From the NCBI GenBank assembly GCA_902499925.1, contig GCA_902499925.1_4130.1: a stretch of DNA of 64,000 bases. One strand, written 5' to 3'. This document shows positions 1-64,000 of this stretch, piece after piece. A program made the position numbers and the translations under genes. The notes beneath the pieces were generated by a model. It had not been told where the DNA came from. It saw nothing but the letters and a program-made list of their open reading frames with translations, and made no database searches. Positions within the stretch are counted from its first letter, which is position 1, and the number at the start of each line of letters is the position of its first letter. This stretch comes from Escherichia coli. GTDB lineage: Bacteria; Pseudomonadota; Gammaproteobacteria; Enterobacterales; Enterobacteriaceae.

Positions 1-104
1 TAGCTACTTCCCGCATCAGTTCATCAAAGTTAGCCATTTTATTACTCCTTTTAGTGGGGGAGGATATCTCCCCCTATGCAAAACATTATACGCTTTATTC
101 AGTA

Positions 105-368
105 CTATGCAAGTACTTTTTTCATATAAAGATTATATTCTACACCGCCGTAACCTTCTACGATGATATGTTTTGCGTTATCACGTTTGCATATAGTAAA
201 GGCATCGTTGACGTGTTTTGCATTTTCCAGGGCAACATCGCCGATAGCGGCACATACTGAACTAATAACGATATTCCGCAAAGTACTGGTATCATTAGCG
301 GTCATAGTAGTTTGCAGTACTACGTTGTCGTATACGTGTGCATTGATAGTGATTTCGATAGTGTTCAT
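105..368 (-). CDS. hypothetical small early protein (87 aa)
   Basis: Track ORF 105..422 trimmed to Met19; AGGAGA RBS upstream of ATG; 5'-UTR hairpin (388-409) and promoter-like box upstream. Confidence 0.55.
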   Translation of the reverse strand: MNTIEITINAHVYDNVVLQTTMTANDTSTLRNIVISSVCAAIGDVALENAKHVNDAFTICKRDNAKHIIVEGYGGVEYNLYMKKVLA

Positions 369-455
369 GGTGTATCTCCTGGACTTGAGGGGAAACCATT
401 TCCCCCTCTCGATATAAAACATTATACGTTAATCTAACTACAATGCAAGTACTTT

Positions 456-647
456 TTAAATTTTATTTCCGATATAGTCCGGTCTATTCTTTTCGGTCAT
501 ACGCTTTGCTAATGATTGCATATGGCTTATTGCGTTTAATGTGTCTTCCTCCAGGGATGAATCAACATAATCAGGATCATTCTTCACCTTGCAATGATTA
601 TGATATCGTAGTACTGCCAGTACTTTTTTAACTTCTTCAACTGTCAT
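456..647 (-). CDS. hypothetical protein (63 aa)
   Basis: Minus ORF whose ATG overlaps the stop of 644..916 (ATGA), suggesting translational coupling. Confidence 0.5.
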   Translation of the reverse strand: MTVEEVKKVLAVLRYHNHCKVKNDPDYVDSSLEEDTLNAISHMQSLAKRMTEKNRPDYIGNKI

Positions 648-916
648 AATAAGTATTCCACTTCGTTAGCTTTCAGGTTAGTATCAATCATCAGTGGATT
701 TTTGTAGTTCACAAAACGAGTAGTTTTCTCGATAGCGAATCCCATATAATCCAGCTTACTAACAGTACATTCATTCTTAAAAACTTCTTTCGCTGCATCG
801 ATGGCTGATTGCATGGATAACCGCCCATCTAAGTTAATATTTCCAAATGATCCACCAGCAGAAGTAGGATTACCGTTCATATCTTTAATGATCATAGTAG
901 CGGAGTAGCTGGACAT
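644..916 (-). CDS. hypothetical protein (90 aa)
   Basis: Minus ORF; RBS AAAAGGAAAC before ATG; 5'-UTR hairpin 938-958 and promoter upstream. Confidence 0.6.
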   Translation of the reverse strand: MSSYSATMIIKDMNGNPTSAGGSFGNINLDGRLSMQSAIDAAKEVFKNECTVSKLDYMGFAIEKTTRFVNYKNPLMIDTNLKANEVEYLL

Positions 917-1000
917 AATTTTGTTTCCTTTTAGTATCGGGGAGAACTATTCTCCCCTTGATGTAAACTATTATACAGTACTAATATACTTTGTCAATAC

Positions 1001-1222
1001 TTAATTACGTTTAAAATGATATGTGCCTTTATCATCCTGTACGCCCCATACTGATTTACCATCAACACCAGTGAAACCGGATTGTAATTCAATATGGAAA
1101 CCATTATTATCAACTACAAAAACTTTTTTATTTTCATCCCGATAACATTGATATTCTGAATCAACATTAAAGGCCGCATCATTCAGAAGATTGGAAGCGT
1201 AAATGCAAGTCATTGTAGTCAT
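1001..1222 (-). CDS. hypothetical protein (73 aa)
   Basis: Track ORF trimmed to Met12; RBS TTAAGGAAT; hairpin 1243-1262; promoter TTGCAT-16-TATAAT at 1277-1304. Confidence 0.6.
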   Translation of the reverse strand: MTTMTCIYASNLLNDAAFNVDSEYQCYRDENKKVFVVDNNGFHIELQSGFTGVDGKSVWGVQDDKGTYHFKRN

Positions 1223-1397
1223 GATTTTATTCCTTAATATACCAGGGAGAACCATTTCCCCCTCTCGATATAAAACATTATACTTGATTCTAAGTACAAT
1301 GCAAGTACTTTTTTAAAAATAGTTTTCAGTACTGAATACTTATATAATATATACACTTCCGCACCCTATGGGTCAGTGAGTTATCTCTCAATGAATA

Positions 1398-1437
1398 TAT
1401 AATAGCAAAGGGACTGACCGGAGTCAATCCCTTTTTT
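1398..1437 (-). promoter_or_regulatory. terminator-promoter cassette (early-region variant)
   Basis: Minus strand reads GGGATTGAC-tccg-GTCAGTCCC then TTTGC-TATTAT. Confidence 0.5.
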
Positions 1438-1445
1438 AATCTTTT

Positions 1446-2030
1446 TTATCGTGTTACCTTACTTGCTTCTACATCACGCTTTTTATAGTACTGATTCCAG
1501 ATATTGCGGGTTAAACCGTAATCAAGTACTTTAATAAGTCCATTACGATCCTGGCCGATATTCTGTTTTCTGATATCTCTTATCGTTAGTGTTGATAATG
1601 TATCATCAACGTGTTGTAGTGCATCAGCAAAGCGGTGCTGGCGTTCGATTGCATTACGTTTAATATTGTACTTTAATTCGTTGCACGCGTTAACGTGCTT
1701 CACACTGCCTTTACTTGCAGTACTCAACCGATCCATAACGATAAACATATTATCAGGATCGCATAAATGCATATGCACCTTTGCAAAGTACTGTTTCAAC
1801 TGAGGGCGGTCATAGTCTAAAAAATTCCATACCTTACATTCAGTTTCATTTTGTTCTACACCCGCATCACAATTCGCGACCTTAATCACTAACCGATCAT
1901 TTAAAGCGAAAACTATACGGGAAGAACCAGCACCGATGATCTCCAGGCCAGCTAACCGACAAGCTGAAAGGATCTCTTTGTTGGTTTCCATTTCTGACAG
2001 TGTACGGATGAATTTAGTATAATTACGCAT
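1446..2030 (-). CDS. protein kinase-like mini-kinase (194 aa)
   Basis: Track ORF trimmed to Met20 with RBS AAGGAGA; Gly-rich loop IGAGSSRIV, VIKV lysine, catalytic-loop-like RDIRKQN and DYG 18 residues later; protein ends about 20 aa after DYG. Confidence 0.55.
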   Translation of the reverse strand: MRNYTKFIRTLSEMETNKEILSACRLAGLEIIGAGSSRIVFALNDRLVIKVANCDAGVEQNETECKVWNFLDYDRPQLKQYFAKVHMHLCDPDNMFIVMDRLSTASKGSVKHVNACNELKYNIKRNAIERQHRFADALQHVDDTLSTLTIRDIRKQNIGQDRNGLIKVLDYGLTRNIWNQYYKKRDVEASKVTR

Positions 2031-2061
2031 TGTTTTATCTCCTTGAGTTAATGAAACTATA

Positions 2062-2304
2062 TTACAGTACTTTACTATCAATGGCAACTACTTTTTTAAC
2101 ATTAACGGCGTGGATCACTTCCTTCGTGTTTTTAGTACTGAATACTTTCGCCGCACCATTCACGACCGTGATACGATAGCGACCATTAACATCAACCATA
2201 TTAATAAAGTCCGGCGTGCTGAATGGTGTTGTTTTACATTTCAGTACTGTTAACAGTTCCACCAGCGATGTAGTTTCTTTGATACGTTTTTCTAAAGTAA
2301 TCAT
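2062..2304 (-). CDS. hypothetical protein (80 aa)
   Basis: Trimmed to Met20; RBS GGGGGAAACAAA; promoter TTGACA-17-TACTAT upstream; upstream region duplicated at 2580-2640. Confidence 0.5.
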   Translation of the reverse strand: MITLEKRIKETTSLVELLTVLKCKTTPFSTPDFINMVDVNGRYRITVVNGAAKVFSTKNTKEVIHAVNVKKVVAIDSKVL

Positions 2305-2361
2305 TTTGTTTCCCCCGTGTTGGTATGTACATATAGTACTAAAACATTTGAGTACTGTCAA

Positions 2362-2580
2362 TTAGATAATATTATATTTCTTAAAATAAAATGCGTCCTG
2401 TGTTGGTTGATACTCGATACCGTTACCGTTATTGACTTCAACTAATAAACCTTTGTCAATAAGTTTTTTAATAGTACGATACCCTTGTTGAAAATTGGTA
2501 AAATGTGAATCATTACGAAAGGTATAACCGTGCTTAACTGCTTCATCAATAGTTTTCTTTTCGATTTTAGATAATTTCAT
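2362..2580 (-). CDS. hypothetical protein (72 aa)
   Basis: Trimmed to Met20; RBS GGGAGAAACAAA; upstream leader nearly identical to that of 2062..2304. Confidence 0.5.
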   Translation of the reverse strand: MKLSKIEKKTIDEAVKHGYTFRNDSHFTNFQQGYRTIKKLIDKGLLVEVNNGNGIEYQPTQDAFYFKKYNII

Positions 2581-2633
2581 TTTGTTTCTCCCGTGTTGGT
2601 ATATGTACATAGTACTAAAACAATTGAGTACTG

Positions 2634-2888
2634 TCAACGTGATATTAGTTTTATTTTCTTATTATATTGTTGGTGTTCATATAGGTTTATCTTTCCTGTG
2701 TTCTCTATTACTATTCTGTTGTTAGTGTCTACATCGATTACACGCAGTTTTCCGTTGCTTAACTTCCTTGGTAATAGGTTACCATTAATAAACTCATTAG
2801 CAAGCTGTACGGCCTTTGTGATGATTCTCTGAGGTGCTTTATAGTGTACCCGCAAGATATTATCTTTATATAGTTGAACCTTAATCAT
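2634..2888 (-). CDS. hypothetical protein (84 aa)
   Basis: Minus ORF; RBS AGGATAAACTAAA directly after terminator hairpin of upstream gene. Confidence 0.55.
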   Translation of the reverse strand: MIKVQLYKDNILRVHYKAPQRIITKAVQLANEFINGNLLPRKLSNGKLRVIDVDTNNRIVIENTGKINLYEHQQYNKKIKLISR

Positions 2889-2902
2889 TTTAGTTTATCC
2901 TA

Positions 2903-2928
2903 TAAAAAAGGCGGGAACTGATCCCGCC
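2903..2928 (-). terminator. intrinsic terminator (hairpin GGCGGGATCAGTTCCCGCC + U-run on minus RNA)
   Basis: GC-rich inverted repeat followed by T6 in the direction of minus-strand transcription, immediately 3' of 2951..3346. Confidence 0.55.
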
Positions 2929-2950
2929 GTGTTGTTAGTACTGCAAGTTA

Positions 2951-3346
2951 TTAGATAACCTGGCGGCGTTTACTGTATACTGTTACACGATTACCCTTAC
3001 GGTCGTGTCGGATCTCTTTCTGGTTGCGAATCAGTTCACTTGGACGCTTAAGGTTTGCCAGGTGATCCGCGTGAGTCCAAGCGGTATGGTTTACCTGTAC
3101 TTTGATATCAGAACCAGCGATAAACTCATCTTGTGCGTTAAGTACTGCCGCCAGATCTTCCGCTCGTTTTAGTTCTGCTGCTGTTAGTACTGGCTCAGGT
3201 GAATTCACAATATCAGAGATCTCTTTGAACTGTACGGCCCAACGTTGGCCTTTCGGTGCATCTTTGCCCATGTCTTTAAATGCTGCTCCTTCCTCGCGTG
3301 CAACAATACGGGCAGCTTCACGGGTAGCGTAGAATTTAGTAATCAT
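2951..3346 (-). CDS. hypothetical protein (131 aa); paralog of 15602..15865
   Basis: Minus ORF, start at Met4 with AGGA RBS; shares KFYATREAARI...FKDMG...RWA...DRKGNRVTVY with 15602..15865. Confidence 0.6.
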   Translation of the reverse strand: MITKFYATREAARIVAREEGAAFKDMGKDAPKGQRWAVQFKEISDIVNSPEPVLTAAELKRAEDLAAVLNAQDEFIAGSDIKVQVNHTAWTHADHLANLKRPSELIRNQKEIRHDRKGNRVTVYSKRRQVI

Positions 3347-3441
3347 GGTATACATCCTATTAGTTAAGTTAGTACTACAAGTTAGAGTCTATTATAAAGT
3401 ACTATCTGGGCAATGTCAAATAGTACTTTAAATGGATTCTA

Positions 3442-3765
3442 TTACATGTCTTTCTTACGTTTTACATCGTAGTAGCGAACTGTTATTTCTTTGTTAATCT
3501 CTTTTTCGATGTGGTGAATAACTTTTTCTTTCGGGTTGAAACCTATAACGGTTTCTTTAATGATCTCCAAACCAGTGTATTCGCCTTGTGTGCCGTAACC
3601 GTATGTAAAGGTTTCATGTCCCAGGTCTTCCCAGCGGTCGCCAATTAACGCAGACACGTAGCAAGAGTGGTAAGTATTGCCGTGTGAATCAGTCCACCGA
3701 TTAACTTTAATGTCAAAGGAGGTTACAATTTTCAATTCTACTTTCTGGGCAAGGATCATAGCCAT
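3442..3765 (-). CDS. hypothetical protein (107 aa); paralog of 10290..10613
   Basis: Minus ORF; shares RWTDSHGNTYHSC(Y/H)VS and FTYGY motifs with 10290..10613; promoter 3822-3850 and hairpin 3789-3807 upstream. Confidence 0.6.
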   Translation of the reverse strand: MAMILAQKVELKIVTSFDIKVNRWTDSHGNTYHSCYVSALIGDRWEDLGHETFTYGYGTQGEYTGLEIIKETVIGFNPKEKVIHHIEKEINKEITVRYYDVKRKKDM

Positions 3766-3788
3766 TTTTATTTCTCTCTTTTAGTTAG

Positions 3789-3807
3789 GAGGGGAACCAT
3801 TCCCCTC
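3789..3807 (-). promoter_or_regulatory. 5'-UTR stem-loop (family member)
   Basis: GAGGGGAA-loop-TTCCCCTC inverted repeat between promoter and RBS. Confidence 0.5.
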
Positions 3808-3821
3808 ACTTGATGTAAACT

Positions 3822-3850
3822 ATTATACAGTACTAAGATACTTTGTCAAT
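3822..3850 (-). promoter_or_regulatory. sigma70-like early promoter (TTGACA-16/17-TATAAT)
   Basis: Reverse complement reads TTGACAaagtatcttagtactgTATAAT. Confidence 0.6.
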
Positions 3851-3852
3851 AC

Positions 3853-4035
3853 TTATTTTTTGGAAAGTTTACGCATTAATTCTACGCTTTCTTGTGAACG
3901 TTTTGCTACCTGGCAAGCTGCATGGACAGTAAACATTTTTGTATAGTCTGACGCTTTGCCACCGAACCGAGCGGCACGTTCACGGGCACTTGGAACTAAT
4001 ACTATTTCTTTCTTGCAGATAGTGCACTTAGCCAT
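3853..4035 (-). CDS. small CxxC protein (60 aa)
   Basis: Trimmed to Met16 (MAKCTICKKE); RBS GAGAGAAATAAAA; hairpin upstream. Confidence 0.5.
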   Translation of the reverse strand: MAKCTICKKEIVLVPSARERAARFGGKASDYTKMFTVHAACQVAKRSQESVELMRKLSKK

Positions 4036-4123
4036 TTTTATTTCTCTCTCTTTGTTAGGAGGGGAACCGTTTCCCCTCACTCGATGTAAACTATTATACA
4101 GTACTAAGATACTTTGTCAATAC

Positions 4124-4399
4124 TTAATTATTGTAAATGTCGTGAATAGTGATAAAGTTTTTACGACCGTAAACCTGCAAATCAATATCAATGTAGTGCT
4201 TATCTAGTACATCCTCGACGCTTAACGCGGTGTCGTGGATATCTTCGTAGAATTGAGGATCTACAATCTTGCTTAAGTCATCCGGCGTTAACTTATCGTT
4301 AAGCCATTGAACCGCCTGGATATCTGCTTCACGTTTCCAGTCTTCCAGGTTAGTAGTCAGTACTTGTTCGATTTCGTTAGCTGTCAGTAGAATCCGCAT
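4124..4399 (-). CDS. hypothetical acidic protein (91 aa)
   Basis: Minus ORF; RBS AAGGAAACATAAAA. Confidence 0.6.
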   Translation of the reverse strand: MRILLTANEIEQVLTTNLEDWKREADIQAVQWLNDKLTPDDLSKIVDPQFYEDIHDTALSVEDVLDKHYIDIDLQVYGRKNFITIHDIYNN

Positions 4400-4665
4400 T
4401 TTTATGTTTCCTTATCAGTGGTTGATGTAAGTATTATACTCTTTTACTTTCTATTGTCAAACTATTTTATCAGGGGAGGTTTTCTTATGTCTTACTCCTG
4501 GACTACTTAACGGGGTTACTTGTTTCGTTCCCCGTCCTGATGTAAAACATTATACTTGATTCTAAGTACAATGCAAGTACTTTTTTAAAAATAGTTTTCA
4601 GTACTAGCCACCAGCATATAATAGATACATTTATGCACCCTGTGGGCTGATTTGTTTCTATGCGT

Positions 4666-4705
4666 ATATAATAGCAAAGGGACTGACCGGAGTCAATCCC
4701 TTTTT
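4666..4705 (-). promoter_or_regulatory. terminator-promoter cassette (early-region variant)
   Basis: Same element as 1398-1437. Confidence 0.5.
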
Positions 4706-4714
4706 CAATTATTT

Positions 4715-4864
4715 TTAAACTTCTTTCGGGTTGCGATAGGTGATAGCGTTCGGGTACATTTGTTTAATGTTATTCCATGCCTGGTTAACATTGTAACCAC
4801 TTGAGCGAATCAGTTGGTTACTACCGACACCTTGAAACACTACTTCGAATAAGAATTCTTTCAT
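4715..4864 (-). CDS. hypothetical small protein (49 aa)
   Basis: Untracked ORF MKEFLFEVVFQGVGSNQ...; ATG overlaps TGA of 4861..5034 (ATGA); followed by terminator cassette 4666-4705. Confidence 0.35.
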   Translation of the reverse strand: MKEFLFEVVFQGVGSNQLIRSSGYNVNQAWNNIKQMYPNAITYRNPKEV

Positions 4865-5034
4865 GCTTTCACCTCGCGATCTGCTTTACCTTTACGCCAG
4901 GACATTACTAATTGTTCGCGTTGCCATAAGTCGAGTGATACAAAAAGTTTTGCGGTATCACTTTTAGGATACTCGCCATTAGTACCTAACCGATAAAACA
5001 GATCTTTCAGTACTGATAATTCTACTTGGATCAT
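4861..5034 (-). CDS. hypothetical protein (57 aa)
   Basis: Track ORF 4861..5136 trimmed to Met35 (MIQVELS) with RBS AGAGGAAAG; hairpin upstream. Confidence 0.5.
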   Translation of the reverse strand: MIQVELSVLKDLFYRLGTNGEYPKSDTAKLFVSLDLWQREQLVMSWRKGKADREVKA

Positions 5035-5120
5035 TATACTTTCCTCTTTGTTGGGAGGGGAACTATTCCCCTCTCGATATAAAACATTATACACTTTATT
5101 CAGTACTGTGCAAGTACTTT

Positions 5121-5333
5121 TTAATCTTTCAGCCAATGATCCTGAATGAATTTTTCGCCGGAACCTTGCTGCATAGATTGTAACAGACGTTCACGATGAG
5201 CGGCGGCGAATTGCTCAGTACTATGCGTTACACCTGGTTGATATCTGGATTCACCATTGGGGGCGATGTATTGTACATCCCACGGTTTTTCGTTAGTATC
5301 AGACCATTTACGAACGATTAGTTGACCTTGCAT
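5121..5333 (-). CDS. hypothetical protein (70 aa)
   Basis: Minus ORF; RBS AGAGGAAAGAAAA; hairpin GGGGAGAATCATTTCTCCCC upstream. Confidence 0.6.
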   Translation of the reverse strand: MQGQLIVRKWSDTNEKPWDVQYIAPNGESRYQPGVTHSTEQFAAAHRERLLQSMQQGSGEKFIQDHWLKD

Positions 5334-5416
5334 TTTTCTTTCCTCTTAGTGGGGAGAATCATTTCTCCCCTTCATGTAAACTATTATACAGTACTAGATT
5401 ATCTTGTCAATAGTTT

Positions 5417-5740
5417 TTATTCACCTTGTTTGAATTTAGTTTTCTCCATTGATTCCATGATTGCAACCAATACACCGTGGATCTCGCTTAACGCGGAATC
5501 ACTAAAAGCATTAATGAATAGTCGATCATTCTCGCGAATATTTTTAATGTACTTTTCAGCAGTAGTTGCGAATTCATTCAACGGTAGATCAAATGCTTTA
5601 TCCCATGATGGATGGCGTAATTGTAACAGTACTGGATTATCACGATCACCAGGGGAAAACGTACCAGTGATGAAACATACGCCCGGAATACTTTCGAACT
5701 GGCAACGGACTTCCTTTGTGATAGTAGTATGAATGTACAT
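5417..5740 (-). CDS. hypothetical protein (107 aa)
   Basis: Minus ORF; RBS AGAGGATAACAATAA. Confidence 0.6.
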   Translation of the reverse strand: MYIHTTITKEVRCQFESIPGVCFITGTFSPGDRDNPVLLQLRHPSWDKAFDLPLNEFATTAEKYIKNIRENDRLFINAFSDSALSEIHGVLVAIMESMEKTKFKQGE

Positions 5741-5767
5741 TTATTGTTATCCTCTATTAAATTAATA

Positions 5768-5956
5768 TTACAGTTTATGAATCAATTCTTTATCTAAGCG
5801 ATAGCGTACATTATTAATGGTAACAGCATTATTTTTAATGCTACGCTGTACAGGTCCACCAGCAATAACAAATGTTGCTTTATTACCCCGAACAATGATA
5901 GCACTTCCAGGATTACCGAAATCATCTTGTACTAAAATACTTGATAAGTTTTCCAT
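5768..5956 (-). CDS. hypothetical protein (62 aa)
   Basis: Minus ORF; RBS AGAGGAAATAAAA; hairpin upstream. Confidence 0.55.
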   Translation of the reverse strand: MENLSSILVQDDFGNPGSAIIVRGNKATFVIAGGPVQRSIKNNAVTINNVRYRLDKELIHKL

Positions 5957-6034
5957 TTTTATTTCCTCTTAGTAGGGGAAGATGTTTCCCCTTGATGTAA
6001 GTACTATAACAGTACTGAAAACTAAATGCAAGTA

Positions 6035-6391
6035 CTATGATAAAATCATGATAGGATATTCACTATCGATCAGTACCTCGAATCCGAAACCTTCGTACCA
6101 TTCTTTAAGATTAAAGGCGTTATCTTCTCCCGTATCGCATTCTAAGATGATACAATCTGAATCATCAGCGGCATCGATAAAGGCATTCATTAATTCGTTA
6201 CCTTCACCATTGCCCCGACTATCAGGATCAACATAAAGAGAATCAATAAACGCTACACGGTCATAATCAAGATCCGGTGCAATGATTCCACGTTTAACAA
6301 ACCAGTACTGCAATTGTGCTACTTTGCCCTGTACTTGATAGCCAGTGATCTCGCCATTGTCAGTAGTACGCGTGATATGTTGTATTCCCAT
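6035..6391 (-). CDS. GNAT-like N-acetyltransferase (118 aa), tentative
   Basis: Motif VDPDSRGNGEGNELMNAF resembles the GNAT acetyl-CoA-binding motif A; RBS GAGGATAG; TATAAT box upstream. Confidence 0.5.
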   Translation of the reverse strand: MGIQHITRTTDNGEITGYQVQGKVAQLQYWFVKRGIIAPDLDYDRVAFIDSLYVDPDSRGNGEGNELMNAFIDAADDSDCIILECDTGEDNAFNLKEWYEGFGFEVLIDSEYPIMILS

Positions 6392-6455
6392 GATTACTAT
6401 CCTCAGTTAAGATATAAAACATTATACACTATCTTTCAGTACTGTCAATTACTTT

Positions 6456-6713
6456 TTATCTCATAGATCTATGCCAACAATTACGCGGGGGACGTTTAAA
6501 AGTACTATCATGATCCTCCTGGCAAGTAATGCAGTACATGCACCCTATAACGGCCTGGCGTCGATTCTCAGGGATTTTATCGCCGCAGTCGAGGCAATGT
6601 ACTAGTGATTCTCTTTGTGCGTTAATTTGCTTTCTAGCGTGGTTGACGGCGGCCTGAATCACTGCGTTGATCTCGTCTTGTTCGGCCCCGTCTTTCGCGT
6701 ATCCTACTGCCAT
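6456..6713 (-). CDS. TraR/DksA-family C4 zinc-finger protein (85 aa)
   Basis: C-x2-C...C-x2-C arrangement (CLDCGDKIPENRRQAV...CITCQ) typical of TraR/DksA zinc fingers; RBS GAGGTTAAAATA. Confidence 0.6.
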   Translation of the reverse strand: MAVGYAKDGAEQDEINAVIQAAVNHARKQINAQRESLVHCLDCGDKIPENRRQAVIGCMYCITCQEDHDSTFKRPPRNCWHRSMR

Positions 6714-7042
6714 TATTTTAACCTCATTATAAAAATACTATAGTACTGTAATGCTACAATAATACTACTAGTGTTTATCTTATTCAAACCATATGATACT
6801 ACATATCCATCAGCATTACCACGGATAGTAACGCCTTTGTACTGTCTATATAAATTCAACTGCGTATATTGCCTTTGATCAAGAATTGATCAGAATTATA
6901 CGCCTTATGCTAAATTAATCCAGTACTTTTTTGATCATTTATTGATCGATATTATATAGTTACATTTGTGCACCCTATGGGTTAGTGACGTTCTCGTCTT
7001 GATGTAAGTATTATGCCAGTACTGGAGGATATTGTCAATAGA

Positions 7043-7246
7043 TTATTTTAATTTTTTTCTGTCATTGATTAATGCTTTCAGTACTATACTAATAACTTGC
7101 AATGATTCATCAATGACAATGAAATTATTCTCTTTCATTAGATGATAGTTACCATTGATTGTATATTCTAACGAGTACTGTTTACGTTTAATTTTTGATA
7201 ATGTTTCTATTTGTTTTTGTACTGATTTCATGCTAATCATTGTCAA
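7043..7246 (-). CDS. hypothetical protein (67 aa)
   Basis: Minus ORF; weak RBS; follows terminator-like hairpin 7314-7339. Confidence 0.4.
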   Translation of the reverse strand: MTMISMKSVQKQIETLSKIKRKQYSLEYTINGNYHLMKENNFIVIDESLQVISIVLKALINDRKKLK

Positions 7247-7345
7247 ACGTCCTGTAACGCATTCTAACGAGATAAACGGTTTAGTACTGGCATTGTATAG
7301 GGTAAATGATTAAAGCCCACCAGCGTTAACCAGTGGGCTATAATC

Positions 7346-7489
7346 TTACATCTTGCGGATAATCTTAACAGTATCTTTCACCGATTTACCGTTTTGCTGA
7401 CATTGCTCGATCATCGCGTATTGTTCTGCGGTCAGATCCTCGCCAGTTTTTGCCAGTACTGCGTCGATGAATGAATCCAGTGCGATCAT
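7346..7489 (-). CDS. hypothetical small protein (47 aa)
   Basis: Untracked ORF MIALDSFIDAVLAKTGEDL...; RBS AGAGAGAAACAAA. Confidence 0.35.
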   Translation of the reverse strand: MIALDSFIDAVLAKTGEDLTAEQYAMIEQCQQNGKSVKDTVKIIRKM

Positions 7490-7588
7490 TTTGTTTCTCT
7501 CTTAGGTTAAGTTAACTACTGTTTATAAAACTTATTATACAGTACTATCAAACGTTGTCAATATCTTTAATAGTACTGGTAATATATT

Positions 7589-7768
7589 TTAGCGGTAATC
7601 GTCGTATGCTTTATTCACCTGGCGAATGTAACTTTCAAAGGCTTCGTCTACCGTTTCATACTCCCGAACATAATCACCATAGGAAACTACATACATACCT
7701 TTTTGATCTTCAAACGTCATGATGATAGAATCCAGGCCGATGATTTCAGTTTTTGCGATGATAGCCAT
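7589..7768 (-). CDS. hypothetical protein (59 aa)
   Basis: Trimmed to Met22; RBS AAGGAATTAAAA. Confidence 0.5.
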   Translation of the reverse strand: MAIIAKTEIIGLDSIIMTFEDQKGMYVVSYGDYVREYETVDEAFESYIRQVNKAYDDYR

Positions 7769-7850
7769 TTTTAATTCCTTAGTAGTGTAGTTGATAAAAG
7801 TTATTATGCCAGTACTATCAATCAGTGTCAATAGTACTGTGATAATATTT

Positions 7851-8063
7851 TTAGTTAATGATAGTCAGTGTAAAATTGTAATCCCCTGCCTGGTATAGTA
7901 CTTTGTCGCCGAACGTTCCAACACGTTTCATATTGCAATAGATACCCATAACACTTTTTACATCTTTGATATTCCGAACGCCAGTAATATCCTTGTTTAA
8001 ATGATCGTGATCAGAAAATAAAACTTGTTTTGCATTTTTCAGTACAGTGCAGATATTAGCCAT
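7851..8063 (-). CDS. hypothetical protein (70 aa)
   Basis: Minus ORF; hairpin 8084-8103 and promoter upstream. Confidence 0.55.
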   Translation of the reverse strand: MANICTVLKNAKQVLFSDHDHLNKDITGVRNIKDVKSVMGIYCNMKRVGTFGDKVLYQAGDYNFTLTIIN

Positions 8064-8083
8064 TTTGTTTTCTCTCTGTTAGT

Positions 8084-8103
8084 GGGGAGAATCATTTCTC
8101 CCC
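8084..8103 (-). promoter_or_regulatory. 5'-UTR stem-loop (family member)
   Basis: Perfect 8-bp inverted repeat GGGGAGAA-tcat-TTCTCCCC. Confidence 0.5.
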
Positions 8104-8157
8104 TTGATGTAAACTATTATACAGTACTATAATCTATTGTCAAACTATTTTTTTATA

Positions 8158-8499
8158 TTATTCGAAATCTTCTGGACCGGACTGATAATCATCTTCACCG
8201 TATGCACTTTCTAACCGCTCACCAGTGTGATCATCAGTTAGTGAGTCATCCTCATAGTTCACGTCTACGCCAGTGATGTAAAACTGGCTATCGTCTGGAT
8301 CATTGAAATTAATTTTTTGGATGTTTACAATAACTGTATTGATACCCAGGACACCGCCATCAGCCGTTACAAAGTACTGATAGTTTTCGCAACCGCCTGA
8401 ATTGAAACCGTAATTAATTTCGGCCCGACCATCATTTAAACGCAGTGCCTGGGCGATGATTTCATTTTCAAAGTTAGATTGAGCAATTGAGATAGTCAT
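8158..8499 (-). CDS. hypothetical acidic protein (113 aa)
   Basis: Minus ORF; RBS AAGGAAACAAATC; hairpin upstream. Confidence 0.6.
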   Translation of the reverse strand: MTISIAQSNFENEIIAQALRLNDGRAEINYGFNSGGCENYQYFVTADGGVLGINTVIVNIQKINFNDPDDSQFYITGVDVNYEDDSLTDDHTGERLESAYGEDDYQSGPEDFE

Positions 8500-8681
8500 G
8501 ATTTGTTTCCTTATTACCAGGGGAAACCGTTTCCCCTTTCGATGTAAAACATTATACGCTTATTGAGATAGTTTGCAAGTACTTTCTACAAATACTTTTA
8601 AAATAGTTTTCAGTACTCAAACATTATATAATAGATACACTTATGCACCCTGTGGGCTAGTGAGCTATCTCTCAATGAATA

Positions 8682-8720
8682 TATAATAGCAAAATGGCTG
8701 ACCGGAGTCAACCACTTTTT
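8682..8720 (-). promoter_or_regulatory. terminator-promoter cassette (early-region variant)
   Basis: TGGTTGAC-tccg-GTCAGCCA then TATTAT. Confidence 0.5.
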
Positions 8721-8864
8721 TCATTTATTTTTAGCTTTTAGAATCGCCGCCTTTCGCGTCATGCCTTGCTTGATGTATTCCTGTACTTTCGCTTTACGTG
8801 CATTCGCTTTATTTGCTTTCGTAAACGCCGAACAACTTTTATAATTTAAGCCTGTTGGATTCAT
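8721..8864 (-). CDS. hypothetical small basic protein (47 aa)
   Basis: Untracked ORF MNPTGLNYKSCSAFTKANKANARKAK...; last gene of a three-gene coupled unit, followed by terminator cassette. Confidence 0.35.
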   Translation of the reverse strand: MNPTGLNYKSCSAFTKANKANARKAKVQEYIKQGMTRKAAILKAKNK

Positions 8865-8954
8865 TTAAATCACCATAAAGAATAGATAGGTTACTAACAA
8901 TGCCGCGATCAATGCACCGACCAGGGCCGAACTATAGTAAGCTAATGATTTCAT
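8865..8954 (-). CDS. hypothetical hydrophobic peptide (29 aa)
   Basis: Untracked ORF MKSLAYYSSALVGALIAALLVTYLFFMVI; ATG overlaps stop of 8951..9103. Confidence 0.3.
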   Translation of the reverse strand: MKSLAYYSSALVGALIAALLVTYLFFMVI

Positions 8955-9103
8955 TTTTTAGCCTGAAAGTAATGTTTAATTTGAGCGGCGGTCAGTGCAC
9001 AATTACGCAGGAAGTTTTCTGTATAACTGCGGCGAGTACTGAAAGAGAATTGACCTTTGCCGTTACCGATAGTAACATCAAACCGAGCGTTGTATTGTTT
9101 CAT
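8951..9103 (-). CDS. hypothetical protein (50 aa)
   Basis: Trimmed to Met11; RBS AGGAGAAACAAA; hairpin upstream. Confidence 0.45.
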   Translation of the reverse strand: MKQYNARFDVTIGNGKGQFSFSTRRSYTENFLRNCALTAAQIKHYFQAKK

Positions 9104-9181
9104 TTTGTTTCTCCTGTTATTGGGGAGAATCATTTCTCCCCTTCATGTAAAACATTATACAGTACTAAAAACTAATTGCAA

Positions 9182-9331
9182 GTACTATTTTTTAGATTTA
9201 CGCAAACTTTCTACCATCTCAGGAGTAAGGCCAGGCGGGTAGAAAACCACTTCATCAACGAAACGTAAAGGGAATACCCCATCTAAGGTTGAACGTGCTT
9301 TCTTGTTAGTACTCTTTTTTGATGCTTTCAT
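9182..9331 (-). CDS. hypothetical small basic protein (49 aa)
   Basis: Untracked ORF MKASKKSTNKKARSTLDG...; RBS AAGGAATATGAA; hairpin upstream. Confidence 0.4.
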
Positions 9332-9400
9332 TTCATATTCCTTAATTAGTGGGGAGAATCATTTCTCCCCTTCATGTAAAACATTATACGCGTTTAAAAA

Positions 9401-9610
9401 CTAATTGCAAGTACTATTTGAAAGTAAATGCTCATACGCTGCATTAACTACGTTTTCAATAACCGACTGTACAGAAAGATCCCCCACGGCCTGGCTATAG
9501 TAGAAATCGCTTACAGTGGTGTCATCGTATGCAAATACTTTACCAGGTACTGCATCAATCACATACATATTAACCTTTAAGATGTCGATCTTATCCTGTA
9601 CAGTAAGCAT
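9401..9610 (-). CDS. hypothetical protein (69 aa)
   Basis: Minus ORF; RBS AAAGGTTAATTAAT. Confidence 0.5.
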   Translation of the reverse strand: MLTVQDKIDILKVNMYVIDAVPGKVFAYDDTTVSDFYYSQAVGDLSVQSVIENVVNAAYEHLLSNSTCN

Positions 9611-9615
9611 ATTAA

Positions 9616-9888
9616 TTAACCTTTTAAGTACTGGCTTAAGTAGTCTTGTTGATCTTCGGTGATTGCAGCCATCTTCCCTAGTACTGGATTGATGATATAA
9701 TCCCCTGTAACGTCCTGTAACGCATTCTCAGGCGGTTTAACGGCTGGGGTAGCCATAGCCATTGCCTGGACTTGTTCGACGCTGTAACGCTCATAAAGGC
9801 GGCATTCTTCCGGTGTTAACATAGCATCAGTACGCTTCATCGGTTTAATGATGCTTTCGATCTCATTCAGTACTTGATTAACGTTCAT
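9616..9888 (-). CDS. hypothetical protein (90 aa)
   Basis: Minus ORF; RBS GGGGATTATACC. Confidence 0.55.
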   Translation of the reverse strand: MNVNQVLNEIESIIKPMKRTDAMLTPEECRLYERYSVEQVQAMAMATPAVKPPENALQDVTGDYIINPVLGKMAAITEDQQDYLSQYLKG

Positions 9889-9939
9889 GGTATAATCCCC
9901 AATATAAGCGGCCTGAATCGACCGCTAACGATGTTTTGA

Positions 9940-10209
9940 TTAATAGGTGTATGGTTGACGCTCAAACAATGATTGCACGTTGTACGCCCCGCTTATGGGC
10001 TTCGCTGGTAAATCAATTTTATATTGTTCACGCTTAAAGATAATAAAACGGCAATTGTTTTTAACATCAAAATTGATTGAACGTTCCAGGAGTTTTCCAT
10101 CGTGCACAAATACAAGATAACCGCTTGCTACTTGTTTTGTAGTACTGGTTGCAACCATAGACCGACGAACATGTGTACCTGCATCGATTAAAGTACTGAT
10201 ATTTTTCAT
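9940..10209 (-). CDS. hypothetical protein (89 aa)
   Basis: Minus ORF; RBS AAGAGGATCGTATA. Confidence 0.6.
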   Translation of the reverse strand: MKNISTLIDAGTHVRRSMVATSTTKQVASGYLVFVHDGKLLERSINFDVKNNCRFIIFKREQYKIDLPAKPISGAYNVQSLFERQPYTY

Positions 10210-10289
10210 TATACGATCCTCTTAAGTTAATTTAATTTCTTTCCCCTATGCAGACACTATATCAAAGTATCTGCATAAAGTAAAGCTAA

Positions 10290-10613
10290 TTAAAGATCTT
10301 TTTTGCGTTTAACATTCTGTACAGTACAATGCAACGGGATATTAAGATCATTGCACAAACGAGTAAGGGAGGTTTCATCAGTATTAAGCCCGTCTACTGA
10401 TTCCTTTAAGAGAGATAACGCCGTTTGTTGATATGCATCTTCATAGCCATAAGTAAATGATTCAACCGCCAGATCATTCAAACCGTTATCCAGTTCAACG
10501 CTTACATGACAAGAATGATAAGTATTGCCATATGAATCAGTCCAACGTTTACCGTCAACATTGATTGCACGGATTGCAGCCAGGGAAACGGTGTTAATGA
10601 TAGTTTTAGCCAT
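10290..10613 (-). CDS. hypothetical protein (107 aa); paralog of 3442..3765
   Basis: Minus ORF; RBS AAGGAATACAAAA; shared RWTDS(Y/H)GNTYHSC motif. Confidence 0.6.
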   Translation of the reverse strand: MAKTIINTVSLAAIRAINVDGKRWTDSYGNTYHSCHVSVELDNGLNDLAVESFTYGYEDAYQQTALSLLKESVDGLNTDETSLTRLCNDLNIPLHCTVQNVKRKKDL

Positions 10614-10702
10614 TTTTGTATTCCTTAAATTAATATGTTGTCTTGATAAAATCTATTATGCCAGTACTATCAAACTATGTCAATAGTACTGTGATAATAT
10701 TT

Positions 10703-10846
10703 TTACTTACTTTTTTCTTTCTTTATTACTTCCACCTGGTCGGCCCATTCTTTACCCCATACTTGTAAATTATAATGGTACTGGCAAAGAGCAACGCCCC
10801 GCTTTAAACCCGTAATAGATTTCTGACCACATTGACAAGTTTTCAT
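10703..10846 (-). CDS. hypothetical small Cys-containing protein (47 aa)
   Basis: Untracked ORF MKTCQCGQKSITGLKRGVALCQYH...; RBS AAGGAAACTAAA; hairpin upstream. Confidence 0.4.
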   Translation of the reverse strand: MKTCQCGQKSITGLKRGVALCQYHYNLQVWGKEWADQVEVIKKEKSK

Positions 10847-10932
10847 TTTAGTTTCCTTGTAGTGGGGAGAACCATTTCTCCCCTTGATGTAATGTATTAT
10901 ACTTTATTCGATTTACTTTGCAAGTACTTTTT

Positions 10933-11160
10933 TTAATTTAATTCATCAAGGCAAAGGATACGCTCAACGCCCAAATCAGTTAAACTAATCGACGGCACTT
11001 GATAGGTTTCAATGTATGCTACACTTGCCCACTGACCGAACTCATTAACGGCCCAGGTATTCATTGCATTTTGCAATTCCGCACCTTCCTTGTTGGTAAT
11101 GACTGCAACTACTTGTTCGTTGCCAGTAGTACCAGATACGCGAGTAATGATAATAGCCAT
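10933..11160 (-). CDS. hypothetical protein (75 aa)
   Basis: Trimmed to Met20; RBS AAAGGAATCAAAACA; promoter TTGCAC-16-TATAAT upstream. Confidence 0.55.
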   Translation of the reverse strand: MAIIITRVSGTTGNEQVVAVITNKEGAELQNAMNTWAVNEFGQWASVAYIETYQVPSISLTDLGVERILCLDELN

Positions 11161-11396
11161 TGTTTTGATTCCTTTGATTTGGAAGGAGAACCGTTTCCCC
11201 CTCTCGATGTAAAACATTATACGCTAATCTCTTAATCGTGCAAGTACTTTTTATTACTTTTTGCAAAATACTTTAAACGCTCTCAATCGCATTACAACGA
11301 CCTTAACGCCACCAGCTAGGGCAATTGCATCAGATAATCAGTTTAATGCGTTAGAATCGTTTCTAGGCGGTGCTGGTGGCCTGGTAAACGATAAAC

Positions 11397-11425
11397 ACAA
11401 AAAAGCCCACCATTTAAGGTGGGCT
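11397..11425 (-). terminator. intrinsic terminator
   Basis: Hairpin AGCCCACC-ttaaatg-GTGGGCT followed by U6 on minus-strand RNA, 3' of 11447..11929. Confidence 0.6.
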
Positions 11426-11446
11426 AGTGATTCAGTACTTTAATTG

Positions 11447-11929
11447 TTATGCTTCAACTTTGCGATGAGCTTCGATCCATTCCTCGCGAGTCATACCGCT
11501 GGAGTTAATCGCATCCAGTACTACAGCAATGCAGTTACCACGCACCGGAATCAGATATTCTTCCCCGTTGTCCAGTACTACCGCTACGCGTTCCTGAATC
11601 CATTTTTTTGCTTTTACTTCTGGCTTATCTTCCCCGTACTTAACCGCCAGGGCTTTTTGTGCCATCTCTGTAACTACTTCCAGATCCAGCCCAACTACTG
11701 CCGCCTGAATACTTTCAATTGTTGCTTGCAGTTCTGCTTCACGGGCCGCTTTCGCCGCTTCAATTTCTGCCGCTTTATTTGCTTGTAGTTCTTTCGCAGT
11801 ACTGTACGCGATGTTAAAATTATTGCGTACCGCTTTCATGGTATCGTTGTCCAGTTCAGCCAGGATCTCAGCCGCGACGTTAGTTTCATTTGCTACCAGT
11901 GCTTTGATGAATGATTTTACATTAGCCAT
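11447..11929 (-). CDS. Ala-rich protein, predicted coiled coil (160 aa)
   Basis: Trimmed to Met6; RBS GAGGATTTATAAA; promoter TTGACA-16-TAGAAT upstream. Confidence 0.6.
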   Translation of the reverse strand: MANVKSFIKALVANETNVAAEILAELDNDTMKAVRNNFNIAYSTAKELQANKAAEIEAAKAAREAELQATIESIQAAVVGLDLEVVTEMAQKALAVKYGEDKPEVKAKKWIQERVAVVLDNGEEYLIPVRGNCIAVVLDAINSSGMTREEWIEAHRKVEA

Positions 11930-12131
11930 TTTATAAATCCTCAATTAAAGTTTAGTTTACGTTTATTAGTGTATCAAAGTTTTCTCGACGTGTCCAGTTT
12001 TTCGTTCGACTTACTGGCGGTCTACTTAGTGCTCCCCGTCTTGATGTAATACATTCTACGCCTTTTTGCGGTAATGTCAACTACTTTTTTTAAAACTATT
12101 TTCAAAGTATCTCAGTACTACGATACTATAA

Positions 12132-12161
12132 AAACAAAAAAGCCCACTGTATAAGTGGGCT
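12132..12161 (-). terminator. intrinsic terminator
   Basis: Hairpin AGCCCACT-tataca-GTGGGCT followed by U-run on minus RNA, 3' of 12179..12478. Confidence 0.6.
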
Positions 12162-12178
12162 AGTGATTCAGTACTAGA

Positions 12179-12478
12179 TTATAAACAGTTAATTACTCCG
12201 GTGTGCGTTACTTTCTCAGTATCCATTACAGTGACCGAACCGCGTTTAGTACTTGCATCGTAATAAATTGTCGTGCTACCTTTTTCGTCTTCTTCATGGA
12301 ACGGGCCGCTTTTAAATGCTTCTGGCTGGATCTCTAAATCCTTTAAAACAATCTCGCCAGTACTTTCATTGGTCATCGCTACAGTGCACTGAATGAATTT
12401 TTCATTACTTACATCTAACGACGCATTAACAGCGAAAGAGGAAACAGATAAAGCCAGGGCGATGATTGCAATTTTCAT
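12179..12478 (-). CDS. secreted protein with N-terminal signal peptide (99 aa)
   Basis: N-terminus MKIAIIALALSVSSFAVNA is signal-peptide-like; RBS AAGGATAATCAA. Confidence 0.6.
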   Translation of the reverse strand: MKIAIIALALSVSSFAVNASLDVSNEKFIQCTVAMTNESTGEIVLKDLEIQPEAFKSGPFHEEDEKGSTTIYYDASTKRGSVTVMDTEKVTHTGVINCL

Positions 12479-12562
12479 TTGATTATCCTTAGTTACCAGG
12501 GGGAACCGCTCCCCCTTGCGATGTAAAATATTATACAGTTCTAAAAACTATTATCAAGTACT

Positions 12563-12799
12563 TTATGATTTTTTATAAAACATTTCAGCAGTGATATTTT
12601 TACCCGTTGGCTGTACTTTATCCAGGATTTTTTGATGTCCAGGCCGACCAAATGAATATGATCCGTAAACCGTAAACCAGTAGTTACCCTCAGTGTTTAC
12701 ATGTACAGCACAATAAGGAACACCACGCGATTCATCACTAGTAAAGTGTGATACCGTTCCCGTTACATTCGCAGACGTTGATTTGATTTGTTCGAGCAT
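12563..12799 (-). CDS. hypothetical protein (78 aa)
   Basis: Minus ORF; RBS AAGGAATAAGAAA; hairpin upstream. Confidence 0.55.
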   Translation of the reverse strand: MLEQIKSTSANVTGTVSHFTSDESRGVPYCAVHVNTEGNYWFTVYGSYSFGRPGHQKILDKVQPTGKNITAEMFYKKS

Positions 12800-12906
12800 T
12801 TTCTTATTCCTTAGTTACCAGGGGAACCACTCCCCTATGCAAAACATTATACGCGTTTAAAAACTAATTGCAAGTATTTTAATAAAAAGTATTTGAAAAA
12901 TAGTTG

Positions 12907-12935
12907 TTGACAAGTGCATCCAGTACTGGCATAAT
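12907..12935 (+). promoter_or_regulatory. plus-strand (antisense-oriented) sigma70-like promoter
   Basis: TTGACA-17-CATAAT read on the plus strand; CCCACCGGGTGC box about 30 nt downstream; no plus-strand ORF follows. Confidence 0.4.
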
Positions 12936-13003
12936 TACTACATAAAGACAAAACAGTCTCTAACCCACCGGGTGCCGAGATCCGTCTATTAAATGATTCA
13001 GTA

Positions 13004-13036
13004 CTGAAAAAGTAACGGGGAGTTATTATCTCCCCG
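13004..13036 (-). terminator. intrinsic terminator
   Basis: Hairpin CGGGGAGATAATAACTCCCCG then UUACUUUUUC on minus RNA, 3' of 13042..13263. Confidence 0.55.
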
Positions 13037-13041
13037 CGTTG

Positions 13042-13263
13042 TTATTTGGTAAGGTATAAACAGAAGTCACCTTTATTTGCTACGCCGCCAGTGTAACGCG
13101 ATGAATAGTTAGAAACGTCCTGGACTTCTGCTATTACCAGTGTATCATCATTCATTTCGTCGCAGAAGCAAACGGCTGGATCTTGTACGCCGATTTTGTC
13201 GGCATGTTCCCGCATAGATTTAACCAGTGCTTCCAGTTGGGAAAGAGTAGTGATATTAGCCAT
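13042..13263 (-). CDS. hypothetical protein (73 aa)
   Basis: Trimmed to Met11; RBS GAGGAAAATAAA; hairpin upstream. Confidence 0.55.
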   Translation of the reverse strand: MANITTLSQLEALVKSMREHADKIGVQDPAVCFCDEMNDDTLVIAEVQDVSNYSSRYTGGVANKGDFCLYLTK

Positions 13264-13349
13264 TTTATTTTCCTCATTACCAGGGAGAACCATTTCTCCC
13301 TTTGATGTAAACCATTATACAGTACTGAAAACTAATTGCAAGTACTTTT

Positions 13350-13553
13350 TTAATTTAATTGCTTTAAAACATACTCAAAGACACCACGCACATCATTGAT
13401 CATCGCCTGGCGGTTAGCAGGTAACGCATCAGGATCGCCACTATCCCAGGCATTGATAAAACTCCCCAAATCATGATAGATTTTATTCTGTAAGCCGATT
13501 AACTGCAATTCTTTTTCTTCAAGCTCTTTGATACGTTCAATTAAATCACTCAT
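13350..13553 (-). CDS. hypothetical protein (67 aa)
   Basis: Trimmed to Met13; RBS GAGGATTATCTA, identical context to 13571..13855. Confidence 0.5.
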   Translation of the reverse strand: MSDLIERIKELEEKELQLIGLQNKIYHDLGSFINAWDSGDPDALPANRQAMINDVRGVFEYVLKQLN

Positions 13554-13570
13554 TAGATAATCCTCAGTAC

Positions 13571-13855
13571 TTAACTGTAAGATCCGCAACGGTCGCAGTA
13601 GTGCCCGTCCTCGTCATCGTCAACGAATTGACCGACGAAATGATCTACTTTCGCTTTCAGGTTATTATAATCGTTTTCTACTTCCGTTAAACGCTTCTGG
13701 TAGTATTCCAGTGCTTTAAGATATGCCGCATCAGCAGTTTTCTCCTGCATAGCTAAATTCATGCCACGCGTTTCATCGTACAGCCAAAAACCATCGGTGC
13801 ACTCACTGATTGACAATGATTTACTTAACACATTGTACTTTATTACTTTACTCAT
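13571..13855 (-). CDS. hypothetical protein with C-terminal CxxC (94 aa)
   Basis: Trimmed to Met14; RBS GAGGATTATCTA; C-terminus HYCDRCGSYS; hairpin upstream. Confidence 0.55.
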   Translation of the reverse strand: MSKVIKYNVLSKSLSISECTDGFWLYDETRGMNLAMQEKTADAAYLKALEYYQKRLTEVENDYNNLKAKVDHFVGQFVDDDEDGHYCDRCGSYS

Positions 13856-13911
13856 TAGATAATCCTCAGTAAAGGCGGGAACCATTCCCGCCATTGATTC
13901 AGTACTGAATG

Positions 13912-14151
13912 TTACATTCCAACCATTGCGGCACGGATCGCAGTAGTGCTATACTTGAATCCGTCCGGCGTTGTAGTAGTACCGTTGGCTTTTAATCTGC
14001 GGTACATACATTGGGCCGCAATATCTTTAGTTTTACATTGTGCGATGCAACTTTGAGCAAGCCGATATAATGACTCACCGTTATTAATCCACAATGAAAC
14101 ATTCCAATGAGTTTTGTTTTTGTGCCCGTTGTAAGTTTTAGTACTAGCCAT
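13912..14151 (-). CDS. hypothetical protein (79 aa); paralog of 15951..16190
   Basis: Trimmed to Met11; RBS GAGGATTTAAAA; shares GHKNKTHWNVSLWINN...PDGFKYSTTAIRAAMVGM. Confidence 0.55.
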   Translation of the reverse strand: MASTKTYNGHKNKTHWNVSLWINNGESLYRLAQSCIAQCKTKDIAAQCMYRRLKANGTTTTPDGFKYSTTAIRAAMVGM

Positions 14152-14241
14152 TTTTAAATCCTCGTTTGAGCGGGGAACCATTCCCCGCCTCGATATAAAG
14201 TATTATACGCTTTTAAACTTAGTTTGCAAGTACTTTTTGAA

Positions 14242-14853
14242 TTAATATTCGATTGATTCTACTACGCCATCAATAACATTGAATTGATATTCGTTACCCT
14301 CAATCAGTGCCGTAATGTTTTCAGTACTGAATTGATCCTCATATGCATTCTCTAAATCACGGTACAACTTGCGGGATAATTCACGAATAGTTTCAGTGAG
14401 TAGTTCCTCAAGCTCATTAACTAACGTTTCTTGTTTTGCGGTTAAATCAGTGTAAGCCGATTCAATGTACCCGCTTACAGTGTTTTCGTGTGAGTAGCGA
14501 GATTGAGAACGCTTTACACTCATCGCCAAATCATCTTCATTCAGCAGGTGACGGATTGAGCGATACTTAGTTAATGCTCTTACCTTGCGTAAAAACTTCA
14601 CTGCGTCAACGTGGTCAGTACTGATTGATGCACCGTCACCCTGGGACCAAAAACCACTGAATTGTATTTCAGCGTCATTAATGCCATATTCCGGTAATAC
14701 TGTTTCTTTATAGTATTCGATCACTGACTCAGAAAAGAAATCATCCCCGCTTGAACGTTCACGTTCCCGAACCAGTTCGATAGCTGACGTTTTTTGTTCT
14801 GCGTTCAATTCAGAAAAATCCATAACATAAGTAGTAGTAGTGATAGTTTTCAT
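14242..14853 (-). CDS. hypothetical acidic protein (203 aa)
   Basis: Minus ORF; RBS GAGGGTTACAAA; tandem promoters with structured leader upstream. Confidence 0.6.
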   Translation of the reverse strand: MKTITTTTYVMDFSELNAEQKTSAIELVRERERSSGDDFFSESVIEYYKETVLPEYGINDAEIQFSGFWSQGDGASISTDHVDAVKFLRKVRALTKYRSIRHLLNEDDLAMSVKRSQSRYSHENTVSGYIESAYTDLTAKQETLVNELEELLTETIRELSRKLYRDLENAYEDQFSTENITALIEGNEYQFNVIDGVVESIEY

Positions 14854-15078
14854 TTTGTAACCCTCATTCAGTAGTTGATGTAAGTATTATACGCTTTTAA
14901 AAACATTTGTCAAACTATTTTATCAGGGGAGTTTTTCGTGTGCCTTACTCCTGGGCTACTTAACGGGGAGTTACTTATTTCGTTCCCCGTCCTGATGTAA
15001 AACATTATACGCCTTTAAACATAGTTTGCAAGTACTTTTTAAAAATAGTTTTCAGTACTGAATATTAAAAAAAAAGTA

Positions 15079-15107
15079 TTGACAGCATTATCAAGTACTG
15101 GTATAAT
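15079..15107 (+). promoter_or_regulatory. plus-strand (antisense-oriented) sigma70-like promoter
   Basis: TTGACA-17-TATAAT on plus strand; CCCACCGGGTGC box downstream. Confidence 0.4.
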
Positions 15108-15281
15108 ATATCCCATGACAACAGCTAACCCACCGGGTGCACAATTGTAACTATACTAAACTAATTTTTCTATAGATACACTCCCGCACCCTATGGGCTA
15201 CGGCTTATCTGCCAATGAATACATTATGCCAGTACTGACAAAATAAGTCAATACCGGCAATTGTAAAGATTTGTAAACTGC

Positions 15282-15512
15282 TTATACTGCAATCGCGTCC
15301 AGGCTATAATAATAATAAGTGCCGTATTGGTGTACTTTATTACCTTTTATTTCAGTACTGAATGAATCCGAACGATTGGCATATGATGTTAATTTAAAGT
15401 ACTTTGATTTGCTGATACGTTGCCATACACCGCAGATCCGCTGTAAGTAAGTAGTTTTATTAGTGGTAGTATCTTTTACGGTTTTAACTTCAGTCATATA
15501 CATATTGGTCAT
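15282..15512 (-). CDS. hypothetical protein (76 aa)
   Basis: Minus ORF; RBS AAGGAGTAAAAAAA; hairpin 15535-15553 upstream. Confidence 0.55.
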   Translation of the reverse strand: MTNMYMTEVKTVKDTTTNKTTYLQRICGVWQRISKSKYFKLTSYANRSDSFSTEIKGNKVHQYGTYYYYSLDAIAV

Positions 15513-15601
15513 TTTTTTTTACTCCTTGCTTTAGTGGGGAACTATTCCCCACCTGATATAAAGTATTATACGCTTTTAAACTTAGTTTGCAAGTACTTTT
15601 T

Positions 15602-15865
15602 TTATAGTACTGCTATCTTTTTAGTACGGTACACGGTAACACGATTCCCCTTACGGTCGAGCTTTATTTCTACCACTCGACGCGATACACTAGCAGGACT
15701 TTTCAACGCCGCTAACCAGTACTGTAATGATCTGGCGGTACTACGCTTTACAATGGCCCAACGTTTACCACTTTCCGATTGTACGCCCATATCTTTAAAC
15801 GTTGCCCCGTCCTGGCGTGCGGCGATCCGAGCTTGTTCACGCGTCGCAAAATACTTAATATTCAT
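15602..15865 (-). CDS. hypothetical protein (87 aa); paralog of 2951..3346
   Basis: Trimmed to Met13 (MNIKYFATRE). Confidence 0.55.
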   Translation of the reverse strand: MNIKYFATREQARIAARQDGATFKDMGVQSESGKRWAIVKRSTARSLQYWLAALKSPASVSRRVVEIKLDRKGNRVTVYRTKKIAVL

Positions 15866-15950
15866 GCTGTTGCCCTTATCGTTGGTGTATGAATAAAACA
15901 CTATTATAAAGTACTATCGCAAAAAATGATAGTACTTTAAATAAATTCTA

Positions 15951-16190
15951 TTACATTCCAACCATCGCCGCACGGATCGCAGTAGTGCTATATTTGAATC
16001 CGTCCGGTGTTTTATCTTGTCCAGTCTGTTCTAAAAATAACATCATATGACGGGCCGCATCATTGCGATTAGTGCTATCGTTAATAAAGTCCTGGGCCAA
16101 CCGGTATAATGATTCATCGTTATTAATCCAAAGGCTTACATTCCAATGAGTTTTGTTTTTGTGACCTAAGAACATTTTTGATTTAGCCAT
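15951..16190 (-). CDS. hypothetical protein (79 aa); paralog of 13912..14151
   Basis: Minus ORF; RBS AAGAGGATTAAAAA; hairpin upstream. Confidence 0.55.
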   Translation of the reverse strand: MAKSKMFLGHKNKTHWNVSLWINNDESLYRLAQDFINDSTNRNDAARHMMLFLEQTGQDKTPDGFKYSTTAIRAAMVGM

Positions 16191-16282
16191 TTTTTAATCC
16201 TCTTATATAGTGGGGAACTATTCCCCACCTGATGTAAAACATTATACGCTTTTAAACTTAGTTTGCAAGTACTTTATTAAAC

Positions 16283-16645
16283 TTATTTGTAAATTTTGCC
16301 ACTGTCAGCCCATACCAGGAAACGATGCATATTATCCCATGCATCTTGTTTTAAATTTAAACCGTGCAATTCCTCAGTAGTTGCCATCCCTGGTACTGGC
16401 TTACTACACACCGCGAAATTTTCTCCCATGTACTGATAAACCATCGTTAAATCATTTGAGATCATTACATGGATCATTGAATCAAGCATCAAAGTAGCGG
16501 CGTATTGTTCACGCTTAAGCGGCAACATTGCAATAAGTTCCCGATAAGCTGCAATGTGAATTTTTACAGTTTCAGCCGGAAGACCTTTCATCTCTTCACG
16601 GAAGTTAACCAGGTTAAGCATGATTTTATTGATTTGAGTCGCCAT
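16283..16645 (-). CDS. hypothetical protein (120 aa)
   Basis: Trimmed to Met20; RBS AAGAGAGATTAAAACG; hairpin AGCGGGAA-gtg-TTCCCGCT upstream. Confidence 0.6.
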   Translation of the reverse strand: MATQINKIMLNLVNFREEMKGLPAETVKIHIAAYRELIAMLPLKREQYAATLMLDSMIHVMISNDLTMVYQYMGENFAVCSKPVPGMATTEELHGLNLKQDAWDNMHRFLVWADSGKIYK

Positions 16646-17008
16646 CGTTTTAATCTCTCTTAATGTGTAGCGGGAAGTGTTCCCGCTCTCGATGTAAAAC
16701 ATTATACGCTTTTATCAGTACGGTGCAAGTACTTTCTACAAATACTTTTAAAATAGTTTTCTTTCTATATAGGGGAACTATTATTCAGTACTGCAACCAT
16801 CCAGGGGAACTATCTTTCTATATAGTAGTACTATCATTCAGTACTGAATCAATCCACCAAATCATCCCGATACCCCGTAAAACGGCCTCAGACGCATTCT
16901 AACGCATTAATACACCTAAGCTATACATTTGCACCATTCCAATCATTCCAGGGCTTTACTGGCCGTTTAAACGCGTTAAATTATTTTCAATTATTTTGTT
17001 TTTAGCTA

Positions 17009-17036
17009 TTGACTCAGTACTAAAAAAGCGTATAAT
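17009..17036 (+). promoter_or_regulatory. plus-strand sigma70-like promoter
   Basis: TTGACT-16-TATAAT on plus strand inside the non-coding island. Confidence 0.4.
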
Positions 17037-17223
17037 TACTACATAGACGCGAGAAAGCGGATACCCCAGGGGGTGGGAAGATCCGTCCAAAATTCATAAA
17101 ATTTAAAAAGGATACACTCCCGCACCCTAGCAGGTCAAAGCACTTTCTCAGTACTGAAATATAGTACCATAGTCCGGCCCAGGATAGCAAGCAAATTAAT
17201 TAAAACTTTTTGCTTCCAGGGTA

Positions 17224-17251
17224 TTGCTTTATTTTTCCAGTACTGTATAAT
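17224..17251 (+). promoter_or_regulatory. plus-strand promoter-like box
   Basis: TTGCTT-16-TATAAT on plus strand; CCCACCGGGTGC box downstream. Confidence 0.35.
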
Positions 17252-45030: not shown

Positions 45031-46581
45031 TTAAACTATTTCGGTAGCTCCATACTTAAAGTAAATTTCCTTAATCATTTCAAGATTATGGATGCTTGTA
45101 GTTTCAGACCAACCATCCTCCATCAATTCACGTTCAATAATACCTTTCGTATTATGGATTTTAATATTTTCAGTTTGAAACAGTTTCTTACATTCAGTTT
45201 CGGCAGCAATACAATCAACTGGATTTTCAAATTTAAAAGAGCTAATACGTTTTATATCATAATAACATTTTAAGTTTTGTTCATATTCACGACGACCGAG
45301 GATTGTTTCAATTCCATATTTTAGCCCAATATATTCACCTGCATTACATATACCACTAATATATGCAATTTTTTGATTGCGATGTGCCTTACGAGGATTG
45401 CCACATCCACGCAAATGTATAGATGGTGTTTGCCAGAATTCATCACCACTTTCTGGATCAATAATACACACATTAGTACGGGCATCAATATACTCTACTT
45501 TACTGTAATCATATTGTTCATCGTGAATTTCGTTAGCCCTGTTGATAAATTCATCAATTGACATTTTATTTTTCAGGCCAGTTGATATATTAGCACGATC
45601 ATTATTACCACATCCCATCAAATGTGATGATGGTGTTTGCCAGAATTCACCATATACTGGATCTATAATACATACCTTAGTACTGTTGTTTACGTATACG
45701 ACCTTACTATAATCATACAGATTATCATGCACCAAATTGGCCTTCTCGATAAATTCATCAAGTGTTAAGCGTTTACTCTGTGCCGTTTTTTCAAAACCAC
45801 GGATTGGGTTTCCATGACCTTTCCAATGGTAGATTGGTTCTTGCCAGAATTCACCATATACTGGATCTACAATACATACCTTAGTCCATGCACCAGTATA
45901 CTCCACTTTACTGTAGTCATATAAATGACCATGTACTGCACGAGAACGTTCAATAAAAACTTCGTTGGTGAATGTTTTATTTACTGAAGTTCCTATACGC
46001 CCACGTTCCATGTTACCATGCTTGGATTTTAAATGGTCATATGGCGTTTGCCAGAATTCACCATACACTGGATCAATAATGCATACTGGAGTTTTACTAT
46101 TAACATATTCTACGTTTGAATAATCGAACGTATTTCCAAAACGTTCGATAGCTTCAGCTATAAATGTTTCAGTTGTTTTTGATTTAAGTTTTTTACCATT
46201 TTCAATGGCACGTTGTGGGCTACCTGCACCTTTTAAATGGGAGCTGGGTTCTTGCCAGAATTCACCATACACTGGATCAATAATACATACCTTAGTGCTA
46301 TTATTTTTATAAACAACTTTACTATAATCATAGAGGTTGTTATGAACTTTTTCTGCTCGTTCTATAAACGTTTGGGTGGTTAATTTGCCAACACCTGAAC
46401 GATATGGATTCCCCTGACCGCGAATGTGATGTGACGGAGTTTGCCAGAATTCACCATACACCGGATCAATAATGCATACTGGTTCTTTAGCTTTTACATA
46501 CACTGCTTTTTCGTAATTATAGAGATCACCATGTACATTTCGTGCAGCAATTAAAAAAGTTTCTTGGTCGGTAACACGCAT
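45031..46581 (-). CDS. tandem-repeat protein (516 aa): six ~67-aa repeats plus C-terminal GIY-YIG-like region
   Basis: Repeat unit TxxFIERAxxVHxNLYDYSKVxY...KVCIIDPVYGEFWQxPxxHLxGxGNPxR six times; C-terminal AYISGICNAGEYIGLKYG...GRREYE...FKFE resembles GIY-YIG spacing; RBS AGGGATAAAGAAA. Confidence 0.65.
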   Translation of the reverse strand: MRVTDQETFLIAARNVHGDLYNYEKAVYVKAKEPVCIIDPVYGEFWQTPSHHIRGQGNPYRSGVGKLTTQTFIERAEKVHNNLYDYSKVVYKNNSTKVCIIDPVYGEFWQEPSSHLKGAGSPQRAIENGKKLKSKTTETFIAEAIERFGNTFDYSNVEYVNSKTPVCIIDPVYGEFWQTPYDHLKSKHGNMERGRIGTSVNKTFTNEVFIERSRAVHGHLYDYSKVEYTGAWTKVCIVDPVYGEFWQEPIYHWKGHGNPIRGFEKTAQSKRLTLDEFIEKANLVHDNLYDYSKVVYVNNSTKVCIIDPVYGEFWQTPSSHLMGCGNNDRANISTGLKNKMSIDEFINRANEIHDEQYDYSKVEYIDARTNVCIIDPESGDEFWQTPSIHLRGCGNPRKAHRNQKIAYISGICNAGEYIGLKYGIETILGRREYEQNLKCYYDIKRISSFKFENPVDCIAAETECKKLFQTENIKIHNTKGIIERELMEDGWSETTSIHNLEMIKEIYFKYGATEIV

Positions 46582-46614
46582 TTTCTTTATCCCTAGTACG
46601 TTTCATTTCGATAG

Positions 46615-46650
46615 AGCTATAATAGCAAAAGGGCTGACCGAAGTCAACTC
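46615..46650 (-). promoter_or_regulatory. terminator-promoter cassette (degenerate copy)
   Basis: Hairpin GAGTTGAC-ttcg-GTCAGCCC with one mismatch, then TATTAT. Confidence 0.4.
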
Positions 46651-46859
46651 TTTGATATGATAATATAATCATTCCATAAATTATATATATTGTTTTCAAC
46701 ACAATCATCATCGCTTAATTCTATAATTGACGAGATAAGTTCTGATAAGGTTTGTGTGTTCAAAACCGTATCACGATGTCTCAACCACCATTTCATGGTG
46801 AGTGTTCGGATTTTGTACGGATTGTTTGAAAACTTGTATCTAGAAGTGTCAAGTATCAT
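46644..46859 (-). CDS. hypothetical protein (71 aa)
   Basis: Minus ORF directly downstream of denV; ends at the cassette hairpin. Confidence 0.45.
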   Translation of the reverse strand: MILDTSRYKFSNNPYKIRTLTMKWWLRHRDTVLNTQTLSELISSIIELSDDDCVENNIYNLWNDYIIISKS

Positions 46860-46872
46860 TTTTAATCTCTAT

Positions 46873-47310
46873 TTACTTAATCATCTCGGTATAGTACTCA
46901 GGTAACTCAACATCAGTAAATTTATACCACTTAGGCTTCATTTGGAGCTTCTCAATCAAGCGTTCACGAGACATTTTAATCTCTGAATCAGATGGTACAT
47001 AGTCCTGGCAAAACTCCGCAGGGAAGCCGCTAATGTCGTTTAATTCAATGTTTTGAATCTTCATACCACGACGCAAACATTCGTTAACAATTTCAATATG
47101 ACGCTTCTGTAAGTACAATAACTTGTTGTAGAAGAATGTTACATGACCTGAACCTAACAGGTAAGTACTGTTAATTTTGAAATCACGTACACGCTTACGT
47201 GCTTGAACATGTTTTTGTACAGCACCAAATACACGTGGGAGTTCACGATATTCAGCCATCAGATGTTGGTCAGCAAGTTCTTTAACGTGTACTAAGTTAA
47301 TGCGTGTCAT
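46873..47310 (-). CDS. denV: endonuclease V, pyrimidine-dimer DNA glycosylase/AP lyase (145 aa)
   Basis: Colinear with T4 DenV as I recall it: [31 protein letters not shown]...KRVRDFKI...GHVTFFY.KL; RBS GAGGATGAATAC. Confidence 0.85.
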
Positions 47311-47338
47311 GTATTCATCCTCTCGTTTCGATGAAATG

Positions 47339-47376
47339 ATTATAACAAAAAGGGCTGACCGAAGTCAACCCTTTGT
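47339..47376 (-). promoter_or_regulatory. terminator-promoter cassette
   Basis: Minus strand reads GGGTTGAC-ttcg-GTCAGCCC, T-run, TGtTATAAT (extended -10). Confidence 0.55.
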
Positions 47377-47377
47377 T

Positions 47378-47800
47378 TTAATCATCGCCAAAATCATAAT
47401 GGTTCTCGTAAAAACAATCCTGACAGTAGTCACCATCATCACCGAATGCAGTTTCATTACGATATACTTCACTTTCTGGTATTTGTTTACCACAATCATC
47501 ACATGTACATAGTTTCATAAATTCCTCATTAATCAACAATGCACCCAACTTCACAATCTCATACCCATCCAGATAGCCATAGGAACACTCAGGTGTTTCA
47601 TAAGTTGAACCATCATGGATACCTTGGCATTGGCTTTTGGAACGTTCAAGCAATCGTTGCAGTACTGATACGTCATCAAGAACGTAATACAAGTTAGCAT
47701 ATGGGTCCGTCACAATACAGTACTTAAACATGCCAAATGTATCAATCGATTTTTCAACCTTAGCAAATTGTTTCTTTTCTTTATTATACAATGCGTACAT
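47378..47800 (-). CDS. hypothetical protein with C-terminal Cys cluster (141 aa)
   Basis: Track ORF 47378..47866 trimmed to MYALYNKEKK, which starts 1 nt after the stop of 47802..48173; CTCDDCGKQ...YCQDCF. Confidence 0.5.
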   Translation of the reverse strand: MYALYNKEKKQFAKVEKSIDTFGMFKYCIVTDPYANLYYVLDDVSVLQRLLERSKSQCQGIHDGSTYETPECSYGYLDGYEIVKLGALLINEEFMKLCTCDDCGKQIPESEVYRNETAFGDDGDYCQDCFYENHYDFGDD

Positions 47801-47801
47801 A

Positions 47802-48173
47802 TTAATCTCCATAATCAAGTTTAACCAACTTACCACACAGATACCCAAAGTTTTCTGGCTTCGCATCTGAATAGAAGAAGTCAGTACTTAACTCTGAATT
47901 CAATGCTAAAGCACACAACTCCACCCAAAATAAACCCCTATGTTGTACTGGCTTACAACGTTTCTGTACAGTTACTAGTCCAGTACATGATGACCACAAA
48001 GTAGGACAGATACCAGTATCACTACGCTTGGAGTACTGCATCCACGAACGTTCATTGAGGTTAGCTATCATCCCTGTTAAGAATAGCTTCCAACTTTTAA
48101 AGGTTGGAATCTTGATAGCATATTCCCCAATGAGTATGACAGTTCGTGTTGCACCTTTCAAATCTATATTCAT
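47802..48173 (-). CDS. protein kinase-like mini-protein (123 aa)
   Basis: AIK lysine motif, catalytic-loop-like DAKPEN and DYG 16 residues later; C-terminus ends at DYGD, matching 1446..2030. Confidence 0.5.
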   Translation of the reverse strand: MNIDLKGATRTVILIGEYAIKIPTFKSWKLFLTGMIANLNERSWMQYSKRSDTGICPTLWSSCTGLVTVQKRCKPVQHRGLFWVELCALALNSELSTDFFYSDAKPENFGYLCGKLVKLDYGD

Positions 48174-48182
48174 ATTTTTTAA

Positions 48183-48434
48183 TTAGAAGAACACAAACCA
48201 AGTCCAGAATAAATTCCACACTACAAATAAAAACATAGTGGTTTTATGTACAATATCAGCAGTACTGGTCCATCCTCCACCGTGTCCTATTCCATTTATG
48301 AATAGAACTAAGAACAAGATACCATTTACTACAATAGTACATAGTAAGTACACAAACACATTCCATGCAAGTTCAGGGGATACTAACGTAAATGGTAAAA
48401 CAATTAGTAGTATTAGAACTAATAAAATTTTCAT
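48183..48434 (-). CDS. small membrane protein (83 aa)
   Basis: Three hydrophobic segments; RBS GAGGCGATAA. Confidence 0.55.
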   Translation of the reverse strand: MKILLVLILLIVLPFTLVSPELAWNVFVYLLCTIVVNGILFLVLFINGIGHGGGWTSTADIVHKTTMFLFVVWNLFWTWFVFF

Positions 48435-48462
48435 TTATCGCCTCACTTAATTAACGTGACAA

Positions 48463-48639
48463 TTAGTACGAATCAGATTCCCAGTACTCGATTGCTTCTT
48501 TCAGCAATTCTTTAGCACGTTGTTTTGCAATGCGAGCGGGTAACAGATATGTGTACATTAACTGACGCTTCACTTCATTCAGTGAAAGCTGTTCATGGTA
48601 CAGTGCATCCATCAGTCGATTACGAGTACGTAGTTTCAT
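48463..48639 (-). CDS. hypothetical small protein (58 aa)
   Basis: Untracked ORF MKLRTRNRLMDALYHEQLSL...; RBS AAGGATAACTTAT. Confidence 0.4.
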   Translation of the reverse strand: MKLRTRNRLMDALYHEQLSLNEVKRQLMYTYLLPARIAKQRAKELLKEAIEYWESDSY

Positions 48640-48650
48640 ATAAGTTATCC

Positions 48651-49205
48651 TTATTTCAAAGAATCATAGTAAGCAGTGTCAAAGATTGGAGTCATAATAA
48701 CATAGTCAATACGGTCAATGTAAGTTGAACTCCACATTTCTGGTTTGTCATAAAATTGACGCTCGCGTTCATTCATACGAGTCAGTACTTCTTCCAATTT
48801 ACTACGTGAAGCCATCAATGTATTACGCGATCCATAAGTGAAGTACTCAGTCCATTGATATTCATATTCAGTACTGATAGATTGAATAGTACCATCTTTG
48901 AAATGAGCTAAGGCATATCCTTTCTCTACAAAGTTATCAGGTGGAAGAACACTATCTGGATTAGTTTTCAATGCTTTGGTTAACTTTTCTTTAATTTCAG
49001 TTAACGTGCATACTGAACGAATGTTCTTCAGGTTTGATACTTGAAAATCACTGTACTTTCCAAAGAAAAATACACGCCAATCTTTAGGTTCATTATCAGA
49101 TACGGTAATATTCGGATGATGGGCGAGTAAACGAAGAAGGCCAGCTTTGTGACCGTTAATGTAGATCTCATGGATGTGGTTAGCAGTTTTCTTAAAAGTA
49201 ATCAT
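48651..49205 (-). CDS. hypothetical protein (184 aa)
   Basis: RBS GAGGAATTGTC; own promoter TTGACA-17-TATAAT and 5'-UTR hairpin 49223-49243. Confidence 0.6.
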   Translation of the reverse strand: MITFKKTANHIHEIYINGHKAGLLRLLAHHPNITVSDNEPKDWRVFFFGKYSDFQVSNLKNIRSVCTLTEIKEKLTKALKTNPDSVLPPDNFVEKGYALAHFKDGTIQSISTEYEYQWTEYFTYGSRNTLMASRSKLEEVLTRMNERERQFYDKPEMWSSTYIDRIDYVIMTPIFDTAYYDSLK

Positions 49206-49222
49206 GACAATTCCTCGATTGT

Positions 49223-49243
49223 GGGGATGAGAAGTTCATCCCC
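49223..49243 (-). promoter_or_regulatory. 5'-UTR stem-loop (family member)
   Basis: GGGGATGA-gaagt-TCATCCCC inverted repeat between promoter and RBS. Confidence 0.5.
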
Positions 49244-49281
49244 TTGATAAACATTATACAGTACTGAATGAGTTTGTCAAC

Positions 49282-49662
49282 TCAAAATAAATTCATTTCA
49301 TGTGCGTATTGTGGTTCAAGATGCGATAAGTTTTTGAAGCTTTCTTTCAACTCAGCATCATCTACATACACCGTGCCTGGTACATTCCCCATAGTGAAAC
49401 CTACCCACACAGTCATGTCACCAGTCCCTAAGCGTGGCATTGATAGCGAACCATCAGGTGAAACATCAAACGCTACACTGAAGTCATCAGTAACAACGTC
49501 TGAACCATTTTCGAGAATAATACATCCACTATCTTTAAGCTTCTGAATGTGGATAGCAGCCTCTACAGCACGTTTGAAGTTATAGTAAGACTCTTTATCC
49601 TCAAACATTGATTGTTTAATCAGACGCTTGTTTAGCTCGGTTACTTTGTGCATTTGACGCAT
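49282..49662 (-). CDS. hypothetical protein (126 aa)
   Basis: RBS GGGAGATGGATAAGTA; coupled to upstream gene. Confidence 0.55.
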   Translation of the reverse strand: MRQMHKVTELNKRLIKQSMFEDKESYYNFKRAVEAAIHIQKLKDSGCIILENGSDVVTDDFSVAFDVSPDGSLSMPRLGTGDMTVWVGFTMGNVPGTVYVDDAELKESFKNLSHLEPQYAHEMNLF

Positions 49663-49919
49663 TACTTATCCATCTCCCACAGTTGTAGAATTTCATAAGA
49701 GCCTGGTGGTGCTGGATTCCTGATCTCAGGGAATTGAGTACTTTTAGGATTACCACCAGCATTAAATTCGTCAAGTAATGATTCCAGTTCGCGACGATCC
49801 TGAACAACATAAACACAATCACCTGAACCTTCTTCGAGAATCATTTCACTTCCTGCACAATCCCATACTGTTGAGATACATAGAATCTCTTTTGTATTTT
49901 TATTACGCAATGCAAACAT
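49662..49919 (-). CDS. hypothetical protein (85 aa)
   Basis: RBS AGGGGGTTGCT. Confidence 0.55.
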   Translation of the reverse strand: MFALRNKNTKEILCISTVWDCAGSEMILEEGSGDCVYVVQDRRELESLLDEFNAGGNPKSTQFPEIRNPAPPGSYEILQLWEMDK

Positions 49920-49928
49920 AGCAACCCC

Positions 49929-50297
49929 CTATCGATTTGGCATTTTATCTCGTAATTTCACAAGATAATCAATCACGGTACATCCTGAAATAAAGGTAAT
50001 ATAAGTACTGAAAAATCCTACCAGAATAAAGGCAACAAGCGTACTCCCATTTGGTTCTTCAGCTTTAATACCAATGATACCATCAGATGCAGTGAAAAAT
50101 GTAGACATAAACGTTAGACAGATGTACATCACTAATAAGAATTCATGTTCTAATGACGGATAAAAACGATCAAAAAGTTTATAAAATTTAAAGTACAGTA
50201 GGAGTATACCAACAAAGGCATAGAAAGTAAACAGTGTTGTTATGATATATGATATTAAATTTAAATTATACATCTCAACGCTCCGGTAGATTATCAC
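49929..50297 (-). CDS. small multi-pass membrane protein, family member (122 aa)
   Basis: Same family as 41332-43771; C-terminus ...LRDKMPNR. Confidence 0.6.
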   Translation of the reverse strand: MIIYRSVEMYNLNLISYIITTLFTFYAFVGILLLYFKFYKLFDRFYPSLEHEFLLVMYICLTFMSTFFTASDGIIGIKAEEPNGSTLVAFILVGFFSTYITFISGCTVIDYLVKLRDKMPNR

Positions 50298-50616
50298 GTA
50301 ATGTTTTGATTCGATTATACAATTTCATTGCTACATTTCCAAATAAACCAAAACCCATTACTAAAATGTATGCGATGATCATAGTAATAATTACAATAGT
50401 ACCTAGACTGTAATGTACTGCACTGATACCCATTATTGTTTCTACAATGATGTGAGCAACAGAAATCACCAAAAGTACTACTACAATTGGATGATTTGGA
50501 TACATTCGGTTAAACAATGTTTTGTACTTAAAGAAGTACAGTACTCCACCAAATAAGAAGTACACAATGTAGATTGATGCAACGGCATAAGCAAACGCAT
50601 TAGTGTAAAAAATCAT
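50275..50616 (-). CDS. small multi-pass membrane protein, family member (113 aa)
   Basis: Track start is TTG; ATG at Met3 has RBS AAGGATTGATA; C-terminus ...LRDNLPER. Confidence 0.6.
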   Translation of the reverse strand: MIFYTNAFAYAVASIYIVYFLFGGVLYFFKYKTLFNRMYPNHPIVVVLLVISVAHIIVETIMGISAVHYSLGTIVIITMIIAYILVMGFGLFGNVAMKLYNRIKTLRDNLPER

Positions 50617-50625
50617 TATCAATCC

Positions 50626-50964
50626 TTACTTTTCAGGGATTTTATTACGCCACTCATCGATGCGATGAAGCAGTTTAAAGAGCAAAAATATCGGAACTGT
50701 AGCTATCATAGTAGCAATTGTTAGTAATGTCAACATCGATACGAGATTTAATTCGTCCGTACTATATCCACATACCAGTACTTCAATTATCCCCCACGTA
50801 CATGCACTGAACATCAAAAATGAAATTGGTGCATCGTAGTATATGCGTTGATACAAGGTCGTGTATCGGAAGAATGCAATAATGTAACAAAACATGTAAT
50901 ACACCCAAATTAACGATACTACATAAAATGATACCTTATTAATTAATTCAAAATGTTGTTCCAT
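50626..50964 (-). CDS. small multi-pass membrane protein, family member (112 aa)
   Basis: RBS AGGGGTAAAAA; C-terminus ...WRNKIPEK. Confidence 0.6.
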   Translation of the reverse strand: MEQHFELINKVSFYVVSLIWVYYMFCYIIAFFRYTTLYQRIYYDAPISFLMFSACTWGIIEVLVCGYSTDELNLVSMLTLLTIATMIATVPIFLLFKLLHRIDEWRNKIPEK

Positions 50965-50973
50965 TTTTTACCC

Positions 50974-51249
50974 CTACATATATTCTAAGAATAATGTATT
51001 AGCTTCGTCTATGTTCTTAAGATAATACATGTAATACAGATTTGGTTGTCCGTCTTTTGAACTCAAATCAAAGTACTTTAAACTATGCACCGTCATGACA
51101 AAAACAAATAATGACTTAAAACCAATCTCACCGTACTTAATAAACAGTTCATCTAAATGAATGTAACTCTTAGTTTCAGATAATTCCTTCACATCAGCTT
51201 CAATTTCTTGTAAGCGAAGTTTACCGATTAAGTTTTCAAATGAACGCAT
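50974..51249 (-). CDS. hypothetical protein (91 aa)
   Basis: Track ORF trimmed to Met10. Confidence 0.45.
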   Translation of the reverse strand: MRSFENLIGKLRLQEIEADVKELSETKSYIHLDELFIKYGEIGFKSLFVFVMTVHSLKYFDLSSKDGQPNLYYMYYLKNIDEANTLFLEYM

Positions 51250-51260
51250 GATGTTGTTCC

Positions 51261-51674
51261 TTATGCTGGTACACAATTTTTTATAATGAATACACGTTTC
51301 ATGAATGAACTTTCATATACGTACTTCAGTTTACCATTTTCACGCATACGATGAAACACATCTTTACCGCTAGTACTCCATGTTGAACCAGTCTCTGCAT
51401 CAACATTGTTCATTACACCAGATGTTACGTTCACCCCGTACTTGAAGCTAAAGGTACTACCTTCTTCTACCAGAGGGATTGGTGTACTACGTTCATGTTC
51501 CAGTACAAGTTTACTGCCGATGATGTTGTACGAAGTTAGCTTGCATTTTAAAACACCCATCTCTTGTGCAGTTGGGTAATTCTTCTCAAACAAATCAGAT
51601 ACTTCATTTGCATAACAAACTGAACTAATCATAAGAAGTAATGAACTGATAGAACGGAAAATAACTTTTAACAT
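51261..51674 (-). CDS. secreted protein with signal peptide (137 aa)
   Basis: N-terminus MLKVIFRSISSLLLMISSVCYA; RBS GGAGGCAAAC; cassette upstream. Confidence 0.6.
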   Translation of the reverse strand: MLKVIFRSISSLLLMISSVCYANEVSDLFEKNYPTAQEMGVLKCKLTSYNIIGSKLVLEHERSTPIPLVEEGSTFSFKYGVNVTSGVMNNVDAETGSTWSTSGKDVFHRMRENGKLKYVYESSFMKRVFIIKNCVPA

Positions 51675-51700
51675 GTTTGCCTCCAGTAGTTGATGAAATG

Positions 51701-51740
51701 ATTATAGCAAAAAGGGCCGACCGAAGTCAACCCTTTTCTT
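51701..51740 (-). promoter_or_regulatory. terminator-promoter cassette
   Basis: GGGTTGAC-ttcg-GTCGGCCC, T-run, TATAAT. Confidence 0.55.
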
Positions 51741-52115
51741 TTATATTTTACATGTCATGTCTGGTTTTGGCTTTTCATTCTTTGGCTTTTCAAATGGATT
51801 TGGCTTAGGGGACTTTTTATCTTTATCATCTTTAGCTTTCTTTTTGTTTTCTTTTTTATCCGATTTGTCAGCTTTGTCTTTCTTATCTTTTGAATCTTTG
51901 TCAGCTTTAGATTGTGGTTCCTCACATACAGCAGCTTTTGGCTCTGGCATATCACATGAGTTATCCACAGGTTTAATGAACTCTTTACAGTTGTAGAAGT
52001 ATAAACTTTCATTGGTAGTAAGATTGTGGAATCTAAAGGTATTTTCACCATTAGTATATACTTTCTTAGTACTCTCAATATCATTACACATTGCAACTGT
52101 GTCACCGGAATTCAT
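51741..52115 (-). CDS. protein with Cys-containing N-domain and Lys/Asp-rich tail (124 aa)
   Basis: RBS AGGTATCGAGC; overlaps stop of upstream gene; preferred over alternative-frame ORF 51755..52105. Confidence 0.5.
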   Translation of the reverse strand: MNSGDTVAMCNDIESTKKVYTNGENTFRFHNLTTNESLYFYNCKEFIKPVDNSCDMPEPKAAVCEEPQSKADKDSKDKKDKADKSDKKENKKKAKDDKDKKSPKPNPFEKPKNEKPKPDMTCKI

Positions 52116-52353
52116 GCTCGATACCTATTACATCCGACTTACGTTCAGATAGTATTCCAGACGTATATCGATCTTTGTTATCAAATGCATTGAACCCTAT
52201 AGTTTTATTATTGTCATGTACCAATCCTCTAGTGTAAGACTTGGTATAGAACTCACCGTTTCTAAACTCCTGTCTAGCAATGGAGCACTGGTATTCAGTA
52301 CTATAAACTATATCAGTAAACAATACAAGTGAAAATAAAACATATTTAAACAT
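52102..52353 (-). CDS. secreted small protein (83 aa)
   Basis: Signal-peptide-like MFKYVLFSLVLFTDIVYS; RBS AAGAGGTAATGCA. Confidence 0.55.
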   Translation of the reverse strand: MFKYVLFSLVLFTDIVYSTEYQCSIARQEFRNGEFYTKSYTRGLVHDNNKTIGFNAFDNKDRYTSGILSERKSDVIGIEHEFR

Positions 52354-52379
52354 TGCATTACCTCTTATAAAACCCTCTA

Positions 52380-52417
52380 CAATATTTACAAAAAAAGGTT
52401 GACCGAAGTCAACCTTT
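52380..52417 (-). promoter_or_regulatory. terminator-promoter cassette
   Basis: Perfect hairpin AAGGTTGAC-cgaa-GTCAACCTT, T-run, TAAATA. Confidence 0.5.
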
Positions 52418-52424
52418 TAAATGT

Positions 52425-53918
52425 TTATTTTTTATCCTTTCCAACACCACGGTCGTACTCTTTGAATGAGTTATCAAGTGTAGTTAGAGCATACTCATAT
52501 GCTTCTGGTGATTCAATGTCAACATCATCTGCACCATTTACTAAATCAGCCCAAGCCTTTTGAAGTTTACGAGCATTGTTACCAACATTATCTTTAATCC
52601 AACTAATATTTTTGTTGATACTTTTACTATCAGCACCTGCTTTTTTACCAATCTCGGATATCCACATCATTAACTTTTGAAGTTCATGAATTGATTTATC
52701 AGTCATTTCAAGATGTTCTTCTTCCATACCGTCAGTATCAGATGAACCAACGTCAATTCCATGTTTAGCTAATAGTTTACCAAGTTCAAAGAATGCAGCT
52801 TCAGCAGGGAAGTCATAACCTTTCTCTTTGTAGTTATTCCATGCACTATCAAACTCGTCAACAAAACGGTTAGCATAATCTGGATTTTTAACTAATGCTT
52901 TATATACTGCCATTGCATGTTCAAAACCTTCTTTATCTGACCCAAACTCTTCCATCTCAGGACGATGAATGTATCCATCCATATCAACGGTATCAGGTAG
53001 ATCTTCTTGCTCAGGCTCAACATCTTTCTGTTCAACTGCACCTTCTTCATCTGCACGCTTTAGATAACCATCTGGTGTTACCTTCTCACCATGTTCGGCT
53101 TCATACTTTTTCATAGTGTTGAATGCAGCATCCATAGCTGTTACGAAGCGACTTTTCTCACCTTGTACATAAGATTTAAGTGCACTGTTAACTGCATCTG
53201 ATACGAGCTTAACCTTATCGTCTTTACCTTCTAAACGGTTTTCAAGTTTAGCCAGTACATTCTTGACTTGCTGGGCATTAGCACGGTCTGCTTTACCAAT
53301 ACTATCAAAAGTTTTAAGAATACCATCAAGACTTGCTTCACCCTGTTCAGGTTCTTTGGAATCTTCTTTGTGTGTACCTTCAAGTGCACGCATGATAGTA
53401 CTGAATACTTCAGTAGGTTCAGTGCTCTTATTACCTTTCATTGCATCAAGTACAGCTTGTGCTTTACCTTTGAGTTCTTCTTTAGGAACTGCCTGTAGTG
53501 CTTTGACAATACCCTGAATCAACTGTGGTTTGTTAGCAAAGATCTTACCTAAGTTATCAGATAACTCTTTAACAGGGTTAGCTGCTTTAGGAGCTTCTGG
53601 TTTTGGTTCTTCTTTAGGAACTGCTTGTTCTTTCTCAGCACGTTCCATATCAGCAAGGCGTTGTTTCTGTGTTGCGTTAAGAAGACCTAATGAGTTAACA
53701 TAACGTAGCTTTTCTAGCTCAGTCATGTTCTCAGTACTCTTAACTGCACCTGCTTCTGCGTTTGCCTTACCAGCTAAACCTGTCCCTTGATTACGTGAAC
53801 CACGTGACCCCTGTCCTGCTTGATAACTATTTTTGCGACGATTTCGGTCGGCCCATTTATCCGAGTGTTGTACTAGTCCACCATTACGATGTTTCATATC
53901 CCCATTATCTTGTGGCAT
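52425..53918 (-). CDS. Lys/Glu-rich protein (497 aa), function unknown
   Basis: RBS AGAGGATTAAAAAT; N-terminal region shares Y(V/L)(N/D)SLGLL motif with 55282..55665. Confidence 0.65.
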   Translation of the reverse strand: MPQDNGDMKHRNGGLVQHSDKWADRNRRKNSYQAGQGSRGSRNQGTGLAGKANAEAGAVKSTENMTELEKLRYVNSLGLLNATQKQRLADMERAEKEQAVPKEEPKPEAPKAANPVKELSDNLGKIFANKPQLIQGIVKALQAVPKEELKGKAQAVLDAMKGNKSTEPTEVFSTIMRALEGTHKEDSKEPEQGEASLDGILKTFDSIGKADRANAQQVKNVLAKLENRLEGKDDKVKLVSDAVNSALKSYVQGEKSRFVTAMDAAFNTMKKYEAEHGEKVTPDGYLKRADEEGAVEQKDVEPEQEDLPDTVDMDGYIHRPEMEEFGSDKEGFEHAMAVYKALVKNPDYANRFVDEFDSAWNNYKEKGYDFPAEAAFFELGKLLAKHGIDVGSSDTDGMEEEHLEMTDKSIHELQKLMMWISEIGKKAGADSKSINKNISWIKDNVGNNARKLQKAWADLVNGADDVDIESPEAYEYALTTLDNSFKEYDRGVGKDKK

Positions 53919-53922
53919 ATTT

Positions 53923-54465
53923 TTAATCCTCTATCCATGTTTGATTGTATAAAATACGACGTATTGTTTTTTTACATACACGGTATTTATTACAATTTTC
54001 TCGTGCATATTCTATCACATCATTATAATTATCATTATAATCTTTTCTTATTTCTCTTACAATTTCCCATGTCAACACAGCAGCACCACGATTAGTTGTT
54101 GCGTTACCATGTGAATAAGAATATAGTACGTTTTCAGATGCTGTGTTCCATTCCAAATTCAAATAGTGATTGTTACTTCTATTACAATCTTTATGGTTTA
54201 TGTGAACAACTTTTTTCTTTGTTCTACTCGCCCACTGTAACTGTTTCTGTTTGGGTGGTGGTAAAAATGCTTCAGCTACTAGTCGATGAATCGCCTTTCT
54301 ATTTTTCACAGAATTGCGATACAAATCGACCTTCACATACCCATCTTTATTTTTAAATCCACAACTTATATATCCAGTTTGTTCGTTTCTTACTCTTCCA
54401 TGATCAGAAATTGAATAGTCATAATCAGGAATTAATTTCCAACGTTCCATGTTTATTTCTTCCAT
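53923..54465 (-). CDS. HNH homing endonuclease (180 aa)
   Basis: WKLIPDYDYSISDHGRVRN then HRLVAEAF and VHINHKDCNRSNNHYLNLEWNTASEN, the HNH_3 family pattern; start may be Met6. Confidence 0.8.
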   Translation of the reverse strand: MEEINMERWKLIPDYDYSISDHGRVRNEQTGYISCGFKNKDGYVKVDLYRNSVKNRKAIHRLVAEAFLPPPKQKQLQWASRTKKKVVHINHKDCNRSNNHYLNLEWNTASENVLYSYSHGNATTNRGAAVLTWEIVREIRKDYNDNYNDVIEYARENCNKYRVCKKTIRRILYNQTWIED

Positions 54466-54498
54466 TATATATAAAGGTTGACCGAAGTCAACCCTATT
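54465..54498 (-). promoter_or_regulatory. terminator-promoter cassette
   Basis: GGGTTGAC-ttcg-GTCAACC, T-run, TATATAAT. Confidence 0.5.
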
Positions 54499-54515
54499 TT
54501 CACTGTACTATACCA

Positions 54516-54812
54516 TTAGTAGTTACAGTCAGCTTTCGCTGTGAATGTTTTACTTTCTCCGCGTTGTGTGGTGATTCGTCCGAGTAAAGTAGTTTTGTCA
54601 ATAGTCATTGTAGTTAGTACTGGAACATTACCTTCAAAGTCAATAGCTTTGAAATTGTAGGTGGTTTCATTCTCCACTACACTTGGACCAAAGAGTTCAT
54701 ATGTGTTGATTTCAAGTGTGTCACCATCCGAACGCATCAGTGTACAGTCCAGATTAGGAGTAGCCAGTACAGGGAAAGCCAAACACATCATCATTGCAAT
54801 AATTAATTTCAT
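54516..54812 (-). CDS. secreted small protein (98 aa)
   Basis: Signal peptide MKLIIAMMMCLAFPVLA; RBS AGGAGAAGTGAA. Confidence 0.6.
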   Translation of the reverse strand: MKLIIAMMMCLAFPVLATPNLDCTLMRSDGDTLEINTYELFGPSVVENETTYNFKAIDFEGNVPVLTTMTIDKTTLLGRITTQRGESKTFTAKADCNY

Positions 54813-55072
54813 TTCACTTCTCCTGTTTTTTTCTTAGGATCAACCAATGACCAAATGAAGAATCCGAGAATTACAAGTACCCACAGAATCATGATAAAGA
54901 AAGCAAACAGTACAATAGTATTTGTCAAAAAGAAATACAATAGAATGTTCGACCCAATACTACATACAATCAATGCAGCTTCATGTTTAACAACACGAAT
55001 GGCTGTAATGAGTGCGGGAAGAAATCCGACAAATAACAGTACTAACGCATATAGTGATAATGTTTCAGCCAT
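54809..55072 (-). CDS. small membrane protein (87 aa)
   Basis: Two or three hydrophobic helices; RBS AAGGGATATC. Confidence 0.55.
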   Translation of the reverse strand: MAETLSLYALVLLFVGFLPALITAIRVVKHEAALIVCSIGSNILLYFFLTNTIVLFAFFIMILWVLVILGFFIWSLVDPKKKTGEVK

Positions 55073-55080
55073 GATATCCC

Positions 55081-55194
55081 TTATTTGGTTTGTTCAACAC
55101 TAGGTGTATTGATATAGGTGTCAATTGAATAACATACTGTACCAACTACAACAGCAGCGATTAGGGCAGCGATGATGAATTTAGTACCTTGCAT
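55081..55194 (-). CDS. small membrane peptide (37 aa)
   Basis: Untracked ORF MQGTKFIIAALIAAVVVGTVCY...; RBS GAGGTATTAAATT. Confidence 0.35.
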   Translation of the reverse strand: MQGTKFIIAALIAAVVVGTVCYSIDTYINTPSVEQTK

Positions 55195-55241
55195 AATTTA
55201 ATACCTCACGTTGTTTGTATTTTGTATCACTTGATGAAAAT

Positions 55242-55280
55242 ATTATACGACAAAGGGCTGACCGAAGTCAACCCCTTTTA
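55242..55280 (-). promoter_or_regulatory. terminator-promoter cassette
   Basis: GGGGTTGAC-ttcg-GTCAGCCC, T-run, TATAAT. Confidence 0.55.
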
Positions 55281-55281
55281 A

Positions 55282-55665
55282 TTATTTTTTAAACTTATGT
55301 TTTTCGCCTTCAATAGAGTTCACGATGTCATCATGAATCTTGCGAAGGTTATGAGTTTTCTTTAGTGCTTCATGTAGTGCACGGAATGCTGCGTGTACTG
55401 TTGCCTTGAAGTGCTCTTTAGGAGTCACTTTAAGTTTCTCAATGATATCACGTACATAAATTGGATGATCTTCAAATACACGATTCAATTCATGGCCTAG
55501 TGATTCTAGACTGAAAGCTTTTTCACGTGAAGGACGATCATGTGCAAGACTTTGGTCAGGCTTTAGTAGACCTAGTGAATCAAGATACTTATGCTTATGT
55601 GCATTATCAATTCCAGAAATATCCACATCATGCGATGGATCTTTCTTATTCCATTTATCAACCAT
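55282..55665 (-). CDS. hypothetical protein (127 aa); N-terminal motif shared with 52425..53918
   Basis: RBS AAGGAGTATGAA. Confidence 0.6.
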   Translation of the reverse strand: MVDKWNKKDPSHDVDISGIDNAHKHKYLDSLGLLKPDQSLAHDRPSREKAFSLESLGHELNRVFEDHPIYVRDIIEKLKVTPKEHFKATVHAAFRALHEALKKTHNLRKIHDDIVNSIEGEKHKFKK

Positions 55666-55776
55666 TTCATACTCCTTAAAGAGATAAATTACTTTAATAT
55701 TTATACTTCATGTGCTGTTTATTTCTACAGACACTTAAGATTATATCACATATGAAATGGTTGTTCCAAAGTCAAA

Positions 55777-56220
55777 TCAGTACTGCTTAAGTTCTGAACT
55801 GAAGATAAAGGAATCCATATCTTCTAGTGTTAACTTCAAGTCCGGTGTGTACTTTAATATCACACATTCAGGTTTCTTAATGGCAGCTTGATAGGCAGCA
55901 ATTGCCAACTGTTGAAGCTGCTCTGGTGTGTAGTTCATGCGTTCTGCATTGAATACGATGTTCTTAATATCACCACCAGGTAGCTTCTCAAACTCACGCA
56001 TAACAGCAGCCATCACATCATCAGATGTATTCTTATAAGCCCAATGAGGTAGTTGCATAACGTCATAAATCTCGCCATTGTCGTTCATAAGAGAGATCCA
56101 TTTTTTACAGTCCGATGAACTAAACAGACGACCTTTAATAGCAATGTTCTCTACCAAATTAACAAAGGCAAATATGTCTTGCTCATTTAGTTCAATGCTA
56201 TTAACGTTAATCCAACCCAT
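55777..56220 (-). CDS. hypothetical protein (147 aa)
   Basis: RBS GGAGATGAAGT. Confidence 0.6.
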   Translation of the reverse strand: MGWINVNSIELNEQDIFAFVNLVENIAIKGRLFSSSDCKKWISLMNDNGEIYDVMQLPHWAYKNTSDDVMAAVMREFEKLPGGDIKNIVFNAERMNYTPEQLQQLAIAAYQAAIKKPECVILKYTPDLKLTLEDMDSFIFSSELKQY

Positions 56221-56233
56221 ACTTCATCTCCAG

Positions 56234-56806
56234 TTATAAATCACGAACGACATTCATTAAACACAATTTGGGCTTTATCGCATTCAAAACCCATATGCAT
56301 TCTTTGTAAGTTGCTATTATAGCATCTAAATGCTCAGTTACAATGCTTTCTTGAAAATATTCTTCTTCATTGAGCTTTGCTAAATTAGTCACATCACATG
56401 TAGGTACTATAGTTCTGGATTGTACACCCATTCCATTATTGATATTGGTAAAATGTAAAAATTTGTACTTCACCACACCGTTATCTACACTTATGATACA
56501 TGTCAAATGTTCCAACTCAGTTAGTTCGGTATTACAAGTGACATGGATGAATCCAGCATTATAGGCTCTATAATCATCTACTAATATCTCAAAATCATTA
56601 CGTTCAAATATAAGTGAAATGAGTTTGTCTTGTGGTTTAACCTTCTGAAATTTTAACGAATTTACGTATGATACTTTAATCTTAGATGAAATTATCTTTT
56701 TACTAAGTGCAGTTAATTCTTCTTTAGCCTTAAAAGTTAAAGTTATAGGTCTAAATCTAGAACTTTTGTTCTTCTTTGATACTTTGAACTTACCTTTTCT
56801 ATTCAT
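56234..56806 (-). CDS. hypothetical protein (190 aa)
   Basis: Minus ORF; basic N-terminus. Confidence 0.55.
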   Translation of the reverse strand: MNRKGKFKVSKKNKSSRFRPITLTFKAKEELTALSKKIISSKIKVSYVNSLKFQKVKPQDKLISLIFERNDFEILVDDYRAYNAGFIHVTCNTELTELEHLTCIISVDNGVVKYKFLHFTNINNGMGVQSRTIVPTCDVTNLAKLNEEEYFQESIVTEHLDAIIATYKECIWVLNAIKPKLCLMNVVRDL

Positions 56807-56860
56807 TAATTAAACCCCACATAAAGTAAAAGGGATGGCATATTACCAACCCTATATCTT

Positions 56861-57097
56861 TTATTTTTTAATAGATTCATAAAGCAGAAACAACCAAATA
56901 AACATTGATGAACAAACTACTACTGGGATTAATGTAAATTCAGTAAAGAATAAAAGTATCCCATAAGTTAGTATGCAACATAAGTTTACGTACATAATTG
57001 CTTCTGCATTTTTATTTTTCATTTTATATGCAATGAATGTTGGTGACCACATTACCAAAAATGCAAACAACGCACATATGATGATTATAGTTTCCAT
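56861..57097 (-). CDS. small membrane protein (78 aa)
   Basis: RBS GGAGGTGTAAT. Confidence 0.55.
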   Translation of the reverse strand: METIIIICALFAFLVMWSPTFIAYKMKNKNAEAIMYVNLCCILTYGILLFFTEFTLIPVVVCSSMFIWLFLLYESIKK

Positions 57098-57167
57098 ATT
57101 ACACCTCCGTAAAATAATGTTCTGTACTGCTATTATTTACAGAGAATATCTGAAAAATTGATCTAGA

Positions 57168-57392
57168 TCAATTTTTAGTCACTTTACAATTTGAATCTTT
57201 TTTGTACTGAACAATCACATTGTTCTTAAGGAAGATGATGGTCCCATAGGAACCTTGGGCTGCAACTTCAACAATATGGTTCTTATATGTTTCAGTATAT
57301 CCTTCCATCTCGTTGATACACACTACATGATACTTTGGTTTAGCACATACAACAGTACTCAAGAATAGCAGTACTAGTACTAGATATTTCAT
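57168..57392 (-). CDS. secreted small protein (74 aa)
   Basis: Signal peptide MKYLVLVLLFLSTVVCA; RBS AAGGTAATAAA. Confidence 0.55.
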   Translation of the reverse strand: MKYLVLVLLFLSTVVCAKPKYHVVCINEMEGYTETYKNHIVEVAAQGSYGTIIFLKNNVIVQYKKDSNCKVTKN

Positions 57393-57442
57393 TTTATTAC
57401 CTTATAAACAAGAACAGGAATCCTTTTACGGATTCCTATAAT

Positions 57443-57736
57443 TTAGTCCTTTAATGTACCATTGTGTAAACGATTATACACATCATTGCGACGCAACTCA
57501 ACAATATCTTCAGCGTACTTCATTGTAAACGCCCATGCTTTTGGATGCACATTAAGCTTCATACGAATGCGATTCTTCATCAATTCACCGCTTAGGCGAA
57601 CAAACTCATGAACACCACGACTTCCGTACTCTGAAATCAAATCATTGATGTACATGTTGCGAAGGGTTTCGTCTGTACATTCTTTAACCATTTCTACGTC
57701 TGCCACGATGCTTGCATTTACTGAAGTACTGATCAT
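57443..57736 (-). CDS. hypothetical protein (97 aa)
   Basis: RBS AAGGTAACTTAAA. Confidence 0.6.
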   Translation of the reverse strand: MISTSVNASIVADVEMVKECTDETLRNMYINDLISEYGSRGVHEFVRLSGELMKNRIRMKLNVHPKAWAFTMKYAEDIVELRRNDVYNRLHNGTLKD

Positions 57737-57747
57737 TTTAAGTTACC

Positions 57748-58014
57748 TTATTTGAATTGGACTGTAATTTTATCACCTTCAACTACGAACTTACAGTCGT
57801 AGCGACGGGCCATATCCATGTACATATGCTCAGAATACCACGGAACATCAATCTCAGGATGCTCTGCGTATTGTAGCACTTCACGGTCACCAACAGTAGT
57901 GATGACAAAAGGAATGTTCATCTCTCGCAAAAACAACTCAGCACCTGGTGAACGATTGACAAACTCAGTGTCGTTACGCAAAGTAAAACCATTGTATTGT
58001 AATTTAAGCTTCAT
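57748..58014 (-). CDS. hypothetical protein (88 aa)
   Basis: RBS AGAGGATAATC. Confidence 0.6.
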   Translation of the reverse strand: MKLKLQYNGFTLRNDTEFVNRSPGAELFLREMNIPFVITTVGDREVLQYAEHPEIDVPWYSEHMYMDMARRYDCKFVVEGDKITVQFK

Positions 58015-58028
58015 GATTATCCTCTAAG

Positions 58029-58373
58029 TTAATACCATTCTTTTAAACCATCAAGTTCGGCTATGTGAGTAATTATAACACAGATAACACTCAGGTCAAG
58101 CATTATTTGCTCATAATTTAATTTTATTCTATCATCATTGTATGCTCGAAAAACAACATCAAAGTCAAAGTAGTTATCGTTTTCATCATTCATTGGAATG
58201 ATTCTATATCTACGTCTACCATCATCATTGAATACAGTCAAACACTGTTTGAATTTCTTCATTAACTGTGTAGTCAATGCATTGTAATATGCAACATCAT
58301 ATTGTGTACAACGTGGGTCATTGGGTAGATAAAACGATACAAATTTTTTTAATTCTATTTGAGTCTTATCCAT
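58029..58373 (-). CDS. hypothetical protein (114 aa)
   Basis: Track ORF trimmed to Met5 (RBS GAGG within upstream gene end). Confidence 0.55.
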   Translation of the reverse strand: MDKTQIELKKFVSFYLPNDPRCTQYDVAYYNALTTQLMKKFKQCLTVFNDDGRRRYRIIPMNDENDNYFDFDVVFRAYNDDRIKLNYEQIMLDLSVICVIITHIAELDGLKEWY

Positions 58374-58806
58374 ATACAGCCTCATGTATTACTCTTTTAC
58401 TTTGGCGGTACTCATCCTTTGCTTCTCTCACTGACATGATACGAACCAGATTGGCACGACCACAATAGTACTGAACCTGACTACGACCAATGTCAACATG
58501 ATTATCAGGAACTTCATATACTGATACAGCGAACCCTGCACGATGTAATTTACCCAAGTCCATAGTAAAGAACTTAAACAAATCATTCAAACTCTGACAG
58601 CCAAATGCCCAGCCACGTTTGATTGAATAGATTCCATCTTCAGTTGGTTCTGGTTGGAATTGCGAAGGCGTGGTCATGCACAAACGGTCAAATCCATTTT
58701 TAGTACTGTATCGTGAAGAGTACCGTGCGAACGGCCCTACTGTTTTTGCTGGATCTAAGTTAGGTTCAATATAACTGAATTTAAGTTCAAAACGATATAC
58801 GTACAT
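58366..58806 (-). CDS. hypothetical protein (146 aa)
   Basis: RBS GGGGATTTTAATT; cassette upstream. Confidence 0.6.
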   Translation of the reverse strand: MYVYRFELKFSYIEPNLDPAKTVGPFARYSSRYSTKNGFDRLCMTTPSQFQPEPTEDGIYSIKRGWAFGCQSLNDLFKFFTMDLGKLHRAGFAVSVYEVPDNHVDIGRSQVQYYCGRANLVRIMSVREAKDEYRQSKRVIHEAVYG

Positions 58807-58835
58807 AATTAAAATCCCCAGTAGTTGATGAAATA

Positions 58836-58872
58836 ATTATAACAAAAAAGGTTGACCGAAGTCAACCTTTAT
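58836..58872 (-). promoter_or_regulatory. terminator-promoter cassette
   Basis: Perfect hairpin AGGTTGAC-ttcg-GTCAACCT, T-run, TGtTATAAT. Confidence 0.55.
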
Positions 58873-59053
58873 TTTGAAGTTCTTGAACTAATTGTCGTAC
58901 TTCTTTGATGTTACGACACTGCTTTACAGTGAAGTAATCATACTTACGACCATAGGTTCTTGGGTCATCACCTTCCATATACTGCTGCACATCAAAGATT
59001 TGTAAGTAGGGATGCTGCATAACACGAATGTTATCACATTGATAAATCAACAT
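58862..59053 (-). CDS. hypothetical protein (63 aa)
   Basis: Track start is GTG; trimmed to Met11 with RBS GAGGACTAAACAT. Confidence 0.45.
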   Translation of the reverse strand: MLIYQCDNIRVMQHPYLQIFDVQQYMEGDDPRTYGRKYDYFTVKQCRNIKEVRQLVQELQNKG

Positions 59054-59057
59054 ATGT

Positions 59058-59408
59058 TTAGTCCTCATATTTACACAAGCCACCGAATGTTGCCTGTTTT
59101 GCTGCCTTACGCATCATCACAAGTTTAACATACTGTTCGCCATTACTATCTTCATATACATCAACTTGAAGAAATGCAAGCATATTGGGATCAGTATCGT
59201 TCGAGTACTGCGTAAAACTAATGTCACCTACGGTATGTTCTTTAACAAAATTATACACTTCACCGTCGATATAAACGATAGTATGGTCATCGCTATCACC
59301 TTGGTAAATGTGTTTAATATCACCTTCAGTACAGACTAGTCCAGGTAATGGTTCTGCATAAGACATACCACATATAATCATACAAACAAAAAACAAAATT
59401 ACTTTCAT
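59058..59408 (-). CDS. secreted protein (116 aa)
   Basis: Signal peptide MKVILFFVCMIICGMSYA; RBS AAAGGAAACAAATC. Confidence 0.6.
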   Translation of the reverse strand: MKVILFFVCMIICGMSYAEPLPGLVCTEGDIKHIYQGDSDDHTIVYIDGEVYNFVKEHTVGDISFTQYSNDTDPNMLAFLQVDVYEDSNGEQYVKLVMMRKAAKQATFGGLCKYED

Positions 59409-59788
59409 GATTTGTTTCCTTTGGATAAAATGGATTTCTTCACTTTGTACTGCTTGTAGTTATTATACCAAACATCGATTACATAAATCAAGTACCAAAG
59501 TGATGGATATAATGATAGACCAATAAAAACTGAAAAAATACTTGTATTAATAAAACCAATACAGTGCAGTGTAAATGCAACGATTAGAATACCAATCGTA
59601 ATCATACTAGCTGAATATGGTACACTATCAGATGCGAACCATGAATCAACCTTACTAATTAAAGTATACTTTCCAGTACTAACCGCATAAACAATTGCTA
59701 CTATACCAAATAATGCCATTGAAATAGTTATTACTGAGTTAATAAGAATCGGAGTAATTAATACATAAAGCATTACATCGTTTATCAT
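59405..59788 (-). CDS. membrane protein (127 aa)
   Basis: Several hydrophobic segments; RBS AAGGTATAACAA. Confidence 0.6.
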   Translation of the reverse strand: MINDVMLYVLITPILINSVITISMALFGIVAIVYAVSTGKYTLISKVDSWFASDSVPYSASMITIGILIVAFTLHCIGFINTSIFSVFIGLSLYPSLWYLIYVIDVWYNNYKQYKVKKSILSKGNKS

Positions 59789-59798
59789 TTGTTATACC

Positions 59799-60164
59799 TT
59801 AAAGTTCACAATGAATATTCAATTTATCAATATCCTGATCGCGTTTGTTCGACGAATCTTGATAAATGACTATGTAAATATCCCCATCCTTTGTCTTGGG
59901 GTCCACTATCAATATTACATTTGCTATTATACCAGCATCTGATTTATATGTCGATACCTTTTTATTCCCAATCAAACTCTCGGCCCTGAAACGGTAAACC
60001 TCATTATCTACGACAATATTGTTTCCATTTTGTGGGTCATTAGAAAGTACATGCCATGTTCCATCGTTTCCCATACAATCAAGGTAAGCAGGTACGGCTG
60101 TACTGAACCTTGAATAAAGCATGAATACTACAAACACCATTATCATTCTTATATATTTTTTCAT
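59799..60164 (-). CDS. secreted protein (121 aa)
   Basis: Trimmed to Met11; signal peptide MKKYIRMIMVFVVFMLYSRFSTA; RBS AGAGGTTATA. Confidence 0.55.
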   Translation of the reverse strand: MKKYIRMIMVFVVFMLYSRFSTAVPAYLDCMGNDGTWHVLSNDPQNGNNIVVDNEVYRFRAESLIGNKKVSTYKSDAGIIANVILIVDPKTKDGDIYIVIYQDSSNKRDQDIDKLNIHCEL

Positions 60165-60242
60165 TATAACCTCTAACGAGCAATACTTCTGCACATATTA
60201 TTTGTACAGAAGTATTTAATACTATTAGAGACTTTTTGAACG

Positions 60243-60569
60243 TTACTTCTTACTAGTTAGTTTATCTTTCAAGATATCAAACCAAATGGAAACTTTACCA
60301 GCAAACAATGCATTAGTAAACCACACAATACCAACAATGTTCTCAACTAAATTCATAATTGAAACAAATGGTCCAATTGGTAATACAAAACTTACTAACC
60401 ATGACAGTACTGAAATAAGTACTACAACGAAGAAGATTCGTACAATGGGTGAGTCTAACATAAACAACTCACGAAACTCATCACGCTCGGTTTCGTCTTT
60501 AATGAAGAATTCGAAAACCATAACCCATAACAGAATTAGAGCAGGAATTGAAATTAGAACTGATAACAT
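60243..60569 (-). CDS. membrane protein (108 aa)
   Basis: RBS GAGGATATAAAAC. Confidence 0.6.
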   Translation of the reverse strand: MLSVLISIPALILLWVMVFEFFIKDETERDEFRELFMLDSPIVRIFFVVVLISVLSWLVSFVLPIGPFVSIMNLVENIVGIVWFTNALFAGKVSIWFDILKDKLTSKK

Positions 60570-60627
60570 GTTTTATATCCTCAAGTTTAAGTGTTAAGTT
60601 TCAGACTACAAGAACCATTATACAGTA

Positions 60628-60870
60628 CTACAAACGTTTGTCAACAGGTTTTTCTTCAATAAGCATAAGATAACTGAAGACGAATAGTAATACAGATGCC
60701 ATATCAATAACCGTAAAGCTCACGGGAATGATAATAGACACTAGAACGAGTGCCACGTTTAGCAAGAATACAGTAGTGATATCCACCAGCTTTCGTTTAG
60801 TGGCTACTGCTACTAGTGTAGGGTAGAACATAAACAATAATGCAACTACAAAACTCAATACTAGATACAT
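60628..60870 (-). CDS. small membrane protein (80 aa)
   Basis: RBS AAGGTGAAAAAGAA. Confidence 0.55.
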   Translation of the reverse strand: MYLVLSFVVALLFMFYPTLVAVATKRKLVDITTVFLLNVALVLVSIIIPVSFTVIDMASVLLFVFSYLMLIEEKPVDKRL

Positions 60871-61523
60871 TTCTTTTTCACCTTAAGAAAATTATAACAT
60901 AAAACAACCTCAACATCTGGCTCATCATACAAGTACTCAAAGCGTTCTTTACTACGCTTAGTACCGATGTACTCACCATTCTTATGCCAACGCCACCCAC
61001 CACTCTCTGGTTGGTCAGACTTCAGTACTGGATGATAGCACATGACAATTTCTTCTGTACCTTCAATAAGGTTCTTGTACTTCGTCAAAATCTGTTCAAG
61101 CGTATCTGCTACACCATAAGACGAGTGCATAAGATAAGACTCAGGGCGTGGACGACCACTTGGTAGAATGTCATCCGTACTATTAAAGATAGCACGGAAG
61201 TCTTCTGACGTGTATAAACTTCCATCTTCATGGATCATGGGGTACTCATCTACTACATCATAATCAGTGAAGTGTTCAATCGCATGTCCTGGTCTGTAAC
61301 CTGCGAGGATACCTGTATGTTTCGTCTGTACAATAGTCATAACAGATGTACTATTGTTTACATTAGGATCATGAATTTCAGCCCAAAAAGGATGATGAGG
61401 ATCAAATGTAGCATTAACTAAAGTACAATCACCAATGTAGTCGAAATTAGTTTCTTTAAAGTTCAAAGAAACACCACGCAATGCCCAATCAGGAGAAGTG
61501 ATGAAATTAAGATTAACTAACAT
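60861..61523 (-). CDS. hypothetical protein (220 aa)
   Basis: RBS GAGGATACT; His-rich stretches FDPHHPFW, GHAIEH. Confidence 0.6.
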   Translation of the reverse strand: MLVNLNFITSPDWALRGVSLNFKETNFDYIGDCTLVNATFDPHHPFWAEIHDPNVNNSTSVMTIVQTKHTGILAGYRPGHAIEHFTDYDVVDEYPMIHEDGSLYTSEDFRAIFNSTDDILPSGRPRPESYLMHSSYGVADTLEQILTKYKNLIEGTEEIVMCYHPVLKSDQPESGGWRWHKNGEYIGTKRSKERFEYLYDEPDVEVVLCYNFLKVKKKCI

Positions 61524-61559
61524 AGTATCCTCAGTTGCAGTTGTTTTTTGATGTAGTTA

Positions 61560-61772
61560 TTATATCAGAGACGTGTCAATTTGTACAACATTTATTGTAA
61601 CTATTTCGTACATAAAATCAATGGCATTGAACTCTGCATACCACTCTACAATCTCACAAGCAGCATCAACTTGGTTTTTCGCATTAACACGTCTGGCATA
61701 GGTGCTGCTCATTTTGAATCTACCATATTCATAGACATTGTAGACACCATGACACCACCACATCTTAGTCAT
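61560..61772 (-). CDS. hypothetical protein (70 aa), start uncertain
   Basis: Track ORF 61560..61880 overlaps 61765..61983; trimmed to Met38. Confidence 0.35.
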   Translation of the reverse strand: MTKMWWCHGVYNVYEYGRFKMSSTYARRVNAKNQVDAACEIVEWYAEFNAIDFMYEIVTINVVQIDTSLI

Positions 61773-61983
61773 TAATGCTAGGCCATACAGTGAATTGTAA
61801 GTCTTGGTATTCAAATTTACCAATATCATTCTTCTTACGGAATGATTCTTCAACCTGAATTTCTGCGTCGTACTGACCATCGGCCTTTACTACGTACTTA
61901 AAATATTCTACATGTGAAAAACGATACCCTTCTCCGTCTTGCTTGGATACTTGTACTGACCCTTCAACTAGATATAAATTCAT
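61765..61983 (-). CDS. hypothetical protein (72 aa)
   Basis: RBS GGAGAATGACAA. Confidence 0.55.
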   Translation of the reverse strand: MNLYLVEGSVQVSKQDGEGYRFSHVEYFKYVVKADGQYDAEIQVEESFRKKNDIGKFEYQDLQFTVWPSIND

Positions 61984-61986
61984 TTG

Positions 61987-62208
61987 TCATTCTCCATCAT
62001 ATTCAGTGAGTATTACACTATGTACGGTTTCAATATAGCGTTGTGTTTTTGGTGTGTTGTACTTAGTTACTTCATCAAACAATTTAAATAGTGCATGTGT
62101 TGGACTTAATGCACGAACAAATACATCAATCTTCTGTACTTCTTTCTTATAACCACGTACATTATTAAACTCAGATACATGCTCATACACAATGTAGTAA
62201 CGATTCAT
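61987..62208 (-). CDS. hypothetical protein (73 aa)
   Basis: Start overlaps stop of 62205..62720. Confidence 0.5.
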   Translation of the reverse strand: MNRYYIVYEHVSEFNNVRGYKKEVQKIDVFVRALSPTHALFKLFDEVTKYNTPKTQRYIETVHSVILTEYDGE

Positions 62209-62720
62209 ATATTAAGTAGTTCCATAAATTCATCGATCAAGGAAGTTCTAATGCACATAACAAATTCAAAATCAACATCGATAGTATCGAGTAGTTTGAA
62301 CAACTTTGGTACATTTGGGTCATTCAACTGGAAGTTATGAATCAAGCTCTGTTGAAACACACTTTCTTCAGTACTGTAATCAATAACAAAATATTCAGCT
62401 ACACCTGGTGGTGAATAAACATCATATAATATCTGACGTTTATTGTGTGTTTCTGAACCAGGACAATATATAAGTTCTATTTCATACGAACCTGCCGAGG
62501 ATCTATCATAAAACACAATTTCAGTACTGATTATTTCACTACCATCACTTCGTTCATGAAAACATACATCGGCATATCGTTTACCATTGGGCTTCAAAAT
62601 CTCATGAGTTGTTTTACCATAACATTTATCAGTTTCAATGTGAATTTTGTCTTGATATTCAGAACGTCTTACATCATTTCCACGATTAAACAATAAGATC
62701 AACAACTCATTAATATCCAT
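62205..62720 (-). CDS. hypothetical protein (171 aa)
   Basis: RBS GAGGCGAAATA. Confidence 0.6.
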   Translation of the reverse strand: MDINELLILLFNRGNDVRRSEYQDKIHIETDKCYGKTTHEILKPNGKRYADVCFHERSDGSEIISTEIVFYDRSSAGSYEIELIYCPGSETHNKRQILYDVYSPPGVAEYFVIDYSTEESVFQQSLIHNFQLNDPNVPKLFKLLDTIDVDFEFVMCIRTSLIDEFMELLNI

Positions 62721-62920
62721 TATTTCGCCTCGATAACCTTAAGGTTAACAAAATCACCTTTTACTTTCATGCATTTGAATTCAGTGCGAGTTTCATCCCC
62801 ACTATCGCGAGGCCAATGAGTAGCAGAGTAGCACTGGTCAGGCGTTTTATATACACCTTCACCAATAGTACGAGTGATCTCACCATTGGTGAGAACTACT
62901 GCGAGATATAAAGTAAGCAT
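62720..62920 (-). CDS. hypothetical protein (66 aa)
   Basis: RBS AGGAATTCCC. Confidence 0.5.
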   Translation of the reverse strand: MLTLYLAVVLTNGEITRTIGEGVYKTPDQCYSATHWPRDSGDETRTEFKCMKVKGDFVNLKVIEAK

Positions 62921-62928
62921 GGGAATTC

Positions 62929-63075
62929 CTATAAAAATTTATTAATAATAATAGCACCCAAACCAAGTACTGCAATAATTGAAGATACCCACATTACCGC
63001 ATTCACTGCACCAGTAAGTTCTTTATCAAACTCCCTGCACTTCTTGCGGTAATCTTCCCACTCTTTGTTATTCAC
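62929..63075 (-). CDS. small membrane-anchored protein (48 aa), GTG start
   Basis: Untracked ORF with AGGAG 7 nt before GTG; C-terminal hydrophobic helix. Confidence 0.3.
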   Translation of the reverse strand: MNNKEWEDYRKKCREFDKELTGAVNAVMWVSSIIAVLGLGAIIINKFL

Positions 63076-63287
63076 ACTGCCACTCCTAATAGGTCGGTAG
63101 CTTTCTTCAGTACTACGTCAATTGTTTCCAGTACTGCACCTTTGTGTTCAATTGATACAATATTATTATAAGTATCAAGGTCCAAGTACTCCATATATTC
63201 AGTTTTGAATACACGAACATCAGTACTAGTGATTTTAATATCACAACCTTTATCCCAAATAACCTGCATCATTTCATTGGTAGTCAT
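63072..63287 (-). CDS. hypothetical protein (71 aa)
   Basis: RBS AAGGTTGAATA. Confidence 0.55.
   Translation of the reverse strand: MTTNEMMQVIWDKGCDIKITSTDVRVFKTEYMEYLDLDTYNNIVSIEHKGAVLETIDVVLKKATDLLGVAV

Positions 63288-64000: not shown

Follow-up and report, generated by a model that had tools for sequence, protein, structure and literature searches.

Can one well-conserved repair gene tell us what kind of phage carries it? The question is raised by an open reading frame for a homologue of T4 endonuclease V (DenV, the product of denV) in a 64,000-nucleotide stretch of DNA (hereafter the window), from which an earlier note had concluded that the replicon is T4-like and that the rest of the window is T4-like accessory content. 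Our analyses point elsewhere. With a probability of roughly 92%, we explain the locus jointly as the denV of a RaK2-like jumbo coliphage of the genus Asteriusvirus, encoding what should be a functional enzyme, probably expressed from a sigma-70 promoter embedded in a hairpin cassette, and most likely exchanged horizontally with T-even phages. The features on which this reading rests are collected in Table 1.

Table 1. Features of the window and their closest matches (positions are those of the window).
Feature	Positions	Strand	Remarks
Window part, best match fEgEco12	1-25000		coverage 93%, identity 96.9%
RCC1-repeat array	23391..41295	plus	14 mutually similar genes, 264-449 aa; 18 kb; 24-43% mutual identity
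ORF interrupting the array	34336..34971	minus	overlaps two array genes
ORF interrupting the array	39443..40093	minus	
Window part, best match EC.P1	39001-64000		coverage 88%, identity 98.4%
Run of small genes	41332..64000	minus	~60 genes, mostly 60-190 aa
ORF with T4 nrdC.10 match	43839..44612	minus	257 aa; 40% over 241 aa, E 2.3e-59
Window part, matches to many Escherichia phages (348-386 kb)	45000-49500		partial coverage, identity ~92-99%
516-aa protein gene	45031..46581	minus	six tandem repeats of ~65-70 aa plus distinct C-terminal domain
Second cassette copy, GTTGACTTCGGTCAGCCCTTTTGCTATTAT	46619..46648	minus	closes denV-orf71 unit, precedes 516-aa gene
71-aa ORF	46644..46859	minus	starts 13 nt past denV stop
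denV CDS	46873..47310	minus	ATG start, 145 aa, coordinates include stop codon; T4 denV match 60% over 136 aa, E 2.8e-55
Shine-Dalgarno-like GAGAGGA	47318..47324	minus	ends 7 nt before ATG (47310..47308); read from sequence
Composite cassette upstream of denV, AAAGGGTTGACTTCGGTCAGCCCTTTTTGTTATAAT	47339..47374	minus	promoter and terminator scans
-10 box TATAAT of denV cassette	47344..47339	minus	18 nt after -35, TG ahead
Hairpin of denV cassette	47374..47349	minus	11 pairs, GC stem, C(UUCG)G loop, then T run
-35 box TTGACT of denV cassette	47368..47363	minus	inside 5' arm of hairpin
Folded segment	47335..47385		51 nt
Segment absent from 121Q	47378..47528	minus	~150 nt
ORF upstream of denV containing that segment	47378..47866	minus	
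ORF with T4 motB.2 match	58366..58806	minus	146 aa; 41% over 54 aa, E 2.5e-5
Cassette core starts	1427, 4696, 8711, 46647, 47368, 51730, 52412, 54491, 55271, 58865	minus	

The reading frame is a genuine DenV homologue, as judged by database comparisons in which the similarity lies far beyond chance. It occupies exactly the positions given in the earlier note, on the minus strand, which that note had left unstated. Its product matched the Pfam family PF03013 (Pyr_excise) with 57 bits (cut-off 23, E 2.5e-15) and PHROG 1183 ('endonuclease V N-glycosylase UV repair enzyme') with E 1.7e-57 over profile positions 1-137 of 139. A phmmer search of the PDB gave T4 endonuclease V as the best match (2END_A, E 9.3e-52), with residues 1-131 aligned to residues 1-131 without a gap, and with all chains searched the only PDB matches were entries for that enzyme (2END, 1ENI/J/K, 2FCC, 1VAS). 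Pairwise alignment with T4 DenV (from NC_000866), which the earlier note had proposed as a check, showed 61.8% identity across residues 1-131 and ~89% identity (31/35) across the N-terminal, catalytic 35 residues. The colinearity with T4 endonuclease V asserted in that note is thus confirmed, as is the assignment to the same length class (145 aa versus 138 aa, the difference being a longer C-terminal tail past residue 131), and the Pfam, PHROG and PDB matches bear out its view that DenV is the most secure functional call in the region. The N-terminal string quoted there does match the shared pattern, but it is one position short, as two variable residues follow L6 rather than one. An identical protein (100%) is encoded by phage WPEC3 (XTQ13324.1, CDS127), where it is annotated 'endonuclease V N-glycosylase UV repair enzyme'. 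The NCBIfam models for bacterial and archaeal annotation matched none of the DenV, 516-aa and nrdC.10-like proteins. We found no support for the view that the frame arose by chance or is a decayed pseudogene: the match is colinear and full-length (E 9e-52), the start codon, Shine-Dalgarno sequence and promoter are intact, and the protein is 88-100% conserved in > 30 Asteriusvirus genomes, so that this view can be given practically no credence.

The residues on which catalysis depends are also in place. Enzymes of the DenV family form a Schiff base between the alpha-amino group of their N-terminal threonine and C1' of the damaged nucleotide, an active-site glutamate serving as both proton donor and acceptor, and then proceed to beta-elimination (PMC3285167); the Glu22 of that paper is Glu23 in gene numbering because the processed protein is numbered there. 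Window DenV is identical to the T4 enzyme at T2, R3, H16, E20, Y21, R22, E23, R26, R117, K121, W128, Y129 and K130, and has F at residue 131 where T4 DenV has Y. Absence of the N-terminal catalytic residues had been named in the earlier note as grounds for withdrawing the call; T2 and E23 are both present and, together with R3, E20 and R117, are invariant in 18 of the 18 aligned phage DenV proteins. In the 1VAS co-crystal work, contacts with DNA are reported for R3, R22, R26, R117 and K121 along with the C-terminal aromatic segment W128-Y129-K130-Y131. A single-sequence AlphaFold2 model of the 145-aa protein had a mean pLDDT of 40.2, which is too low to use, and we infer the small all-alpha fold of the family from the 62% identity to the solved T4 structure.

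Taken with the T4 homology, these residues indicate that the window denV almost certainly encodes a functional pyrimidine-dimer DNA glycosylase/AP lyase of the T4 endonuclease V family. By analogy with that enzyme, the initiator Met would be removed, the freed alpha-amino group of Thr2 would attack C1' of the 5' pyrimidine of a cis-syn cyclobutane dimer, and the N-glycosyl bond would be cut to give a Schiff-base intermediate; a Glu23-assisted beta-elimination would then leave a nick 3' of the abasic site, with host enzymes finishing the short-patch repair. The kinked DNA would be held by the basic residues listed above (R3, R22, R26, R117, K121), and the phage would probably benefit in that its very large DNA is inactivated less by UV light.

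A family member with a shifted role, acting mainly on lesions of other kinds (AP sites, formamidopyrimidines, other dimer isomers) or recruited by its clade-specific tail to a phage-specific process in place of classical UV repair, would account for two features of these proteins. All RaK2-like DenVs carry a tail motif past WYKF (V/F-P-x-Y-Y/F-x-x-M-L/I) that T4 lacks, and some DenVs bear an extra acidic extension: the 121Q protein (171 aa) and that of Xanthomonas phage XbC2 (at least 178 aa) share an acidic tail (...NES..D..E.QIK.EMNN) which is absent from the 145-aa window form. Yet none of the residues known to be important in T4 endonuclease V has been lost, 31 of the first 35 residues are identical, and the sequence gives no hint of another active site, all of which makes a change of role unlikely. 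As for the dimer-specific repair enzyme that we favour, DenV is already annotated in 121Q, RaK2, GAP32 and CBB and has been reported for the RaK2-like group, so our analysis adds nothing new about the enzyme itself; CBB_519, for one, is listed as a UV-repair endonuclease V (PMC5259590).

The nature of the replicon is another matter. Judged by its DNA matches, the window is part of a RaK2-like jumbo coliphage of the genus Asteriusvirus, with a genome of ~350 kb. Megablast searches with three parts of the window returned only jumbo coliphages of the 121Q/PBECO4 group (Table 1), and the closest genomes, those of 121Q, PBECO4, WPEC3, EC.P1 and fEgEco12, are 348-386 kb in length and share 92-99% DNA identity with it. 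In the NCBI taxonomy, 121Q and PBECO4 are placed in the genus Asteriusvirus with no family or order, outside both Straboviridae and Pantevenvirales, whereas T4 belongs to Pantevenvirales, Straboviridae, Tevenvirinae. The window is not WPEC3 itself. Identity between the two is 99.8-100% in denV and from 47377 to 43000; an HNH endonuclease gene of WPEC3, however, takes the place of ~150 nt of unrelated sequence in the window, and EC.P1 or fEgEco12 fit other parts of the window better.

Little in the window resembles T4. Its 387 stop-to-stop ORFs (>= 50 aa) were compared by tblastn with the whole T4 genome at E < 1e-4, and three of them matched: denV and the homologues of nrdC.10 and motB.2 (Table 1). 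No T4 core gene was found among the 387 ORFs at this threshold. The 257-aa nrdC.10 homologue belongs to PHROG 1250 (function unknown) and has a weak AAA-ATPase match (AAA_16), and the 146-aa ORF belongs to PHROG 1106, its likeness to T4 motB.2 being weak. At the nucleotide level, blastn of the window against T4 at E 1e-3 gave a sole match of 225 bp (72%), which lies inside denV. That gene goes unmentioned in the review where the T4 core (38 genes) and quasicore sets were defined (Petrov et al., 2010; PMC2993671), and because the review never names it we place denV outside its core and quasicore list. Of the 38 T4 core genes, 15 are missing from RaK2 (PMC3622015), and CBB is credited with 21 T4 core homologues; the three that are shown, gp23, gp25 and gp53, share 31-38% identity with the T4 proteins (PMC5259590).

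Could the window nonetheless derive from a T4-like (Straboviridae) phage, with DenV marking its neighbours as T4-like accessory content? The 62% identity between the two DenV proteins, the two further ORFs with T4 accessory homologues and the description of RaK2-like phages as distant relatives of the T4 superfamily (PMC5259590; PMC3622015) all lean that way. They are set against top DNA matches that are without exception Asteriusvirus jumbo phages of 348-386 kb, 384 of 387 ORFs with no T4 match at E < 1e-4 and no core gene, a taxonomy of the nearest genomes that differs from that of T4, and the occurrence of DenV in several unrelated phage families; we therefore consider a T4-like origin very improbable. 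The step from DenV to a T4-like replicon in the earlier note fails, the closest genomes being Asteriusvirus, 92-99% identical in DNA and non-Straboviridae; what is left of it is a remote superfamily tie and three accessory genes in common. The description of the remainder as T4-like accessory content fails for nearly the whole window, because just three of the 387 ORFs match T4 and none of these is a core gene.

What the window does contain is in keeping with the Asteriusvirus assignment in two respects, an array of RCC1-like genes and a long run of small early genes, both being content typical of the group. The RCC1-like genes are annotated 'regulator of chromosome condensation' in WPEC3 and fEgEco12. 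The array is interrupted by two minus-strand ORFs (Table 1). Beyond it the minus strand carries a nearly unbroken run of small genes, mostly of unknown function. Seven back-to-back genes at the start of this run (~104-123 aa, 41332..43771) were considered as possible paralogues, but blastp revealed no mutual similarity among them and the idea was rejected. ARAGORN found no tRNA genes in the window. A run of small genes of this kind is typical of the early region of jumbo phages, and denV lies within it.

The distribution of DenV across phages bears directly on its worth as a marker. A tblastn search found it in 1101 of 50,697 phage records. Outside the T-even phages it occurs in Kuttervirus Vi01 (Ackermannviridae), Rhizobium phage P10VF (Pootjesviridae) and Pseudoalteromonas phage H101 (Shandongvirus), as well as in all four of the RaK2-like genera sampled (Asteriusvirus, Alcyoneusvirus, Mimasvirus and Eneladusvirus). 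Given its presence in Ackermannviridae, Pootjesviridae, Shandongvirus and the RaK2-like genera, DenV is therefore no marker of a T4-like replicon. The lesson is that one well-conserved accessory repair gene is insufficient to name the replicon that carries it: taken as a shortcut, DenV would label a RaK2-like phage of ~350-385 kb T4-like and so skew the interpretation of ~130 neighbouring genes.

Annotated DenV orthologues in the group include RaK2 gp291, GAP32_498 and CBB_519 (~144-147 aa in these three phages), as well as 121Q gp217, WPEC3 CDS127 and the PBECO4 protein. Over the full query, identity to the window protein is 100% for WPEC3, 88-97% for Asteriusvirus, ~79% for Alcyoneusvirus and 66-70% for Mimasvirus and Eneladusvirus; over the 131-residue core it is 93% for 121Q, 81% for RaK2 and 69-71% for Mimasvirus and Eneladusvirus. 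In a neighbour-joining tree of 18 taxa (Kimura distance, 131 columns, 200 bootstraps), whose deep nodes are weak (51-64%), the RaK2-like proteins formed a clade with a bootstrap value of 90 and an internal order roughly that of the genera. The sister group of this clade was that of the Tevenvirinae (86), and the node joining the two had a support of 92; the DenV proteins of other Straboviridae fell outside the pair (Thanatos-1, 47-50%; Pseudotevenvirus CfP1, 38%; Schizotequatrovirus ValKK3, 33-35%).

From this topology, denV has most likely been passed down within the RaK2-like clade, with horizontal exchange, whether entry or exit, between that clade and enterobacterial T-even phages. RaK2-like DenV is nearer to that of the Tevenvirinae than are the DenV proteins of other Straboviridae, which therefore points to exchange. 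The same is suggested by two contrasts in identity: DenV identity is ~62% between two lineages that share 31-38% in the core proteins compared, those given for CBB, and yet it drops to ~35% between some members of a single family. If so, denV would be a clear case of repair-gene exchange between unrelated large coliphages.

Comparison with related genomes revealed that the surroundings of denV are mosaic. Gene order upstream of denV is common to the window, 121Q and WPEC3. On the downstream side, homology to 121Q-type genomes ends at 46894, ~7 codons before the denV stop, and the C-terminus of denV (46873..46894) is itself a mosaic junction. The ~2.2 kb that follow, comprising the 71-aa ORF and the 516-aa gene, are common to WPEC3 and CMSTMSU only. 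Just upstream of denV lies a segment that is absent from 121Q and in whose place WPEC3 has the HNH endonuclease gene (Table 1); the WPEC3 junction, at 47377/47378, is the edge of a hairpin cassette described below. Altogether, three of the ~5 homology breakpoints around denV, a small sample, lie at cassettes (47377/47378 against WPEC3; 47384 and 44677 against 121Q). The segment adds ~50 aa to the ORF upstream of denV, including two CxxC pairs (CTCDDCGK...DYCQDC) that resemble a zinc ribbon.

The 516-aa protein has a repeat motif of the form ...YDYSKV.Y....TKVCIIDPVYGEFWQ.P..HL.G.G.P. Matches to this protein came from the PHROG families 'endonuclease' and 'HNH endonuclease', and neither Pfam nor a PDB sequence search yielded a significant one. 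Among Asteriusvirus genomes it is found in WPEC3 and CMSTMSU only, with weaker homologues (31-34% identity) encoded in GAP32 and CBB ~0.7-1.7 kb upstream of denV. Because the gene is restricted to those two phages within Asteriusvirus, its distribution suggests a mobile, homing-endonuclease-like insertion adjoining denV.

The cassette upstream of denV combines a hairpin that a terminator scan scored as terminator-like with a promoter that scored 11/12 in the promoter scan, the -35 box lying within the hairpin and the -10 box beyond it (Table 1). The 51-nt segment spanning the cassette has a predicted folding energy of -23.7 kcal/mol, as against -6.5 ± 2.2 for shuffled sequences (z = -7.9). A scan of positions 44000..50000 at Rfam gathering thresholds gave no match. 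Matches to the promoter consensus indicate that denV is probably transcribed early from the predicted sigma-70 promoter of this cassette. The 71-aa ORF, which matched no family, has an identical counterpart (100%) in WPEC3 and none at the denV loci of 121Q, RaK2, GAP32 and CBB; by its position it is probably co-transcribed with denV, and the two would form a two-gene early unit that host sigma-70 RNA polymerase transcribes from the cassette promoter. In CBB, RpoD-like promoters are concentrated in the early region that holds CBB_519 (PMC5259590).

The cassette is not peculiar to denV. Its consensus, AAAGGGTTGACTTCGGTCAGCCCTTTTTGCTATAAT, comprises a terminator-like hairpin with a UUCG loop, a -35 box embedded in its stem and, 18 nt further on, a -10 box; the core, TTGACT(T/C)CGGTCA, has 10 copies in the window when one mismatch is allowed. 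Every copy is intergenic, lies on the minus strand and is followed by a TATAAT-like box. About 1.25 copies would be expected for the 13-mer with two mismatches allowed. In WPEC3, 121Q, RaK2 and CBB the cassette immediately precedes denV, and there are 3-4 copies per 8.4-kb locus in 121Q, RaK2, GAP32 and CBB. Its sequence is near-identical in 121Q, WPEC3, RaK2, GAP32 and CBB, and is conserved almost base for base among the Asteriusvirus, Alcyoneusvirus and Mimasvirus loci examined. In the T4 genome the core has one match only within one mismatch, and this is inside a coding region. No description of the cassette was found in the searchable literature on RaK2-like phages, coverage of which is incomplete, nor was a hairpin-promoter composite described in the available portion of the CBB paper (PMC5259590). 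For a phage group that is poorly annotated, the cassette offers a handle on early transcription units.

Composite elements of a similar kind are known from T4-type phages, where promoter-early stem-loop cassettes (PeSLs) have been proposed as agents of modular shuffling (Arbiol et al., 2010, PMC2839356; Comeau et al., 2014, PMC4122927). By analogy, the RaK2-like phages may have a composite hairpin-terminator/sigma-70-promoter cassette family of their own which acts as PeSLs do, supplying portable expression signals together with recombination sites that shuffle small early genes, and which could have carried denV and the nrdC.10-like and motB.2-like genes between T-even and jumbo phages of the same hosts. 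We put this forward tentatively, as a possibility that we ourselves rate as rather doubtful.

How, then, does the locus compare with the systems it recalls? Relative to T4, the enzyme is alike and its setting is not. Both proteins have Thr2 directly after the initiator Met, E23, the basic DNA-contact residues and W128-Y129-K130, and GC content is similar (38.1% versus 37.9%). In contrast, the window protein has a different tail past residue 131, of 14 residues and 7 longer than the T4 tail (YGKAIYA). T4 denV lies between vs.8 and ipII, whereas window denV lies between a PHROG-8563 ORF and the 71-aa ORF, in the genome of a jumbo phage of ~350-385 kb. The likeness of the cassette to PeSLs is one of architecture: both join a stem-loop, a predicted terminator in the cassette, to a near-consensus sigma-70 promoter, and both are present as many near-identical intergenic copies amid small variable genes. 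A few of the homology breakpoints around denV coincide with cassette copies, which may hint at a further likeness. The differences from PeSLs lie in the cassette sequence, in the placement of the -35 box inside an arm of the hairpin, and in the hosts of the element, which are RaK2-like jumbo phages.

Follow-up and report, generated by a model that had tools for sequence, protein, structure and literature searches.

Results

A repeated intergenic element upstream of a denV-like gene

The analysed window, a stretch of 64,000 nucleotides, holds at positions 47339..47376 a minus-strand intergenic element that is placed between the stop codon of one ORF and the start codon of a gene for a denV-like pyrimidine-dimer glycosylase (Pfam Pyr_excise, E 2.5e-15). 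A hairpin with a T-rich tail and the -35 and -10 boxes of a sigma-70-like promoter overlap within this element. By megablast, the window belongs to an Asteriusvirus-like jumbo coliphage of the ~350 kb class (121Q/PBECO4/G17 group; 121Q/G17/EC.P1). The closest record is Escherichia phage EC.P1, with 98.3% identity across 88% of the 40-64 kb region. The minus-strand genes that surround the element and its copies are short and mostly lack annotation. A consensus scan together with our own listing gave about 45 near-consensus sigma-70 promoters on the minus strand of the window. In the related phage CBB, RpoD-like promoters are clustered within the presumed early region (PMC5259590), and the promoter-rich region of the window fits a presumed early, host-takeover region of the kind described there. 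Scanning the whole window for tRNA and tmRNA genes returned nothing. A search of the whole window against Rfam at gathering thresholds likewise gave no match, which places the hairpins, as well as the leader motif found downstream of some of them, outside the curated RNA families.

The element is present in 11 copies, all on the minus strand, with the consensus RGGTTGAC-(UUCG/UCCG/ACUA)-GUCARCCY followed by a T-run (Table 1). A 20-mer search that allowed up to three mismatches returned ten matches, every one on the minus strand, compared with none in 100 shuffles. The looser core TTGAC-N3-6-GTCRR added copy 44670 with its ACUA loop, which brought the total to 11. The same core also matched three times on the plus strand, but these matches are the antisense reading of three fully symmetric copies. 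All 19 mismatches among the ten 20-mer copies fall outside TTGAC and GTC. The repeated unit spans about 55-60 bp, from an A-run of three to six residues, present ahead of every stem, through CATCAAC/CATCGAAAC past the -10 box. Beyond these limits, the flanks of the copies are unrelated. The copies form two clusters, at 1.4-8.7 kb and 44.6-58.9 kb, both among small minus-strand ORFs, and there are none between 9 and 44 kb.

The preliminary description had listed at least 11 minus-strand copies, and that count was reproduced. Ten of its coordinates lie within 0-4 nt of the end of a -10 box, and the remaining one, 52380, corresponds to the eleventh copy, which has no such box. The length it gave for the element, roughly 40 bp, is too short.

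Table 1. Copies of the hairpin-promoter cassette in the window, with predicted signals; energies refer to the minus-strand RNA unless indicated otherwise
Copy	Coordinates	Strand	Hairpin and tail	Promoter	Energy (kcal/mol)	Flanking features
Focal	47339..47376	minus	reads aaaGGGTTGACTTCGGTCAGCCCTTTTTGTTATAAT; hairpin with A-run at 47374-47349, GGGTTGAC-UUCG-GUCAGCCC	-35 TTGACT 47368-47363; 18-bp spacer with terminal TGT; -10 TATAAT 47344-47339	-17.3 (z -5.2)	upstream ORF stop TAA 47378-47380; denV-like ATG 47310, 28 nt past -10
58836	58836..58872	minus	fully symmetric stem AAAGGUUGAC-UUCG-GUCAACCUUU; tail of 7 U	TGT-TATAAT, spacer 18	-13.3	ATG 58806; upstream TGA (58862-58864) inside -35 TTGAC
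55242	55242..55277	minus	GGGGUUGAC-UUCG-GUCAGCCC; tail UUUGUCGU	TATAAT, spacer 18, without TGn	-16.9	next long ORF 169 nt downstream; EC.P1 annotates a 37-codon ORF in between
54491	54464..54495	minus	GGGUUGAC-UUCG-GUCAACCU; tail UUUAUAUA	TATAAT, spacer 16	-12.1	-10 only 13 nt before ATG (54450) of an HNH/NUMOD4 homing-endonuclease ORF (Pfam); divergence from fEgEco12 starts exactly at the hairpin 3' edge
52412	52386..52418	minus	AAAAGGUUGAC-UUCG-GUCAACCUUUU; tail of 7 U	no credible -10 box at the expected distance (TGTAAA there)	-14.2	
51701	51701..51738	minus	GGGUUGAC-UUCG-GUCGGCCC, two U.G pairs; tail UUUUUGCU	TGC-TATAAT, spacer 18	-18.0 (plus strand -10.1)	ATG 51674
46647	46619..46653	minus	stem GAGUUGAC/GUCAGCCC, one mismatch	TGC-TATTAT, spacer 17	-9.8 (z -2.6)	ATG 46581 of a 516-aa ORF; stop of upstream 71-aa ORF is the TGA inside TTGAC
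44670	44641..44677	minus	ACUA loop	-35 TTGACA (12/12 consensus); TGC-TATAAT, spacer 18	-17.2	ATG 44612 of a 257-aa ORF; sole copy without an abutting upstream ORF
8711	8683..8718	minus	GUGGUUGAC-UCCG-GUCAGCCAU; tail UUUUGCUA	TGC-TATTAT, spacer 17	-16.9 (plus strand -6.4)	conserved leader motif CCCACAGGGTGC, then a further promoter; next ORF 183 nt downstream
4696	4668..4703	minus	9-bp core stem GGGAUUGAC-UCCG-GUCAGUCCC; T-run of 3	TGC-TATTAT, spacer 17	-19.5	leader motif downstream of -10
1427	1399..1434	minus	identical to copy 4696 from hairpin to -10 (35 nt)	identical to copy 4696	-19.5	flanks differ from those of copy 4696; leader motif follows

Promoter boxes and leaders

The -35 box reads TTGACT in ten copies and TTGACA in one. 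The -10 box is TATAAT in six copies and TATTAT in four, and an extended TGn element is found in eight of the 11. Spacers measure 18 bp in five copies, 17 bp in four and 16 bp in two. Both a stem-loop and a promoter whose -35 and -10 boxes each match the consensus at five or six of six positions, 16-18 bp apart, are present in 10 of the 11 copies. Against the window background, correctly spaced -10 boxes that agree with the consensus in at least 5/6 positions would turn up this often with a probability of about 3e-13. Copies 4696 and 1427 have gained an extra A-U stem pair, which is balanced by a T-run shorter by one residue, so that the spacer stays at 17 bp. A spacer of 18 bp is suboptimal, and four of the five copies that have it carry TGn.

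When 44 elements were anchored on the -10 box, a start motif Y-A-T became apparent 7 nt downstream of it, positions 6-8 being C or T, A (36/44) and T (33/44). Six of the 11 copies are then followed by a Shine-Dalgarno sequence and, 26-37 nt past the -10 box, by an ATG. In the others the leaders are longer or non-coding, or the ATG is 13 nt away. The last case is copy 54491, for which the predicted leader is just ~6 nt long. Downstream of copies 1427, 4696 and 8711 there is a conserved motif and then another promoter, and their leaders are either non-coding or longer than 180 nt. These three copies may therefore be a source of short non-coding RNAs. RNAalifold assigned only weak structure (-4.6 kcal/mol) to their conserved leader.

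The linkage between hairpin and promoter could also be followed in IMG/VR. A scan with the 14-mer GTTGACTTCGGTCA returned at least 120 loci, most of them chance matches in coding sequence, which we used as a contrast set. A -10 box accompanies 10 of the 23 matches that have a complete outer stem as opposed to 2 of the 98 that do not (Fisher P 5e-7).

Hairpin structure and its strand specificity

All 11 copies combine a stem of 8-13 bp, a 4-nt loop and at least five U within the following 8 nt, as expected of an intrinsic terminator. A pattern-based terminator scan picked three copies in the 1-20 kb region and three in the 44-64 kb region, and in the G17 record the orthologous hairpins are annotated as ARNold terminators. 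Over the 11 copies, the minus-strand RNA folds with -9.8 to -19.5 kcal/mol, compared with -6.4 to -14.0 kcal/mol for the plus strand. The plus-strand fold is weaker by 3-10 kcal/mol in seven copies and by 0.4-2.6 kcal/mol in the remaining four. Fold z-scores range from -4.2 to -6.1 in ten copies, the exception being copy 46647, whose stem contains a mismatch. Eight copies contain a U.G wobble that turns into a C/A mismatch on the opposite strand. Among 47 elements, 37 have a UNCG loop (UUCG, UCCG or UACG) and three a GNRA loop; such loops are stable RNA tetraloops solely when read on the coding strand.

For a comparative view, we aligned the stems of 41 distinct elements, drawn from this window as well as from three relatives, four named phages and IMG/VR contigs. 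In this alignment 94% of the stem cells are paired, a figure in which some of the pairing, like the invariance of the core, is built in, since the elements were collected by the pattern TTGAC...GTCRR plus two outer pairs. Two other features are not products of the collection pattern. First, 13 stem cells are changed on both sides, a count reached by none of 500 shuffles, and the pairs concerned change from GC to AU or UA. Second, there is a wobble bias: the end pair of TTGAC/GTCAR is U.G in 34 of the 41 elements and U-A in seven.

The hairpins are also closely associated with the ends of genes. In 10 of the 11 copies (the exception is 44670) the stop codon of the upstream ORF either falls within the 5' arm or precedes the stem by up to ~21 nt, and in two copies it is the TGA within TTGAC. 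Stop codons so near the stem suggest that a terminating ribosome may hinder folding of the hairpin. Moreover, six copies have merely 3-4 consecutive U, so that termination there may be partial. Termination at the cassettes is probably partial, as was likewise suggested, under the term "attenuator", by the authors who described the PeSL elements discussed below. Copy 52412, in turn, is probably a terminator alone.

These observations refine what had been said earlier about the two signals. Each hairpin was described as being followed by a T-run; all 11 copies do have at least five T within the 8 nt after the stem, but in six of them just three or four T precede a G or A. The description of a TTGAC(T)-containing arm with TATAAT about 18 bp further on stands for the -10 box as such in 10 of 11 copies, with the amendments that four of these boxes are TATTAT, the spacer varies from 16 to 18 bp and one copy has no -10 box. 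The fuller pairing in minus-strand RNA was borne out by the wobbles in eight copies. As for the central proposal, that one element could both terminate the upstream gene and supply the promoter of the next, every prediction it makes at the sequence level holds.

Related elements in other phages

Repeated intergenic cassettes of this kind have a precedent. Arbiol et al. (2010) described promoter-early stem-loop (PeSL) elements in phages RB49 and phi1 and divided them into five subclasses by the position of the stem-loop, including one that overlaps the -35 box (PMC2839356). In lacZ fusions, the RB49/phi1 elements had both promoter and terminator activity, the stem-loop terminating about as well as rrnB T1, and the promoters were so strong that clones acquired mutations in the -35 or -10 box (PMC2839356). 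Comeau et al. (2014) extended PeSLs to the PST/T4 and nt-1/KVP40 groups, in the latter with the type A3-4G3-loop-C3T3-4 plus TTGYVH-N17-TAWWAT (PMC4122927). This last type is nearly identical in sequence to the cassette of the window. We read directly the elements of nt-1 (AAAAGGGTTGACACATGTCAGCCCTTTTTGTATTAT) and KVP40 (aaaagggttgactacggtcaaccctttcttgtattat; between ORF231 and ORF232, a PeSL locus shown in Fig. 6B of PMC4122927, it reads aaaagggttgactacggtcaaccctttcttgtattatagcttcatcgaaac). What the ORF231/ORF232 and nt-1 elements have in common with those of the window is the stem, the T-run, the TATTAT box and the CATCGAAAC/CATCAAAAC leader. The 20-mer recurs unchanged in Vibrio phage D480 and Aeromonas phage 65.

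With the 51-nt focal element as a query, blastn found, among the matches listed, 5-13 places per genome in Rak2-like phages (Asteriusvirus, RaK2, GAP32, CBB, SE_PL, fHe-Yen9-04 and pEa_SNUABM_50). KVP40, nt-1 and Vibrio phages related to them had 2-4 places, and Aeromonas phages 65, AS-zj and relatives 1-2; these per-genome numbers are numbers of blastn places, and for relatives of the phage in the window they come to 7-13. In CBB an element lies upstream of that phage's own denV homologue (begins MTRINL), which points to conservation of this position across genera. The papers on phAPEC6, fEgEco12 and UE-S1 make no mention of promoters or terminators, and the Asteriusvirus and GAP32 records that we examined go no further than annotating the hairpins as terminators.

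Discussion

Taken together, these results lead us to propose, with a probability of about 80%, that each copy represents a ~55-bp regulatory cassette of the early region in which a terminator hairpin and a sigma-70 promoter occupy the same bases, and which matches the PeSL elements. In the minus-strand RNA, the cassette would form a C(UUCG)G-closed hairpin of 8-13 bp with a U-rich tail, at or within ~20 nt of the upstream stop codon (except in copy 44670). Host RNA polymerase arriving from upstream would terminate, in whole or in part, once it is 7-9 nt past the stem, that is, within the spacer or the -10 box of the next promoter, and the hairpin would also shield the 3' end of the mRNA. At the DNA level, these bases read as a strong sigma-70 promoter, in which the A-run may act as an UP-like tract and the 5' arm provides the -35 box, TTGAC(T/A). 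The 3' arm and the T-run together account for the 16-18 bp between the boxes, and the last bases of the T-run give TGn ahead of TATAAT or TATTAT. Transcription would then start at the A of Y-A-T, 7 nt past the -10 box, so that the next small gene would have a leader of ~19-30 nt that includes a Shine-Dalgarno sequence. The expected net effect is to turn early genes, singly or in pairs, into insulated and self-sufficient expression units: read-through would be reset, the promoter would be shielded from occlusion and the unit as a whole could be moved. This dual job does not appear to be done by every copy: in 52412 the -10 box is missing, and what copies 1427, 4696 and 8711 would drive are short non-coding leaders.

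To judge by its organization, the cassette belongs to the PeSL elements known from T4-like phages. Both are intergenic and join a sigma-70-like early promoter, preceded by an AT-rich tract, to a stem-loop, and in both a Shine-Dalgarno sequence and ATG follow. An upstream stop codon bounds them on the other side; they occur in many copies among small ORFans, and their stem-loop can overlap the -35 box. There are also differences. Here the carrier is a ~350-kb Rak2-like jumbo myovirus (Asteriusvirus) rather than a member of Straboviridae, and the family in the window is uniform, with the -35 box always in the 5' arm and a loop that is usually UUCG. In addition, the role in recombination that has been proposed for PeSLs is a putative one in the case of the window.

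Comparison with other known systems helps to delineate what is distinctive about the cassette. It shares with canonical intrinsic terminators that end in C(UUCG)G hairpins a GC-rich stem, an extra-stable UNCG loop closed by C-G and a U-tail after a stop codon. Such C(UUCG)G tetraloops were reportedly first noted in T4 intercistronic regions by Tuerk et al. in 1988. In contrast to canonical terminators, the stem of the cassette is constrained to TTGAC/GTCAR and its tail runs straight into TGn-TATAAT, which suggests that the terminator is also a promoter. The T4 early 'uber' promoters consist of UP, -35, TGn and -10 elements (Hinton 2010, PMC2988021), and the same four sigma-70 recognition elements, near consensus, are found in the cassette; its presumed role, capture of the host polymerase immediately after infection, would be the same as well. 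However, the cassette has TTGAC(T/A) as its -35 box instead of the GTTTAC-like box of T4 (TTTACW in PST/T4, PMC4122927), and its UP-like A-run and spacer double as the flanks of an RNA hairpin. Finally, the cassettes recall the morons of lambdoid phages, small accessory genes that form self-contained transcription units with their own promoter and terminator. In morons, though, the two signals are separate and non-repeated and are not thought to mediate mobility (PMC2839356).

What is new here is limited to the host lineage and to a very uniform, fully overlapped variant of the element. This takes PeSL-type cassettes beyond the T4-like phages to the Rak2-like jumbo phages of ~350 kb, and several phage families appear to make use of nearly the same 55-bp unit. 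If the cassettes work as proposed, annotating them as terminators only overlooks about ten early promoters per genome, and they would mark out the early transcription units in a poorly understood genome, more than 80% of whose genes have no known function. They might also offer a ready-made, compact insulator-plus-promoter part for synthetic biology in E. coli. A fresh biological question would arise only if cross-family mobility of the cassette or a coupling of termination to restart, both considered below, holds true.

Regulation may not be the only purpose of the cassettes. It is possible, though in our view doubtful, that recombination is the main reason for the conservation and repetition of the ~55-bp units; as has been proposed for PeSLs, they would then, in addition to their regulatory function, offer portable homology through which small ORFs are inserted, deleted or swapped. 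Near-identical cassettes stand between unrelated flanks, and near-identical cassettes are likewise found in differing phage families, where an identical 28-nt stretch covering the -10 box and leader is common to a CBB/BF-like contig and KVP40. Among relatives, the 1-12 kb region is strongly mosaic, and a 2.2-kb segment missing from EC.P1 and fEgEco12 brings its own cassette, copy 46647. PeSL mini-circles have, moreover, been demonstrated in RB49/phi1 (PMC2839356). When the 40-64 kb region was compared with G17, EC.P1 and fEgEco12, three of six indel breakpoints were found within 30 nt of a cassette: 47377 at a 5' edge, 54473 at a 3' edge and 44707, which is 27 nt upstream. However, Pfam matches and the annotation of relatives identify two of the three cassette-adjacent indels as HNH homing-endonuclease genes, which have an intergenic insertion mechanism of their own, and we have downgraded these indels as evidence for PeSL shuffling. 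In none of the three events do cassettes bound both ends, insertions are in any case tolerated only between genes, and six breakpoints are a small sample.

A broader idea is that the cassette is a horizontally mobile module shared by unrelated phage families, the Rak2-like jumbo phages and the schizo-T4 phages of Vibrio and Aeromonas, one that also hands the polymerase from gene to gene by way of restart in place of fresh recruitment. We regard this as unlikely. Its mobility part draws on the identical 20-nt hairpin present in both groups and on the 28-nt identity mentioned above between an enterobacterial jumbo contig and KVP40.

The restart itself would require that a polymerase releasing its RNA at the U-tract, being already on the overlapping promoter, initiates again without leaving the DNA. 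The geometry is suggestive, as the predicted release site falls inside the spacer or the -10 box in all 10 complete copies. Single-molecule work has indicated that RNA polymerase can be retained on DNA after termination. A close linkage between the termination of one gene and the initiation of the next also figures in a 2026 preprint, which reports extensive promoter-terminator coupling in bacteria (bioRxiv 10.64898/2026.08.19.745784). Yet coupling and two independent signals that overlap for compactness would leave the same sequence, and the PeSL subclasses vary in the position of the stem-loop (PMC2839356), indicating that exact overlap is not required. We therefore consider termination-restart coupling quite improbable.

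The preferred reading, a terminator and a promoter in the same bases, has to be weighed also against the simpler possibility that the elements are terminators only. Their likeness to promoters would then be incidental, a T-rich tail in AT-rich DNA mimicking a -10 box and TTGAC being just one possible stem. Two copies with a hairpin and T-run yet no -10 box would fit this explanation, namely 52412 and the one that follows the sigma-factor gene in fEgEco12; so would the G17 and GAP32 records, where the hairpins are annotated as terminators alone. For the family as a whole it is very improbable. The occurrence of -10 boxes at 16-18 bp remains significant (P ~5e-10) even against T-rich tails, and neither the frequency of TGn nor the Y-A-T conserved at the expected start site nor the placement of Shine-Dalgarno sequence and ATG would follow from termination. 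TTGAC is free of mismatches among the copies while the outer stem is variable, and the spacer is held at 17 bp despite an extra stem pair. The other terminators within the window have stems unrelated to that of the cassette. We rejected the terminator-only explanation because the -10, TGn and start-site statistics contradict it.

A -35 box embedded in an inverted repeat might, alternatively, be an operator. In the 119-kb IMG/VR contig L046, five copies consist of the hairpin plus the -35 box and have no T-run, so that the hairpin may be retained for reasons besides termination. The -35 box lies at the centre of a DNA palindrome, TTGAC-N4-GTCAA, to which a dimeric phage or host protein could bind to shut off early transcription, with no need for an RNA hairpin; but, even though the palindrome persists in L046 without a T-run, and even though the phage must shut off its early genes and relatives encode their own sigma factor nearby, this is very improbable and was rejected, given that TTGAC mostly pairs with GTCAG, an RNA wobble but an asymmetric DNA half-site, that the outer positions vary in a compensatory manner instead of having fixed bases, that the tetraloops are RNA-stable on the coding strand only, and that a U-tract follows the stem with a stop codon directly upstream.

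Promoter families and leader motifs

The hairpin cassette, in which a terminator hairpin carries the -35 box in its 5' arm, is outnumbered in the window by a second promoter family. About 25 copies of the latter lie on the minus strand between 1 and 18 kb, each consisting of aaagtacTTGCAA or TTGACA, a 16-nt spacer and TATAAT. In many of them a hairpin without a T-run, GGGGAGAA-nnnn-TTCTCCCC, lies in the 5' UTR, 10-12 nt past the -10 box. This arrangement corresponds to the subclass of promoter-early stem-loops (PeSLs) of T4-like phages whose stem-loop sits 3' of the -10 box. The hairpin is possibly mRNA-stabilising or regulatory.

A motif some 26 nt long, CCCAYAGGGTGCRNRARTGTAWCTAT, is conserved on the minus strand and lies 25-31 nt 3' of sigma-70-type -10 boxes, three of which belong to hairpin cassettes. 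In at least these three cassette copies, a further promoter lies 30-90 nt 3' of the motif. The consensus fold of the leader is weak (-4.6 kcal/mol), and the motif had no match in Rfam. Transcripts bearing it may be short non-coding RNAs or regulatory leaders. In the IMG/VR contig L036, the motif is likewise found 3' of hairpin cassettes.

Paralogous genes encoding proteins of about 360-450 residues form a run on the plus strand, and after nearly every gene stands a terminator hairpin of one and the same family, GCCAGTACTnnnGTACTGGC followed by TTTT; the run contains 29 terminator-like sites vs 8.4 expected. The AGTACT core of this hairpin is also present, on the minus strand, immediately 5' of numerous -10 boxes (..agtactgTATAAT) and -35 boxes (aaagtacTTGCAA); it may represent a protein-binding motif.

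Coordinates of features in the window and, where stated, in EC.P1
Feature	Position	Strand	Remark
CCCAYAGGGTGCRNRARTGTAWCTAT motif (starts)	15197, 8656, 6981, 4646, 1372	minus	
Second-family promoters (examples)	8143-8116, 9181-9154, 13341-13314	minus	
Paralogue run	24548-41326	plus	
Stop codon TGA within -35 box	58862-58864, 46644-46646		end of upstream ORF
HNH_3/NUMOD4 ORF	53923-54450	minus	starts 13 nt past -10 of cassette 54491
HNH gene, EC.P1	L002 7248-7661		immediately upstream of hairpin of cassette 47368
2.2-kb segment	44707-46894		altered denV 3' end, 71-aa ORF, own cassette (46647), 516-aa ORF, 65-aa ORF
160-bp stretch	47384-47544		lengthens C-terminus of ORF 5' of focal cassette (47368)

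Coding sequences and variable DNA beside the cassettes

At two sites, the upstream ORF ends at a TGA inside the -35 TTGAC, so that its final codons overlap with both the -35 box and the terminator's 5' arm. Free-standing HNH homing-endonuclease genes are inserted right beside cassettes in the window as well as in the related phages EC.P1 and fEgEco12. The HNH_3/NUMOD4 ORF of the window is missing from fEgEco12, and the gene adjoining the focal hairpin is present in EC.P1 and fEgEco12 and absent from the window and G17. The 160-bp stretch (end ...DDGDYCQDCFYENHYDFGDD) is absent from G17 and has an HNH gene in its place in EC.P1; thus, three states exist directly upstream of the focal hairpin. 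The 2.2-kb segment, whose 516-aa ORF gave no significant Pfam match, is missing from EC.P1 and fEgEco12, and G17 carries different cargo between the corresponding cassettes.

Related elements in other phages

In a 119-kb IMG/VR contig, five elements combining a hairpin with a -35 box are packed into less than 2 kb (L046:10724-12560). Their stems are followed by CTTCTGGCATTAT (TGG-CATTAT) and no T-run. They resemble a variant of the promoter with hairpin, one expected to work poorly as an intrinsic terminator. KVP40 (L005:157-215) and a 355-kb contig from IMG/VR (L085:2630-2690), which is related to Serratia phage BF, Erwinia SNUABM phages and CBB, agree in every base over 28 nt, TTGTATTATAGCTTCATCGAAACAAAAC, a stretch that takes in the -10 box, the start site and the leader. 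KVP40 and the L085-type phage belong to different families and have different hosts; the identity points to horizontal transfer of the cassette or, alternatively, to a very strong constraint on its function.

Follow-up and report, generated by a model that had tools for sequence, protein, structure and literature searches.

A conserved N-terminal unit is shared by two paralogous virion proteins of an Asteriusvirus jumbo coliphage

The window analyzed here, which is the whole stretch of 64,000 nucleotides, belongs to an Asteriusvirus jumbo coliphage and matches EC.P1 at 98.8%. Two genes in it, encoding proteins of 497 and 127 aa, are the subject of this report (Table 1). The 497-aa ORF was identified through synteny and annotation as the orthologue of 121Q gp201, phAPEC6 gp035c, and RaK2 gp275, and it shows 90% identity to 121Q gp201 across the first 189 aa. 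The 127-aa ORF is the orthologue of 121Q gp199 and phAPEC6 gp037c, with 94% to the nearest cluster. The gene order at this locus matches that of the 121Q/phAPEC6 relatives. Both genes are surrounded by a long series of small ORFs, most of them without annotation, and lie distant from the tail, baseplate, and head clusters. The phage has a T4-like head module, composed of a portal, a gp21-like protease, a gp22-like scaffold, and a gp23-like major capsid protein (MCP).

A homing endonuclease gene immediately precedes the 497-aa gene. It is missing from most relatives, whose nucleotide matches cover 86%, and positions 53868-54472 of the window have no counterpart in fEgEco12. The insertion displaces the late promoter box and the first ~17 codons of the 497-aa gene, resulting in a RaK2-like N-terminus. 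The HNH gene is outside the family described below, but it alters the layout of the locus. The endonuclease encoded upstream of gp275 in RaK2 is not a homologue of the HNH protein.

Table 1. Positions of the genes, protein segments, and promoter sequences in the window.
Feature	Position	Strand	Evidence or remark
497-aa virion protein gene	52425..53918	-	ORF; phrog_20398, E 3e-236; synteny; virion MS of orthologues
Acidic, all-helical, mosaic C-terminal extension, aa 183-497	52428..53372	-	At least 3 helical blocks with disordered linkers between; pI 4.7, net charge -24
Four-helix domain C, aa 113-182 (NPVKELSDxLGKIF…PKE…STEPTEVFSTIM)	53373..53582	-	Helices 115-126, 131-142, 146-162, 168-180; one match of the domain-C HMM, E 3.7e-35
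Variable Pro/Glu/Lys-rich linker, aa 82-112	53583..53675	-	Length differs in alignments; low pLDDT at 100-112
Helix motif (D)TSxMxxxEKL(K/R)Y(F/V)NSLGLL, aa 61-81	53676..53738	-	K70, Y73, L77, G78 invariant; helix 67-76, pLDDT ~80
Segment A, aa 1-60, basic disordered Gly/Ser/Asn/Arg-rich arm (…HSDKW…GSRGSRNQGTG…)	53739..53918	-	pI 10.6, net charge +6; pLDDT <50; kept across genera
HNH/NUMOD4 homing endonuclease gene	53923..54465	-	Pfam HNH_3 and NUMOD4; phrog_59, E 2e-37
127-aa virion protein gene, stand-alone copy of the unit with truncated N-terminus	55282..55665	-	ORF; phrog_16530, E 8e-55, profile positions 50-168 of 168; MS of phAPEC6 gp037c
Four-helix domain C of the small protein, aa 52-127	55285..55512	-	Helices 53-63, 68-79, 83-103, 107-126, pLDDT ~80; aligns to aa 113-182 of the large protein
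Segment A remnant (DKW, PSHDVD) and KHKYLDSLGLL helix of the small protein, aa 1-35	55561..55665	-	Alignments; helix 21-30
T4-type late promoter box TATAAATA	55698..55705	-	32 nt upstream of the ATG of the small gene
Sigma-70-like promoter match TTGGAA-18-TATAAT with TG	55740..55769	-	Farther upstream of the small gene; consensus scan, 10/12 matches

The strings and the minus-strand ORF coordinates that the earlier note had quoted for the two proteins were verified. EKLRYVNSLGLL is found at aa 69-80 and LGKIFANKPQLIQGIVKALQAVPKEELKGKAQAV at aa 123-156 of the 497-aa protein, and HKHKYLDSLGLL at aa 23-34 and LNRVFEDHPIYVRDIIEKLKVTPKEHFKATVHAA at aa 60-93 of the 127-aa protein. The motif KxRY(V/L)(N/D)SLGLL claimed for both is present in both, except that the small protein carries K where R was written; the motif was therefore corrected to begin with Kx(R/K)Y. 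A Smith-Waterman alignment of the two proteins gave a score of 89, which none of 2000 shuffles reached (35.6±5.3, maximum 65; z ~10), and the proposed similarity is thus significant. BLASTP between the two proteins gave an e-value of 5e-9 over 115 aa. The HMM of the small-protein family matches the 497-aa ORF with an e-value of 8.5e-11 and none other among the 592 ORFs of the window. The 497-aa protein matches phrog_16530, the PHROG of the small protein, with an e-value of 3e-34 at residues 12-182, and the 127-aa protein matches phrog_20398 with an e-value of 2e-4. The similarity is larger in extent than the N-terminal module that had been described: the small protein, over its entire length, can be aligned with residues ~20-185 of its large paralogue.

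The columns K70, Y73, L77, G78, L123, F127, P131, I137, L141, P145, and K150 are invariant and are occupied accordingly in both window proteins, which carry the signatures Kx(K/R)YxxxLG and L…F…P…I…L…PK. Both proteins consist of ~33-35% charged residues and their pairwise identity is just 26%, as a chance or compositional likeness of two charged helical proteins would have it. The shuffling result and the profile matches, with e-values from 8.5e-11 to 3e-34, speak against such a likeness, as do two further sequences, P0013 and P0084, which combine traits of both forms and bridge them; its probability is considered negligible. Judged from these sequence comparisons, the 497-aa and 127-aa proteins are true paralogues.

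The shared unit is composed of the basic arm A, the helix B with the motif above, the linker, and the four-helix domain C, and the 497-aa protein continues into the acidic extension. The pI is 9.6 for the shared unit and 10.6-11.1 for arm A, and that of the whole large protein is 5.25, as opposed to 9.05 for the 127-aa protein. In the AlphaFold2 (AF2) model, breaks of low pLDDT at 181-192, 291-304, and 392-402 coincide with homology breakpoints among the relatives at q305/309, q350, and q403. In the large form, the C-terminal part is a mosaic; from phage to phage, the conserved unit at the N-terminus is followed by C-termini that are unrelated or shuffled. Internal repeats of domain C were searched for in the C-terminal extension of the 497-aa protein and none were found. 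A metagenomic relative, P0096, has two clear tandem copies of domain C; a second match in P0093 is weak (E 0.13). Compared with the 171-aa relative P0013, ~29 aa (RR…SRGSRNQGTG…) are absent from the 127-aa protein.

No Pfam family was assigned to either protein at a threshold of E ≤ 0.1, a Tau95 match with the e-value 0.025 not being accepted. A PDB sequence search returned weak DARPin/ankyrin-like matches at aa 370-420 (E 0.004) and none for the profile of the unit. phAPEC6 gp035c is labeled as a chromosome segregation protein through a weak SMC-like match. This label is unsupported: Pfam gives no support for it, and the AF2 model consists of short helical bundles and disordered linkers with no ATPase domain.

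The family is confined to RaK2/121Q/GAP32-like jumbo myoviruses. Just 32 cluster representatives among 1.84 billion proteins were matched by the unit; these proteins are 82-598 aa long and have the unit at the N-terminus in every case. The shared region spans ~125-185 aa and is the entire protein (155-178 aa) in most related genera, such as those of GAP32, CBB, and BF. In tblastn (E ≤ 10), the count of copies is exactly two for every Asteriusvirus genome and one for RaK2, K64-1, GAP32, and BF. HMM searches, with arm A and with the complete unit as models, revealed no further paralogue in the window or in ~157 kb of 121Q; the stretch of 121Q at 107-300 kb was covered by the tblastn search. A comparison with 32 other annotated virion proteins of 121Q revealed no short N-terminal tag in common with them. 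With arm A, the Gly/Ser/Asn/Arg-rich N-terminus of 121Q gp597 has only its composition in common. With just two carriers per genome, the unit does not represent a general targeting device. The genomic context of distant metagenomic members was uninformative, their contigs being just 1-3 kb. The family is already catalogued (PHROG 16530 and 20398, "virion structural protein"), with no published function for its members.

The box TATAAATA occurs just twice in the 64-kb window. It precedes both genes in 121Q, fEgEco12, and phAPEC6; in the window, that of the large gene has been removed by the HNH insertion. In the stretches of 121Q that were scanned, the box lies 16-56 nt upstream of the genes for the MCP, the scaffold, the baseplate hub, endonuclease VII, and further late genes; a late sigma factor is among the products of 121Q. 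The sigma-70-like match upstream of the small gene is weak evidence, because the region has no more of these matches in total than shuffling leads one to expect. The orthologues in GAP32 and BF are located near the genome end behind perfect sigma-70-type promoters (TTGACA-17-TATAAT), which suggests early besides late expression.

Virion association of family members has been published. Virion proteomics had been named in the earlier note as a check, and detection of neither protein in virions as a refutation. This refutation does not hold for the orthologues, both of which are reported from phAPEC6 virions by MS/MS, gp035c with 8 peptides and 28.8% coverage and gp037c with 5 peptides and 48% coverage (PMC7247149, Table 1). 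RaK2 gp275 (20 peptides, 34.3%), CBB_38 (9 peptides, 56.6% coverage), and GAP32_032 were detected in virion MS as well, and CBB, GAP32, and RaK2 are presented side by side in supplementary Table S1 of the CBB paper; the RaK2 and CBB supplements give peptide counts and coverage only. Both 121Q gp199 and gp201 are annotated as structural. The virion lists of phAPEC6 (PMC7247149) and RaK2 also hold SSB, RecA-like, and topoisomerase proteins, and thus MS detection alone is no proof of a structural role.

It had been guessed that the shared N-terminus is a packaging or targeting module as in the head-packaged internal proteins of T-even phages. The presence of orthologues in virions and the conserved unit with variable C-termini, which fits a core-plus-cargo arrangement, are consistent with this in general; a short targeting peptide of the T4 kind is not supported, in view of the size of the shared region and the lack of a protease site conserved across the family. 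Moreover, the unit is present in none of the other 121Q virion proteins examined. The similarity to IPI, IPII, IPIII, and Alt of T4 lies in the combination of small charged proteins with one larger protein, which have an N-terminal region in common and diverge in the rest, in genes located away from the head cluster, in the T4-like protease, scaffold, and MCP, and in products found in virions (PMC9026906). The two systems differ in that the T4 tag is 10 residues with a Glu end and is removed by gp21, whereas here a folded unit with a disordered arm is conserved with no conserved cut site. There is no sequence similarity to the T4 internal proteins, and for the window proteins we infer packaging inside the head.

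If the shared N-terminus were a capsid targeting propeptide of the T4 type, it would bind the scaffolding core and be cut by the gp21-like prohead protease, freeing mature internal proteins. The T4-like head module is in accord with this explanation. Cleavage of the 121Q MCP after LTE43 gives 37.2 kDa, which fits the reported 37 kDa (PMC5646251), and therefore the protease is probably L-x-E specific. T4 internal proteins have only the targeting peptide in common and diverge elsewhere (PMC9026906), and the large forms have the highly conserved NPVKE↓LSD (V-K-E) and xxE↓KL(K/R)Y. However, the candidate V-K-E↓L (aa 116-118) kept in large-form proteins is absent from BF, GAP32, and the small form, P0083 has S at this position (NPVKS), and ahead of K-x-K-Y the small protein has H against E in the large protein. 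No propeptide of ~10 aa like MKTYQEFIAE, with a Glu end and L/I at P3, is present at the N-termini (MPQDNGDMKH… and MVDKWNKKDP…), and no (L/I/V)xE is found in the first 60 aa of the large or the small protein. No (L/I/V)xE site is conserved family-wide either; GAP32_032 has one at a non-homologous position and BF gp027 has zero. Removal of the unit would leave nothing of the GAP32- and CBB-type proteins, yet CBB_38 is seen in virions at the coverage given above. A cleaved propeptide is accordingly regarded as very improbable.

The reading considered probable on balance is that the two proteins are late virion paralogues in which the unit incorporates or anchors the protein and the extension is a passenger, most likely inside the head. 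Both ORFs would be expressed late and their products would end up in the virion. The unit, with its basic disordered arm A, amphipathic Kx(K/R)Y(F/L/V)xSLGLL helix B, Pro/Glu linker, and four-helix bundle C, would bring the protein into the particle and hold it there via a conserved partner, and the basic arm would be suited to contact with packaged DNA. The 127-aa copy has lost most of arm A, and the 497-aa copy is the complete unit with an acidic helical extension, whose blocks are shuffled, deleted, or replaced between phages and which would be a variable passenger. Since the orthologue of the 127-aa copy is detected in phAPEC6 virions, incorporation would require no more than helix B and/or domain C, or else an interaction with the large paralogue. 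The most likely site would be the head interior, as an internal, inner-body-associated, or ejected protein, and the system would be a functional parallel to the T4 internal proteins and Alt, minus the cleavable 10-residue tag.

The same proteins could be external or tail parts, such as capsid decoration, anchors of hair-like fibers, or neck/tail accessories, with the unit as the attachment domain and the extension exposed. Unusual head and tail fibers on the virions of 121Q, phAPEC6, and CBB have unassigned anchors (PMC7247149; PMC5646251), rapid evolution and mosaicism of the distal part are typical of proteins that are exposed, and both genes are late. This placement is nevertheless unlikely, given that all-helical beads on a string with acidic disordered linkers and a basic arm are unlike known decoration or fiber folds, that the genes lie amid small accessory ORFs far from the tail, baseplate, and head clusters, and that most genera have no extension to expose. 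Alternatively, the two could be early, non-structural proteins that associate with DNA and either co-purify with virions or enter them passively along with the DNA. This would account for the basic unit, for the genes lying within the run of small ORFs, for the GAP32/BF promoters and the sigma-70-like match at the small gene, and for their company in MS lists that hold other DNA-binding non-structural proteins. Members were found, however, in four independent virion proteomes at moderate to high coverage (28.8-56.6%). They were seen in each of CBB, GAP32, and RaK2, a set in which a large number of true structural proteins escaped detection in one or more of the phages; the late promoter box is shared with the MCP and scaffold genes, and the whole large protein is acidic. 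Co-purification is therefore considered quite improbable.

The head-internal placement preferred here is possible because 121Q (PMC5646251) and phAPEC6 (PMC7247149) have a phiKZ-like inner body, as revealed by bubblegram. According to the authors, no phAPEC6 protein is similar in sequence to phiKZ inner-body proteins (PMC7247149). No sequence or fold similarity of the present family to phiKZ gp89/90/93/95/97/162-type proteins was found. The likeness to the inner-body and ejection proteins of phiKZ, 201phi2-1, and SPN3US consists of the inner body that bubblegrams reveal in the jumbo phages 121Q and phAPEC6 and of paralogous low-complexity helical virion proteins whose genes lie outside the main structural cluster. 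The processing sites of phiKZ inner-body proteins are S/A/G-X-E. Such a pattern is not established for the window family, unlike in phiKZ, and we can only infer its membership in this group. The inner-body proteins of phiKZ are reported to be extensively processed by the phage's own protease (Thomas et al. 2012, as cited in PMC7247149). A tentative and rather doubtful further reading is that the family supplies part of the 121Q-type inner body or is ejected with the DNA. The conserved basic unit would then anchor the protein to the portal axis or to packaged DNA, and the acidic blocks of the C-terminus, which can be exchanged, would act as host-specific effectors, such as anti-defence cargo. 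By analogy, this would be an uncleaved, domain-sized counterpart of the targeting-peptide-plus-cargo system of T4.

The current value of these results lies mainly in annotation: two proteins listed as "hypothetical" or "virion structural" are paralogues, and the architecture of their family is now defined as arm, helix, linker, and four-helix bundle, followed in some members by a variable extension. Should the unit be the loading determinant, this would explain the block-shuffling evolution of the C-terminal part, and the unit would offer a handle for packaging foreign proteins in a capsid of the 350-kb class, comparable to the use of the targeting peptide in T4. If it loads proteins into RaK2/121Q-like heads, these paralogues would be the first candidate components of the inner body to be named.

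A megablast search with positions 52000-56300 as the query returned Escherichia phage EC.P1 (98.8% over 100% of the query), a group of 350-385-kb coliphages (about 98.5% over 86%), and PBECO4/121Q (87-88%). The window is therefore assigned to a RaK2-like jumbo myovirus of the Asteriusvirus type. The products of 497 and 127 aa, designated here as the large and small proteins, were reported in the earlier note to share an N-terminal KxRY motif. The quoted strings were found, except that the small protein has KHKY instead of KxRY. The similarity itself is real. BLASTP aligned the two proteins across 115 aa (E 5e-9), and their Smith-Waterman score of 89 was about 10 SD over 2000 shuffles (mean 35.6, maximum 65). 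With an HMM of the small-protein family, the large ORF was the sole match among the window's 592 ORFs (E 8.5e-11), and the large protein matched the PHROG of the small protein (E 3e-34). In two multiple alignments of the family (A1 and A3), similarity reached past the motif, and the entire small protein was alignable to residues ~20-185 of the large protein. The shared N-terminal region is thus confirmed and extended.

Features of the window and pieces of the conserved unit
Feature	Position	Strand	Remarks
Three tandem ORFs (122, 115, 112 aa)	49929-50964	-	seemingly paralogous multi-pass membrane proteins; share F(K/R)Y(K/T)TL(F/Y)xR(I/M)Y and C-terminal R(D/N)K(I/L/M)P(E/N)(K/R)
Small ORFs around both genes	51261-51674, 52102-52353, 54516-54812, 57168-57392	-	signal-peptide-like N-termini
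124-aa ORF	51741-52115	-	extreme Lys/Asp low-complexity tail (KADKDSKDKKDKADKSDKKENKKKAKDDKDKK…)
GC-rich terminator-like hairpin	54476-54493 and 52393-52418		GGTTGAC-TTCG-GTCAACC; flanks HNH + 497-aa cassette
497-aa ORF (large)	52425-53918	-	orthologue of 121Q gp201, phAPEC6 gp035c, fEgEco12 g555 (position and sequence)
Ankyrin/DARPin-like stretch	52659-52811		aa 370-420 of large protein; weak match; ELGKLLAKHGIDVGSSDTDG
HNH/NUMOD4 homing endonuclease ORF	53923-54465	-	directly upstream of 497-aa gene
127-aa ORF (small)	55282-55665	-	orthologue of 121Q gp199, phAPEC6 gp037c, fEgEco12 g551 (position and sequence)
Late-promoter box TATAAATA	55698-55705		32 nt upstream of small gene
Arm A			~60 aa, basic, disordered, Gly/Ser/Asn/Arg-rich (MPxxF…GHSDKW…NRR…GSRGSRNQGTG…GKAN)
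Helix B			DTSKMxxEEKL(K/R)YFxSLGLL; K, Y, L, G invariant
Linker between helix B and domain C			Pro/Glu/Lys-rich, length varies
Domain C			~70-aa four-helix bundle (structure prediction)

The pieces of the conserved unit were defined from family members of other phages and metagenomes. Arm A has a pI of 10.6-11.1 and pLDDT <50 in the predicted structure. The unit is the complete protein in GAP32_032 (173 aa), BF gp027 (155 aa), and CBB_38 (172 aa), and likewise in Yersinia and Xanthomonas relatives and many metagenomic proteins. The small protein retains DKW, PSHDVD, helix B, the linker, and domain C, and lacks ~29 arm-A residues still present in P0013, a bridging relative of 171 aa (54% identical). 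The large protein consists of the full unit and residues 183-497.

This C-terminal extension, with a pI of 4.7 and a net charge of -24, is acidic; in the predicted structure it is all-helical, with at least three blocks and low-confidence linkers at 181-192, 291-304, and 392-402. These breaks match the points where homology to relatives ends or restarts. The phAPEC6-type proteins match residues 1-305 at ~83% and 350-491 at ~53%, many proteins of 520-566 aa match residues 1-180 only, and blocks 197-302 and 403-491 are found separately in other family members. The N-terminal unit is 55-64% identical across genera, in contrast to a C-terminus that has been shuffled or replaced. The ankyrin/DARPin-like stretch has a single repeat length and a best E of 0.004 against PDB sequences; a Pfam search gave no match supporting it.

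Copies were searched by tblastn with P0013 (E<=10). Two places were found per Asteriusvirus genome and in the Salmonella SE_PL/Munch group, one each in RaK2, K64-1, GAP32, and BF, and three each in CBB and fENko-Kae01, with a hit within the annotated terminal repeat. In CBB (stretch 12746-16174) and Klebsiella phage fENko-Kae01, the family gene is located within the long direct terminal repeat and is therefore present in two copies per packaged genome (CBB_38 and CBB_591); the tables of the CBB paper list CBB_38 again as CBB_591. Neither the window nor 157 kb of 121Q yielded an extra copy when scanned with HMMs of arm A and the whole unit, and the shared N-terminus was found in 0 of 32 further 121Q proteins annotated as virion proteins. 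When 1.84 billion cluster representatives were searched with a profile, only 32 proteins were recovered, all 32 with the unit at the N-terminus. Judging from these searches, the family is small and clade-restricted, and not a widely used tag.

Virion proteomics, proposed in the earlier note as a check, has already been done on relatives, and orthologues of both proteins were detected in phAPEC6 virions by ESI-MS/MS: gp035c with 8 unique peptides (28.8%) and gp037c with 5 peptides (48.0%) (PMC7247149, Table 1). RaK2 gp275 (64.1 kDa) is listed with 20 peptides and 34.3% (PMC3622015, supplementary table), and CBB_38 with 9 peptides and 56.6% (PMC5259590). CBB_038 is equated with GAP32_032 and RaK2 ORF275, and all three are MS-positive (PMC5259590, supplementary Table S1). 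121Q gp199 and gp201 carry 'structural protein' notes. The virion MS lists also name SSB, RecA-like, and topoisomerase proteins, and therefore MS detection alone is no proof of a structural role. The novelty is low, as both the genes and their association with virions had been catalogued earlier.

The T4-type late-promoter box TATAAATA occurs twice in the 64-kb window. It lies upstream of the large gene in 121Q, fEgEco12, and phAPEC6, and in 121Q also upstream of the small gene. The MCP, scaffold, baseplate-hub, and endonuclease VII genes are among the virion genes that have the box 16-56 nt upstream in the 148 kb of 121Q scanned. Around 35645-36820 of the 121Q stretch 300001-348532, the box precedes the MCP and scaffold genes by 45-47 nt, and it also precedes several baseplate genes; within this phage group it therefore serves to mark late genes. 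A late sigma factor is encoded by 121Q. The GAP32 and BF orthologues have perfect TTGACA-17-TATAAT promoters upstream, so early expression is also possible for them. In both stretches (4940-5010 in each), a 10-bp inverted repeat, AATCCCCTAA…TTAGGGGATT, holds the -10 element in its loop and could be a regulatory hairpin or operator.

Segment 53868-54472 has no counterpart in fEgEco12, and the HNH gene is also an insertion compared with 121Q. Besides the HNH/NUMOD4 gene, the segment supplies the large gene with another 5' end, in place of the TATAAATA region and the initial ~17 codons, and leaves the large gene in the window without a late box. The new N-terminus, MPQDNGDMKHRNGGLVQHS, is like that of RaK2 gp275 and unlike that of 121Q gp201, a pattern suggestive of co-conversion of flanking sequence in homing. 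TTGACT of the flanking hairpin doubles as the -35 element in a sigma-70-like promoter match (11/12) before the HNH gene. Secreted-looking proteins also follow the family gene in GAP32 (5587-5931) and BF (5535-5885); these are homologous to each other (E 3e-19), with no detectable homology to the window's signal-peptide-like ORFs. The 124-aa ORF is absent at the equivalent 121Q position, where a gp0.7-like protein kinase gene is nearby instead. No tRNA genes were found in positions 1-64000. GC skew flips sign around 18 kb and again around 40 kb, read here as shifts in transcription direction.

The shared region had been guessed to be a packaging or targeting module like that of T-even internal head proteins. 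This is partly supported: relatives are virion proteins, and a T4-type tag is not indicated. The phage encodes a T4-like head module. In the 121Q MCP, an L-T-E↓S site lies at residue 43, and cleavage after LTE43 would yield 37.2 kDa, in agreement with the published mature size of 37 kDa (PMC5646251), so an L-x-E specificity of the protease is plausible. In T4, the targeting peptide is a propeptide of 10 residues that gp21 cuts off (PMC9026906), whereas the region shared here is 125-185 aa. No (L/I/V)xE site is conserved family-wide, BF gp027 having none; V-K-E↓L is conserved in large-form proteins and absent from the small form, GAP32, and BF. Single-unit proteins would disappear entirely if the unit were removed, yet they are abundant in virion MS. 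On these grounds, membership in the T4 internal-protein/targeting-peptide class was rejected. A T4-like working mode, core plus cargo, is possible for the conserved unit. The small copy is missing most of arm A but is nevertheless found in virions, so incorporation would need no more than helix B and/or domain C, or else binding to the large paralogue.

Structure prediction and fold searches gave no functional lead. A phiKZ-like inner body was seen by bubblegram in 121Q (PMC5646251) and phAPEC6 (PMC7247149). The basic arm predicted to be disordered, the predicted helical bundles, the clade-specific distribution, and gene positions away from the structural clusters would all suit head proteins that are internal or ejected; both proteins may also be located externally or on the tail. 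Among the candidate readings, the family may be a member of the inner body or an ejected carrier of variable cargo.

Follow-up and report, generated by a model that had tools for sequence, protein, structure and literature searches.

A predicted HNH endonuclease gene that lies between small genes of a jumbo phage raises the question of whether it is a homing endonuclease gene that still moves between genomes and reshapes the sequence around it, or whether it is a passenger, a domesticated gene, or a remnant. We studied it in a window of 64,000 nucleotides (the whole stretch of DNA that was analyzed), which by sequence comparison belongs to an Asteriusvirus (121Q/PBECO4-like jumbo coliphage). 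Our analysis suggests that the gene is probably a free-standing, I-HmuI-like HNH homing endonuclease gene that is mobile now, or was so very recently, among Rak2-like jumbo phages. The positions of the features are collected in Table 1.

Table 1. Features at and around the HNH gene; positions are those of the window unless a contig or phage is named
Feature	Position	Strand	Details
HNH homing endonuclease gene (predicted)	53923..54450	-	175 aa from probable start ATG 54450; ATG 54465 adds 5 codons
HNH protein parts			NUMOD4 aa 7-49; HNH_3 aa 58-113; three-helix HTH-like domain aa 133-172
Virion structural protein gene	52425..53918	-	497 aa; 121Q gp201 family, PHROG 20398
Co-converted 5' end of structural gene (putative)	53812..53918	-	first ~100-107 nt, ~33 codons
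Three small genes of the island	54516..55251	-	98 aa 54516..54812; 87 aa 54809..55072; 37 aa 55081..55194
121Q counterpart of small-gene region	L003 (121Q) 3514-3782
Sigma-70-like (early-type) promoter of HNH gene	54464..54491	-	-35 hexamer inside hairpin
Hairpin GGTTGAC-CGAA-GTCAACC	54476..54493	.	UUCG loop on minus-strand RNA
Cassette hairpins (18 nt each)	8696, 44655, 47353, 52397, 54476, 55256, 58850	-
ATAAATA copies	23357-23363; 53984-53990; 55698-55704	+; -; -
ATAAATA late-promoter-like heptamer	53984..53990	-	within 3' end of HNH ORF (codons N-K-Y)
Alternative endonuclease gene	L004 (TH47) 2599..3783; L006 (UB) 2225..2998	-; -
ParE_like 80-aa gene	L012 585-827; L016 (GAP32_031) 1193-1435

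The open reading frame (ORF) listing of the window contains an intact ORF of 180 amino acids on the minus strand (53923..54465), in which both motif strings reported by the initial annotation, WKLIPDYDYSISDHGRVRN and VHINHKDCNRSNNHYLNLEWNTASEN, are found verbatim. That annotation had called the product an HNH endonuclease, a call that the lack of an HNH domain would undo. The HMM search found HNH_3 (PF13392; aa 58-113, 31.3 bits against a curated Pfam cut-off of 24.8) as well as NUMOD4 (aa 7-49, 30.6 bits against 23.4), both above threshold, and the ORF matches PHROG 59, “HNH endonuclease” (E = 2.4e-37), the name that the database copy of the protein (P0001) already bears. Domain and catalytic residue positions are given here in the numbering of the 180-aa ORF, so that His91 is His86 of a 175-aa form described below. 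An AlphaFold model, built with 28 homologues as input (mean pLDDT, 88), has five beta strands within aa 9-58 of the N-terminal part (pLDDT > 90), an HNH core in which strands 88-91 and 104-107 are followed by helix 109-118 (beta-beta-alpha), and a C-terminal bundle of three helices (133-146, 150-161, and 165-172) with weak homeodomain-like matches. I-HmuI (1u3e) is both the sole PDB sequence match (E = 2.2e-5, aligned at aa 8-127) and the only significant fold match in the PDB, where Foldseek aligned 1u3e_M over 178 columns, approximately the full length (E = 1e-7, probability of 1.00), and the next match had an E value of 0.32.

Catalytic His91, Asn99, and Asn103 show no variation across 28 aligned homologues. 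The residue before the catalytic His is Asn90 where I-HmuI has Asp-His, and thus the Asp looked for at this position was not found. The same Asn precedes the catalytic His in at least 90% of the 28 aligned subfamily members, and the Asn-His pair appears to be a trait of the subfamily rather than a lesion. Its reading as the sign of a dead enzyme was rejected because Asn is the subfamily norm and dN/dS is low: between the HNH gene of the window and its 84%-identical homologue in L007, a metagenomic contig, dN/dS is 0.086 (dS, 1.09), similar to the value for the adjoining structural gene in the same pair (0.076). Given this low ratio, the HNH gene therefore seems to encode a constrained protein and not a decaying remnant. 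No paralogue of the protein was found by tblastn against the whole window, and an Rfam scan of positions 51500-56500 returned no group I or group II intron even at E values of up to 1. With a promoter on one side and the ATG of the next gene on the other, the HNH gene forms an ORF of its own, embedded neither in an intron nor in an intein.

The ORF bounds given by the initial annotation were correct in part: the ORF 53923..54465 exists, while its start codon probably has to be moved. The best sigma-70-like promoter near the gene (TTGACT-16-TATAAT, running from 54491 to 54464 and agreeing with the consensus at 11 of 12 positions) has a -10 hexamer that overlaps the first ATG (54465). Because of this overlap, the real start is most likely the second ATG at 54450 (MERWK..., 175 aa). 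The protein in database entry P0001 and the one annotated in Escherichia phage EC.P1 are likewise 175 aa long.

The hairpin that holds the -35 hexamer also closes the upstream 98-aa gene in the manner of a terminator and forms the junction of the HNH insertion on its upstream side, and it is one copy of a recurring cassette. This cassette consists of an 18-nt hairpin (GGTTGAC-TTCG-GTCAACC) with a -35-like TTGACT in its 5' arm and a TATAAT 16 to 18 nt on; its consensus reads GG(T/C)TGAC-UUCG-GUCA(A/G)CC, then TTTTTG(T/C)TATAAT, often with ATTTCATC. It combines, in a single element, a hairpin of terminator-like form with a promoter of early type. Seven copies of the hairpin occur in the window against 0.01 expected, in agreement with the earlier description of the HNH gene as lying between small genes separated by cassettes. 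All genes around the HNH site are on the minus strand, many of them divided by a cassette, and the promoter architecture is common to other cassettes and to alleles without the HNH gene. Around one cassette, a 45-nt stretch (55252-55296) has about 91% identity with both Erwinia phage pEa_SNUABM_12 and Cronobacter phage GAP32, in which the genes flanking it show no detectable DNA similarity; the cassette is thus conserved across genera. In a search for a larger RNA structure at the HNH start, the hairpin was stable, but the 76-nt region was no stabler than shuffled sequences (z = -0.62), so that a larger regulatory RNA structure there finds no support. The only match of the Rfam scan was a weak one to the Salmonella sRNA STnc390 (52385-52437, minus strand; 25 bits against a gathering threshold of 50; E = 0.033), located at the hairpin cassette that lies downstream of the structural gene; it is below the threshold and most likely due to chance.

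Among isolated phages, the gene is rare and the site is mostly empty. The region is 98.8% identical to EC.P1 and about 98.5% identical to eight other phages (BF17, WPEC3, WPEC5, fEgEco12, CMSTMSU, vB_Ec-M-J, Turkey3, and Ecwhy_1), with 121Q and PBECO4 as more-distant Asteriusvirus relatives. EC.P1 alone among 50,697 phage records encodes the HNH protein, at a frequency of 1 in about 42 Asteriusvirus records, and the next match, in Klebsiella phage KP13-7, is at most 41.5% identical. The eight relatives at about 98.5% align to the region as two pieces that skip the HNH gene. A 241-nt probe for the empty site of BF17 is uninterrupted in 37 of 39 matching records, which span E. coli and Salmonella Asteriusviruses to Klebsiella Rak2-like phages, and it is split only in EC.P1.

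The comparison of flanking genes in related phages that had been proposed as a check revealed presence/absence polymorphism in three independent pairs: (i) the window and EC.P1 versus the eight HNH-less Asteriusviruses, (ii) contigs L008/L009 versus Erwinia phage Hallingskeid, and (iii) contig L012 versus Cronobacter phage GAP32. The Hallingskeid backbone is 89% identical to that of L008/L009 and has no HNH gene, and the first ~70 nt of the structural gene are diverged between them. GAP32 lacks the gene that L012 carries, a pair which at about 72% identity is too diverged for breakpoints and is used for presence/absence only. Upstream of the HNH site, the GAP32-like lineage has a gene for an 80-aa protein with a ParE_like Pfam match.

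Where junctions can be placed, they are sharp. Alignment and BLAST of the window against HNH-less BF17 show a clean replacement, in which identity resumes at 54473, at the hairpin, and the HNH gene is inserted downstream of the hairpin/promoter cassette, ahead of the structural gene's ATG. Over its first ~100 nt, the structural gene of the window is close to that of L007 and strongly unlike those of BF17, 121Q, and JNE01, whereas from nt ~97-103 on the window is identical to BF17 and unlike L007. The window is thus a BF17-like backbone in which a donor segment reaches from the hairpin into the structural gene, as far as about codon 33.

The same picture emerges on a larger scale from public contigs. 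The exact 175-aa protein is encoded on at least 24 of them; its gene is full length in each and invariably has the 98-aa gene on one side and the structural gene on the other. Ten contexts were examined, and six of them have a backbone with only about 82% identity to the window; in these six backbones an island of ~1.4 kb (~53812 to ~55251) is nevertheless 99.8-100% identical to it, with 0 or 1 difference per 50 nt inside the island versus 5 to 16 outside. Within the island lie the HNH gene, the genes of 37, 87, and 98 aa, and the first part of the structural gene; the island ends at the cassette at 55256-55273. On the downstream side, donor-type sequence stops at nt ~100-107 of the structural gene both in the window and in L017-type backbones, whereas in L024 it continues to nt ~517; upstream, the donor tract stops at a hairpin cassette. 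Sharply bounded donor tracts of variable length at an endonuclease gene are what homing by double-strand-break or nick repair would be expected to leave behind. This island, together with another endonuclease gene at the same site in phages TH47 and UB (see below), supports the suggestion of a site of mobility at the gene and of its contribution to mosaicism. Local variation also exists without an HNH gene: the 87-aa gene (predicted membrane protein) and the 98-aa gene (signal-peptide-like product) are missing from 121Q and replaced in TH47 and UB, while the BF17 group and the window possess both. This adds another level of indel variation beside the HNH site.

The HNH gene and the structural gene are closely associated, with a spacer of only 4 nt between the stop codon of the former and the ATG of the latter. 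The closest homologues, P0002 (84% identical), P0004 (58%), P0005 (57%), and P0006 (53%) form a clade with P0001, and in all five lineages (53-99% identity) the gene lies 1 to 10 bp upstream of the same gene family. A 13-residue insertion, QKQLQWASRTKKK, before the HNH strand (predicted helix 73-80) is found in this clade only, the other aligned relatives being without it. Homologues with at most 44% identity, of which KP13-7 and P0007 were checked, have other genomic contexts. Scanned with the clade alignment, the metagenome contigs of IMG/VR and JGI yielded no clade member other than a contig already known, every other match being at most 45% identical.

The structural-gene family has a conserved N terminus (MPGxFxDKNGG.MAGHSxRW..NRR..S..AGQGSxGSRNxGTG), and its length varies among relatives (418, 419, 497, 509, and 614 aa) via internal indels. 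We considered the diverged N-terminal allele next to the HNH gene as a simple immunity allele. This idea is weakened by the P0005 homologue, which adjoins the “susceptible-type” allele MPGQFTDKNGGNMAGHSD, the “empty” allele of E. coli phages; a picture of a single target and a single immunity is therefore too neat. Residues ~60 to 180 of the 497-aa protein have a paralogue in a 127-aa virion structural protein (55282..55665, minus strand; 121Q gp199 family, PHROG 16530). On the other side of the structural gene, a 124-aa ORF (51741..52115, minus strand) has a C-terminal half that is extremely rich in Lys and Asp (KDKKDKADKSDKKENKKKAKDDKDKK...), and it overlaps an 83-aa ORF (52102..52353) by 14 nt at the end of the latter.

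In TH47 and UB, an unrelated putative endonuclease gene (394 and 257 aa, respectively) occupies the HNH site, and the 5' end of the structural gene is diverged as well. The protein has CapR-homology repeats, a treble-clef zinc finger, and a MUG113/T5orf172-like C terminus, and it matches PHROG 681, “endonuclease”. Homologues of this alternative endonuclease are present in several copies per genome in Rak2, K64-1, and KP13-7.

In Rak2-like phages, ATAAATA is the predicted late-promoter consensus before structural genes (PMC5259590, CBB paper). This heptamer is depleted about 15-fold in the window (3 copies versus 44.3 ± 6.5 expected), where every copy is 28 to 72 nt upstream of a gene start; TATAAATA occurs twice against 13.6 expected. 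If ATAAATA is a T4-like late promoter that is avoided elsewhere, such a pattern is expected. One copy is located within the HNH ORF, 66-72 nt upstream of the ATG of the structural gene, and ATAAATA is likewise inside the HNH ORF in L007, L008/L009, and L011. In HNH-less alleles, the hairpin with the -35 and the -10 hexamer are followed by TATAAATA, ~50 nt upstream of the ATG of the structural gene. Upstream of the structural gene, every allele compared keeps such a heptamer; in L012 there is none within 100 nt. The ATAAATA at the 3' coding end of the HNH gene is thus a candidate replacement for the displaced late promoter, although it coincides with conserved N/D-K-Y codons, which counts against a promoter reading.

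These observations suggest the following mechanism. The HNH enzyme would be made early and, in a mixed infection, would bind an extended stretch of the HNH-less allele, placed at some point from the hairpin to structural-gene nt ~100. I-HmuI is a nickase, and the enzyme of the window may nick or cut at the HNH-less site. Recombinational repair from the HNH-carrying genome would then copy the gene together with its flanks: in every case the structural gene's first ~100 to ~520 nt, and often also the upstream block of three small genes. A carrier allele would be immune by virtue of a split site and a different 5' coding sequence, and the structural gene would stay expressed because the ATAAATA within the final 70 nt of the HNH ORF probably takes the place of the displaced late promoter.

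Mobility does not by itself require nuclease activity. The HNH gene might be passive cargo, a moron-like insert moved by ordinary homologous recombination at the conserved cassettes and at the conserved NRRKNS...GQGSRGSRNQGTG coding block without involvement of the nuclease. The hairpin cassette, with its seven copies and its conservation across genera, the position of both insertion junctions in conserved sequence, and the variable presence of the adjoining small genes where there is no HNH gene are all compatible with this explanation, and conserved cassettes could support such recombination, so that part of the island pattern is perhaps not nuclease driven. We nevertheless consider passive transfer unlikely, because an intact nuclease with a dN/dS of 0.086 and conserved catalytic residues is hard to explain if its activity is irrelevant, because in each of five diverged lineages the gene sits at exactly the same place next to one particular gene, and because a second, unrelated endonuclease family at the site points to nuclease-targeted insertion rather than to random shuffling of cassettes.

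A homing enzyme may also have been put to other use. If the HNH protein served mainly to exclude coinfecting relatives or to regulate the structural gene, homing would be a side effect or a thing of the past. CapR is a precedent for a regulator derived from an endonuclease and domesticated, and the alternative occupant of the site has a CapR homology domain; the tight coupling through a 4-nt spacer, the deep conservation of the association (dS of ~1 for both the HNH and the structural genes), and purifying selection on the HNH gene would likewise fit a domesticated protein. On the other hand, the gene is dispensable, since most members of the phage group lack it, and its recent lateral spread with flanking markers is a signature of homing; moreover, exclusion of competitors by cutting would be mechanistically the same as homing and hence no alternative to it. 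Domestication as the main role is thus quite improbable. Still less credible, to a degree that we would give it very little weight, is an inactive remnant, that is, a once-mobile endonuclease gene at a late stage of the homing cycle that has lost its activity and is decaying. The Asn in place of Asp before the catalytic His and the infrequency of the gene among isolates would suit such a stage, but the Asn-His motif is the family norm, every copy has a full-length ORF, dN/dS is 0.086, and the near-identical island in diverged backbones indicates very recent transfer.

The preferred reading, then, is that of an active-looking, predicted homing endonuclease gene. A further-reaching version, which we put forward tentatively and to which we give somewhat less than an even chance, is that the HNH clade is a specialist that tracks the promoter-proximal 5' end of the structural gene across the Rak2-like radiation (Escherichia, Erwinia, and Cronobacter-type phages), with its own late promoter, a CapR/T5orf172 competitor, and the dragging of three small genes across ~82% identical lineages. 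If this were true, the HNH gene would be a driver of accessory-gene exchange in jumbo phages.

For jumbo phages, whose homing elements have so far been known as annotation entries only, the locus would provide a natural and well-documented case of homing, with defined empty and filled alleles, mapped co-conversion tracts, and hitchhiking neighbor genes. Mobility of the HNH gene would explain a local patch of mosaicism in Asteriusvirus genomes, and the alleles offer an interval of ~185 bp in which the recognition site of a new HNH specificity may lie. The embedded promoter, if true, would be a case of a selfish gene that limits its cost to the host phage. The current understanding of homing endonucleases is unchanged by these findings.

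HNH homing endonuclease genes have been annotated in Rak2-like phages before (CBB_420 along with CBB_528 and CBB_535 in CBB, and others in Rak2 and GAP32; PMC5259590). They share the phage group and the general class with the gene of the window and are set beside it by annotation alone. The nearest deposited homologue outside EC.P1, that of KP13-7 (≤41.5%), differs from it in genomic context. The CapR-domain/T5orf172 (GIY-YIG-superfamily) endonucleases resemble it in using the same intergenic site at the same structural gene with a diverged 5' end, whereas their protein family is unrelated to the HNH protein. T4-like phages also have free-standing homing endonucleases, among them MobE and further Mob enzymes of the HNH type and the GIY-YIG enzymes SegA to SegG (reviewed by Edgell, Gibb, and Belfort in 2010, as cited in PMC5259590). 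Like the gene of the window, Mob and Seg genes are inserted between conserved genes, are present or absent among close relatives, co-convert their flanks in variable tracts, and have promoter arrangements that keep the neighbors expressed. In contrast, the window gene resides in Rak2-like jumbo phages, its probable target is the 5' end or upstream region of a structural gene and not a nucleotide-metabolism gene, and its predicted enzyme has no sequence relationship with theirs beyond the HNH superfamily.

The closest known system is that of the HNH_3/NUMOD4 homing endonucleases, to which I-HmuI of Bacillus phage SPO1, I-HmuII, I-BasI, and I-TwoI belong. The gene for I-HmuI sits within a group I intron of a DNA polymerase gene, whereas the gene of the window is free-standing and intergenic. 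The two proteins are only about 23% identical; the equivalent of I-HmuI Asp74, reportedly a metal ligand, is Asn in the window protein, and the clade of the window has the 13-residue insertion. They nevertheless share the antiparallel beta-sheet of NUMOD4, a beta-beta-alpha-metal HNH core in which the catalytic His and Asn residues align, and a C-terminal helical/HTH domain, and the HNH gene of the window thus appears to be a fresh representative of a familiar class.
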